Positions 1 through 40,534 of a DNA stretch of 40,534 bases are shown piece after piece. Position 1 is the first letter of the stretch. Every line of letters begins with the position of its first letter. Below the pieces are notes generated by a model that was not told the DNA's origin, did no database searches, and saw nothing but the letters and a program-made list of their open reading frames with translations. The stretch comes from Cytophagales bacterium. GTDB taxonomy: Bacteria > Bacteroidota > Bacteroidia > Cytophagales > UBA9547. The position numbers and the translations under genes were made by a program. The stretch lies in contig JACMRH010000519.1 in NCBI GenBank assembly GCA_014376535.1, positions 1 to 40,534 on the forward strand, given 5' to 3'.

Positions 1-25
1 GGATAATTAAAAACGAAAATTTAAA

Positions 26-217
26 ATGGCACATCCCAAGCATAGAACCTCTAAAGCAAAAAGAGATAAAAGAAGGAGCCATCACAAAATAGCTGATAAA
101 GCTATTGCGATATGTCCAACAACAGGTATGCCACATCTTTATCACAGAGCACACTGGCACGAAGGCAAACTTTACTACAAAGGCAAAGTAGTAATTGACA
201 AAACGCCTACAGTTTAA
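26..217 (+). CDS. rpmF: 50S ribosomal protein L32
   Basis: [20 protein letters not shown]-terminus typical of bL32; first gene of the canonical rpmF-plsX-fabH cluster. Confidence 0.97.
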
Positions 218-229
218 CCTGGTCAATTC

Positions 230-1180
230 ATGAGAATTGCAGTAGATGCGATGGGAGGGGACAATGCTCCCGACCTCGTTATTGAAGGTGCTATTTTAGC
301 TAGTAAAGAATTAGCCTCAGATACTAAACTTATTCTTATTGGTGATGAAATTATTATCACATCAATATTGAATAGAAATGGAGGCAAACCTTCTAATATT
401 GAAGTTGTACATGCTTCAGAAGTAGTTGGTATGGATGAACATCCAACCAAGGCTATTTCACAAAAAAAGGATTCAAGCATTATAGTAGGTTATCAGCTAC
501 TTGCTTCTAAGCAAGCAGATTTATTCTGCAGTGCCGGGAATACCGGCGCAATGCTTGTTGGTGCCATGTTTACTATTAAACCTATAGAGGGCGTGTTGCG
601 TCCGGGAATTGCCGGATTTATTCCTCAGGTTTCAGGTAGATATGGTATTTTGATGGATGTAGGAGCAAATACGGACTGTAAACCAGAAGCTCTTGTTCAG
701 TTTGCTGAAATGGCAAGTATTTTTGCTACGGACCTGTATCAAATAGAAAAACCGAGAGTTGGTTTGATCAATGTAGGAGAAGAAGAGCAAAAAGGTTCAT
801 TGTTAACCCAGGCTACCTATCAATTACTAAAAGTTAACCCTAATATAAATTTTGTCGGAAATCTTGAAGGAAGGGATATATACAATGATAAAGTTGATGT
901 AATGGTTTGTGATGGTTTTGTAGGAAATGTTATCCTAAAAGCGTCAGAAGGCCTTTATCCTTTGTTAAAACAAAGAAATTTTACCGATTCCTTTATTGAT
1001 ATGTTCCATTGGGAAACAGTTGGAGGAAGTCCTATTTTAGGTGTTAATGGAGATGTTGTAATTGGGCATGGTTCATCTGGCCTGATGGCTATTAAAAATA
1101 TGATTTTGCTTTCCCAAAGCCTTGCAAAATCTGAAATATCCAAAAAAATCAAAAACGCTTACAGTAAAGTAAGTTCTTAG
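230..1180 (+). CDS. plsX: Phosphate acyltransferase PlsX
   Basis: [40 protein letters not shown] motifs. Confidence 0.97.
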
Positions 1181-1188
1181 CTAAGCTA

Positions 1189-2187
1189 ATGTTAAAAAAA
1201 ACCCGAGCTGCCATTACAGGAGTTGGAGGCCATGTCCCTGACTATATTCTCACAAATAAAGAACTTGAGAAAATGGTTGACACTAATGACGAGTGGATTA
1301 CATCTCGCACAGGTGTTAAAGAAAGACATATTTTAAAAGGTGAAGGACAGGGAACATCTCACATGGGTGAAAAAGCTGTTAGAGATCTTTTGAGAAAAAC
1401 TAATACTGACCCATTGGAAGTAGACATGATTTTATGTGCTACTGCTACACCTGATTATATTTTTCCTGCAACTGCCAACCTTATTTGCGATATGGTGGGT
1501 GCTAAAAATGCTTTTAGTTTCGATTTGCAAGCTGCTTGCTCTGGATTTCTTTACGGTTTAGTAACAGCTCAACAATTTATTGAAACTGGGAAATACAAAA
1601 AAGTTATAGTTGTCGGAGCCGATAAGATGTCTTCTATAATTGATTATACAGATCGCAAAACATGTATTATTTTTGGTGACGGCGCTGCAGCGGTAATGCT
1701 TGAACCAGATGATTCAGGCAATGGTATTCAGGACAGTATATTAAGAACAGATGGCTCTGGTCTTCCATATCTTCATTTAAAAGCTGGTGGAAGCAGAAGA
1801 CCTGCTTCGTTAGAAACTATACAAAACAGAGAACATTACGTTTTTCAGGAAGGTGCAACAGTATTTAAATTTGCTGTTACCAATATGGCAGGTGTTGCTG
1901 CAGAAATAATGGAAAGAAATAATCTTACTTCTGACGATGTGGCATATCTAGTTCCTCACCAGGCGAATAAAAGAATTATCGATGCTACTGCCGAAAGAAT
2001 GGGAGTTGGTGGCGATAAGGTTTTGGTAAATATAGAAAAATACGGAAATACAACCGCTGCCACTATTCCACTTGTATTGTGGGATTTTGAAAAAAACTTT
2101 AAAAAAGGCGATAATATAATTTTAGCTGCATTTGGCGGAGGATTCACTTGGGGTTCCTGTTATTTAAAATGGGCTTATAATTCTTAA
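1189..2187 (+). CDS. fabH: 3-oxoacyl-ACP synthase III
   Basis: [18 protein letters not shown] (catalytic Cys), PHQANKRII (His), YGNT (Asn), FGGGFTWG. Confidence 0.98.
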
Positions 2188-2191
2188 AGAA

Positions 2192-2755
2192 ATGGCTTCT
2201 ACAGCAGATTTTAAAACCGGATTGTGCTTGAACTTTAAAAATGACCTTTTTACTATAGTTGACTTCCAACACGTAAAACCAGGCAAAGGACCAGCGTTTG
2301 TAAGAAGCAAACTGAAAAGTTTAACTACTGGAAGAGTTATTGAAAACACCTTTACTGCTGGGGAGAAAGTAGATACTGCCAGGATAGAAACCCGTCCCCA
2401 CCAATACTTGTTCAAAGAAGAAAGCGGCTATACTTTTATGGATAGCGAAAATTTTGAACAAGTCACTATTCCTTCAAAACTAGTATCTGGTTTTGAGTTT
2501 ATGAAAGAAGGCCAGGAAGTCACAATTCTTTTTCATGCTGAAACAGAAAAGGCCTTGTCATGTGAATTGCCACCTTTTGTTCCATTGCAGGTAACATATA
2601 CCGAACCTGCTGTCAAAGGAAATACTTCTTCTAATGCTATGAAATCAGCAACTCTTGAAACTGGTGCTGTAATAAATGTTCCCATGTTTATTGAACAGGA
2701 TGAGTGGATTAGGGTTGATACCAGAGATGGTACTTATTATGAGAGAGTAAAATAA
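2192..2755 (+). CDS. efp: Elongation factor P
   Basis: QHVKPGKGPAFVR loop, KGNT, ATLETGA, VDTRDGTYYERV; 187 aa. Confidence 0.98.
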   Translation: MASTADFKTGLCLNFKNDLFTIVDFQHVKPGKGPAFVRSKLKSLTTGRVIENTFTAGEKVDTARIETRPHQYLFKEESGYTFMDSENFEQVTIPSKLVSGFEFMKEGQEVTILFHAETEKALSCELPPFVPLQVTYTEPAVKGNTSSNAMKSATLETGAVINVPMFIEQDEWIRVDTRDGTYYERVK

Positions 2756-2848
2756 AAGTGGTTTTCTCATTTTTTTCTAATAAACTTGAAGATTCTATAA
2801 GAAGCAAATAAAATTTGATTGACTTTAATGGCGTAGCCTGACAATATT

Positions 2849-3337
2849 ATGAAACCAAAGGAAATTCAAGACCTTCTTGACTTTATTGCAAAATCTGGAT
2901 TAGCAGAAGTCAGTATTGAAACAGAACAGTGTAAAATAGCAGTTAAAAGAGATTCTACCCAAGGTCAAGCATTTCCGCAAGTGCATATGACACACCAGGT
3001 TCAAAATTCTGCAACAGCTCATACTCATTCATTGCCGGTACATCTGCCTACAAATGTAAAGGAAGATGAGGCCGTTTCTGTTTCCTCCGAAAGTTCTTAT
3101 CTTACCATAAAATCTCCAATGATCGGAACATTTTACCGATCATCAAGCCCAGATTCTGATAATTTTGCTAACATTGGAGATACAATAAGTAAAGGGCAAA
3201 CAGTTTGTATCATAGAAGCAATGAAACTGTTTAATGAAATAGAAACTGAAATAACAGGAAGAATTGTAAAGATCCTGGTTGAGAATGCTACCCCTGTTGA
3301 ATATGACCAACCACTATTCCTGGTTGATCCATCTTAG
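2849..3337 (+). CDS. accB: Acetyl-CoA carboxylase biotin carboxyl carrier protein
   Basis: SPMIGTFYR and [11 protein letters not shown] biotinylation motif; precedes accC. Confidence 0.97.
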
Positions 3338-3385
3338 GGCAAATTTTTAAAAAATTTATTCATTATTTAATCAATCACTAAGCTC

Positions 3386-4735
3386 GTGTTTAAGAAAGTA
3401 TTGATTGCAAACAGGGGAGAAATTGCTTTAAGAGTAATAAGAGCCTGTAAAGAAATGGGAATCAAAACTGTAGCGGTATATTCTACAGCTGACAAGGCAA
3501 GTTTGCATGTTAAATTTGCAGATGAAGCAGTTTGTATAGGCCCCCCTTTAAGTTCTTTATCTTATCTAAGTATACCGAATATAATTGCTGCAGCCGAAAT
3601 AACAAACGCTGACGCAATACATCCAGGATATGGTTTTCTTTCTGAAAACGCTGAATTTTCAAAAATTTGTCAGGATTATAAAATTAAGTTTATTGGTCCT
3701 ACTCCAGAAATGATTAATGCTATGGGTGATAAAGCCACCGCTAAAGCATACATGAAAAAAGCTGGAGTGCCAACAGTACCAGGATCTGTTGGATTGGTAG
3801 AAAATATAAAGGAAGGAAAAAAAATTGCAAAAGATATAGGGTATCCGGTTATTCTCAAAGCTACTGCTGGTGGTGGTGGTAAAGGAATGAGAATTATTAA
3901 TGAAGATGCAGAGTTTGAAAAGGCATGGAATGATGCAAAGCAAGAAGCAAGTGCTTCATTTTCAAACGACGGTGTTTATCTTGAAAAATTTGTTGTTGAG
4001 CCTCGACATATTGAAATTCAAATTTTTGGTGATAAACATGGAAATGTTGTGCATCTTTCAGAAAGAGATTGTAGTATTCAAAGACGACATCAGAAATTAG
4101 TAGAGGAAGCACCTTCCCCAATTATGACTGATAAACTTCGAAAAGAAATGGGTGAAGCCGCTATTAAAGGGGCTAAGGCCATCAAATATGAAGGTGCCGG
4201 TACAATAGAATTCCTTGTTGATAAATTTGGAAAGTTCTATTTTATGGAAATGAATACCAGAATACAGGTTGAACACCCTGTTACAGAGGATGTTACTGAT
4301 ACTGATCTGGTCAAACAGCAAATTCGTGTCGCTGCAGGCGAAAAACTTTCATTTGGGAATTTAATTCCAAAACGTTGTTCGATGGAGGTTAGAATAAATG
4401 CTGAAGATCCAGGAAATGGCTTCAGGCCTTCAGCTGGCAAAATCACTCAACTTCATTTTCCTGGAGGAAAAGGTGTACGGGTAGATTCACATATTTATGA
4501 TGGATATACAATTCCTCCAAACTATGATTCTATGGTAGCAAAACTTATTGTGACAGGGGAATCAAGGGAGGAAGTTTTAAACCGAATGAAGAGAGCTTTA
4601 CAGGAATTTGTTATTGAAGGTATAAAAACTACCATCCCATTTCATTTAAAATTGATGGATGATGCGGGTTTTAGATCAGGAAACTTTACAACAAAATATC
4701 TTGAGTCATTCGACTTTACAAGCTTGAAAGCTTGA
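3386..4735 (+). CDS. accC: Acetyl-CoA carboxylase biotin carboxylase (GTG start)
   Basis: [55 protein letters not shown]. Confidence 0.98.
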
Positions 4736-4788
4736 TGGTATGAATTGAAATTGTTTTAGTTAATTGCATTTGATCAAGATATATCCAC

Positions 4789-5406
4789 GTGGATAAAATA
4801 AAATTAGAAATATTAGGATTATCATCCAGCCAGTCTCAGACAGGATCATTCGCATTAGTTCTAGGTGAAGAAGGTGGAAACCGACGTTTGCCAATCATTA
4901 TTGGAATGTTTGAAGCTCAAGCCATTGCCATAGAAATTGAGAAGATCATCCCTAACAGGCCGATGACTCACGATTTGTTTAAGTCATTTTCAGCTAATTT
5001 CAATTTTTATGTTGAGGAGGTTTTAATATCTGATTTGAAAGAAGGAGTTTTTTATGCTAAAATTCACTGCTCTGATGGTAGAACTCATGTTGAAATTGAT
5101 GCGAGGCCATCTGATGCTATTGCAATTGGATTAAGATTTAATGTTCCCATTTTTACTGTAGAATCAATTATGTCAGAGGCTGGTATATTATTGTCTGATA
5201 TATCTCCAGAAGAAACTACATCTGAATTACCTGCTGAAAAAAAGAGTCGCAAACCTACAAAGCAAGCAAAGTCTCCTGTAGAAAAACCCGATAATGTTAA
5301 AAACCTAAGCAGTGAACAACTTAAAACTATGTTAGAAGATGCTTTAAGAAATGAGGACTATGAGAACGCTGCTAAAATCCGGGATGAATTGAATAAAAGG
5401 AATTAA
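4789..5406 (+). CDS. Bifunctional nuclease family protein (DUF151) with C-terminal UVR domain (GTG start)
   Basis: LPIIIGMFEAQAIA, RPMTHDL, DARPSDAIA; C-terminal EDYENAAKIRDEL UVR motif. Confidence 0.9.
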   Translation: MDKIKLEILGLSSSQSQTGSFALVLGEEGGNRRLPIIIGMFEAQAIAIEIEKIIPNRPMTHDLFKSFSANFNFYVEEVLISDLKEGVFYAKIHCSDGRTHVEIDARPSDAIAIGLRFNVPIFTVESIMSEAGILLSDISPEETTSELPAEKKSRKPTKQAKSPVEKPDNVKNLSSEQLKTMLEDALRNEDYENAAKIRDELNKRN

Positions 5407-5423
5407 AATAACAGAATTTATAT

Positions 5424-5462
5424 AAACAAGAAAGCCTCCAAAAAATGGAGGCTTTCTTGTTT
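5424..5462. terminator. Bidirectional intrinsic terminator
   Basis: Perfect inverted repeat AAACAAGAAAGCCTCCA-aaaaa-TGGAGGCTTTCTTGTTT between convergent genes. Confidence 0.9.
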
Positions 5463-5476
5463 AAAATTGAATCCGG

Positions 5477-6370
5477 TTATTCAACAATAAATGTTGAATT
5501 ATCCTTATTTAAATATGAAGTTTGTAAGGTTTCTGGACCAAGGATAAAATCCAGCAGATCCTGATTCAATCGATCTTTGTGTGTGTAAAACAAACCGTGT
5601 GGAGCACCTTCATAAACTAAGTACTGGCAATTAGGAATTAATTTAGAAGTTCTGGCACTGCTAGCATCGATTGGAACAATTTTATCTGCATCACCATGAA
5701 TGATTAATGTTTCCACATTTATAGCTGGCAAATCCTTTCTAAAATCTGTATTTGCAAACGCCATTGCTGCTTGTTTTGTAGCATTAGGTGATGCAACGGC
5801 CGCAAGATTTGTAAAATATTGCAAATAAGAATTACTAACTGGATGGTTGATTAAGTTTACTCCAAAAAACTGTTTTCCAAAGTTTTCAAGGAAGCCTATT
5901 CTATCTTCATTAATAGCTTCCAGCATTTTTTGGAATACTTCAGAATCAACTCCTTCTGGATTATCTTCTGTTTTAAGCATAAAAGGAAGAACGGTACTTA
6001 TTAAGACAACTTTGGACACTCTTGATGATCCGAAACGACTTAAATACCTTGCAACTTCACCCCCACCCATTGAAAAACCTATTAAAACAGCATCTTGTAG
6101 ATCCAATTGTGTCATTAATGCATCAAGATCTTCAGCGAACGCATCATAGTTGTAGAGTCCCCAAGGCTTGCTTGATTTGCCAAAACCTCTACGATCGTAT
6201 TTTACCACACGTAAACCATTGTTTACCAAATCTTCAATTTGATATTCCCACATTTCTTTGCTTGAAGGCCATCCGTGTATTAATACAACAGGACGTCCTT
6301 TACCATAAGATTTAAAAGACAATTTAATTTCTTCTCCTGTAGAGAGATCATTACTTTGGATAAATTCCAT
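5477..6370 (-). CDS. Alpha/beta hydrolase, non-heme haloperoxidase/arylesterase type
   Basis: VLIHGWP, YDRRGFGKS, GFSMGG nucleophile elbow, HGDAD, GAPHG catalytic His. Confidence 0.92.
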   Translation of the reverse strand: MEFIQSNDLSTGEEIKLSFKSYGKGRPVVLIHGWPSSKEMWEYQIEDLVNNGLRVVKYDRRGFGKSSKPWGLYNYDAFAEDLDALMTQLDLQDAVLIGFSMGGGEVARYLSRFGSSRVSKVVLISTVLPFMLKTEDNPEGVDSEVFQKMLEAINEDRIGFLENFGKQFFGVNLINHPVSNSYLQYFTNLAAVASPNATKQAAMAFANTDFRKDLPAINVETLIIHGDADKIVPIDASSARTSKLIPNCQYLVYEGAPHGLFYTHKDRLNQDLLDFILGPETLQTSYLNKDNSTFIVE

Positions 6371-6510
6371 GTTAATATATTAGGTATAAGTTTTAGAAGA
6401 CTTATTACTGACAGAAAAATCATGCCGTTTAAATGTATTAACCTGGGTTGCTAATTGTTTTAAACAATTAGATTTTAGAATCTTGAATGTTTTGTAATGA
6501 AATGTTTTTT

Positions 6511-6549
6511 AACAAAAAAGAAAAGACTAATATGAGGCCTTCTCTTGTT
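6511..6549 (-). terminator. Probable intrinsic terminator of the beta-barrel gene
   Basis: Minus strand reads AGAGAAGGC-loop-GUCUUUUCU (two G-U pairs) followed by a U tract, about 30 nt after the stop at 6579. Confidence 0.55.
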
Positions 6550-6578
6550 AAAGAAAAATGATAAGTTAAAATTTAATC

Positions 6579-7265
6579 CTACTCTTCCTTTTTGAAAAAC
6601 TTATATGTTAAACCAGTAGTGAATAATGCTCCTCCTAAACCCAAATCTACATTAGCACCCAGGTTTTCGTTAAAAAATATTCTCATACCAAAACCAGCTC
6701 TCAAACCGATTGGAATAAAATTTTCAGATCCACCATTGCTGTAACTCCCATTATTATAAGAAGAGTATGAATTAGTAGATGAATAGGTATGGGTGTAGTT
6801 AACATATCCAAAGCCTACGTGAACGTAAGGATCTACTTTTGAACTACTACCCAAATGAACAATAAACCTTCCTAAAGCGGTTATCCTCGCTAAGGATTCA
6901 TTTACATCATATTTATTTTGAATAGTTGTTCCGGGAGCATAACCATCGTTATAGTAATATTGACCAAGATATAAATTTTCAGTTCTGGTTCCACTTAGGG
7001 CAGTTTTAACATACCAAAGGTCTAAACCAAAACCAATCCGCCTTGCTATAAGGTATTCAATTCTACCTCCTATAAAACCTGTGGACTTAATATTAAACTT
7101 ATTTGACCCATTTGAAGGATAATTATTCCTAAACTCATATTTGTAAAACCAATCAGGAAATCCATAATATACATCAACGAAAACATCCCCAGCTTTAGTT
7201 TGGCTAAAAGTATTATTGGCAGATAAGAGGAATAAGGTTGCGGATAATAATATGAGTTTTTTCAC
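6579..7265 (-). CDS. Outer-membrane beta-barrel protein
   Basis: Probable GTG start at 7265 gives signal peptide (M)KKLILLSATLFLLSANNTFS-Q; alternating beta-strand pattern (DPYVHVGFGY, GLRAGFGMRIFF, GLTYKF). The ORF track start at 7346 is probably too long. Confidence 0.75.
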   Translation of the reverse strand: MKKLILLSATLFLLSANNTFSQTKAGDVFVDVYYGFPDWFYKYEFRNNYPSNGSNKFNIKSTGFIGGRIEYLIARRIGFGLDLWYVKTALSGTRTENLYLGQYYYNDGYAPGTTIQNKYDVNESLARITALGRFIVHLGSSSKVDPYVHVGFGYVNYTHTYSSTNSYSSYNNGSYSNGGSENFIPIGLRAGFGMRIFFNENLGANVDLGLGGALFTTGLTYKFFKKEE

Positions 7266-7357
7266 GTAATGTAGTTTATGTGCAATATTATAAAGAAGTA
7301 TGATTAAGGTGTAATTATAATTCAATGAAATATAATCTAGGATCAATTATTATCCAT

Positions 7358-9787
7358 TTAATTTTTGTGATACCTATCAAACAGATCTAAAGCAATATTC
7401 ATTTTACCATCTTTCTCCCGTGCCCTTAAACGGAGATTTCCGTGTTGAATGTCTTTAATTTTAACATATTCGCTGTTTTGGTCTTTGAGGTTAGATAATG
7501 GTATTTGAATACTTAAATCTGTTTTGTGCTTAAAACTAAAGATGCCTTCCAGATAAAGACTTAATACAGTGGAACTCACAACCATTTTTTCAATATAAAG
7601 CTCCTCTCCTTCCAGAACAAAAATGTTATTAATTTCGTCAAAATGTATATGCATCATGTCCCGGTTCTTGAATACCAAATCACCTACTTTTTTTAAAGGT
7701 TCAAAGTTTTTTAACTGCCCTTGTGTTAATAACATACTCATTTTACCTTTAATTGTTCTCTGAATTGGCTCAAAGGATCTATTCGTTTGACAGTTAATAT
7801 TCACCTTTGCATCAATTAATCCAGCCAGGTTTTCATTAGTGAGTGAATTTTGTCCAAAATTGTTAAAACCATAAAAAAGTTTTGATGCATCAATATTTTT
7901 CAAATTGGCTTCTATTTTTACTTTACCTGAGTCGTTATCCTGAAAAATATAGGCCCCATTCATGGTAATTATTCCTTTTGTAGGCATAGATAATTTCCAA
8001 TTATTAAGAGATATGGCATCATTGGATATTCCAACATTGCCTTTAATTTCGTTTGTTATCAGCTTTTTATACTCGAATTGCTTTAGATAAACATCAAAAT
8101 CCATTTCCATTTTACTCATTATTTTATGCAGATGCCCCATAAAAGGCTTTGATGCATTCTTTTTAGAGTCTAATTTTTTATGTTCACTTTTAACAAGAAG
8201 TTTATTTAAATTAAAATAGGGAGAGGTTATATTCAGCTTTGCCTTTATATTATTTTCAGGAAAAAGAAGGTATGATACCATGTTATTTAATTCTCCTCCA
8301 ATGTGAACCTGATTATCATTGATCTTACAGGATAAATCTTTAACATTGACATTAGTATTGAGGAAATTTAAATCCCCATTAATATCTGAAAGGACAAGCT
8401 GTTTTTTTACAATGTCCATTTTCCCGTCATTAATTTTTAATCCAGCATTTATATATCCTTTCATCATAATAGGATCAGGAATGTTTTTTAAGGATATTGG
8501 GCCTTTTTGGGCAAGATTAAATGAAAAGGTACCATTAGAAAACTTATACACAGCGGTATCTAAATAGTGGTGAAAAGCCTTTAAAGGCCCGCTAACAACT
8601 GCATTGATATTTGTTTCTGGCACATTAAGGTTCTGAAGATTCCCGACCACTTTAAAATTTATTTCTTTATAATAAAAATCTGATGAGTTGATATTCAGAA
8701 TGGAATTTTCATCACTTGAGAGTTGTAAAGTATCAATGTGATTATTAAATTCTCCGTTTAGTTTTACATTATCAAGAAAATAATCAATTAACCTTACCCT
8801 ACTATTGTCAATCTGAAAATTAACTTTTGCAAAAGGTTGTACTCCTGGCTTTGTATCCAGAACCAAATGAACCTGAGCATTTAGGCCCTGGTCGACATGA
8901 AACTGATTGAGCACCTTTTGTAAATGTGTGTTTAATAAAGAGATTGCTTTACTGTAATCAGTGTTTGAAGTATTGATGTCAAGGTAAATAAGAGGCAATT
9001 TTTGGTTCAATCTGGATTTACCTGATACTTCGTAAAGCTGGCCCTGAGTACTTATAGTTGAAGGCAACAAAGTCAACAAGCTATCAGCTTGATTGTAGGT
9101 AAGGTTTAAGCTTAATTGTAACTCTTTGTTTTGAAGGAATGGTCCTTTTAGATTATTGAACAATAGGCCTTCAGAAAAAATCTGACCGTTTATATGGCAG
9201 GTCATTTCTTTATCAGATTTCTTTACGCTTATAAGTATATCATTACAAGCAAGTTGAATGCGCTTTTTTTTCTTATCATCTAAGTATACTAATGATACTT
9301 TTTTGAATATTATCTTTTTTAGGTTAAAATCCATCAGTGAAGATTTCACACTTCTTGTTGTGTCCGATTTTAATGTTTTCCGTGAGAACACTGATAAGTT
9401 TGAATACCCTAAAGAATCTTTAAAAATGTTAAAGTTGGCATTTTGGAGAATTATACTTTTTACATCAAGTTCTTTCTTCAACAATTTCAAAAGATGTATT
9501 TGCAAATAAACCTTTTCAGCTTTGATTACTTCATTGTTATAAACTGAGTCTTTTATTGTAAGTCCGATTAAAGTGACAGATACAGAAGGAAATTCCCGGA
9601 ATATGGTGAAACTTATATTATCTAAATGGGCGCTTCCAGCTATTCCATTATCAATTTCTGTATTGAAATAAGCAAGGATGTCTTTCTTATAAACACTTGC
9701 AACAGAGTATGATATAATGAGGAGACTTATTAGAAATAAGAAAATCCAGGAAAAAAGTTTAAAAATAAAAATAGTAGATCTTTTCAT
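7358..9787 (-). CDS. AsmA-like family protein
   Basis: N-terminal TM anchor, FREFPSVSV, long beta-rich body, C-terminal NFGQ..LT..NLAG, L.NFEPL, DLSIQIPL as in Bacteroidota AsmA-like proteins. Confidence 0.8.
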   Translation of the reverse strand: MKRSTIFIFKLFSWIFLFLISLLIISYSVASVYKKDILAYFNTEIDNGIAGSAHLDNISFTIFREFPSVSVTLIGLTIKDSVYNNEVIKAEKVYLQIHLLKLLKKELDVKSIILQNANFNIFKDSLGYSNLSVFSRKTLKSDTTRSVKSSLMDFNLKKIIFKKVSLVYLDDKKKKRIQLACNDILISVKKSDKEMTCHINGQIFSEGLLFNNLKGPFLQNKELQLSLNLTYNQADSLLTLLPSTISTQGQLYEVSGKSRLNQKLPLIYLDINTSNTDYSKAISLLNTHLQKVLNQFHVDQGLNAQVHLVLDTKPGVQPFAKVNFQIDNSRVRLIDYFLDNVKLNGEFNNHIDTLQLSSDENSILNINSSDFYYKEINFKVVGNLQNLNVPETNINAVVSGPLKAFHHYLDTAVYKFSNGTFSFNLAQKGPISLKNIPDPIMMKGYINAGLKINDGKMDIVKKQLVLSDINGDLNFLNTNVNVKDLSCKINDNQVHIGGELNNMVSYLLFPENNIKAKLNITSPYFNLNKLLVKSEHKKLDSKKNASKPFMGHLHKIMSKMEMDFDVYLKQFEYKKLITNEIKGNVGISNDAISLNNWKLSMPTKGIITMNGAYIFQDNDSGKVKIEANLKNIDASKLFYGFNNFGQNSLTNENLAGLIDAKVNINCQTNRSFEPIQRTIKGKMSMLLTQGQLKNFEPLKKVGDLVFKNRDMMHIHFDEINNIFVLEGEELYIEKMVVSSTVLSLYLEGIFSFKHKTDLSIQIPLSNLKDQNSEYVKIKDIQHGNLRLRAREKDGKMNIALDLFDRYHKN

Positions 9788-9921
9788 TGGTATTGAGTGT
9801 TAAAAAATAAAGCCATGAAAAAAACCGGCATTATATATTAAAAGAGACGTCAAGGCATTTCAAATTATTACAGAATTTAATTTCAAAAAATCATGATAAA
9901 ACATTATTTTCAAAATTTAAT

Positions 9922-9950
9922 TTTGTTTACAAACAATTTACGTATATTTG
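9922..9950 (+). promoter_or_regulatory. Bacteroidota sigma-A type promoter
   Basis: TTTG at 9922-9925 (-33) and TATATTTG at 9943-9950 (matches TAnnTTTG -7 element); spacer 17 nt, slightly short. Confidence 0.7.
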
Positions 9951-9953
9951 TGC

Positions 9954-10040
9954 ATGTTCAATCCCGAACACATATCGACACCTCTCAGGCTTTTACAAAG
10001 CCTAATTCCTGCATCGGATTCCTGTTGTTGTTGCTGCTAA
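9954..10040 (+). CDS. Poly-cysteine leader peptide (28 aa), putative attenuator sORF; absent from the ORF track
   Basis: Manual translation: MFNPEHISTPLRLLQSLIPASDSCCCCC*; ends TGT TGT TGT TGC TGC TAA; ATG lies 3 nt after the -7 promoter element; upstream of tRNA-Cys. Confidence 0.8.
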   Translation: MFNPEHISTPLRLLQSLIPASDSCCCCC

Positions 10041-10088
10041 TTTCCTATCCAGCTTCATTTTCATTTCTTTAATTTAAACTTCTTCGCT

Positions 10089-10358
10089 ATGAACAAGTCC
10101 GGAATCAAATTAACAAGTTTCAAAAATTTCCTAAATAAATATTTTATTTATCACTCAGATGGTATTGTTTTAAACACATATATCGATGTATTATCAGATT
10201 TCTCTGACCCTAGAGTCTCTTTCCTTGAATTGAATATTGAAAATGGCAACAATCGAAAAGATTGGCTTCACTACAGCTATTATCCTTATTTAGGAACCAG
10301 TTTAAATTTAAAAATTAAGGAAGAAAATACAACGTTTGGTTATTTGTATAATAACTAA
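10089..10358 (+). CDS. Hypothetical 89-aa protein between the poly-Cys leader and tRNA-Cys
   Basis: Open ATG..TAA frame filling the leader-tRNA gap; no family recognised; no Cys and no internal Met. Confidence 0.45.
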   Translation: MNKSGIKLTSFKNFLNKYFIYHSDGIVLNTYIDVLSDFSDPRVSFLELNIENGNNRKDWLHYSYYPYLGTSLNLKIKEENTTFGYLYNN

Positions 10359-10365
10359 ACTATTT

Positions 10366-10436
10366 GGCTACGTGTCCGAGTGGTCAGGTACGGGTCTGCA
10401 AAACCTTTTACAGCGGTTCGAATCCGCTCGTAGCCT
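10366..10436 (+). tRNA. trnC: tRNA-Cys (GCA)
   Basis: Acceptor stem GGCTACG/CGTAGCC, anticodon loop CT-GCA-AA (GCA at 10398-10400), T arm AGCGG-TTCGAAT-CCGCT, U discriminator; CCA not encoded (CCT follows). Confidence 0.95.
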
Positions 10437-10544
10437 CCTTTTTAATTAAAGATTAACAATTATTAATTAAAGTTTCACTGTAGAAATTGAACTATAAAAT
10501 TTTCTCTAATCTTACTTATTATGTCTTATAACTAAGATATTAAA

Positions 10545-11789
10545 CTAAACAATTTGTTTATTAAAACAGAAGATAAATTCAGTTCCCATGTTTTTTTGAC
10601 TGTTTACTTTAATCGAAACATTGTATTTATCTAAAAGCTTTTTCACAATATAAAGGCCCATTCCCGTTCCTTCAATATCCTGGTTATCCATTCTTTCAAA
10701 TAGGTTGAATAACTTCCCTTTTTCTTCATCATTCATTCCCCGACCATTGTCTGCAACTGATAAATATTTTATTCCATCAAGAGTTGTAAAGTTTAATTTC
10801 AAATAAGGATCCCTATCAGGGTGTTTGTATTTTATCGCATTGGTAATGAGATTATAAAGCAAACTTTTAAAAGCCACTCTATTAAATGTAAAATCTTCTA
10901 CTTCAGAAAAGTTATTAACTATTACTGAATTGGATTTATTTATCAAAGAAGCTATACTGGTTTCAATTTCTTCTAATACTGGTTTTACTTTAAAAGTTTC
11001 GAAAGAAGTGCCTTCATTTTCCTTTCTGATAATATCTATCAGTTCGTTTATGGTGTTTTTTAACTGCACTATTGCACCTCCCTGCATCTTTAGTATTTCT
11101 AAAACATCTTCTGGAATAGGACTTTCCAGCTCGTCTTCTAGTGCACTAATTAAGGCTTCCAGGTTTGCAACTGGCAGTTTAAGGTCGTGGGAAGCGGTAT
11201 AAACAAATTGATCAAGGTTGTTATTTAGAGATATTAGCTTTTGGTTATAAATCTGTAATTCAGCCTCAATAGTTTTTCTTTTCTCTATTTCGGAATTGAG
11301 GTCAGTATTTTTCTTGTTCAGGTCCGATGTTCTTTGTTGTACGATCAATTCCAGGTTATTGTATGCCTCTTCCAGTTTCCTTTGTTGAATATAGATATCT
11401 ATAAAAGAATATACTTTAGAACGGGTAATTACAGGATCTAATGGCTTGAACAGGTAATCAACCGCTCCCTTGCTGTAACCTTCTGAAACATATTTAGTTT
11501 CATGGTTCATTGCGGTGACGAAAATGATCGGGATATTTTGGGAAGTCTTCGATTTTTTTAAATAAGAAGCGACCTCATAACCATCCATTTCTGGCATTTG
11601 CACATCTAAAAGTATTAAGGCTATGTCGCCTTTGTATGCTATTTTTAGTGCTTCATTGCCCGAAGTTGCGCGAAGAAAATTAACTGATCTTTCTTCCATG
11701 TTTAGCAAATTTTCCAGTGCATATATATTTTCTTCCTTATCATCCACTATCAGGACGTTCACAGAAATATTTTTTTGATTTGAATTCAT
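10545..11789 (-). CDS. REC-HisKA-HATPase hybrid histidine kinase/response regulator
   Basis: VLIVDD, LLDVQMPEMDG, FVYTASHDLKLP, NLITNAIKY, DNGRGM, GTGMGL. Confidence 0.93.
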   Translation of the reverse strand: MNSNQKNISVNVLIVDDKEENIYALENLLNMEERSVNFLRATSGNEALKIAYKGDIALILLDVQMPEMDGYEVASYLKKSKTSQNIPIIFVTAMNHETKYVSEGYSKGAVDYLFKPLDPVITRSKVYSFIDIYIQQRKLEEAYNNLELIVQQRTSDLNKKNTDLNSEIEKRKTIEAELQIYNQKLISLNNNLDQFVYTASHDLKLPVANLEALISALEDELESPIPEDVLEILKMQGGAIVQLKNTINELIDIIRKENEGTSFETFKVKPVLEEIETSIASLINKSNSVIVNNFSEVEDFTFNRVAFKSLLYNLITNAIKYKHPDRDPYLKLNFTTLDGIKYLSVADNGRGMNDEEKGKLFNLFERMDNQDIEGTGMGLYIVKKLLDKYNVSIKVNSQKNMGTEFIFCFNKQIV

Positions 11790-11793
11790 TTAA

Positions 11794-12381
11794 CTAAACC
11801 GTTGACATTAATAATGACTGTATTTCATTAAGTTTCAATACGTAATCTACCTTTACTTTTTCAATGGCAGACATGGGCATTGTTTTACTAATCGCTTCCA
11901 TGGGATCCTGGACTATAGTAAGACCACCCATTTCAGATATTGTTTTTAATCCCTGGCTTCCATCCGAATTTGCACCTGTCAATAATATCCCGATAAGTTT
12001 TTTTCTAAATACCAATGCAGCACTTTCAAAAACAATATCAATTGATGGCCTGGAAAATAAAACATTTTCCGACACATCTAAAGAAAACGTTTTATCCTTT
12101 TCTATAAAGACATGATAATTTGCAGGTACAAGATATATTGTTCCTGGATGTATTCTCTCTTTGTCGGTAATTTCTTTAATAGAAAGGCGTGTATTTTTCT
12201 TTATAACAGAACACAAGCTACTCTCAACATTTTTTTGACGGTGCATTACTACAATTATTGGCAAAGGGAACAAAACAGGCAAATCCTTAATTATTTTAAT
12301 TACTGCCTCCATTCCTCCCCAGGACCCACCAATAACAATTGCTTCGTAGACCCCTTTACTAATTTCCTTTAACTTTTCCAT
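11794..12381 (-). CDS. cheB: CheB-type methylesterase without a receiver domain
   Basis: IGGSWGG (Ser), VMHR (His), LTGANSDG (Asp), SRPSID, TIVQDP, MP.SAI. Confidence 0.92.
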   Translation of the reverse strand: MEKLKEISKGVYEAIVIGGSWGGMEAVIKIIKDLPVLFPLPIIVVMHRQKNVESSLCSVIKKNTRLSIKEITDKERIHPGTIYLVPANYHVFIEKDKTFSLDVSENVLFSRPSIDIVFESAALVFRKKLIGILLTGANSDGSQGLKTISEMGGLTIVQDPMEAISKTMPMSAIEKVKVDYVLKLNEIQSLLMSTV

Positions 12382-13209
12382 TCAAGAAATCCTTCTGTAT
12401 ATCTTTTCCTTACTGTCTATTACCTCAAAATTCTTCCTGTACTTTGAGGTACTTAAAGATTCTTTATTACCTAAAACAAGGTATCCAAAAACAGGGAGAC
12501 ATTCAAGGAACTTCCCAATGACCCTTTCTTGCAATTCTTTTTGAAAGTAGATTAATACATTTCTGCACACTATAAGATGAAACTCATTAAAGGATGCATC
12601 ACTAACCAGATTATGAGTAGAATATGTTACGTTGGCCTTCAATTGTTCATTCATTATTGCATTGTTATATCTAGCAAAATAGTAATCTGACAATGAAGTA
12701 TGCCCACCTGCATGGATATAATTTTTAGAGTAATCTTTCATATAAGCCAATGGAAAAATTCCTTCTAATGCCTCATTAATTACTTTTTGATTGATATCAG
12801 TAGCATAAATCCTTGTTTTTTTTAATATCCCCTCTTCCTTAAATAATATAGCAAGAGAATATACTTCCTCACCAGTGGAACAACCTGCATCCCAAATCCT
12901 AATATGAGGATACGTATCCAATTGAGGTACAACTTTTGCACGCAACTCTTTAAAAAAACCAGGGTCACGGAACATTTCTGTGACATTTACTGTAATTTCT
13001 AAAAGAAAATTATTGAAATGTAGTTGGTCCAAACTCAAATAATCTTTTAATTCCTGGACATTAGAAATTTTCATATTTCCCATGTATCTCCTTATCCGTC
13101 TTTGGAATGAGGCTATCGAGTAGGAAGTAAAATCGAATCCATATCTCTCTTTTATTAACAAAAGCAGATCAGTATATACATCATCGCTAAATTCTAGGAT
13201 TGCGGACAT
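12382..13209 (-). CDS. cheR: CheR-type protein-glutamate methyltransferase
   Basis: YGFDF, TVNVTEMFRDP, RIWDAGCSTGEEVYS, IYATDIN, CRNVLIYF. Confidence 0.95.
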   Translation of the reverse strand: MSAILEFSDDVYTDLLLLIKERYGFDFTSYSIASFQRRIRRYMGNMKISNVQELKDYLSLDQLHFNNFLLEITVNVTEMFRDPGFFKELRAKVVPQLDTYPHIRIWDAGCSTGEEVYSLAILFKEEGILKKTRIYATDINQKVINEALEGIFPLAYMKDYSKNYIHAGGHTSLSDYYFARYNNAIMNEQLKANVTYSTHNLVSDASFNEFHLIVCRNVLIYFQKELQERVIGKFLECLPVFGYLVLGNKESLSTSKYRKNFEVIDSKEKIYRRIS

Positions 13210-13216
13210 GTTAGTT

Positions 13217-16200
13217 TTAATTCTGGTAAAGCCAAACTCTCATTAAAGAAATAAGCTTTGGAATATCTATTGGTTTTGATGCATAATCTGAAACACCTGC
13301 TGCCAGGCATTTTTCTTTATCACCAGGCATTGCTTTTGCAGTTACAGCAATTATTGGAAGATTTTTAAATCTTTCATCTGTTCTCAAAACTTTAGTTGCT
13401 TCGATACCATCCATTTCAGGCATCATAATATCCATTAATACAATTTGTATATCTGGGTTTTTATTAAGCTCATCTATAGCCTGTTTTCCATCATAGGCCA
13501 CAAAAACTTCCATTCCCTGATCTTCCAAGACATTGGTCAAAGAATAAATATTTCTCATGTCATCATCAGCAATAAGAACCTTTTTGTATTTTAAAGTGGC
13601 TTCAGATTTATTGAGATTCTTCAGAAAGTATTCTGCTTTATTCAGGGATTTATCTATGCTAAATAGAAACAACTTGACTTCTTCCAATAATCTGGTGTAT
13701 GAATAAGCCGTTTTTATTATAATGGTATTAGCATACTTTTTATAGGCTGCTTCTTCCTTTTCACTTAGGTCTTTACCAGAATATATGATGACTGGTATAT
13801 TTTTAATGTTTTCAGTTTTTCTTATATTTTCCAGAACTTGGTAACCTGTCATATCTGGAAGGTTAATATCAAGAATTACACAGTCGAAATCTTTGTCCAA
13901 AAGCATTTTCAGTGCTTCATCTCCAGAAAATGCACTTTCGGAAACAAGTTTCTGGGTAAACAGAAGTTCTTTTACTGCGTTATTTTCAATTGTATTGTCC
14001 TCTACTATTAAAACAGTTTTAGTGGGGGTTAAATCTTCATTTCTGTTAATATTACCTAAAGTTTGGTCTAACATCTGCAGGGTCAGTGGTTTTGGAATAA
14101 AGGTAGCCTGCCCTAATTCATTGGATCCTTCCTTTTCAAATGCTGACATCAAATGAACCGGAACCTTTTTCAAAGCCAAATCATTTTTAAATTTCCTGAG
14201 AACTTCCCATCCTGTTGTATCAGGAAGCTGGATATCGAGTAAAATAGCATCCGGAATACAGTTTTGGGCAAGTTCAAAACCAGTTTTTCCATTGTTTGCC
14301 GTGAATACTTCATAACCCTTTTTCTCTGCGTAATCTACCAGGATATTGCAAAAGTAGAAATCGTCTTCAATAATCAGTATCCGTGTTTTTCCACCTTTTA
14401 TTTTCTCCTCCTTTAATTCATAAACAGGTTCCGGTTTTATTATTTGTTTTACAGTTTTAACTGGCTCAATCCTCTCCTCATTTTCAATAGGTTGAGGTTT
14501 ATCAAGGAAATATGGTAAGTAAAGTGTAAATGAACTTCCAATTCCTAACTGACTTTCAAACTGGATCTCGCCTCCCAATAATGCTGCAAGATCACGGCTA
14601 ATTGTTAATCCAAGGCCAGATCCACCAAACTTTCTTGTAGTAGAAAGATCAGCTTGCTGAAATGCTTCAAAAACTATATGCTTTTTGTCATCGGCAATTC
14701 CAATCCCGGCATCTTTAACAGTAAAAGCAATTGTTTCATTGTGTTTCAATTTAGGATTAGTAAACTTTACCTCATTGCTGGCTTTGTGAATTTCATATTC
14801 AATAGATTTCTCTTTCGCAGTAAATTTAAAAGCATTTGACAAGAGGTTTTTTAGAATTTGTTCTACCCGAAATCTGTCTGTATGAATAGTTTCCGGTAAA
14901 GAAGGGTCTAGAATTGTTTGGAAATCAATCTGCTTTTCAACGGCCAGATCTTTAAACTGATTCTCCAGGTTAAATTCAGCAATTTTATAATCGCTAAGTT
15001 CAAGATTCACTTTTCCAGATTCAATGCGGGCAAGGTCAAGGATTTCATTGATCAGTTTCAGTAAGTCATTTCCAGATTTTTCAATAACACCAGCATGCTG
15101 AGACTCTTTTTCTGAAAGTGTATTGTTCCTGTTGTCTTTTAAAATTTTGGCCAGAATCAGAATACTATTTAAAGGAGTCCTTAATTCATGAGACATATTG
15201 GCAAGAAAATCTGATTTGTATTTACTTACCGTTTCAAATTGTTCCATTTTTAGCTGAATGGCATCCTTAGCATTTACCAGTTCCTGGTTTTTGTATCTTA
15301 ATCTTTCATATTGTTCTTCTAATTCATTGGTTTTCTCTTCCAATTCAGCATTTTTTTCCTGCAATTCCTCCTCACTTGTCCTTAATTCTTCTTCTGAGGC
15401 TTGCAAAAGATCTCTTTGAAAGCGTATTTCTTCATTTATCTGCCTTAACTCCTCTTGCTGGGCTTCAAGTTCTTCCGCTTGATTTTGAGTTTGTAAAAGA
15501 AAATCTTCAGTCTTCATTTCTGACTTTATAGCGAATAAAAATGTAGAAACTGTAAGGTTGATACTATTTAAAAACTCTAAATCCTTCTGGTCAAAATCGT
15601 CTTTGTGAATCAGTTCAACAACAGCTATAGTTTTATCGTGATGAAAGAATGGAAGGATGAGAATACTTGAGGGCTCTATGTTTAGAAAAGTCGATTTTAT
15701 TGTCAGACTGCTTTCAGGTATGTCTTTTACCAATGTAGGTTTCTTGTCCAGTACAGCCTGGCCTAGTAAGCCCTCTCCTTCTTTAAAATTCAAACGAGTA
15801 TTTGAGCTCAGATCAAAAGCAAATTGATTTTCCAGATTAAAAACCTCCTTATCGTCCAGAATAAATAAAATTCCTGAATAGCTTTTAGTAAAATCACATA
15901 AAAACCTTAGCAACTTATCCCCAAAGCTTTTCAATTCTCGTTCTGGCCTCAACAAATCATTTAATTCTGTAGACTTCGAAAGCAGATAATTATTTTTGTT
16001 TAATTCAATTTGATTTAATAATATCTGCTCATTGTTTTGCTCCAATTCAGAATTAAGCCTTAGAAGTTCTTTTGCGCTAAGTTCTCGTGCTTCAATATCT
16101 TTTGAAATTACATAAAACGATAACAGTGAAACCATTACAGCAATAAACGAGGTAATCCCAATTATGTAAGGTGTTATAGTGGCGAACCGATCTGTACCGC

Positions 16201-16729
16201 TTGTCCGGATTACCAACAATCTATCTTCTTCATTTTTCAATTCGGCAATAATTGCCCGGCATTTAAACATGATATCCCTGCCTTGAAGAATATCATTTTT
16301 AGACACTTTATGTTGAGACTTATATACTCTTAATACAGAATCAAGCTTGGCAAACCTTAAGTCTATATTTAATTTTAATCTCTCAATGCTTTTCTGTTGG
16401 CGGTTATTATCCGTAGTTAGAATCCTGACTGTTTCCAAAGATTCCATTGATCTTTCATAACTACCGTTGTAAAGATTTAGGAAATCTTCTTCACCGGAAA
16501 GCAAATATCCCCGCTGAGAAGTTTCACCATCTTTAATTGTGGACAATACATTTTCTAAACTTTTTAATACAACATTGGTATGGTCTACCTGTTTCGATAG
16601 CCTTATTAATTCTTTAATGCTGAAAAAAGATAATAAAGAACTTATGATTAAGATGAATAGTGAAAACCCTAAACCAATCTGAATTTTTTTACTGAGGTTT
16701 ATTTTTGAAAAATTAAAATTTGTCATCAA
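13217..16729 (-). CDS. Membrane hybrid sensor kinase: CHASE3-GAF-coiled coil-HisKA-HATPase-3xREC
   Basis: TM, VDHT..V and ETSQRGYLL (CHASE3), GEGLLGQA (GAF), FLANMSHELRTPLN, NLLSNAFKFT, GGSGLGL; three receivers beginning ILIIEDD, VLIVEDN, VLIADDD. Confidence 0.93.
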   Translation of the reverse strand: MMTNFNFSKINLSKKIQIGLGFSLFILIISSLLSFFSIKELIRLSKQVDHTNVVLKSLENVLSTIKDGETSQRGYLLSGEEDFLNLYNGSYERSMESLETVRILTTDNNRQQKSIERLKLNIDLRFAKLDSVLRVYKSQHKVSKNDILQGRDIMFKCRAIIAELKNEEDRLLVIRTSGTDRFATITPYIIGITSFIAVMVSLLSFYVISKDIEARELSAKELLRLNSELEQNNEQILLNQIELNKNNYLLSKSTELNDLLRPERELKSFGDKLLRFLCDFTKSYSGILFILDDKEVFNLENQFAFDLSSNTRLNFKEGEGLLGQAVLDKKPTLVKDIPESSLTIKSTFLNIEPSSILILPFFHHDKTIAVVELIHKDDFDQKDLEFLNSINLTVSTFLFAIKSEMKTEDFLLQTQNQAEELEAQQEELRQINEEIRFQRDLLQASEEELRTSEEELQEKNAELEEKTNELEEQYERLRYKNQELVNAKDAIQLKMEQFETVSKYKSDFLANMSHELRTPLNSILILAKILKDNRNNTLSEKESQHAGVIEKSGNDLLKLINEILDLARIESGKVNLELSDYKIAEFNLENQFKDLAVEKQIDFQTILDPSLPETIHTDRFRVEQILKNLLSNAFKFTAKEKSIEYEIHKASNEVKFTNPKLKHNETIAFTVKDAGIGIADDKKHIVFEAFQQADLSTTRKFGGSGLGLTISRDLAALLGGEIQFESQLGIGSSFTLYLPYFLDKPQPIENEERIEPVKTVKQIIKPEPVYELKEEKIKGGKTRILIIEDDFYFCNILVDYAEKKGYEVFTANNGKTGFELAQNCIPDAILLDIQLPDTTGWEVLRKFKNDLALKKVPVHLMSAFEKEGSNELGQATFIPKPLTLQMLDQTLGNINRNEDLTPTKTVLIVEDNTIENNAVKELLFTQKLVSESAFSGDEALKMLLDKDFDCVILDINLPDMTGYQVLENIRKTENIKNIPVIIYSGKDLSEKEEAAYKKYANTIIIKTAYSYTRLLEEVKLFLFSIDKSLNKAEYFLKNLNKSEATLKYKKVLIADDDMRNIYSLTNVLEDQGMEVFVAYDGKQAIDELNKNPDIQIVLMDIMMPEMDGIEATKVLRTDERFKNLPIIAVTAKAMPGDKEKCLAAGVSDYASKPIDIPKLISLMRVWLYQN

Positions 16730-17114
16730 TTATCTATTTCGTTGGGGTTTTGTATTAGAATTAAATAAATTTTAAAATAAAGCAATTATCAAAATTTTAT
16801 TATTCCATTTGTTTCAGACTGACAGCTAACAACTTACCTTTATTTTGTATTAATCTGACTTTCAAATAGTTATTTAGAAATTTAAATAAGTATTGTCTAA
16901 AAAAACTTTGCCATAGTGCAAAAATTAAATTGATTCAATTTTCTGTAAAACACCCTAAATTAATATTATTTAAAAGATTTAAAAAGTCAGATTATTATTA
17001 GTTATCCAAAATATTAATTTGACAATTACTTATAATGCCATATTATCAAAGGTTGAGTGCTATAAAAACTTCAATTTTCCAGAATATAATTTTATAAATT
17101 ATAAAAAACCGCAT

Positions 17115-17122
17115 TATCTTTG
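17115..17122 (+). promoter_or_regulatory. Putative -7 promoter element for the TauE-amidohydrolase unit
   Basis: TATCTTTG matches TAnnTTTG, about 108 nt upstream of the ATG at 17231. Confidence 0.5.
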
Positions 17123-17230
17123 AAATTAGTTGTTTATAGAGAGTTTATATATCAGATCAATATTGTTTATTATCATTTAATAAATCTGATTGATATAAAA
17201 AGACAATACTGCTTTAGTTAAATTTCCATA

Positions 17231-18238
17231 ATGAAAATCAGAAGAATTACAGAGAAACACGACAAAGCAGACCTTGAACATGAGGCCCTTGGCATTCCAC
17301 CTTTAGAAGAATCCGTTCATGAAGAGCCGTGGAGTCTTCTGAAAAAAGTTATTATTGGAGCTTTGATTGGTGTTGTTTCAATTTCAATACTGTATTTCCT
17401 ACTTCAACTTTTCTTTCCTGCATTTACAGATGAAAAATCCACTCAGGTTATTGATATTTTTACACAAAGGAGGTTTTGGACATATGCTCTTGTAGGCCTG
17501 GGCGCTCAGATGATAGACGGTGCTTTGGGTATGGCTTATGGAATTAGTTCTACAACATTTTTATTGAGCGCAGGTGTGGGTCCTTCTGCAGCCAGCGCAA
17601 GCGTACACATTGCAGAAATGTTCACTTCAGGCCTATCTGGGATTTCTCATCTCAAATTTGGAAATGTAAACAAAAAACTCTTCAAAAGTCTTTTGTTTAC
17701 AGGAGTTCTAGGAGGTATGCTAGGTGCGTTTTTATCCACTCAAATTGATGGAAACATTTTAAAGCCTTACATATCTGGCTATCTTTTGATAATGGGGATT
17801 GTTATTATTAGAAAAGCACTTAGAAAAAATGTAAAAAAGAAAAAAACAACCAATATTGGCTGGCTTGCATTATTTGGTGGCTTTGTGGATGCTGTTGGTG
17901 GTGGTGGGTGGGGCCCTGTCGTAACTACTACGCTGGTTAGTTCGGGTAGAGACCCTCGTTACACAATAGGATCAGTAAACCTTGCAGAATTTTTTGTAGC
18001 AGTAGGAACGGCATTAACATTTGCTCTTTTTATGGGCTTGCAGGAATGGAAAACGATTGGAGAACTTGGAGTAATTATTTTGGGTTTAATAGTCGGTGGT
18101 ATGTTTGCTGCCCCATTTGCGGCAGTAATTTTAAGGCGTGTTAAGGCAAAAAAATTAATGATTTTTGTAGGGATTCTTATAATTGTATTAAGCCTAAGGA
18201 CATTGCTTAAATCGCTGTTTGGCATAACAATATTCTAA
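17231..18238 (+). CDS. TauE/SafE (TSUP) sulfur-compound transporter
   Basis: AQMIDGALGMAYG, ASASVH, SHLKFGNV, DAVGGGGWGP, IGSVNLAEFF; multiple TM segments. Confidence 0.9.
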   Translation: MKIRRITEKHDKADLEHEALGIPPLEESVHEEPWSLLKKVIIGALIGVVSISILYFLLQLFFPAFTDEKSTQVIDIFTQRRFWTYALVGLGAQMIDGALGMAYGISSTTFLLSAGVGPSAASASVHIAEMFTSGLSGISHLKFGNVNKKLFKSLLFTGVLGGMLGAFLSTQIDGNILKPYISGYLLIMGIVIIRKALRKNVKKKKTTNIGWLALFGGFVDAVGGGGWGPVVTTTLVSSGRDPRYTIGSVNLAEFFVAVGTALTFALFMGLQEWKTIGELGVIILGLIVGGMFAAPFAAVILRRVKAKKLMIFVGILIIVLSLRTLLKSLFGITIF

Positions 18239-18248
18239 AATATTATTA

Positions 18249-19457
18249 ATGATGGATCTTTTATCAGATAGAATAAAGAAAATAGCTGGAGGAATTTCTG
18301 CTGAAGTAATTTCATTTAGGCGTCATTTGCATCAAAATCCTGAACTTTCTTTTAAAGAATTTAAAACCTCTGAGTTCATTGCCCAAACTTTATTGAACAA
18401 AAAAATAGAAATTGAATATATAAAAGAAGGTATTGCCCAAACCGGATTAGTTGCTTATATTAAAGGGAAAAATCCAGGTAAAAAGATGATTGCTTTAAGG
18501 GCAGATATGGATGCACTGCCAATTATAGAACAAAATGTTATTGACTATAAATCTATCAATGAAGGGGTTATGCATGCTTGCGGTCATGATGTACATAGTT
18601 CTTCGCTTCTGGGTACAGCGATCATTTTAAATGAATTAAAAGACCAGTTTGAAGGCACAATAAAACTGGTTTTTCAACCAGGAGAAGAATTGATACCTGG
18701 TGGAGCTTCATTGATGATAAAGGCTGGAATTTTAAAAGAAAAATCATTAAAAAGCATGTTTGGCCAACATGTTGCACCACAAATAGAAGTTGGAAAAGTT
18801 GGTTTCAGGTCTGGCATTTACATGGCAAGTGCAGATGAAATATACCTAACTGTTAAAGGCAAAGGTGGACATGCCGCTATGCCCGACAATGCAGTTGATC
18901 CAGTGCTTATTACTGCACATATAATCATAGCTCTTCAGCAGGTTGTAAGCCGGAATGCTAACCCTAAAATTCCAACTGTATTGTCATTTGGAAAAGTAAT
19001 AGCAGAAGGTGCAACGAATATCATCCCCAATGAAGTTAAAGTCGCTGGTACTTTCAGGACATTAAATGAGGAATGGAGATCTGAAGCTAAAAAAAGAATA
19101 ACTAAAATAGCCACTGGAATTGCAGAAAGCATGGGTGGGACCTGTGATGTTAATATTTTAGATGGATATCCCTATCTTGAGAATAATCCATTACTTACAG
19201 ATAGGGCCAAAGTTTACGCTAAAGAGTTTTTAGGAGAGGAGAATGTAGTTGACCTTGATATTTGGATGGCTTCTGAAGACTTTGCCTATTACACGCATCA
19301 TGTTGATTCCTGCTTTTATAGATTAGGAGTCCGAAATGAAACACTTGGGATAACTTCTGGCGTTCATACACCTACTTTCAACGTAGATGAAAAAGCTTTA
19401 GAAGTCGGTAGCGGATTAATGGCCTGGTTGGCTTTGAAAGAACTAGAGATTAAATAA
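18249..19457 (+). CDS. M20D family amidohydrolase
   Basis: RRHLHQNPELSF, ALRADMDALP, MHACGHDVH, FQPGEE, GKGGHAA, SEDF. Confidence 0.95.
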   Translation: MMDLLSDRIKKIAGGISAEVISFRRHLHQNPELSFKEFKTSEFIAQTLLNKKIEIEYIKEGIAQTGLVAYIKGKNPGKKMIALRADMDALPIIEQNVIDYKSINEGVMHACGHDVHSSSLLGTAIILNELKDQFEGTIKLVFQPGEELIPGGASLMIKAGILKEKSLKSMFGQHVAPQIEVGKVGFRSGIYMASADEIYLTVKGKGGHAAMPDNAVDPVLITAHIIIALQQVVSRNANPKIPTVLSFGKVIAEGATNIIPNEVKVAGTFRTLNEEWRSEAKKRITKIATGIAESMGGTCDVNILDGYPYLENNPLLTDRAKVYAKEFLGEENVVDLDIWMASEDFAYYTHHVDSCFYRLGVRNETLGITSGVHTPTFNVDEKALEVGSGLMAWLALKELEIK

Positions 19458-19465
19458 CAAATTAA

Positions 19466-19473
19466 TATATTTG
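19466..19473 (+). promoter_or_regulatory. -7 promoter element for the toxin-antitoxin pair
   Basis: TATATTTG 13 nt upstream of the antitoxin ATG. Confidence 0.6.
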
Positions 19474-19486
19474 TATAAATAAAGAT

Positions 19487-19699
19487 ATGAGTCAAAATTT
19501 CCAAAAAGAGATTTTAGAAAACCTAAACATGCTTGATGAAATCAGGCAGGAAAGAGTATTGGCCTATATTAAATCCTTATATCAAAATGCAAATAACTCT
19601 ATTCTGAATTTTGCTGGTAAAATATCCCAAACAGATCTGAAGCTTATAAATGAAGCTATAAATAATGGTTGTGGTAATATTGAACACAATGAATGGTAA
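19487..19699 (+). CDS. Putative VapB-type antitoxin
   Basis: 70-aa ORF directly upstream of and overlapping a PIN toxin; FAGKIS...I..AI...IE.NEW C-terminus. Confidence 0.75.
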   Translation: MSQNFQKEILENLNMLDEIRQERVLAYIKSLYQNANNSILNFAGKISQTDLKLINEAINNGCGNIEHNEW

Positions 19700-20093
19700 T
19701 CGATATTTATTGGACTCAAATATTATTATTGCATTTTTTTCAAATGAATTAATCGTTTTAAAAAAGTTTGAACAGGAATTATTTAATCTATTAATTCCTG
19801 CAATTTCCATTGGTGAATTATGCTTTGGAGCTTATAATTCAATTAAAAAAGAAGAGAATCTAAGAATTATTGAAAACTTCACCTCCGCTCTTTCAATCTT
19901 AGAAGTCGATTCCTCAACAGCTAAGATTTATGGATCAATAAAATCTGTTTTAAAACAAAATGGAACTCCGATTCCTGAAAACGATATTTGGATTGCAGCA
20001 TTAGCAAGCCAACATAAATTAACTTTAGTTACAAGAGATAATCATTTTAGACTTATTCCGGATTTAACCATTAAAGATTGGGTACAAGTCTAA
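19689..20093 (+). CDS. vapC: VapC PIN-domain toxin
   Basis: YLLDSNIII, SIGEL.FGA, PIPENDIWIAA, LVTRDNHF; probable start ATG 19689 overlaps the antitoxin end by 11 nt. Confidence 0.93.
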   Translation: MNGNRYLLDSNIIIAFFSNELIVLKKFEQELFNLLIPAISIGELCFGAYNSIKKEENLRIIENFTSALSILEVDSSTAKIYGSIKSVLKQNGTPIPENDIWIAALASQHKLTLVTRDNHFRLIPDLTIKDWVQV

Positions 20094-20100
20094 CCATATA

Positions 20101-20964
20101 ATGAACCTTATCAACATCTCCCCGCTCTGGAAAGAGTATGAGCTTATAGACTCTGGCAACTTCGAAAAACTTGAACGTTTTGGAGAATTTATCCTGGCCC
20201 GACCTGAACCTCAGGCCATGTGGGATAAAATAATGTCAGAAAACGAATGGAACCAAATGTCCCATGCCAATTTCAGAAGGGATGAGAAAAATCCTGAGAA
20301 AGGCCTATGGACATTGAAGTCTCAAATGAAAGAACAATGGCCTATCTCCTACTCATTTAATAACTTACAACTCAATTTCAGGCTAGGATTATCTTCTTTT
20401 AAGCACGTTGGTTTATTTCCAGAACAAGCAGATAACTGGAATTACATTTACCAGAAAACCTCTTCTTTTGATAAACCAAAGGTATTAAACTTGTTTGCCT
20501 ATACCGGAGGTGCTTCACTAGCCGCCAAAGCCGCTGGTGCGGACATTACCCATCTTGATTCGGTCAAACAATGTATTTCCTGGGCCAAGGAAAATATGGA
20601 AGCGAGCAAACTGGACAATATTCGCTGGCTAGTCGAAGATGCTTTCAAATATGTAAAGAGAGAAGCGAAAAGAGGTACAAAATATCAGGGGATTATTCTT
20701 GACCCACCGGCATATGGTCGTGGACCGGAAGGTGAAAAATGGGTTTTAGAAGACTGTTTAAATGAAACATTAAAATATTGCGCTAATATTTTAGACGAAA
20801 AAGGCTTTTTGGTACTTAATCTTTATTCAATGGGTTATTCTGCTTTGCAGGCAGAAACCTTGATAAAATCAGTATTCGGAAATAAGAAGGTAGAAATCGG
20901 GGAATTTTATTTTGAAGACAAGTCTAAAAGGAAACTCCCATTGGGTCTTTTTGCCCGTTTTTAG
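20101..20964 (+). CDS. Class I SAM-dependent methyltransferase (RlmI/RlmK-like)
   Basis: YELIDSG.FEKLERFG, FKHVGLFPEQ, VLNLFAYTGG, ILDPPAYG. Confidence 0.88.
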   Translation: MNLINISPLWKEYELIDSGNFEKLERFGEFILARPEPQAMWDKIMSENEWNQMSHANFRRDEKNPEKGLWTLKSQMKEQWPISYSFNNLQLNFRLGLSSFKHVGLFPEQADNWNYIYQKTSSFDKPKVLNLFAYTGGASLAAKAAGADITHLDSVKQCISWAKENMEASKLDNIRWLVEDAFKYVKREAKRGTKYQGIILDPPAYGRGPEGEKWVLEDCLNETLKYCANILDEKGFLVLNLYSMGYSALQAETLIKSVFGNKKVEIGEFYFEDKSKRKLPLGLFARF

Positions 20965-20970
20965 CTCAGG

Positions 20971-22968
20971 TTATTTAGTTCCTAAAATTTCAAATTCAGT
21001 CCTTCTGTTTTGCTGTCTGCCATCCGGATTATCGGTGCCATCAACATTTTTGTTTGGGGCAATAGGTTTTTCAGAGCCGAAACCTGCAAACTTAAACCTA
21101 TCATTTGTTATTCCCCGGGTAATAAGATAATCCACAACGGCTTTAGCCCTTTTTTCAGACAGTGATTTATTGTACTCAGCTGTACCCATATTGTCTGTAT
21201 GGCCAGATATCTGAACAATGATATTGGTCTGTTTCATGAATAAAAAAAGCTGTTGAAGCTCGGGAAAAGATTCAGAACGAAGTGTTGCTTTGTCAAAATC
21301 AAAAAATATGTTTTTAAGTACAATTTTTGTTCCTATTGAAACTTTTTTAAGATCTACGTCAACTACAAACTCCTGGTAATTAGTACTTAAAGGAATATTA
21401 AAATTTTCCGAATGAAAAAGATAAGGTTCTTTGTTAACTGATATTCCATAATTTATACCTGACGGCAAAACAATTAAATACTTGCCAGTTGTATTATTAG
21501 AAACCATTTCGCTAAGAACCTCATTTTTGGTATTGTCAGTAATCGTAATTTTGCCTTCTAATGGTTGTTTTGTTAATGCATCACGAATAGTACCTTTTAA
21601 TATTGTGATTGGATTGACAACAGAAGTGTGAGCAATATTTAAATTAAAATCCTGTTTAACCAGATTGTCTTTAATCTCTACCTTGTGGGTTGCAACAGTG
21701 GTAGCAACAACCTCTTTAGGCATTGAGATTTTGTAAATGTCCTTTTCTCCATAAGTATCTTCTTTTGCTGAGGAGAAATATCCTGTTTTACCATCAGCAG
21801 AAAGAACAAAATAAATATCATCATCAGGCGAATTTATAGGATAGCCAAGATTCTCAGCTTCCTTAAACTGTCCATTTTCTAATTGAGATTTAAAGATATC
21901 ATATCCACCCATTGTACTATGTCCTTCCGAACTAAAGTATAAGGTAGTTCCATCAGGATGTATAAAAGGAGAATCCTCGTCTTCCTCAGTATTTATAGTT
22001 GACCCCAAGTTTATCGGTGCCGACCATTTTCCTTTATTATCTTTTGTAATTTTGTAAATATCAAATCCACCATAACCTCCTGACCGGTTACTATTGAAAT
22101 ACATAGTTCTGCCATCAGGGGTTACAGAACAATGTAATTCCGAATATTTGGTGTTAATTTCTTTGAAAGGTTTTGGTTTATCCCAAACTATACCATTTAA
22201 CTTAGATATATAAATATCACCGCCATTATCATCTCTGTATAAAAAAAGCTGGGTACCATCAGGAGCTAGTCCAATACTCGCATCATGTTGGTCTGTATTG
22301 ATGGGATCGCCCATATTTTTAGGTGCTGACCATTTTCCATTTACATTGTTTGAAATATAAATATCTTCAAAGAATTCTCCACTTTGATCCTTAACATCGC
22401 CGGTTGTGCCTTCTCTATTAGATGTAAATACCATTTCACTTTCATCAGCTTTGATAACTGGTACATAATCACTTGCTTTTGAATTTACCTCTTTACCCAG
22501 GTTTTCAATTTTGGCAGTTACAGGATGAGCTAGCAGCACGGACCCAAACTCACATTCTTTTATACGTTTCTTTATTATATTATTGTCCTCCGGGGTAGCA
22601 TGATACTTATGAAAAAGTTCATAACTTATTATGGCCTCACCGAATTCAAGGTTCAATTGATGTGCCTGACCGAGAAGGTAAGTAATTGACTCATCTACTT
22701 TGGAGTTTTTATTGTAAGCTTTTTGAAGATAAGGAAGTGCTTTTCTATTAAAAGGAGAATGAATTAAGCAATATCCATAACGGAAATTAAGATAGGCATC
22801 CTCAGAATTAAGACTTAACGCATCTTTGTAATAAATCAGGGCTAGTTTATAATTTTTATCATCGAATAACTCGTCCGCCTGCCTGGTTATCTTTTTAAGA
22901 TTCTGAGAAAAATTATAAAAAGATATCAGGCAAAAAGCAAAAACTAAACCAATTCTATTAATCCTCAA
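20971..22968 (-). CDS. TPR-PD40 beta-propeller-OmpA C-terminal domain protein (PorE-like architecture), TTG start
   Basis: Signal peptide, TPR-like helices, NLG..INT...EDSPFIHPDG.TLYFSS repeats, NIFFDFDK, SGHTD, LSEKRA, NRRTEF. Confidence 0.9.
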   Translation of the reverse strand: MRINRIGLVFAFCLISFYNFSQNLKKITRQADELFDDKNYKLALIYYKDALSLNSEDAYLNFRYGYCLIHSPFNRKALPYLQKAYNKNSKVDESITYLLGQAHQLNLEFGEAIISYELFHKYHATPEDNNIIKKRIKECEFGSVLLAHPVTAKIENLGKEVNSKASDYVPVIKADESEMVFTSNREGTTGDVKDQSGEFFEDIYISNNVNGKWSAPKNMGDPINTDQHDASIGLAPDGTQLFLYRDDNGGDIYISKLNGIVWDKPKPFKEINTKYSELHCSVTPDGRTMYFNSNRSGGYGGFDIYKITKDNKGKWSAPINLGSTINTEEDEDSPFIHPDGTTLYFSSEGHSTMGGYDIFKSQLENGQFKEAENLGYPINSPDDDIYFVLSADGKTGYFSSAKEDTYGEKDIYKISMPKEVVATTVATHKVEIKDNLVKQDFNLNIAHTSVVNPITILKGTIRDALTKQPLEGKITITDNTKNEVLSEMVSNNTTGKYLIVLPSGINYGISVNKEPYLFHSENFNIPLSTNYQEFVVDVDLKKVSIGTKIVLKNIFFDFDKATLRSESFPELQQLFLFMKQTNIIVQISGHTDNMGTAEYNKSLSEKRAKAVVDYLITRGITNDRFKFAGFGSEKPIAPNKNVDGTDNPDGRQQNRRTEFEILGTK

Positions 22969-25372
22969 GGTGTCTTACGTTAATTGAAATTTCTATTCTT
23001 CTGTGAAGTTTACTGCTCTCCTGAGCATTAAGGAGTTTTTTATCCTCCACAAACTTTGTAGTAATATTATTTAGACCAAAACCATGTTTGGTAAGATATT
23101 TCACCATAACTGCAGTCCTTTTCCTAATGAGCTCTGCCCCTTCCTTAGAATTGCTTTCGGCATGTCCTTCAATTAGAATTGGGGATTTGTTTTCCTTTAA
23201 AAGTTGTACAAAATCTAGCAAATCCTTGTTTAATGAATCTGTTAATTCAGTTTTCTTACCAGGAAAATAAATTCTCATTTTATACTTATTGTCTTTGACC
23301 GTTATCAATTTAGAAGAAACTGGATCAGTTAATTTTAAAAATTTTTCTTCACTGATTTTTCTTTCTCTTTCTAAACTATCCCTTTCTTTTCTAAAATAAA
23401 AAGCATTGAATGTATTTTCATACCTGGTTTTAAATTGGAATTTATCTACAAAAATAAATTCACTCCTTCTGTTCAATTGTCTATCCTCGGGTGTTGTATT
23501 CCTAGCTATAGGAAAATCTTCTCCATAACCTACTGGTAGTAGCCTGGTTGAATCTATTCCATTGGCTATAAGATAATTTACAACAGCTTTAGCTCTATTT
23601 TTAGATAGTTTCATGTTGTAAATATTATTAGCGATAGAGTCAGTATGAGCTGCGATCTCAACATAGGCATCTGACTTGGATTTAAGAAGTTTGACCAAAC
23701 GGTCTAATTCAGTTTTGGACTGTGGACGTAATGTTGATTTATCATAATCGAAAAACACGTTGTTTAAAACTGCTACCTTATCAATTTCACCAACAGGTTC
23801 CAGATCTAGATTCTGTTCAATTTCCATGAACTTGTCAGCTTCCTGAACATTTATGTGCTCAGAATGAAAAACATATCCTTCAGCTTCGGCAGTAACAGAA
23901 AAATCCTTACCAACTGGCAAGACTAAAACATATTTCCCAGTAGAGCTGTTTGAATTTATAACCCCTACAATTTCTCCTTTTGATAGATTAAAAATGTTTA
24001 ATACTGCAGCAATCGGTTTACCTGTTTTTTTATCAGTGACTTTGCCTTTCAATACAACTACAAAATTGCTGACCTCTTTTTTGCTAGCCATGTATATGTC
24101 TTTTTCACCATAAGTATCTGCTCGTATGGAAGAGAAATAGGCTCTTGTTCCATCTGCAGACCAAACAAGGAAGAGATCATCATCAGCAGTATTTATTGGG
24201 TAACCAACATTTTCTGGTTCAGACCATTGTTTTGTATCTTCATTATAAACTGTTTTAAAAATATCATAACCGCCCATTGATGCATGGCCAATTGAACTGA
24301 AATAAAGCGTTTTTCCATCAGGATGGATAAACGGACAATCTTCGTCAAATTCAGTATTTACTTTATCACTCAGATCTTCGGCTACACCCCAATTTCCATC
24401 CGGCATTCTTCGGGAGACATAAATATCTTTATGCCCTTTACCACCAGGTTTGTCACTTGTAAAATACAATGTTCGTTCATCTGCTGTTATACTTGCATGC
24501 GATTCCCAATATGGAGAATTAATGTTTTCACTTAATTTTACAGGTTTTTTCCAATTTGCTCCATCCAGGTCACTAACGTAAATATCGCCAGCTAAAAACT
24601 TGTTGTTAGGTTGAGGTTTATATAAAAACAATTCTTGTCCATCTGGCGACAAACCAATGGCAGCATCATGGCCATTCGTGTTGATAACGGGGCCAATACC
24701 TTTGGCCTCCCCCCATTCTTTGCCTTCCTTATTTGATATATATACATCTTCATAATATCCATTATGAAGGTCGTCAAAGCCTCCACCTGTTGTTGTATTT
24801 CTTTTTGAAGTAAAAATCATTTCAGTTTCATCAGCAGAAATCACCGGTGCGTAGTCTGAATATTTAGAATTTATCTTTGGGCCCAGATTTGTTATCTCAT
24901 AGTTTAAAGGATTAGCCATAAGTTTTTTAGCTAGTTCACATTGAGCAATAAGCCTGTCTATTTCTTTATTGTCAGCCTGAAGTCCATTAGACTTATCATT
25001 TACATATTTTCTATGATGATTATAGCTTTCAATGGCTTTATCAAACTGGTGATCCAAGTGATAGATTCTTCCAAGCATTAAATCCATTTCATGGTGCTTA
25101 TGCAAAAGTTTTTTAGCCTTAGAAAAATAAGGCAATGCTTTTAATTTGTATTCAGAATTGTAGTAGCAAACGCCAATCCTGTAATTAGTTTCTGCATTTT
25201 CAGGGTTTAAACTATCGAGTTTGAGATATAAGGGAAGAGCTTGAGGATATTCTTCTACACGAAAATACTCTGTTGCGTTAGATTTAATCTCACGCAAATT
25301 GCCCTGTGCTGAAGACTGATTAACAATTATTAAAAATGCAAAAATGTAAAAAATGATGCCTGATTTAAACAT
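22958..25372 (-). CDS. TPR-PD40-OmpA protein with a second, degenerate OmpA-like domain
   Basis: Same architecture as the downstream paralog; NVFFDYDK, AHTDS, NRRSEF, then IYFPGK..IEGHAES..HRRIEI. Confidence 0.9.
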   Translation of the reverse strand: MFKSGIIFYIFAFLIIVNQSSAQGNLREIKSNATEYFRVEEYPQALPLYLKLDSLNPENAETNYRIGVCYYNSEYKLKALPYFSKAKKLLHKHHEMDLMLGRIYHLDHQFDKAIESYNHHRKYVNDKSNGLQADNKEIDRLIAQCELAKKLMANPLNYEITNLGPKINSKYSDYAPVISADETEMIFTSKRNTTTGGGFDDLHNGYYEDVYISNKEGKEWGEAKGIGPVINTNGHDAAIGLSPDGQELFLYKPQPNNKFLAGDIYVSDLDGANWKKPVKLSENINSPYWESHASITADERTLYFTSDKPGGKGHKDIYVSRRMPDGNWGVAEDLSDKVNTEFDEDCPFIHPDGKTLYFSSIGHASMGGYDIFKTVYNEDTKQWSEPENVGYPINTADDDLFLVWSADGTRAYFSSIRADTYGEKDIYMASKKEVSNFVVVLKGKVTDKKTGKPIAAVLNIFNLSKGEIVGVINSNSSTGKYVLVLPVGKDFSVTAEAEGYVFHSEHINVQEADKFMEIEQNLDLEPVGEIDKVAVLNNVFFDYDKSTLRPQSKTELDRLVKLLKSKSDAYVEIAAHTDSIANNIYNMKLSKNRAKAVVNYLIANGIDSTRLLPVGYGEDFPIARNTTPEDRQLNRRSEFIFVDKFQFKTRYENTFNAFYFRKERDSLERERKISEEKFLKLTDPVSSKLITVKDNKYKMRIYFPGKKTELTDSLNKDLLDFVQLLKENKSPILIEGHAESNSKEGAELIRKRTAVMVKYLTKHGFGLNNITTKFVEDKKLLNAQESSKLHRRIEISINVRHLED

Positions 25373-25477
25373 AGGTTTCTTTTTTTTATATAGAAGTGCG
25401 TAAAAATAACAAATTACTTGCTTTCTATATTTAAGAAAGAAATATTTGTATCATTCACGGATAAATCTTTAACTATT

Positions 25478-26200
25478 TTGTATCAAAAAACGCTCTATCT
25501 AATTCCTTGTCACTTAAGTGAAACACCTATTCCAGGTATTTTACCCCCATTTTTGATTGATGTTATATTAAAAACAAAATATTACTTCGTAGAAGAATTA
25601 AGAACTTCAAGAAGGTTTATCTCTTCTTTAAAACTAGGCATAAAAATTGAAGGGTTGCAATTTTATGAATTGAATAAAAAAACTACCCGAGCTGAACTAA
25701 AGGAGATTTTACAATCTATCCCAGAAAATATTGAAGAAATTGGAGTAATGTCAGAAGCTGGATGCCCTGGAGTTGCTGATCCCGGCTCAAAAATGGTTGC
25801 TATTGCGCACGAGCAAGGCTGGAAGGTAATTCCAATTCCTGGACCTTCTTCCATTTTGTTAGGACTAATGGGTTCAGGATTTAATGGACAACAGTTTACA
25901 TTTGATGGTTATTTGCCCATAAACAATGAAGATAGGGCTAAAGCCATGCGCAAAATAGAAGAAGATGTTAATAACAAGGGAACCACGCATATTTTCATAG
26001 AAACCCCTTTCAGAAACCAAATTGTACTGGTGGAACTTTTAAAACACCTTAATCCCCAAACATTACTTTGTCTTGCAATAAATCTCACTTCTGATACTGA
26101 AAAAATAGAGACAAAAAGAGTAGCAGTATGGAAGAATAATATTCCGGATATACACAAAATACCAACTATATTTTTGATTGGCAAGTTCGATACCAAATAA
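25478..26200 (+). CDS. Tetrapyrrole-methylase family SAM-dependent methyltransferase (RsmI-like)
   Basis: LYLIP, SEAGCPGVADPG, PGPSSILL.L..SGFNGQ.F.F.GYLP, IFIETPFRN; start uncertain (TTG 25478 preferred over 25418). Confidence 0.88.
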   Translation: MYQKTLYLIPCHLSETPIPGILPPFLIDVILKTKYYFVEELRTSRRFISSLKLGIKIEGLQFYELNKKTTRAELKEILQSIPENIEEIGVMSEAGCPGVADPGSKMVAIAHEQGWKVIPIPGPSSILLGLMGSGFNGQQFTFDGYLPINNEDRAKAMRKIEEDVNNKGTTHIFIETPFRNQIVLVELLKHLNPQTLLCLAINLTSDTEKIETKRVAVWKNNIPDIHKIPTIFLIGKFDTK

Positions 26201-26256
26201 TATTGCGAATTTAAGCCGATTGTAAAAATTTATTTTTTTTATTTTATTTCCCTGAA

Positions 26257-26264
26257 TACCTTTG
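26257..26264 (+). promoter_or_regulatory. -7 promoter element for metK
   Basis: TACCTTTG 41 nt upstream of the metK ATG. Confidence 0.6.
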
Positions 26265-26305
26265 GGTTTTCAATTGTATTTTCATTCTAAATCAGATCAA
26301 AAAAA

Positions 26306-27616
26306 ATGGCTTTATTATTTACTTCAGAATCAGTTTCGGAAGGACATCCGGACAAGGTTGCTGACCAGATTTCAGATGCTATCCTTGATGCAATGTTAGC
26401 TCAGGACCCTTCATCTCGTGTTGCTTGCGAAACCTTGGTAACGACGGGACTTGCTGTAGTGGCAGGAGAAATTACCACTAAAGCATATGTTGATGTTCAG
26501 GAAGTAATCAGAAAAACAATAGCAAATATTGGTTACACGAAAGCGGAATACATGTTTGAAGCACGCTCATGCGGAATTATCAACGCACTTCACTCTCAAT
26601 CGCCGGACATTGCACAAGGTGTGAATGAAGGAGAGGGTCTGGATAAAGACCAGGGTGCTGGAGATCAGGGTATGATGTTTGGATATGCAAGTAAAGAAAC
26701 GCCTGAGTATATGCCGATGGCCCTAGCTTTTTCTCACCGTCTGGTAAAATACATGGCGGACATCAGAAAAGCAGGTAAAATGATGACTTACTTAAGACCC
26801 GATACAAAATCTCAGGTAACTATTGAGTATGATAGTAAAGGGAAAGCAGTAAGAGTTGATACAATTGTGGTTTCTACCCAACACGATGATTTCGTGAAAC
26901 CAACCGACAGCAGCAAACAGGCAAAAGAAAAAGCTGATTCAGCGATGTTGGAAGTAATTAAAAAAGATATCCTGGAACAAATTATTCCTGCTTGTATTCC
27001 TAAAGAACTTCTTGATGCTAAAACTAAATATTATGTAAACCCAACTGGGGTTTTTGTAATAGGTGGACCTCATGGTGATTCTGGTTTAACAGGAAGAAAA
27101 ATTATTGTGGATACATATGGTGGTAAAGGTGCTCATGGTGGAGGTGCATTTTCTGGAAAAGACCCATCTAAAGTTGACAGAAGTGCTGCTTATGCGGCCA
27201 GGCATATTGCAAAAAATCTTGTTGCAGCTGGGGTAGCTGAAGAAGCGCTTGTACAGGTTGCTTATGCGATAGGTATCGCAAAACCAGTTTCTGTAAACGT
27301 AAATACTTATGGTACAAACAAAACAGGTTTGAATGATGAGCAAATTGCGACAGAAGTTGCCCAAATCTTTGACCTAAGACCTAAGGCTATTATTGATAGA
27401 TTCGGATTGAAAAACCCAATTTATTCTGAAACTGCAAAATATGGCCACATGGGACGTGAACCATACGAAAAAGAAGTTGATGTAAACTATGTTACTTTAG
27501 AAGAAAAAGGAAACCAGGTGACGGAGGTTCGAACTGCTTCCAAAAAGAAAGTACAGTTTTTCGGATGGGAAAAACTTGATTATGTAGATCAGCTTAAAAA
27601 GGTTTTTTCACTATAA
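26306..27616 (+). CDS. metK: S-adenosylmethionine synthetase
   Basis: [53 protein letters not shown]. Confidence 0.99.
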
Positions 27617-27631
27617 CATCAATTGACGTAA

Positions 27632-27667
27632 AACAGAAAGGCTGCCTTAAAAGCAGCCTTTTTTGTT
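27632..27667. terminator. Intrinsic terminator, likely bidirectional
   Basis: AAAGGCTGC-cttaaaa-GCAGCCTTT followed by a T tract, between convergent genes. Confidence 0.88.
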
Positions 27668-27687
27668 AAAAAAGTATCAAAACTTAA

Positions 27688-28467
27688 TTAAAAGGCATAT
27701 CCGACACTAATCTCAGCTCTTGGATAAAATGCCCTTCCGATAGTACCGTCATTTAAAGCAACTTTGCCTTCGTATTCCTTGCCTGTATAGGGATCAAGGA
27801 TTTTTTTTGTGTAAAACTCAGTAGAGAATTTACCTCTGGCAATTGAAACTCCAATCAAAGCTTCAATTGAAAAATAATTTTTGAAAATATATTGATACCC
27901 GGCATCAAATCCGAAACCAAATAGAGAATAACTGATATTTGAAGAAGGCAACGAGTATACTGTATTATTTACAACCCTGGTAGGCGGGGCTTTTACGCTT
28001 GCAAACTGCATTGGAATGTAAAATCCTACAAAAACCCCCTTTGGCGCGTATTTATCACTTCCATAATACCTTCCTTCGGGTGTAATGCCAATTCCGTTTA
28101 TCTGTAGTGTATTTTTATAGGCGTCTTCTATAAAAGAAACTGTTTTCAAAGGATTGTAAGTACCCAGATACTCCAATTTAATCTGAATACTACCCATATA
28201 ATGAAGAACCCTCTCGTAAGTCAAAAAGGCAAATCCATAAGCTGATGGTAAATTAATTCCTGCCTTTACAACATTTAATGGATTGTCAATGTATACAGTA
28301 TCTCCTTTTATAGTGTCGTAGACTGTTACATTTAATTTTGAAGTATCGGGTTTGATTTTTCCCATTAAAGATTCAACAGGAACCAGCTTTTTAGATGTGC
28401 TGTCTGTTTGAGCCTGACAAACTATACAACCTAAAATAAAAATGGAGAGATAAATTACTTTTTTCAT
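27688..28467 (-). CDS. Outer-membrane beta-barrel protein (DUF3575-like)
   Basis: Probable start ATG 28467 gives MKKVIYLSIFILGCIVCQA-Q; EGRYY, GFDAGYQYIF, C-terminal ISVGYAF beta signal. Confidence 0.72.
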   Translation of the reverse strand: MKKVIYLSIFILGCIVCQAQTDSTSKKLVPVESLMGKIKPDTSKLNVTVYDTIKGDTVYIDNPLNVVKAGINLPSAYGFAFLTYERVLHYMGSIQIKLEYLGTYNPLKTVSFIEDAYKNTLQINGIGITPEGRYYGSDKYAPKGVFVGFYIPMQFASVKAPPTRVVNNTVYSLPSSNISYSLFGFGFDAGYQYIFKNYFSIEALIGVSIARGKFSTEFYTKKILDPYTGKEYEGKVALNDGTIGRAFYPRAEISVGYAF

Positions 28468-28548
28468 ATTAAAAGCAAAGAAGACAAACTTTCCTAAAAG
28501 AAAAAAGGTTGAGTAATTTAATTGTAATTTTTGTATCATTAGTTTTTT

Positions 28549-29805
28549 ATGAATCGTATTAGTTTTCTGATAATTTTAGCCGGCATCCTTCTTTCATTAG
28601 ATTTTTATGTTTTTCAGGCGGTAAAAACGATTTTTGCAAATTCCAATATTGGTACTAAGCGGATTGTGTATGGAATTTATTGGTCTTACACCATTTTCAG
28701 CCTTGGTGTATTACTCTTTTTTGCCCTTGGTGGAATCGAAAAGCTAGGTTCAATAAGCAGAAACTTTCTGATTTCTGCTGTATTTATCAACCTGATATTC
28801 AAAATACTGATGTTTATTTTTCTGTTACTGGAAGATATATTCAGACTAGGTAAACTAGCTTTTGATAAAGTAAATGTTTCTGATACAAGCTCCGAGGGAA
28901 AAGATGTTTCTCTAATTAACCGATCTGAATTCTTGAGCAAAACCGCTATGGTTGTTGCTTCTGCACCGGTAGTAGCATTTTCTTATGGGATCATTTCAGG
29001 GGCACATGATTATAGGGTAAGGCGAGTAAAACTCCCTCTGGCCAATTTGCCAAAATCATTTCACGGACTTAAAATTGCTCAAATTTCTGATATTCATTCC
29101 GGAAGTTTTTACAATAAAACAGCGGTGAAAGGTGGAGTTGAAATGCTATTAGGCGAAAAACCTGACTTAGTTTTCTTTACTGGAGACCTGGTAAACAATA
29201 GTGCAGACGAAACAGCAGAATATGCTTCTGTTTTTGAAAAAGTGAAAGCCCCAATGGGTGTTTATTCAACATTAGGCAATCATGACTATGGTGATTACAT
29301 CAGTTGGTCAAGTCCGGAAGCAAAACGAAAAAATCTGGAAGATTTAAAGCAGGTCCACAAACAAATGGGTTGGCGCCTGATGATGAACGAACATATAATG
29401 CTCGAACAAGGTGGCGAAAAAATTGCCATAATTGGTATTGAGAATTTTGGTGCAAAAGGACATTTTCCAAAATATGGAAAATTAGCACAGGCATATAAAG
29501 GAACAGAAGATGCTCCTGTAAAATTATTACTTTCGCATGATCCTAGCCATTGGGATTACCAGGTCAGGACCCAATTTCCTGATATTGATGTGATGTTTGC
29601 CGGCCATACGCATGGAATGCAATTTGGAATTGAAACAAAATTTTTAAAATGGAGCCCTGTGCAATACATGTACAAGCAATGGGCAGGGCTTTACACAGAA
29701 GGAAAACAACATCTTTATGTGAACCGGGGCTATGGTTATTTAGGGTATCCTGGCAGGATTGGGATATTACCAGAGATCACCATTATGGAGCTTATTTCGG
29801 CTTAA
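28549..29805 (+). CDS. Membrane-anchored calcineurin-like metallophosphoesterase
   Basis: N-terminal TM helices; SDIH, TGDLVN, LGNHDYG, LSHDP, GHTHG. Confidence 0.93.
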   Translation: MNRISFLIILAGILLSLDFYVFQAVKTIFANSNIGTKRIVYGIYWSYTIFSLGVLLFFALGGIEKLGSISRNFLISAVFINLIFKILMFIFLLLEDIFRLGKLAFDKVNVSDTSSEGKDVSLINRSEFLSKTAMVVASAPVVAFSYGIISGAHDYRVRRVKLPLANLPKSFHGLKIAQISDIHSGSFYNKTAVKGGVEMLLGEKPDLVFFTGDLVNNSADETAEYASVFEKVKAPMGVYSTLGNHDYGDYISWSSPEAKRKNLEDLKQVHKQMGWRLMMNEHIMLEQGGEKIAIIGIENFGAKGHFPKYGKLAQAYKGTEDAPVKLLLSHDPSHWDYQVRTQFPDIDVMFAGHTHGMQFGIETKFLKWSPVQYMYKQWAGLYTEGKQHLYVNRGYGYLGYPGRIGILPEITIMELISA

Positions 29806-30040
29806 GCAAAATCACAAATTCATAGATTATCAATTCCTAATATTGCGAAAGTCCTGTAAAATACCAGGATGAGAACATTTGCAAACAAAATGGTGAATTT
29901 GTCCTGTTTTATAATAGCATTCTGGTTGTAATTCGTTTCAATCTTTTTAAGTTCGTTATTCATTAGAATAAACATGTGGTGAAATATTTTTTCTCCTATG
30001 GTTATTAATGTTATTCTAACCAATATAATCTACTAAGAAA

Positions 30041-32056
30041 ATGATGAATAAATTATTGTTAATTACCTCCCTGCTGATTAGTCAGGTTACTTTGGCCCAG
30101 GATGTTCAATGGGCCTTTAAAGTCTTAGAATATTCCTCACAGAAAGATATAAAAGCTTTCTCTTCTAAACAGGTTATAGGAAAGCCAAATGTTTTCCCAG
30201 CTACTGGTGAAAGTGTAAACGCATGGCAATATAATGATGCAAAAGAAAGGGACCAGGAATTTATAAAGGTTGGTTTTTTTGTTCCAATTAAGCCTAAAAA
30301 AGTCTATATAGGAGAATCTTATAACCCCGGCTACATAAGCAAAGTGTTTGTATACGATGCTTCAGGAAAAGAACATGAAATAGCTTCTAACACCCCTGGA
30401 CCCATTTCCGAAAAGGGAAGGTTATTTTCTATCAATACCTCAAACATTGATTTTTTTGTTTTTGCAATAAAAGTTGTTTTAAAACCGACCAAAGGGACTC
30501 CTGTTGGCATTGATGCTATAGGAATAAGCGAATCTGATAAACCTTATGAGATTAAACTTAACCATGCTGATGTTATTAAATCGAATATGGTAGTTAAAAA
30601 ACTGGAAAGAACAGTTAACAGCAGATTTCCTGAACATGGACCATTACTTTCTCCTGATGGTCAAATGCTATATTTCAGCAGAAGCTTCCATCCTAAGAAC
30701 TTTGGAGGAGCCGAAGATTATGAGGATATCTGGACTTCAGCATGGGACAATAAGAATCAAAAGTGGGAAGAGTCAAAAAATATGGGGATCCCTTTCAACA
30801 ATGAAGAACCCAACTTTATCAACTCCATTTCACCGGATGGTAATACTTTGTTATTAGGGAATGCGTATTCCGAGAAGGGAACTGTAGCTGGTGGTGCTTC
30901 TATTAGTTATAAAACTGCTAAAGGATGGTCAAACCCTAAAAGGCTGGTAATTGAAGACGATCATAATATCAATGAAAAGTCTAACTACTACATGTCGAAC
31001 AGTCAAAAAGCACTTATGATGTCTATTGAAAGAAAAAAAGACTCTTATGGGGATCGTGATATATATGTAAGTTTTATAAAACAAGATAGTTCCTGGTCAA
31101 AGCCACTTAATCTGGGACCGATTGTAAATTCGGTGGGTACAGAGTGTGCTCCCTTTTTAGCTTCAGATGAAAAAACGCTTTACTATGCTTCTAACGGTCT
31201 GGAAGGATATGGAGGAACAGATATATATGTCACCAGGAGATTGGATGAAACCTGGAAGAAATGGTCACAACCGGAAAATTTAGGACCAATTGTAAATACA
31301 GCCAATAATGAATCCTACTTTACAATGAACGCTGAGGGGGACAAAGTATTTTACACTTCAATCGGGGATAGTATAAACGACATTGACATTTACACCTTAA
31401 CTCTGCCAGAAATTGTGAAACCTCTTCCTGTAGTGATGGTGAAAGGCCGGGTACTTGACAGCAAAAACGGCAATCCTTTACCAGGCGTAAAAATCATTTT
31501 TGAAGACCTGATTACGGGTAAAGAAATGGGAATTGCAAAATCAAATCCTGAGACCTCTGAGTACGAAATCATGCTTCCTTCTGGTAATGATTATGGCTTC
31601 CTGGCTGTAAAAGCAGGATACATCTCTGTGAATTCAAATATGGACCTGAGAAACTTAAAGGAGTTTGAAGAAATGAAAAAAGACCTTTTTCTTACTCCAA
31701 TAGAATCAGGTATGACCGTAGTACTGAACAATGTTTTTTTTGACTTTAAAAGCACCACTTTATTAAAAGAGTCACACCAGGAATTGGACAGGCTAATTAC
31801 AATGCTTAAAAATAATAAATCCACGAAAGTGGAGATTTCAGGTCATACTGATAATATTGGTTCGGACGCATACAATGACTTTATTTCTTTCCAGAGGGCC
31901 AAAGCTGTTTCTGCCTATCTCACTGCCAATACCAGCATTACTCCTGACAGGATCAGCGTTCAATACCATGGAGAGGGCAAACCGGTAGCCGATAATTCTA
32001 CTCTTAAAGGAAGAAAATTAAATAGAAGGGTGGAGTTTAAAATTTTATCACAGTAA
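30041..32056 (+). CDS. PD40-OmpA protein with an N-terminal non-TPR domain
   Basis: Signal peptide ending LA-Q; SPDG..LYF and NLGP.VN repeats; NVFFDF, SGHTDNIG, NRRVEF. Confidence 0.9.
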   Translation: MMNKLLLITSLLISQVTLAQDVQWAFKVLEYSSQKDIKAFSSKQVIGKPNVFPATGESVNAWQYNDAKERDQEFIKVGFFVPIKPKKVYIGESYNPGYISKVFVYDASGKEHEIASNTPGPISEKGRLFSINTSNIDFFVFAIKVVLKPTKGTPVGIDAIGISESDKPYEIKLNHADVIKSNMVVKKLERTVNSRFPEHGPLLSPDGQMLYFSRSFHPKNFGGAEDYEDIWTSAWDNKNQKWEESKNMGIPFNNEEPNFINSISPDGNTLLLGNAYSEKGTVAGGASISYKTAKGWSNPKRLVIEDDHNINEKSNYYMSNSQKALMMSIERKKDSYGDRDIYVSFIKQDSSWSKPLNLGPIVNSVGTECAPFLASDEKTLYYASNGLEGYGGTDIYVTRRLDETWKKWSQPENLGPIVNTANNESYFTMNAEGDKVFYTSIGDSINDIDIYTLTLPEIVKPLPVVMVKGRVLDSKNGNPLPGVKIIFEDLITGKEMGIAKSNPETSEYEIMLPSGNDYGFLAVKAGYISVNSNMDLRNLKEFEEMKKDLFLTPIESGMTVVLNNVFFDFKSTTLLKESHQELDRLITMLKNNKSTKVEISGHTDNIGSDAYNDFISFQRAKAVSAYLTANTSITPDRISVQYHGEGKPVADNSTLKGRKLNRRVEFKILSQ

Positions 32057-32066
32057 TATCATCAAC

Positions 32067-32099
32067 TCTTCTCCAATGCTTTATTGGAGAAGAAGTTTT
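32067..32099 (+). terminator. Intrinsic terminator
   Basis: TCTTCTCCAAT-gcttt-ATTGGAGAAGA then AGTTTT, 10 nt after the stop codon. Confidence 0.75.
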
Positions 32100-32246
32100 C
32101 TAAGTTGTTACGAATGCAACTCACAAATAAACAAGTCTTTAAGGCAATTCCTTATTCAAAGTCAGCTTTATTTAATATAAAGTGAATTTGTAGAATATTC
32201 CGAAATTAGGTTTGATTTCATACTCACTCTTTAATTCTCAATCCCG

Positions 32247-32277
32247 TTTGTTTCCAGTAATTCTATAAGTACTTTTG
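32247..32277 (+). promoter_or_regulatory. Bacteroidota promoter of the TonB-dependent receptor
   Basis: TTTG (32247-32250), 19-nt spacer, TACTTTTG (32270-32277). Confidence 0.75.
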
Positions 32278-32300
32278 TTGTTTATAACGAGTCTAAATAA
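32278..32300. promoter_or_regulatory. Putative Fur-type operator
   Basis: Imperfect palindrome TTGTTTATA-acgag-TCTAAATAA over the predicted TSS; resembles the ATTTAGA-N5-TCTAAAT Fur box described in Flavobacteriia. Confidence 0.6.
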
Positions 32301-32305
32301 TAACA

Positions 32306-34732
32306 GTGCCTAGGTCTGGTCTTTCTTTCTTTTTTATTTCATTTTTTGTAACCACTTTCAATTTATTCGGACAGAATATTATGTTGAAAGGAAGGGTTTT
32401 AAAAACTGTCGACCAAAGCCCGATTTCATCAGCCAAGGTTCATTTAAAACATTTACACACACATCTGAAGTCAGACAAGGATGGGAGTTTCGAAATTGAA
32501 GTAACCAAACCAGGTGAATATCAGATTGTTATTTACAAAGAGGATTTTAAAGTAATCATCCAGCAATTGGTTTTAAACAACGATACTTCTATTGAATTCA
32601 AAATGGATAGTCTTCAATATGAGTTGTCTGAAGTACAGATTCAGGCCCAGGGTTCAGGAGTTAGTGATATGGAAAAGCTGAAAACTGTAGAAGGAACTGC
32701 TATTTATGAAGGAAAGAAAAATGAAGTTATTGTAATGAAGGAAATGACAGCGAACCTAGCTACAAACAATGCCAGGCAGGTTTTCGCTAAAGTTCCTGGA
32801 TTAAATATCTGGGAAAGTGATTGCGCCGGACTTCAGCTGGACATTGGAGCAAGAGGTTTAAGCCCAAACAGAACTTCAAACTTTAATGTAAGGCAAAATG
32901 GATATGATATCAGTGCAGATGCACTAGGCTATCCTGAAAGTTATTATACACCACCATTAGAAGCAATTGAAAGAATAGAAATTGTAAGAGGGGCAGCTTC
33001 ATTACAATATGGCACCCAGTTTGGAGGTTTATTAAACTTCAAAATGAAACAAGGTGCTGATAAGCCTGTTGAGGTTACAACAAGGCAAACTTTAGGTTCT
33101 TTTAAGTTTTTAAATAGTTTTAATTCTATTGGAGGCAAAAAAGGAAAATTCAGATATTATGGATTTTACCAGCACAAACAAGGCGATTGCTGGCGACCTT
33201 ACTCTAGTTTTAACCTGAATATGGGCTATGGTAGTATTGCCTACAATGCTACAGATAAACTTACCATCACAGCTGATATCACGGTAATGAATTATCTAAC
33301 TCAAATGCCTGGTGGATTAAAAGATTCGGATTTTAAAAAAGATCCGCATATGGTTTTAAGAAAGAGAAACTGGTTTCAGGTAAAATGGAACCTATTTTCT
33401 GTATATGCCGACTATAAAATAACTCCCAGAACAACTTTAAACACACGGTTTTTTGGGGTATCGTCAAGCAGGGAAGCACTGGGCAATCTGGACAGGCTTA
33501 CAAGATTGGATGATCCTAAATCAAATAGAAATCTACTTTCTGACAAATATTTAAACTTTGGAAATGAAACACGATTACTTCACAGGTATACAATTGGCAA
33601 GCAGGCACAAGTATTTGTTTTAGGATTTCGGGTTTATAAAGGAAACACAATAAGAAAACAAGGTGATGCAAATAATGGAGACGGGCCAGACTTTGCTTAT
33701 TTAAATCCTAATAGCCTGGAAAATTCCGATTATACATTTCCTGGAACCAATTATGCTGCTTTTGGGGAACATGTATTTTATTTAAACAAGAAATTAAGTG
33801 TCACGCCCGGAGCAAGGATTGAGTTTATCGAAACAAATGCCAAAGGATATTATAACACAAGAATTTATAACGGGGCAGGAACAATCCTTCTTGATGAAAA
33901 TATTGCGGAAACCAGGTCAAGGTCAAGGCACTTTGTTCTTTTAGGAATTGGAATGGCCTACAAACACAAAGAATGGCTGGAAGCTTATGCTAATATCTCA
34001 CAGAATTACAGGGCAATAACTTTTAGCGATATTAGAGTTGTAAACCCAAATTTTGTGGTTGATCCTGAAATCAAAGATGAAAAAGGATATACAGCTGATA
34101 TAGGAGCCAGGGGAACATTTAAAAGAATAATTCAATACGATTTCAGTTTCTTTTATATGCAGTATAGTGGCAGGATTGGGGAACTATTGAAAAGTGGTAA
34201 AGCTCCTACATTTTTAGATTATAGGTACCGCACAAACATCGCAGATTCAAGAACTTATGGACTCGAAGCTTTTGCAGAAATTGATGCCTTGAAATTGGTT
34301 TATAAAAATTCGAAAGTGGGGATTCCGGTTTATACCAGCATATCACTAAACGATGCCAGATATATTCATTCAGATAATAAAGCGATACAGAACAAACTGG
34401 TCGAACTTGTGCCTGGAATTTTATTAAGAATGGGATCCGGTTTGAAATGGAAAGATTTCAGGATAAACTACCAATTTTCATATGTTAGTCAGCAATATAC
34501 TGATGCCAGTAATTCTATTTCAGATCCTACTGCTGTTGTAGGAATAATTCCTGAGTACTATATTATGGACTTATCAGCTAAGTACACATTTAAATTCTTA
34601 TCCTTAGAAACAGGGCTTAATAACTTGTCTGACAATGTCTATTTTACAAGAAGAGCTGAAGGGTATCCCGGGCCGGGAATTTTGCCTTCTCCAGGCAGAA
34701 ACTGGTATGTTACTTTGGGATTTAGATTTTAA
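32306..34732 (+). CDS. FecA-like TonB-dependent receptor with N-terminal extension (GTG start)
   Basis: Plug motifs KVPGLNI, RGLSPNR, IERIEIVRGAASLQYG; barrel end NNLSD..YFTRR...GRNWYVTLGFRF. Confidence 0.93.
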   Translation: MPRSGLSFFFISFFVTTFNLFGQNIMLKGRVLKTVDQSPISSAKVHLKHLHTHLKSDKDGSFEIEVTKPGEYQIVIYKEDFKVIIQQLVLNNDTSIEFKMDSLQYELSEVQIQAQGSGVSDMEKLKTVEGTAIYEGKKNEVIVMKEMTANLATNNARQVFAKVPGLNIWESDCAGLQLDIGARGLSPNRTSNFNVRQNGYDISADALGYPESYYTPPLEAIERIEIVRGAASLQYGTQFGGLLNFKMKQGADKPVEVTTRQTLGSFKFLNSFNSIGGKKGKFRYYGFYQHKQGDCWRPYSSFNLNMGYGSIAYNATDKLTITADITVMNYLTQMPGGLKDSDFKKDPHMVLRKRNWFQVKWNLFSVYADYKITPRTTLNTRFFGVSSSREALGNLDRLTRLDDPKSNRNLLSDKYLNFGNETRLLHRYTIGKQAQVFVLGFRVYKGNTIRKQGDANNGDGPDFAYLNPNSLENSDYTFPGTNYAAFGEHVFYLNKKLSVTPGARIEFIETNAKGYYNTRIYNGAGTILLDENIAETRSRSRHFVLLGIGMAYKHKEWLEAYANISQNYRAITFSDIRVVNPNFVVDPEIKDEKGYTADIGARGTFKRIIQYDFSFFYMQYSGRIGELLKSGKAPTFLDYRYRTNIADSRTYGLEAFAEIDALKLVYKNSKVGIPVYTSISLNDARYIHSDNKAIQNKLVELVPGILLRMGSGLKWKDFRINYQFSYVSQQYTDASNSISDPTAVVGIIPEYYIMDLSAKYTFKFLSLETGLNNLSDNVYFTRRAEGYPGPGILPSPGRNWYVTLGFRF

Positions 34733-34738
34733 ATAATT

Positions 34739-36136
34739 TTAATACTTGTAATCAAGTATCCCATTACTATTTAATAAGTTATCCTTTACTTTTAACAAAT
34801 CAGTTTCCGGATCAATGATCAATTGCGAAGGTTTCCCATTCATTGTTACGTAGCACTCGCAGTAAATGGAAATATCTTTCATTCCGGTTGCCTCAAAAGT
34901 GTTACCTAAATAATGGGCATATTGAAGCATCATGTCAGGCTGAAAGGACATTTGCTTTTCCTGATGTTGATTTAAGTATTGTGAATTATCAACATCAAAT
35001 TCCGATCCGTTTAAGTTGTTTTTTATTCGAAAGGTTGCAGTTCCGGCCTTTTCAACTAACATTACCCTCCAGGAAAATCGATAACCATTTTCGGTCCACA
35101 GCAAATTACCTGGATATAAAAGATATCTGAACGGCAATAATAATTGAATTGAAATGTAGATTGATATTAATATCGTTGTGAGTTGTGCGTTGTGAGTTGT
35201 GAGTTGTAATTCAGTTGTAAGTTGTGAGTTGGGGGTTGTGAGTTGGGGGTTTTGTTTGATTTCTCTTAAATTCAATGAATTTCGAAAAACAGAAATCACT
35301 TTTTTATGAAAGTTCTCTGAAAAAAAGATGAGAGTACATAAACTCATTACCAAGGGAAAAACTCCAATCTGAAAAAAATAACCAGTAATTCCGTGAAAAA
35401 TCAAAAGAAAAATGTAAGCAGGCAACCTTGTTCTTCTATATAAAAGCAAGAATGGAATAAACAAGTCATACGCCATTCCAACCCAGGCAAACACATAAAC
35501 CACCAAGACTTTTGTGAAGATGTATCCAATAAAAGGAAAATCACTCTGGGCAGGCAACCAAAGTTTCAACGGCATGGCCTCTACCAACCAACTAAAATTT
35601 ATTTTGGCAATTCCAGCAAAAAAATAGACACAGCTTATCTGAAATTTGAGGATGTTAATTGCCCACGCAGAAAAATCTTCTTTTAATATATCAGGATTTC
35701 TTAAAACATCAATTGAAAAATTTCTATTTGCCGGCAAAAAACACATTAAAAATGCTACCAGACTTACAAAATAATAGTGATTCAGATAATAAGTCTTGTC
35801 TATTAGTTCAACATAAGTGAAGGCCAGAAAAAATAGAACTGTTGAGATTCTGTAATATAGACCAACCATGATTGCAAGGGAAGTCAATATCATTACAATA
35901 AAAATTAAATACATTCCTGGTGCCGGCAGCACATGTACCCAGGAAAAACCCCAATAAGAAAAATGAAAAACAGGTTTTAGATATTGCTCCTCGACCCAAC
36001 CTAAGAGCAAAAAGCGTATGGAACTAATACAGGTAACTAATCCGAATAGAACCCTAAACAGGATTAATGGATAAATATTAACTTTTCTGTATAAAAACCG
36101 GTTCAAAAAGTCGATGGATTTGTTAAAGACTTTCAA
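34739..36136 (-). CDS. HTTM-domain protein (vitamin K-dependent gamma-carboxylase-like), TTG start
   Basis: FRVLFG, ELIDKTYYLNHYY, YFFAGIAK, IGVFP, GYRFSWRVMLVEK, QPDMMLQYAHYL. Confidence 0.92.
   Translation of the reverse strand: MKVFNKSIDFLNRFLYRKVNIYPLILFRVLFGLVTCISSIRFLLLGWVEEQYLKPVFHFSYWGFSWVHVLPAPGMYLIFIVMILTSLAIMVGLYYRISTVLFFLAFTYVELIDKTYYLNHYYFVSLVAFLMCFLPANRNFSIDVLRNPDILKEDFSAWAINILKFQISCVYFFAGIAKINFSWLVEAMPLKLWLPAQSDFPFIGYIFTKVLVVYVFAWVGMAYDLFIPFLLLYRRTRLPAYIFLLIFHGITGYFFQIGVFPLVMSLCTLIFFSENFHKKVISVFRNSLNLREIKQNPQLTTPNSQLTTELQLTTHNAQLTTILISIYISIQLLLPFRYLLYPGNLLWTENGYRFSWRVMLVEKAGTATFRIKNNLNGSEFDVDNSQYLNQHQEKQMSFQPDMMLQYAHYLGNTFEATGMKDISIYCECYVTMNGKPSQLIIDPETDLLKVKDNLLNSNGILDYKY
35175..35248. 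repeat. Heptamer tandem repeat (GTTGTGA-like x10) inside the HTTM gene
   Basis: Units gttgtga, gttgtgc, gttgtga, gttgtga, gttgtaa, [ttca], gttgtaa, gttgtga, gttgggg, gttgtga, gttgggg; encodes PQLTTPNSQLTTELQLTTHNAQLTT. Confidence 0.92.
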
Positions 36137-37547
36137 GGAACTTAATAAGGTTATCTCTATCCAGTTTGTTAAGCCTGGTATATTTCATTTTAGCCTGTTC
36201 TGCTTCTCCACCATGCCATAATATTGCTTCTTCCAGATTACGGGCCCGGCCATCATGAAGAAAAAATGTGTGGTTGTTTACGGTTTTAATTAATCCAATT
36301 CCCCACAAAGGTGGAGTTCTCCATTCAGATTTTGAAGCCAGAAAATCAGTTCTCCCGTCGGCAAGGCCTTCACCCATATCGTGAAGTAACAGATCTGTAA
36401 AAGGTCGTATAGTCTGATTTGCCATTTCTGGAAATACTGCATCTTTCCCAGTAACCATTTTAGGAGTATGGCAAAGATGACAACCTAATTCATTAAATAA
36501 AGTCTTTCCTGATAACACATTCTGCTCTTTCCAGTTTCTTCTGGCAGGCACAGATAAAGTCTGGCAGTAAAAAACTATTTTCTTTAAAATAGAATCTTGA
36601 ATCTCCGGCTTCCCTCCTGAGGGAATTGTATCAAAAAGTGCTTTAGATTTTCCTTTTAAATTTTCGTACTGAAAAATTGAGGATGTTATCCCCATATCTC
36701 CATTGAATGCACCTGAGGTTTGCTGCAACAAATTTGGTTGATTCGCTTTCCAGCCAAATCTGCCCAAGGTTTTTGTCAGCAAAGTGGCATTCCAAACATA
36801 ATTGGCCCTGCCAGATATACCATCTGCGTTTACATCGTAAGGATCTGCCGAAGAAAGAATTAAAGATTCTTCTACAGCCTCAAGTAAGCCTAGTCCAGGC
36901 AATTGGGGTGCTACGCGGGGAGAAATTAAAATATTGCCCGGGTTTCCATAGGCAAAATCCAAAATAGTATATGTTGGATTTCGTAACGAATATGATGTTC
37001 CATCACTATATTTTCCAGGAATTTCAGTATATGTGATAAATGGTTTCCCTTCTGGGATTACTCCCGGAATAGCTTTGTCATTCAACTGATCGCCGTAATC
37101 AGGAACATCAACAGGTTCGCCATGAATACCTTCTCCAGGTAGGCTTATTCTCAGCAACATTGAGGTAAACTCACTTTCCCCTTCAATTGGAGGACGTCCT
37201 CTCCCATCAAGTCCGTGACATGTACCGCATGAATTTGCGTTTAACATGGGTCCTAATCCATCCCGTGCACTGGTACTTGAAGGTGCTATTACCCATGGCA
37301 AACGGAAAAATGAATTCCCTACTGAGAAGTCAGCCGACATGCTGGCGGGCATATTGGATAATTGAAAACCAAATGCATCCTTTGAAGTTGAAATAACAGT
37401 TGCACTACCAGCAGATAATTCTTCACCTGGCTCACTTGTCAATCCAACTGGATTAGGACCAGGAGGTACCAAAATTTCTTCAGCGTTCTTTTTCTTACAA
37501 TTCGAAAAAAGGATACATGCTAAAATGAAAATTACACACTTTTTCAT
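36123..37547 (-). CDS. Di-heme oxidoreductase (DHOR) family lipoprotein
   Basis: Lipobox FSN-C; DGLGP..NA.SCGTCH and GCHLCH heme motifs; GRFGWKA, TDLLLHDMG, WRTPPLWG, LHDGRAR. Confidence 0.93.
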   Translation of the reverse strand: MKKCVIFILACILFSNCKKKNAEEILVPPGPNPVGLTSEPGEELSAGSATVISTSKDAFGFQLSNMPASMSADFSVGNSFFRLPWVIAPSSTSARDGLGPMLNANSCGTCHGLDGRGRPPIEGESEFTSMLLRISLPGEGIHGEPVDVPDYGDQLNDKAIPGVIPEGKPFITYTEIPGKYSDGTSYSLRNPTYTILDFAYGNPGNILISPRVAPQLPGLGLLEAVEESLILSSADPYDVNADGISGRANYVWNATLLTKTLGRFGWKANQPNLLQQTSGAFNGDMGITSSIFQYENLKGKSKALFDTIPSGGKPEIQDSILKKIVFYCQTLSVPARRNWKEQNVLSGKTLFNELGCHLCHTPKMVTGKDAVFPEMANQTIRPFTDLLLHDMGEGLADGRTDFLASKSEWRTPPLWGIGLIKTVNNHTFFLHDGRARNLEEAILWHGGEAEQAKMKYTRLNKLDRDNLIKFLESL

Positions 37548-38707
37548 TTAGCAGATTCAATGGCCAAGGCTGCTTTTTTTAATTCATCGCTAAACCCGAC
37601 CCAAGCCTGGGCAGTATTTTTTATGTGGCCACCCAAATCTGATAAAATAGCCCTGTCAAAGGGAATTCCTATCTGTAATGATTCTGTCACTGCGTTTGAA
37701 ATGTATTGCGTAGCATTTGCATTATATCCAGGATTTAAACGATCAATCAATGTACTCAAGCTTCTTCCTTTGATAAATAATCCATTTTTTCTTTTGTAAA
37801 CACCGAGATAGATATTTTGCATACCTAAAGCATTCGTTACAAGATCTACGTGAGTATTATCGCTAAAACAAGAATGTTCATCTTCCTGATTTTTAGTTTC
37901 AAGAGCCGGAATTATTCTTTCACCACCAAACTCACCTTTACTCATTTTAGAGATACCATCTAACAACAGGAAACAATTGTAATTAAGAGAAACGTTAACA
38001 AGTAAATCAGCTCTATAATTTCCTTTAAACTCTAACCTGACATTAGCTATATCTTGTTTTAACATAAAAACAACCGTTAGCAAATACTGCCGTCTTCTTT
38101 CTGCATTAGGCGCAATAGTATAATCAGTAAAACTTCTTTTGCCTGGACTATCTGTATAAAAATCCTGTCCCCATAACAAAAATTCTATTGCATGGTAGCC
38201 AGTTGTAACTGAAGCATCCCCCAACTTTTCATTAGCCTCACGTAAAGTATTATAATTAATCTCTTTATAGTTGAGCGTATCATTAATGATACCTTTATAA
38301 ACATTAGTGGCTTTGCTACTGTCATACACATAGTCTATATAAGCTTCATCAAGGGGCCAGCCATTTATATAGCTTTCATAATTATCAATTGGTCCTTCCA
38401 CGCCACGATACGCTTCAGTTTGGCCATACATTATTCTTGCTCTTTTCCAGGCATATTTGCAGGCTTCAAATTTTTCTGCAGTTGGTGAATTGCAAAATGC
38501 TTCAATATGAATAGATAAACTATCTACAGTTGAGTAAGCATCTTCATATACCGCATCTCCAATATTCAGGTATGTGTTCAATACCTCTTTTTCCAATAGG
38601 GCAAGTGATTCAGTTTCCGGCGCAGGAGAAGGCGTTTCATCAACACTCTTTTTTTTACAGGAAAACGTTAAAGTTATTCCTAAAATTAATATTATTATAT
38701 ACCTCAT
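37544..38707 (-). CDS. Imelysin (peptidase M75)/IrpA-like iron-regulated lipoprotein
   Basis: Probable start ATG 38707 with lipobox TFS-C; INGWPLDEAYIDYV, TGYHAIEFLLWGQD (HxxE), QEDEHSCFSDNT. Confidence 0.92.
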   Translation of the reverse strand: MRYIIILILGITLTFSCKKKSVDETPSPAPETESLALLEKEVLNTYLNIGDAVYEDAYSTVDSLSIHIEAFCNSPTAEKFEACKYAWKRARIMYGQTEAYRGVEGPIDNYESYINGWPLDEAYIDYVYDSSKATNVYKGIINDTLNYKEINYNTLREANEKLGDASVTTGYHAIEFLLWGQDFYTDSPGKRSFTDYTIAPNAERRRQYLLTVVFMLKQDIANVRLEFKGNYRADLLVNVSLNYNCFLLLDGISKMSKGEFGGERIIPALETKNQEDEHSCFSDNTHVDLVTNALGMQNIYLGVYKRKNGLFIKGRSLSTLIDRLNPGYNANATQYISNAVTESLQIGIPFDRAILSDLGGHIKNTAQAWVGFSDELKKAALAIESAK

Positions 38708-38717
38708 TTTCAAATGA

Positions 38718-39836
38718 TTAATCACCGTCGCCACTTGCGTATGTTATATATACACCTAGAACAGAAACCATTTCTGATTTTATATGCCTTGTAAATTTTT
38801 GCAATTCCAGGTATAATTCCTGAGCCTGTGCCGGATTTGATTTTAGTAATTCGGAGAACCTCCCGGATGGCAATCCATTCAATTTAGTTCTAATAATTTC
38901 AAATTGCTGAACAGTAGCTACTGCGATTTCAGGCCCTCCGCTTGTTTCCAATAAATATTCCTGAAGTCCAGGACCATCATATCCTCTTTTATTTCTTCCG
39001 TACCATAAATTTTCGATTGCATAAAAATTGTTTTTCATACAATCGAAAGAATACCCTGAATAATAAGCTTCAACCTGATTGGAATAAAATACTGGTTGCC
39101 CATTTTGAACCACTCTCCCACTTGGTATTCCAACCTTATAATTTTTCAGGTTTTCATAGTCAACAATTAATTGCTTCATTAATAAAGCTGTAGAGCTTGT
39201 TGCACTTGTACCATTGTTACTAATAAAATCAGACTTATAAGTATGCCAGCCAGCCACAGCGGCATTAGAACGATTTTTCACGTCCATCGCAATTAATTTC
39301 AAATAATTGATCCGATTCGGTGAAGCTTTAAAATTATTTAAAATAGTAGAATCATTATCGTTTAAATCAAAAAGAAGATAATCAAGTGCATTTAGTCCTC
39401 TGCTAGGTAAATCAATATCGTTCAGGTTCTGAAAATTATTTTTTATGAAATTTTCAATTGCTTCAGGATTGGATGGAAAGATATCAATGTAATCTACTTT
39501 AGGAAAGACATCACCTTCCCCAAACTGTTCCAAGGGTGGTCCAAAGCGAATGGCAGAACAATATTGCCAGGCTATAAAAGTAGTTTTCAATTCATTCTGC
39601 AATGAATCTAACCTGCTTTGTGTGGGATTTTGAGAAAATAATAAAGTCACATTGTAAAGATTGTTGGCCGCTGTACTAAAATCTGTCAGAGAAGGGGTGA
39701 TGACATTATCTGAATAATTCACCAACATGGAAGTCCGGTCGAAGTTGTTGGTTTCAACCTTATCTTGCTCTTTCTTTTTACAGGAAAAAGCAAACATCAA
39801 CACACAAACGGCCAACAAACTATTTAATCTCATCAT
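38718..39836 (-). CDS. Second imelysin-family lipoprotein
   Basis: Lipobox AFS-C; FGP, RGLNALDYLLF, K.GIP.G, VEAYYS, C-terminal GDGD. Confidence 0.85.
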   Translation of the reverse strand: MMRLNSLLAVCVLMFAFSCKKKEQDKVETNNFDRTSMLVNYSDNVITPSLTDFSTAANNLYNVTLLFSQNPTQSRLDSLQNELKTTFIAWQYCSAIRFGPPLEQFGEGDVFPKVDYIDIFPSNPEAIENFIKNNFQNLNDIDLPSRGLNALDYLLFDLNDNDSTILNNFKASPNRINYLKLIAMDVKNRSNAAVAGWHTYKSDFISNNGTSATSSTALLMKQLIVDYENLKNYKVGIPSGRVVQNGQPVFYSNQVEAYYSGYSFDCMKNNFYAIENLWYGRNKRGYDGPGLQEYLLETSGGPEIAVATVQQFEIIRTKLNGLPSGRFSELLKSNPAQAQELYLELQKFTRHIKSEMVSVLGVYITYASGDGD

Positions 39837-39853
39837 ATAAATAAGTATTTTTA

Positions 39854-40534
39854 TTAAAACGCCTTAGCATCTAATTGATAACTTGTAGCTAAGGAATTAT
39901 AGGCAGTAGCTACTTTAGTTGTATCATTCATTGACCAACTGTTGTTTCCCAAATCAAGAATAATCCCATCAAGAGTTGCAGAATTTATTTTCTTTTCAGG
40001 ATGTGAACGTAATCCCTTAAGAAACCCTATTCCTTCACTAAAAGCACTATTTCGTCTTGTAAGATCAGAATTTATAATATTAAGCCTTGTCCTTCTTAAA
40101 TAAGTAATCGCCATTCCAGCTGCAGTTCTACTCAGTTCAGTACGGATTGTTTGTGCATTTTGTAATATATAAACCTCATCGTTAGCCTCAATCGCAGATC
40201 TGCCATTAATAAATGATAACATAATTTTAGGGACATTTGAACCCAACCTATCATCGTTCGTACCTAAATACTCACCCCAAAAAGGCAATTCTGGCCTTGT
40301 TACTTTGTAATTTATGAAGTCCGGAGTTACTCCCAGGTAGGCAAAAGATTTGTCCCACGTTTGTAGTCTAATTTCTTTAGATTGATTTTTCAAATTATTG
40401 TCAGCTAACAAAACAGAACAGATCTGATAAAGTTGTAGAGATCCCATTAATTGTTTTTCTATCAGTTCGTAAACTGCAATCCCATTGGCATCATACAATT
40501 TGAAAGCCGAGGTTGTGGTAGCTTGTTTTACGCC
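39854..40534 (-). CDS. DUF4856-like protein, 5' end outside the window
   Basis: Frame stays open from 40498 to the window edge (GVKQATTTSAFK-LYDANG...); ELIEKQLMG, WDKSFAYLG, SEGIGFL motifs; first visible gene of the imelysin operon. Confidence 0.7.
   Translation of the reverse strand, partial: GVKQATTTSAFKLYDANGIAVYELIEKQLMGSLQLYQICSVLLADNNLKNQSKEIRLQTWDKSFAYLGVTPDFINYKVTRPELPFWGEYLGTNDDRLGSNVPKIMLSFINGRSAIEANDEVYILQNAQTIRTELSRTAAGMAITYLRRTRLNIINSDLTRRNSAFSEGIGFLKGLRSHPEKKINSATLDGIILDLGNNSWSMNDTTKVATAYNSLATSYQLDAKAF

What the first reader, a model, noticed from the sequence alone, without database searches (positions are those of the whole stretch)
9943..10040. Unannotated, apparently leaderless poly-cysteine peptide: candidate cysteine-sensing attenuator
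Seen: ATG at 9954 opens MFNPEHISTPLRLLQSLIPASDSCCCCC*, with five consecutive Cys codons (TGTx3, TGCx2) directly before the stop, and the ATG lies 3 nt after a TATATTTG -7 element, roughly at the expected TSS. The mixed TGT/TGC codons fit selection on the amino acid better than a simple microsatellite. Known: runs of one codon type in leader peptides sense the charged tRNA, and leaderless poly-Cys sORFs act as cysteine-responsive attenuators in mycobacteria. Inference: this is an analogous sensor in Bacteroidota, where I do not know of it being described.
Basis: partly seen in the sequence, partly recalled or inferred. Interest (0 to 1): 0.9.

Follow-up and report, generated by a model that had tools for sequence, protein, structure and literature searches.

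The report
Poly-cysteine leader ORF before tRNA-Cys
A tiny 28-codon gene ending in five cysteine codons sits at the start of a transcript that also carries a small sulfur-free protein and an extra cysteine tRNA gene, and comparison with relatives suggests it lets the ribosome sense cysteine supply, as known in mycobacteria but not so far in this bacterial phylum.

Summary
ATG 9954 to TAA 10040 encodes 28 codons ending in five Cys codons, 3 nt after TATATTTG.

It is conserved. A same-genus Cytophagales MAG has the syntenic copy with 28 codons, four Cys then Arg. Contig C403 of the same assembly holds a second copy, also 28 codons, with five Cys codons spelled differently and a middle part at random-level identity. 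Only the Cys frame is open in all three.

Downstream in the window lie ORF89 and an extra tRNA-Cys. ORF89 has no Cys and dN/dS 0.17. On C403 the sORF precedes an O-acetylhomoserine-sulfhydrylase-like pseudoenzyme, a tRNA-Cys and a family 2A encapsulin.

Unrelated sORFs ending in Cys runs precede metY, cysHDN, sulfite reductase, cysS and sulfate-binding genes elsewhere in Bacteroidota, often just after a SAM-I riboswitch.

Best reading (about 0.6): a Cys-tRNA-sensing leader ORF. No terminator was found. A predicted helix links the Cys tract's flank to the first codons of ORF89.

Expression, the transcription start and cysteine response are untested. This is a new variant of a known kind.

The parts
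9922..9925 (+). TTTG, candidate -33 element of a Bacteroidota sigma-A promoter
   Evidence: Read; 17 nt upstream of the -7 box. G002 has TTTG 18 nt upstream of its box. The -33 TTTG consensus is recalled and was not checked in a paper here.
9943..9950 (+). TATATTTG, candidate -7 box (TAnnTTTG)
   Evidence: The same motif lies 3 nt (G002: TACCTTTG) and 4 nt (C403: TAATTTTG) before the ATG. The box occupies -12..-5 in F. psychrophilum (PMC9723704, passage). No other + strand TAnnTTTG lies between 9951 and 14349.
9954..10040 (+). 28-codon sORF (MFNPEHISTPLRLLQSLIPASDSCCCCC, then TAA), candidate leaderless sensory leader ORF
   Evidence: Conserved at 28 codons in G002 and C403. It is the only frame open in all three copies. 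No Pfam match.
9955..9970 (+). Palindrome TGTTC-N6-GAACA (5' hairpin H0 or DNA operator), inside codons 1-6
   Evidence: Codons 1-8 are 23 of 24 nt identical between window and G002 and 21 of 24 between window and C403, with no synonymous change against G002, although local dS is 1.3-1.7. Its function is unexplained.
9987..10003 (+). Mid-sORF hairpin H2 (window and G002 only)
   Evidence: one pair changes C-G to U-A between window and G002. It is not kept in C403.
10023..10037 (+). Cys tract, codons 24-28 (TGT TGT TGT TGC TGC)
   Evidence: C403 spells it TGT TGT TGC TGT TGT; G002 spells it TGT TGT TGT TGC CGC (Arg).
10017..10022 (+). 5' arm of predicted long-range helix H1 (GAUUCC), abutting the Cys tract
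   Evidence: It pairs with 10101-10106. In G002 the helix is 8 contiguous bp and includes UG of the first Cys codon. A C-G to U-A compensatory change separates window and G002. In one search, 3 of its 6 pairs change on both sides across the 3 sequences (the structure was derived from those same sequences).
10078..10098 (+). Hairpin H4 around the ORF89 start codon (ACUUCUUC / GAACAAGU, AUG in loop and 3' arm)
   Evidence: all 8 pairs are kept in window, G002 and C403 (100% of cells paired; 3 pairs vary on one side only). This explains the conserved AAACTTCTTC block seen.
10101..10106 (+). 3' arm of H1 (GGAAUC), ORF89 codons 5-6
10089..10358 (+). ORF89, an 89-aa protein without Cys and with one Met; residues 1-60 are homologous to the N-terminus of the C403 pseudoenzyme
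   Evidence: BLASTP E 4e-10 with 38% identity over residues 1-60, plus a second weak segment. dN/dS 0.17 with dS 1.3 against G002. Three orthologues, all 89 aa. No Pfam or NCBIfam match. AlphaFold model unusable, pLDDT 44.
10366..10438 (+). tRNA-Cys (GCA), an extra copy, 7 nt after the ORF89 stop
   Evidence: ARAGORN; Rfam tRNA 52.4 bits. The assembly has 3 tRNA-Cys genes. The one on C274 follows rpsA, as in 10 of 18 relatives' loci.

Best explanation
The sORF is a sensory leader ORF. Transcription from the TAnnTTTG promoter starts at or next to the A of its ATG, so the mRNA is leaderless or nearly so. A ribosome translates 23 codons and then meets five Cys codons directly before the stop.

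When Cys-tRNA(Cys) is plentiful, the ribosome finishes and leaves. The leader then folds so that the flank of the Cys tract (10017-10022) pairs with ORF89 codons 5-6 (10101-10106), stacked on a hairpin that holds the ORF89 start codon (10078-10098). ORF89 is then poorly translated.

When Cys-tRNA(Cys) is scarce, the ribosome dwells on the Cys tract and covers the 5' arm of that helix. The ORF89 start opens, and ORF89 and the co-transcribed extra tRNA-Cys are expressed more. The tRNA part may work through relief of polarity.

Shown:
- the anatomy
- conservation of frame, length and Cys positions
- purifying selection on ORF89
- absence of a second TAnnTTTG before the tRNA
- the association of such sORFs with sulfur genes in the phylum

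Inferred:
- the TSS
- translation of the sORF
- stalling
- the helix switch
- co-transcription of the tRNA
For: 1. Conservation as an ORF.
- All three copies have 28 codons, with Cys at codons 24-28 and a stop directly after.
- Codons 9-23 are 12 of 45 nt identical between window and C403, yet the length is unchanged.
- Only the Cys frame is open in all three.

2. Cys codon spelling. The three differences between window and C403 in the tract are all third-position T/C.

3. Context.
- The C403 copy precedes a PF01053 / OAH-OAS sulfhydrylase-like protein (9.8e-35), a tRNA-Cys and a family 2A encapsulin (NF041162, 9.5e-150).
- 2A encapsulins are sulfur-starvation induced in Synechococcus (PMC8049743, passages read).

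4. Sulfur-spared downstream proteins. ORF89 has 0 Cys and 1 Met. The C403 protein has 0 Cys and 2 Met.

5. Class evidence.
- 13 of 17 SAM-riboswitch metY leaders carry a Cys-rich sORF.
- 27 of 59 (TGY)5TAR hits in 151 Cytophagales genomes are intergenic ATG-started sORFs, against 9 control hits in all. Of the 27, 17 lie before metY. Others lie before cysH-cysD-cysN, sulfite reductase/CobA, TonB receptors, PhyH and an ATP-grasp gene.
- Outside the order, 4 of 14 hits are such sORFs, before cysS, a hexapeptide transferase, a sulfate-type binding protein and PhyH.

6. Structure.
- RNAalifold finds H1 and H4 in all three copies.
- 4 pairs change on both sides, against 1.3 in shuffles (3 of 500 shuffles reach this).
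- 92% of cells are paired, against 30-43% when the partners are slid.
- Masking the tract as a stalled ribosome frees the H1 3' arm in the fold.

7. Promoter geometry.

8. The mechanism has a tested precedent in mycobacteria (10.1101/834739; abstract and discussion read).
Against: - There are no expression data of any kind. No RNA run was listed (reported only as tried).
- Fold energies are unremarkable: z -1.66 and -1.57, with 12 and 15 of 200 shuffles folding as well.
- The structure was derived from the same three sequences on which it was counted, so the covariation counts lean towards it.
- In C403, H1 keeps only 4 of 6 pairs with a central 2x2 mismatch, and the MFE fold instead pairs the Cys tract with an intergenic segment.
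- With the tract masked, H4 still forms.
- G002 has Arg in place of the fifth Cys.
- The first 8 codons are conserved at the nucleotide level without synonymous change. Peptide or codon sensing does not explain this, and it points to an extra DNA or RNA element.
- A 5' hairpin that includes the AUG would not favour leaderless initiation.
- With the box at -12..-5, +1 in the window and G002 would fall on the U of AUG rather than the A.
- The family was found in only two species-level genomes and one extra contig.
- The function of ORF89 is unknown, and the benefit of making more tRNA-Cys when cysteine is short is conjecture.
- C403 may come from a co-binned relative rather than the same cell (assembly contamination 5.55%).
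Confidence: 0.6

Rival explanations
1. The sensor is the same, but the output is different. Ribosome stalling on the Cys tract controls Rho-dependent termination or polarity in the leader and ORF89, not a start-codon-masking helix. What is regulated is mainly read-through into ORF89 and tRNA-Cys.
For: No intrinsic terminator was found in the window, G002 or C403. The fold is only weakly stable. The tRNA has no TAnnTTTG of its own, so its level must depend on read-through. Rho-dependent control was proposed for actinobacterial Cys leader peptides that also lack terminators (PMC1262725, passages read).
Against: No Rho-utilisation features were examined. The leader is U/A-rich rather than C-rich by eye. 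The H4/H1 conservation would be left unexplained.
Confidence: 0.2
2. The ORF is incidental. The region is an untranslated 5' leader plus a promoter-proximal operator (TGTTC-N6-GAACA) bound by a transcription factor. The UGY repeat is an RNA or DNA element, or a simple repeat.
For: The first 24 nt are conserved at the nucleotide level with no synonymous change, and they form a perfect 5+5 palindrome. T/C changes in the tract are also synonymous in the Leu frame. G002 lost one Cys. With about 7% stop codons expected per codon, keeping 15 random codons open has a chance near 0.3 (own estimate from composition, not a tool result).
Against: The ATG, the frame, the exact 28-codon length and the stop directly after the run are kept in three copies, although the middle has diverged to random-level identity. 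The other two frames are interrupted. Unrelated sORFs of different sequence all end in Cys runs before sulfur genes. A non-coding repeat would not predict this.
Confidence: 0.12
3. The sORF encodes a functional Cys-rich micropeptide (metal- or thiol-binding, lipidated, or a RiPP precursor), not a sensor.
For: N-terminus MF(N/K)PE(H/L)IS and the C-terminal Cys run are conserved and the length is fixed.
Against: The middle 15 residues are free to vary. The conserved N-terminus is conserved as nucleotides, not only as residues. No modifying enzyme or transporter lies nearby. The flanking genes are a DUF748 protein and a response-regulator/histidine-kinase hybrid on the other strand. The sORF has no Pfam match. 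Cys-run sORFs elsewhere share nothing but the run.
Confidence: 0.07

Closest known systems
Mycobacterial polycysteine leaderless sORF attenuators (Ms5788A and the 'Cys ribulon'; Canestrari et al., bioRxiv 10.1101/834739; abstract and discussion read)
   Same: A short ORF at the 5' end of the transcript with a run of consecutive Cys codons, and no terminator. The proposed logic is that a ribosome paused in the Cys tract blocks an RNA duplex that otherwise masks the start region of the next gene. Several loci share the same signal.
   Different: - A different phylum, without Shine-Dalgarno-led initiation, so what is masked here is the start codon and first codons, not an SD.
- The downstream cargo here is a small unknown protein plus a tRNA-Cys gene. 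On C403 it is a pseudoenzyme, a tRNA-Cys and an encapsulin, rather than cysteine biosynthesis enzymes.
- The peptides share no sequence.
- Nothing was tested experimentally here.
Candidate Cys leader peptides of Actinobacteria (Seliverstov et al. 2005, PMC1262725; passages read)
   Same: Runs of Cys codons near the stop codon, no conserved terminator hairpin, mode of regulation open (Rho suggested).
   Different: They lie upstream of cys operons and cbs, in Actinobacteria only, and are not linked to a tRNA gene.
uORFC-8-2 motif upstream of cysS in Rhodobacterales (Brewer et al. 2021, PMC8632094; passage read)
   Same: A uORF with tandem Cys codons controls a gene of the Cys-tRNA charging system. 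The L106 case found here (six-Cys sORF before cysS) and the tRNA-Cys case follow the same logic.
   Different: That motif has two Cys codons inside a stem and a terminator with a U run. Here there are five Cys codons at the very end of the ORF and no terminator.
Classical leader-peptide transcription attenuators (trpL, hisL; Bacteroid-trp motif in Bacteroidota). Recalled, not checked in a paper or in Rfam output here.
   Same: Regulatory codons of the cognate amino acid in a short leader ORF.
   Different: No terminator or antiterminator pair was found, and there was no Rfam match in 9700-10600 at E up to 1 other than the tRNA.
SAM-I riboswitch plus Cys-run sORF leaders of Cytophagales sulfur genes (found here). 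My four searches did not find them described.
   Same: A C-terminal Cys run followed by a stop, or by a few codons; the same order of bacteria; sulfur-related downstream genes.
   Different: Those sORFs begin -2 to +34 nt after a SAM aptamer (11 of 13 within 14 nt). The window and C403 have no SAM aptamer, and there the promoter abuts the ATG.

Membership tests
Polycysteine leaderless sORF attenuators (mycobacterial type) | sORF with at least 2-3 consecutive Cys codons | tested here: met
   Five in the window and C403, four in G002.
Polycysteine leaderless sORF attenuators (mycobacterial type) | Transcript starts at the A/G of the sORF start codon (leaderless) | not testable with these tools
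   Motif geometry only. TAnnTTTG ends 3, 3 and 4 nt before the ATG, and the box lies at -12..-5 in F. psychrophilum. No RNA run was listed.
Polycysteine leaderless sORF attenuators (mycobacterial type) | RNA duplex masking the start region of the downstream gene, disrupted by a ribosome paused in the Cys tract | tested here: inconclusive
   H1 and H4 are predicted in all three copies, with compensatory changes. But there are only three sequences, z is about -1.6, H1 is weak in C403, and H4 persists when the tract is masked.
Polycysteine leaderless sORF attenuators (mycobacterial type) | Located before cysteine or sulfur metabolism genes | tested here: inconclusive
   Window: ORF89 (unknown function) plus tRNA-Cys. 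C403: sulfhydrylase-like pseudoenzyme, tRNA-Cys and 2A encapsulin. These are related to cysteine but are not biosynthetic enzymes.
Polycysteine leaderless sORF attenuators (mycobacterial type) | Downstream expression responds to cysteine through the Cys codons | not testable with these tools
   Needs reporters or proteomics.
Classical leader-peptide transcription attenuator | Intrinsic terminator with an alternative antiterminator overlapping the regulatory codons | tested here: not met
   0 terminator-like sites in 9700-10600. My own hairpin-plus-T-run scan found none in the window, G002 or C403.
   Rfam at E up to 1 on 9700-10600 gives only the tRNA. C403 at the gathering threshold gives only the tRNA.
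   compared.
RiPP precursor or Cys-rich micropeptide | Adjacent modifying enzyme or exporter and a conserved core peptide | tested here: not met
   The neighbours are a DUF748 protein and a response-regulator/histidine-kinase hybrid on the opposite strand. The middle of the peptide is not conserved.

The most novel reading that the evidence does not exclude
Bacteroidota have a ribosome-read 'cysteine regulon'. Short ORFs of independent origin, each ending in a Cys run, gate sulfate assimilation, homocysteine synthesis, sulfur uptake, cysS and, in this lineage, a dedicated starvation-inducible tRNA-Cys gene. In Cytophagales they are wired in series with a SAM-I riboswitch whose aptamer ends a few nucleotides before the sORF start. 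One leader would then integrate SAM (by RNA) and Cys-tRNA (by ribosome). The window shows the riboswitch-free, leaderless form, in which the supply of a tRNA is controlled by decoding of its own codons.
Probability: 0.3. Interest if true: 0.8.

Novelty: new variant of a known kind. Interest (0 to 1): 0.62.

Why it matters
Poly-Cys leader ORFs have been shown to work only in mycobacteria. Here the same device appears in a phylum that initiates translation without Shine-Dalgarno pairing, and it sits before a tRNA-Cys gene, which would be feedback on the decoding machinery itself.

The side finding may matter more. SAM-I riboswitches that are directly followed by Cys-run sORFs before most sulfur-assimilation operons of Cytophagales would be a composite RNA-plus-ribosome sensor. 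They would also explain how these riboswitches act in organisms where expression platforms are unclear.

Both ideas can be tested with simple reporters in tractable Bacteroidota.

Tried and rejected
- Rfam at E up to 1 on 9700-10600 gave only the tRNA.
- The sigma-70 and terminator scan gave nothing on the + strand.
- An exact-pattern scan for the sORF family (ATGTTCAANCCNGAAC, 40-70 nt, four TGY) found only G002's contig in genome contigs.
- The same scan in metagenome contigs gave two hits. Both lie out of frame inside unrelated genes and were rejected.
- ORF89 was searched in the 22 genomes of the family and found only in G000 and G002, plus the partial C403 match.
- The histidine-kinase neighbour was searched in G001, G003 and G004 to test synteny. 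There was no match at 1e-60, so it is uninformative.
- Encapsulin 2A operons of G012 and G015 were inspected and have no Cys-run sORF.
- Upstream regions of G000's own cysK-like, PAPS-reductase and sulfite-reductase genes have no ATG-started sORF with two or more adjacent Cys.
- RNA data: no RNA holder was listed for window 9700-10700.
- The AlphaFold2 model of ORF89 from a 3-sequence alignment had mean pLDDT 44.3 and was unusable. No fold search was run.
- Fragment alignment of the ORF89 C-terminal half to the sulfhydrylase family was inconsistent between orthologues. Only residues 1-60, and weakly 29-68, align by BLASTP.
- My terminator scan of SAM/Cys-sORF leaders found a hairpin plus T-run in 3 of 13 loci. 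In two of them (L040, L045) the 5' arm holds Cys codons. The scan is crude.
- Literature searches for a Bacteroidota Cys leader found none. Subscription journals are not covered, and supplements were not opened. Table S2 of 10.1101/834739 and the supplementary tables of PMC9723704, which list structured 5' regions and leader peptides, may bear on novelty.
Full report
**Observation.** On the + strand an ATG at 9954 opens a 28-codon frame, MFNPEHISTPLRLLQSLIPASDSCCCCC, that stops at TAA 10038-10040. The five Cys codons are TGT TGT TGT TGC TGC at 10023-10037. TATATTTG lies at 9943-9950, 3 nt before the ATG, and a TTTG lies at 9922-9925. The unit sits alone on the + strand between two minus-strand genes: a DUF748-like protein at 7358-9787 and a response-regulator/histidine-kinase hybrid at 10545-11789. 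Downstream on the same strand lie an 89-codon ORF (10089-10358) and, 7 nt after its stop, the only tRNA of the window, tRNA-Cys(GCA) at 10366-10438.

**Is it more than chance?** The 4.68-Mb assembly has 47 runs of four or more TGY codons. In only 2 of the 47 is the run in an ATG-started short frame and followed directly by a stop: this one and one on contig C403. Across 151 Cytophagales genomes the pattern (TGY)5TAR occurs 59 times, against 9 for the reversed control.

**Conservation.**
- A 551-nt query (9890-10440) matched over its full length in only one of 40 other genomes. That genome is G002, same genus, at 77% identity. It is a Cytophagales MAG by the title of its contig. The other matches cover only the tRNA.
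- G002 has the same layout and the same neighbours. Its sORF is MFKPEHISTSLRFNQDLLCTSDFCCCCR: 28 codons, four Cys, with CGC in place of the fifth.
- Contig C403 of the same assembly (3,251 nt) carries a further copy, MFNPELISQFTRNGNLFFQMFNRCCCCC, again 28 codons. Its Cys codons are TGT TGT TGC TGT TGT, and TAATTTTG lies 4 nt before the ATG.
- Between window and C403, codons 9-23 are 12 of 45 nt identical, which is random level. Yet the length, the ATG, the Cys positions and the stop are the same. The three differences inside the tract are all third-position T/C.
- The other two frames are interrupted in at least one copy, so only the Cys frame is conserved as an ORF.
- Against a simple peptide or codon reading: codons 1-8 are 23 of 24 nt identical between window and G002 with no synonymous change, although neighbouring genes have dS of 1.3-1.7. 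This block is a palindrome, TGTTC-N6-GAACA, and remains unexplained.
- C403 may belong to a co-binned relative rather than the same cell (contamination 5.55%). Either way it is an independent homologous copy.

**What lies downstream.**
- ORF89 has no family match.
- It is under purifying selection: dN/dS 0.17 at dS 1.3 against G002. The neighbouring kinase gives 0.025.
- It has three 89-aa orthologues among 5.8 billion proteins.
- It contains no Cys and one Met.
- Its first 60 residues align with the first 60 of the 403-aa protein that follows the sORF on C403 (38% identity, E 4e-10). A second weak segment aligns to residues 178-225.
- That 403-aa protein is a Cys/Met-metabolism PLP-enzyme homologue (PF01053 9.8e-35; TIGR01326 2.1e-50, far below the curated cut-off). 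The Lys of the ESATKW motif, which I recall as the PLP lysine, is replaced (ESLEDF), and the protein has no Cys.
- On C403 it is followed by a tRNA-Cys 90% identical to the window's, and then by a family 2A encapsulin shell gene (NF041162, 9.5e-150), which runs off the contig.
- 2A encapsulins carry a cysteine desulfurase and are induced by sulfur starvation in Synechococcus (PMC8049743, passages).
- The assembly has three tRNA-Cys genes. The one on C274 follows rpsA, as in 10 of 18 relatives' tRNA-Cys loci. The window and C403 copies are therefore extra, sORF-led copies.
- No other + strand TAnnTTTG lies between 9951 and 14349. Co-transcription of the tRNA with the sORF and ORF89 is inferred from this.

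**The same device elsewhere.** I fetched 25 canonical metY loci of the order.
- 17 of the 25 have a SAM-I riboswitch.
- 13 of those 17 have an ATG-started ORF of 34-55 codons with a Cys-rich tail. It begins -2 to +34 nt after the aptamer match, within 14 nt in 11 of the 13.
- Of the 8 loci without SAM, 1 has such an ORF, and it lies inside an opposite-strand gene.

The 59 (TGY)5TAR hits break down as follows.

| Class | Hits | Notes |
|---|---|---|
| Directly upstream of metY | 17 | 8 seen in sequence, 9 by coordinates against |
| Other intergenic ATG-started sORFs | 8 | before TonB-dependent receptors, a PhyH dioxygenase, an ATP-grasp gene, sulfite reductase plus CobA, and cysH-cysD-cysN; one unknown |
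| The window family | 2 | window and C403 |
| Six-codon ORF, unclear | 1 | L085 |
| Inside larger ORFs or lacking an ATG | 31 | rejected |

One genome, G078, has four such leaders, each behind a SAM aptamer where checked. In a phylum-level sample (119 genomes outside the order) the strict pattern is barely enriched: 14 hits against 8 control. But 4 of the 14 are intergenic ATG-started sORFs. They precede cysS, a hexapeptide (CysE-like) transferase, a sulfate-type binding protein and a PhyH dioxygenase, none with a SAM aptamer. The canonical metY proteins I translated have 0 Cys and 2 Met.

**Mechanism.**
- No intrinsic terminator was found.
- Folding of window and G002 gives the same architecture:
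  - a 5' hairpin (the palindrome);
  - a mid-sORF hairpin;
  - a hairpin H4 that holds the ORF89 start codon (ACUUCUUC/GAACAAGU, 10078-10098);
  - stacked on H4, a long-range helix H1 between GAUUCC at 10017-10022, abutting the first Cys codon, and GGAAUC at 10101-10106, ORF89 codons 5-6.
- In G002, H1 is 8 contiguous base pairs. One pair is C-G in the window and U-A in G002.
- RNAalifold on the three copies keeps H1 and H4.
- Counted on that alignment, 92% of cells pair, against 30-43% for slid partners. Four pairs change on both sides, against 1.3 in shuffles. H4 is paired in all cells.
- Caveats: there are only three sequences; the structure was derived from them; z-scores are only -1.66 and -1.57; H1 is weak in C403; H4 persists when the tract is masked.
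- The model is the mycobacterial one: a ribosome paused in the Cys tract blocks a duplex that masks the next gene's start (10.1101/834739, abstract and discussion).
- A Rho-dependent output is the main rival for this step (PMC1262725).

**Leaderless?** In F. psychrophilum the sigma-A box TAnnTTTG occupies -12..-5, and 5.5% of mRNAs are leaderless (PMC9723704, passages). With that spacing, +1 is the A of the ATG on C403 and the next base in the window and G002. A start at the A is plausible but unproven. The TTG at 9948 that the ORF lister uses lies inside the box and would not be transcribed.

**Comparison and novelty.** The finding works like the mycobacterial polycysteine leaderless sORFs and like the Cys-codon uORF before cysS in Rhodobacterales (PMC8632094, passage). 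It fails the defining test of a classical attenuator, which is a terminator. Five literature searches found no description of Cys leader ORFs in Bacteroidota, nor of SAM-riboswitch/Cys-sORF leaders. The library lacks most subscription journals, and supplements were closed. I rate it a new variant of a known kind.

**Verdict.** Confidence that this is a Cys-tRNA-sensing leader ORF is about 0.6. The helix-unmasking step is the least secure part.

Noticed in passing
L034, L037-L040, L043-L046, L048, L052-L054 (metY loci of Cytophagales); L068, L069, L071, L072, L081, L082, L084, L088, L089, L092: SAM-I riboswitch aptamers (RF00162) are followed within a few nucleotides by the ATG of a 33-55-codon ORF with a Cys-rich (often Met- and Cys-rich) tail. 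This holds for 13 of 17 SAM-bearing metY leaders, and for 10 of 15 further loci scanned. It looks like a composite riboswitch plus leader-ORF sensor. I found no description of it.
   Followed up: partly
G078: L094 (oriented 2498-2605 and 7171-7299), L095 (oriented 2441-2575), and G078:C63 about 105405: One genome carries four SAM-aptamer plus poly-Cys sORF leaders. They lie before a TonB receptor with a PF03601 protein, sulfite reductase with CobA, cysH-cysD-cysN, and metY. This looks like a regulon read by the ribosome. The aptamer at the metY leader on C63 was not scanned.
   Followed up: partly
L106 (G339), L111 (G341), L112 (G357), L108 (G347), L076 (G115): Outside or beside Cytophagales, sORFs ending in five to seven Cys precede cysS (PF01406 7e-99), a hexapeptide transferase, a sulfate-type binding protein (SBP_bac_11) and PhyH dioxygenases. 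The four scanned with Rfam (L106, L108, L111, L112) have no SAM aptamer, and L076 also gave no SAM match.
   Followed up: partly
L024 (G000 contig C403) 1010-2218 minus strand; L026-L029 (genus g101): 403-aa O-acetylhomoserine-sulfhydrylase homologues lack the Lys of the ESATKW motif (ESLEDF, ESTSEY) and contain no Cys, so they are likely pseudoenzymes. The C403 one sits between a poly-Cys sORF and tRNA-Cys plus a 2A encapsulin. It could be a cargo or a regulator.
   Followed up: partly
window 9955-9970; same block in L060 766-781 and on C403: The palindrome TGTTC-N6-GAACA directly after the predicted TSS is conserved at the nucleotide level beyond what coding explains. It could be a repressor operator or a 5' stabilising hairpin.
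   Followed up: no
L024 (C403) 917-988 minus strand: As I read the ARAGORN sequence, the C403 tRNA-Cys copy begins with A opposite G at the top of the acceptor stem. It may be impaired, or there may be an assembly error.
   Followed up: no
metY proteins of L030, L031, L043 (and ORF89, C403 protein): Canonical O-acetylhomoserine sulfhydrylases of 433-445 aa contain 0 Cys and only 2 Met. This is sulfur sparing in sulfur-assimilation enzymes.
   Followed up: no
G054:C5:11211-14270 (L073): Seven copies of the same (TGY)5TAA word lie at multiples of 234 nt, with no ATG in frame. It is a tandem repeat array of unknown nature.
   Followed up: no
L040 oriented 375-414; L045 oriented 1043-1087: In two GC-rich leaders, a hairpin followed by a T run has the last Cys codons in its 5' arm. 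This fits a one-hairpin attenuator in which a ribosome stalled on Cys codons would prevent termination.
   Followed up: no

What the first reader, a model, noticed from the sequence alone, without database searches (positions are those of the whole stretch)
9954..10436. Poly-Cys leader, orphan ORF and tRNA-Cys as one unit: a tRNA gene possibly controlled by its own charging level
Seen: leader, 48-nt spacer, 89-aa ORF, 7-nt gap and tRNA-Cys(GCA) are all on the + strand and flanked by minus-strand genes; I found no TAnnTTTG element directly before the tRNA and no Cys biosynthesis gene in the unit. Inference: ribosome stalling at the Cys codons when Cys-tRNA-Cys is scarce would allow read-through and make more tRNA-Cys, a feedback loop on the decoder rather than on biosynthesis. 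Attenuators normally control biosynthetic, transport or synthetase genes, so a tRNA target would be unusual.
Basis: partly seen in the sequence, partly recalled or inferred. Interest (0 to 1): 0.85.

Follow-up and report, generated by a model that had tools for sequence, protein, structure and literature searches.

The report
Cysteine-sensing leader with spare tRNA-Cys
A tiny gene ending in five cysteine codons sits ahead of a small conserved protein gene and an unusual extra tRNA-Cys gene, an arrangement that recurs in three genomic settings and may let the cell make a spare cysteine tRNA when charged tRNA-Cys runs short.

Summary
The unit is a 28-codon ORF ending CCCCC-stop (9954-10040), a 48-nt spacer, an 89-codon ORF, a 7-nt gap and tRNA-Cys(GCA), flanked by minus-strand genes.

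The ORF is not an orphan. It is under purifying selection and exactly 89 aa in three variants. Its N-terminus is homologous to a rare O-acetylhomoserine-sulfhydrylase-like clade that lacks the canonical PLP lysine.

A full paralogous unit lies on contig C403 of the same assembly: poly-Cys leader, 403-aa OAHS-like gene, tRNA-Cys, family 2A encapsulin shell. Poly-Cys leaders also precede an OAHS-like gene in another family, and canonical metY genes just after SAM-I riboswitches.

The tRNA is a distinct extra subclass (U10·U25, mismatched 27:43). It was found in 3 of 401 genomes of the order. All 4 copies lie downstream of a poly-Cys ORF, one only 67 nt away with no gene between. None of 37 ordinary tRNA-Cys loci has one upstream.

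Each unit has one consensus promoter, before the leader, and no terminator hairpin was found.

Best reading: a cysteine-sensing leader of the mycobacterial polycysteine type, new in Bacteroidota, probably also governing a spare tRNA-Cys. Expression is untested.

The parts
9922..9950 (+). Bacteroidota-type promoter: -33 TTTG (9922-9925) and -7 box TATATTTG (9943-9950). The box ends 3 nt before the leader ATG.
   Evidence: Pattern scans. This is the only -33/-7 pair in 9800-10445. The sigmaA box lies at -12 to -5 in Flavobacterium (PMC9723704, passages), which puts the predicted start within 1 nt of A9954. The same layout occurs in G002 (3 nt) and C403 (4 nt). No transcription start data exist.
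9954..10040 (+). Leader short ORF, 28 codons: MFNPEHISTPLRLLQSLIPASDSCCCCC, then stop.
   Evidence: Orthologue in G002: MFKPEHISTSLRFNQDLLCTSDFCCCCR. Paralog on C403: MFNPELISQFTRNGNLFFQMFNRCCCCC. Leader identity to G002 is 81%, against 58% for the upstream intergenic DNA.
10023..10037 (+). Run of five Cys codons (TGT TGT TGT TGC TGC) directly before the stop. This is the proposed ribosome stalling site.
   Evidence: TGT/TGC choice varies between copies while Cys is kept.
10017..10022 (+). 5' strand (GATTCC) of the predicted long-range helix. It abuts the first Cys codon.
   Evidence: RNAalifold on three copies. 3 of 6 pairs change on both sides and stay paired, and 2 pairs are broken in C403. 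With only three sequences this is suggestive, not proof.
10041..10088 (+). 48-nt spacer, C-rich and G-poor (12 C, 2 G).
   Evidence: The C-minus-G excess is in the top 1.4% of 50-nt windows of the genome. 75.5% identical to G002. No terminator-like hairpin.
10078..10098 (+). Predicted hairpin that encloses the start codon of the 89-aa ORF (ACTTCTTCG / TGAACAAGT).
   Evidence: 8 pairs, all paired in all 3 copies. 5 pairs are invariant and 3 change on one side only.
10101..10106 (+). 3' strand (GGAATC) of the long-range helix, in codons 5-6 of the 89-aa ORF.
10089..10358 (+). 89-aa protein gene derived from the N-terminus of the lysine-less OAHS-like clade.
   Evidence: Against G002: 31.3 synonymous differences on 49.3 sites, 41.7 non-synonymous on 217.7 sites, dN/dS 0.16, no indels. 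Only 3 members were found among 5.8 billion protein clusters, all 89 aa. BLASTP to P0001 residues 1-60 gives E 4e-10; hhalign to the clade profile gives probability 88%. No Pfam or NCBIfam hit.
10366..10436 (+). Accessory tRNA-Cys (GCA) with U73, a U10·U25 pair and a C27·U43 mismatch.
   Evidence: The housekeeping tRNA-Cys of the genus is on contig C274, after an rpsA-like gene, and is identical to that of G003. It scores 62 bits against 51-53.5 bits for the accessory type.
10439..10443 (+). Run of five T, three bases after the discriminator base of the tRNA.
   Evidence: A similar T5 run follows the G109 copy. Its function was not tested.

Best explanation
The unit is one transcription unit in which a near-leaderless short ORF senses the supply of Cys-tRNA(Cys). 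When charged tRNA-Cys is ample, the ribosome finishes the leader and leaves. The RNA then folds so that the segment just 5' of the Cys codons pairs with codons 5-6 of the 89-aa ORF, and a local hairpin holds that ORF's start codon, so the ORF is poorly translated. The untranslated, C-rich and G-poor RNA is then open to premature termination or decay, and little of the downstream tRNA is made. When charged tRNA-Cys is scarce, the ribosome stalls on the five terminal Cys codons and covers the pairing segment. This opens the start region, the ORF is translated, and the transcript reaches the accessory tRNA-Cys.

What is shown: the anatomy, the recurrence, selection on the ORF, the distinct tRNA subclass, its exclusive association with poly-Cys leaders, and the single promoter motif. 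What is inferred: stalling, the RNA switch, co-transcription, and any change in tRNA level. The cassette descends from the regulatory region of O-acetylhomoserine-sulfhydrylase-family genes. The window holds a reduced version.
For: 1. Leader recurrence. Poly-Cys short ORFs with the run 0-2 codons from the stop occur in the window, G002, C403, G400, L083/L115, L033, and twice in G109.

2. Specificity. Only 3 of 17 candidate short ORFs in the whole genome lie outside long open frames, and 2 of the 3 are these leaders.

3. Link to the tRNA. The U10·U25 / mismatched 27:43 tRNA-Cys pattern occurs in 3 of 401 genomes of the order: G000 twice, G002 and G109. It occurs in none of the 400 other genomes of the class, where the 19 genomes that matched all carry the G10/C25 form. 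All 4 copies lie downstream, on the same strand, of a poly-Cys short ORF, at 67 nt, about 0.33 kb (twice) and about 1.3 kb. None of 18 (L003-L020) and none of 19 ordinary tRNA-Cys loci has one upstream on the tRNA's strand.

4. Promoters. There is one exact TAnnTTTG box per unit, always before the leader and none before the tRNA, in the window, G002, C403 and G109.

5. Nucleotide-level constraint. The leader is 81% and the spacer 75.5% identical to G002, against 58% for the upstream intergenic DNA. Synonymous divergence is 0.42 in the leader against 0.68-0.78 in the flanking genes.

6. Predicted pairing next to the Cys run, with 3 covarying pairs, and a start-codon hairpin. In G400, C403 and L083/L115 the Cys run itself is complementary to CAA-rich sequence before the main start codon.

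7. Precedent. Mycobacterial polycysteine leaderless short ORFs act in this way (bioRxiv 10.1101/834739; abstract and sections 6 and 10 read).

8. Context. On C403 the cassette sits before a family 2A encapsulin shell gene. Systems of that family are induced by sulfur starvation (PMC10836720, passages).
Against: There is no RNA evidence of any kind, because no RNA run holds the region.

No terminator-like hairpin lies between leader and ORF, so classical attenuation is not supported. A purely translational switch would not by itself change tRNA output.

The duplex test against shuffled targets was not significant at any single locus: p = 0.06-0.13 at five loci and about 0.55 at two.

The covariation rests on three sequences, two of them orthologues, and the structure was derived from those same sequences.

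By the -12 to -5 rule the predicted start in the window and G002 falls on the U of AUG, one base too late. Leaderless mRNAs are rare in this phylum, at 3.7-5.5%.

Leaders also occur without any tRNA, in G400, L083, L115 and L033.

The unit was not found in three of the five genomes of the genus, one of which is 100% complete.

Making more tRNA when cysteine itself is limiting has no obvious benefit.
Confidence: 0.55

Rival explanations
1. The leader controls only translation of the protein gene behind it: the 89-aa ORF here, and OAHS-like or metY genes elsewhere. The tRNA is a passenger. It is co-transcribed or read through at a constant level, and it sits there because an extra tRNA-Cys copy was carried along with sulfur-starvation cassettes.
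For: There is no terminator. The predicted pairings act on the ORF's start region. The mycobacterial precedent is translational. Leaders occur without a tRNA at 4 loci. tRNA genes lying inside operons with protein genes are known (recalled, not searched).
Against: In G109 a poly-Cys short ORF is followed by the tRNA after 67 nt with no protein gene between. All 4 accessory-type tRNAs have such a leader upstream, against 0 of 37 ordinary ones. The tRNA subclass keeps its unusual pairs across two families, which argues for a dedicated role.
Confidence: 0.25
2. The poly-Cys ORF encodes a functional cysteine-rich micropeptide, for example a metal- or sulfur-binding peptide or a precursor of a modified peptide. 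It is not a sensor.
For: The C-terminal CCCCC is invariant in kind. The N-terminal MFNPE.IS is shared by the window, G002 and C403. Leader dN/dS against G002 is 0.39.
Against: Apart from the Cys run, the peptides of G400, G109, L083 and L033 share nothing with it. No modifying enzyme or exporter is adjacent. Its position at the 5' end of operons, and after SAM-I aptamers, is that of a leader.
Confidence: 0.08
3. The window unit is a decaying remnant of the C403-type operon (leader, truncated gene, tRNA) with no function of its own.
For: The 89-aa ORF aligns only to the N-terminus of the 403-aa protein. The unit was not found in 3 of 5 genomes of the genus.
Against: The ORF is open, has no indels and is exactly 89 aa in three variants at 67-78% identity. 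Non-synonymous divergence is 0.19 against a saturated synonymous 0.64. The tRNA is 70 of 71 bases identical to G002. The leader and spacer are better conserved than the intergenic DNA.
Confidence: 0.05

Closest known systems
Polycysteine leaderless short ORFs of mycobacteria (Canestrari et al., bioRxiv 10.1101/834739; abstract and sections 6 and 10 read). Earlier prediction of Cys leader peptides in Actinobacteria: PMC1262725, passages read.
   Same: A short ORF at or near the 5' end of the transcript, with a run of Cys codons near the stop. There is no terminator hairpin. The Cys-run region is predicted to pair with the start region of the next gene. The targets are tied to cysteine and sulfur metabolism.
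   Different: The phylum differs: Bacteroidota, which has no Shine-Dalgarno use and a different promoter. The target here is a lysine-less OAHS-like gene or its 89-aa derivative. The unit also carries a dedicated tRNA-Cys, which none of the read passages of those papers mentions. Nothing here has been tested at the bench.
uORFC-8-2 motif upstream of cysS in Rhodobacterales (PMC8632094, passages read)
   Same: A Cys-codon leader that acts on the decoding side (the synthetase) rather than on biosynthesis.
   Different: That motif has two tandem Cys codons inside a stem, plus a terminator with a U run. Its target is a protein gene, not a tRNA.
Classical leader-peptide transcription attenuators such as trpL, hisL and pheL (PMC3082878, passages read for pheL)
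   Same: A short ORF rich in codons for the sensed amino acid, read by a ribosome whose speed sets the fate of the downstream RNA.
   Different: No terminator/antiterminator pair was found here. The known targets are biosynthetic operons.
tna operon type of Rho-dependent control (as cited in PMC1262725 for mycobacterial cys leaders)
   Same: The stall site is next to the leader's stop codon and is followed by C-rich, G-poor unstructured RNA.
   Different: The tna stall depends on the nascent peptide and free tryptophan, not on tRNA charging. Involvement of Rho was not tested here.
Family 2A (cysteine desulfurase) encapsulin operons (PMC8049743 and PMC10836720, passages read)
   Same: The C403 paralog ends in a family 2A shell gene. 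Those systems respond to sulfur starvation.
   Different: The four described operon types hold rhodanese, serine acetyltransferase, shell and desulfurase. Neither an OAHS-like gene, nor a tRNA, nor a Cys leader appears in the passages read. None of the 18 other shell loci of the order has a tRNA or a poly-Cys ORF within 1.5 kb.

Membership tests
Polycysteine leader short-ORF attenuator (mycobacterial type) | Short ORF with at least 2-3 consecutive Cys codons | tested here: met
   Five consecutive Cys codons at 10023-10037.
Polycysteine leader short-ORF attenuator (mycobacterial type) | Short ORF is the first gene of the transcript and is leaderless (5' AUG) | tested here: inconclusive
   The -7 box ends 3-4 nt before the ATG in the window, G002 and C403, so the predicted start is within 1 nt of the A. 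G400 and G109 have predicted 5' UTRs of about 25 and about 115 nt. No start-site data exist.
Polycysteine leader short-ORF attenuator (mycobacterial type) | RNA duplex between the Cys-run region and the initiation region of the next gene | tested here: inconclusive
   A helix is predicted with 3 covarying pairs, plus a start-codon hairpin. The duplex test against shuffles gave p = 0.06-0.13 at five loci and about 0.55 at two.
Polycysteine leader short-ORF attenuator (mycobacterial type) | Downstream genes belong to cysteine or sulfur metabolism | tested here: met
   The paralog and other loci carry OAHS-family genes (PF01053), an encapsulin 2A shell and metY-metX. In the window only an 89-aa derivative remains.
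Polycysteine leader short-ORF attenuator (mycobacterial type) | Expression responds to the cysteine supply | not testable with these tools
   No RNA run holds the region.
Classical transcription attenuator | Terminator hairpin with a U run, and a competing antiterminator, between leader and target | tested here: not met
   0 terminator-like sites in 9700-10700. The MFE fold z-score is -1.35.
tRNA-Cys | Cloverleaf, GCA anticodon, U73 discriminator | tested here: met
   ARAGORN; Rfam 52.4 bits against a gathering score of 29; U at the discriminator position. That U73 is an identity element is recalled, not taken from a call.
O-acetylhomoserine/O-acetylserine sulfhydrylase (PF01053, TIGR01326): the 403-aa paralog P0001 | Family profile match, and the PLP-binding lysine in the SxTK motif | tested here: not met
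   PF01053 E 1e-34, but only 172 bits against a TIGR01326 cut-off of 495. The lysine column is D/E in all 12 clade members and D against PDB 8ovh. Conserved lysines lie 8-10 residues later, so activity cannot be excluded.
O-acetylhomoserine/O-acetylserine sulfhydrylase: the window's 89-aa ORF | Family profile match | tested here: not met
   No Pfam or NCBIfam hit. It is homologous only to the clade-specific N-terminal 50-60 residues.
Family 2A encapsulin shell (gene after the tRNA on C403) | NF041162 above its cut-off | tested here: met
   497 bits against a cut-off of 380, covering 280 of 295 positions; the gene is cut off by the contig end.

The most novel reading that the evidence does not exclude
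A leader peptide that reads the level of charged tRNA-Cys switches on a dedicated spare tRNA-Cys. This would be a feedback loop on the decoder itself, and the first leader-peptide control of a tRNA gene that I could find. The spare tRNA keeps a U10·U25 pair and an open 27:43 pair across families. It may be built to work when the ordinary tRNA-Cys is depleted or damaged, for example by a tRNA-Cys-cutting toxin such as the mycobacterial VapC4 (abstract of PMC13096801, seen in the search listing). Alternatively it may pull scarce cysteine toward protein synthesis during sulfur starvation.
Probability: 0.35. Interest if true: 0.85.

Novelty: new variant of a known kind. Interest (0 to 1): 0.68.

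Why it matters
Leader-peptide control is a textbook mechanism, but its known targets are biosynthetic, transport or synthetase genes. Here the same kind of sensor is tied, in three separate gene contexts, to an unusual extra tRNA for the very amino acid it senses.

If the tRNA is really regulated, translation capacity for one codon family can be tuned by its own demand. That would also give a function to accessory tRNA isodecoders in bacteria.

The work extends cysteine-sensing short ORFs from Actinobacteria to Bacteroidota, a phylum that does not use Shine-Dalgarno sequences. It also points to a rare lysine-less sulfhydrylase-like protein family and a link to encapsulins as parts of a sulfur-starvation response.

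Tried and rejected
- Rfam. No family other than tRNA matches in 9000-11500 at E up to 10 beyond chance-level hits. The copies in L022, L002 and L191 show nothing either, and G109 shows only the tRNA.
- Sigma-70 promoter scan: 5 sites against 5.1 expected, so it is uninformative.
- Duplex of the Cys-run footprint with the start region, tested against dinucleotide shuffles: not significant at any locus.
- Scans of genome contigs and metagenome contigs with the clade alignment returned only canonical sulfhydrylases at 36% identity or less.
- RNA evidence: no RNA holder is listed for the region.
- Read laying on DNA contigs of X1 only shows that the unit is contiguous. One contig with a 23-nt side joins 9919 to 10130 and was set aside as probably foreign.
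- A recalled precedent, a Phe-rich leader before the E. coli tRNA-Phe genes, was checked and is wrong. The roughly 100-nt regions before pheV and pheU of K-12 hold no such ORF.
- Literature searches found no paper on a Cys leader in Bacteroidota or on leader control of a tRNA gene. The library lacks most subscription journals.
- No viral contig carries the accessory tRNA pattern.
- An encapsulin-cargo role for the OAHS-like N-terminus was considered and not claimed. G400 has the protein but no shell gene was found there. No complex job was sent.
It had not finished after 12 collecting calls, so there is no result.
Table S2 of 10.1101/834739, data S1 and S2 of PMC10836720 and supplementary file 2 of PMC8049743 (gene neighbourhoods of family 2A shells) could bear on whether OAHS-like genes or tRNAs near such shells were already listed.
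Full report
THE OBSERVATION

The window holds, all on the + strand:
- a 28-codon ORF, MFNPEHISTPLRLLQSLIPASDSCCCCC-stop (9954-10040);
- a 48-nt spacer;
- an 89-codon ORF (10089-10358);
- a 7-nt gap;
- tRNA-Cys(GCA) (10366-10436/8).

It lies between minus-strand genes. The upstream neighbour is a DUF748/AsmA-like membrane protein. The downstream neighbours are a hybrid histidine kinase, CheB and CheR. None is a sulfur gene.

The assembly (G000) has 551 contigs and 36% G+C. It is 94% complete with 5.6% contamination. The promoter motif and the names of homologues point to Bacteroidota.

A separate assembly of run X1, probably the source sample, has one contig covering 9700-10392 with two base differences.

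THE LEADER IS NOT A CHANCE ORF

The genome has 47 runs of four or more TGY codons on both strands, mostly off-frame inside genes. Seventeen ATG-started ORFs of 70 aa or less carry three or more consecutive Cys within three codons of the stop. Only three of the 17 lie outside long open frames. Two of those three are this leader and a paralog on contig C403.

The congeneric genome G002 carries the whole unit at the orthologous site, between the same flanking genes, at 77% identity. Its leader reads MFKPEHISTSLRFNQDLLCTSDFCCCCR.

Against G002 the identities are:
- leader, 81%;
- spacer, 75.5%;
- 89-aa ORF, 74%;
- tRNA, 70 of 71 bases;
- upstream intergenic DNA, 58%.

Synonymous divergence in the leader is 0.42. 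In the two flanking genes it is 0.68 and 0.78. This suggests constraint on the RNA itself.

THE 'ORPHAN' ORF

A search of the own genome with the 89-aa product hit the start of a 403-aa ORF on contig C403. That contig, read on its minus strand, holds in order:
- a TAATTTTG box;
- 4 nt later a 28-codon leader, MFNPELISQFTRNGNLFFQMFNRCCCCC;
- a 58-nt spacer;
- the 403-aa ORF (P0001);
- 21 nt later a tRNA-Cys;
- 47 nt later a family 2A encapsulin shell gene, cut off by the contig end (497 bits, cut-off 380).

P0001 matches Pfam Cys_Met_Meta_PP (E 1e-34). It reaches only 172 bits on the OAH/OAS sulfhydrylase model, whose cut-off is 495.

P0001 belongs to a small clade. Of the 232 proteins with E at or below 1e-30, 13 clusters (P0001-P0013) form this clade and the rest are canonical enzymes at 38% identity or less. 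Twelve full-length clade members were aligned and are 43-79% identical to P0001; the thirteenth, P0013, is a 267-aa fragment.

In all 12 aligned clade members:
- the Schiff-base lysine of SATKWIGGHG is Asp or Glu;
- the SGxAA motif is replaced;
- about 23 residues near the C-terminus are missing.

The lysine also aligns to Asp against PDB 8ovh. Conserved lysines lie 8-10 residues further on, so I call the canonical site lost and the activity unknown.

The window's 89-aa product matches residues 1-60 of P0001 (BLASTP E 4e-10; hhalign probability 88%). It has no family hit of its own.

It is not a dead remnant.
- Against G002 there are no indels. There are 31.3 synonymous differences on 49.3 sites and 41.7 non-synonymous on 217.7 sites, giving dN/dS 0.16. 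Synonymous sites are near saturation, so pN/pS of 0.30 is the safer figure.
- Only three members exist among 5.8 billion protein clusters. All are exactly 89 aa and 67-78% identical.
- A loose end in run X1 reads the C-terminus of the third variant (FGFLYNN-stop) a few bases before the same tRNA. That is a weak third case of ORF-tRNA adjacency.

LEADERS ELSEWHERE

In 401 genomes of the order, only G000 and G400 have a clade member at E at or below 1e-65. G400 belongs to another family. It has a leader MNHSAFDLRPKIRTPKQSCCCCCPC 51 nt before a 394-aa clade-like gene, followed by a YeiH-family putative sulfate exporter, with no tRNA.

Among all 191 loci held, poly-Cys short ORFs also turned up before canonical metY genes in L083, L115 and L033. 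In those three, the ORF begins about 20 nt after a SAM-I riboswitch aptamer that scores 55-56 bits against a gathering score of 44.4. So the leader type belongs to the regulatory region of this enzyme family, sometimes in tandem with a riboswitch.

THE tRNA

G000 has three tRNA-Cys genes among 35 tRNAs.

The copy on C274 follows an rpsA-like gene and is identical to that of G003. It has the form seen in 17 further genomes of the order (GTGGCCGAG...AGGCAGAGG), scores 62 bits and shows no flagged pair.

The window, G002 and C403 copies share U10·U25 and C27·U43 and score 51-53.5 bits. C403 also has A1·G72.

A pattern for this form, allowing up to 2 mismatches, matched 3 of 401 genomes of the order: G000 twice, G002 and G109. 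It matched 1 of 13 genomes in G109's family. It matched no viral contig. In the class sample, 19 of 400 other genomes matched, but all at exactly the two diagnostic positions. That is the ordinary G10/C25 form.

G109 is 100% complete and also has an ordinary tRNA-Cys.

On one strand it holds, in order:
- a single TACCTTTG box;
- about 115 nt later a leader, MKNPSPVEYVWYYPIAGNDIVHQAKKSQSKRRCCC;
- 67 nt later the accessory-type tRNA-Cys (U10·U25, U27·U43; 50.4 bits);
- 120 nt later a second leader, MNTPKNTQLSTLQVSAKCITNLKHAQGRCCCCR;
- 195 nt later a SusC-like TonB-dependent receptor.

An Rrf2-family regulator is transcribed divergently.

All 4 accessory-type tRNAs therefore lie downstream of a poly-Cys leader. 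These are 3 independent contexts, because the window and G002 are orthologues.

Among ordinary tRNA-Cys loci with 1.5-kb flanks:
- none of 18 (L003-L020) has such an ORF;
- none of 19 has one upstream on the tRNA's strand.

In the second set, one locus (L230) has two 13-codon ORFs with three Cys, on the other strand or far downstream. L227 was left out because it comes from an unpublished genome.

The reverse does not hold: four leader loci have no tRNA.

PROMOTER AND MECHANISM

Each unit has one exact TAnnTTTG box, before the leader. No box lies before the tRNA, or before the encapsulin gene on C403.

The box ends 3, 3 and 4 nt before the leader ATG in the window, G002 and C403. With the box at -12 to -5 (PMC9723704, passages), the predicted start is the A of the ATG on C403 and one base later in the other two. 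The leader is therefore leaderless or nearly so, which is rare in this phylum (3.7-5.5%). If the start is strictly at +5 in the window, the AUG would be lost. G400 and G109 have ordinary 5' UTRs.

No terminator-like hairpin was found in 9700-10700.

RNAalifold on the three alignable copies predicts two features:
- a helix between the six bases just 5' of the Cys run (10017-10022) and codons 5-6 of the ORF (10101-10106), in which 3 of 6 pairs change on both sides and 2 are broken in C403;
- an 8-pair hairpin around the ORF's start codon (10078-10098), paired in all three copies.

These counts come from three sequences, and the structure was derived from them.

In G400, C403 and L083/L115 the Cys run itself is complementary to CAA-rich sequence before the main AUG. 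The shuffle test was not significant at any locus.

The spacer is C-rich and G-poor: top 1.4% of genome windows in the window and G002, 6% on C403 and 13% in G400. That would suit Rho loading.

The closest tested precedent is the mycobacterial polycysteine leaderless short ORF. There, a ribosome stalled in the Cys tract blocks a duplex that hides the next gene's ribosome-binding site (10.1101/834739; abstract and sections 6 and 10).

I therefore favour a stall-controlled opening of the ORF's start region. The tRNA would follow through loss of polarity or through transcript stabilisation. That last step is the weakest part of the model.

CONTEXT

G000 also has a canonical PF01053 enzyme (455 bits) and a CysK-like gene (305 bits, just under its cut-off). 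Neither has a poly-Cys leader.

Family 2A encapsulin systems are induced by sulfur starvation (PMC10836720 and PMC8049743, passages). That fits a cysteine-sensing leader on C403. However, none of the 18 other shell loci in the order shows a tRNA or a poly-Cys ORF within 1.5 kb.

VERDICT

The leader is a new Bacteroidota member of the cysteine-codon leader kind. Its tie to a dedicated accessory tRNA-Cys is new as far as my five literature searches show, and it is well supported as a genomic association. Regulation of the tRNA remains an inference.

The structure job for the 89-aa protein never finished (onward).

Noticed in passing
G000 contig C403 (L022/L023/L199), minus strand: leader 2363-2277, ORF 2218-1007, tRNA 988-917, shell gene from 869 to the contig end: A full-length paralogous operon: poly-Cys leader, lysine-less OAHS-like protein, tRNA-Cys and a family 2A encapsulin shell. 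It is the only shell gene found in G000. None was found in G001-G004 or G400.
   Followed up: partly
L083 2573-2761, L115 2572-2761, L033 2441-2681: A SAM-I riboswitch aptamer is followed within about 20 nt by a poly-Cys short ORF ahead of canonical metY (and metX). This may be a tandem SAM and cysteine sensor in two unrelated Bacteroidota lineages.
   Followed up: partly
L224 (G109:C121) 3661-8204: A second poly-Cys leader lies after the tRNA and 195 nt before a SusC-like TonB-dependent receptor. An Rrf2-family regulator is divergent and a ChrB/AraC-type gene lies beyond it. This hints at a set of cysteine-sensed operons in this phylum.
   Followed up: partly
Proteins P0001-P0013, alignment A1: A rare clade of sulfhydrylase-like proteins with Asp or Glu in place of the PLP lysine, a replaced N-terminus and a C-terminal deletion. 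It is conserved at 43-79% identity, so it is likely a pseudoenzyme or an enzyme with an altered mechanism.
   Followed up: partly
L191 (G400:C464) 46-1305, minus strand: A YeiH-family putative sulfate exporter directly follows the leader-controlled OAHS-like gene.
   Followed up: no
C403 tRNA-Cys (L022 359-429, minus strand): An A1·G72 mismatch at the top of the acceptor stem, not seen in the other three accessory copies. It could be a sequencing error or a real feature.
   Followed up: no
window 9919/10130 and 10363 in run X1: One contig (depth 9.5, 23-nt side) joins 9919 to 10130. It is probably foreign AT-rich DNA. A separate loose end before 10363 reads the C-terminus of a third ORF variant next to the same tRNA.
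   Followed up: no
window 10545-16729, minus strand: A CheR, CheB and hybrid histidine kinase/response regulator cluster next to a 1170-aa ORF converges on the unit. No link to it is evident.
   Followed up: no
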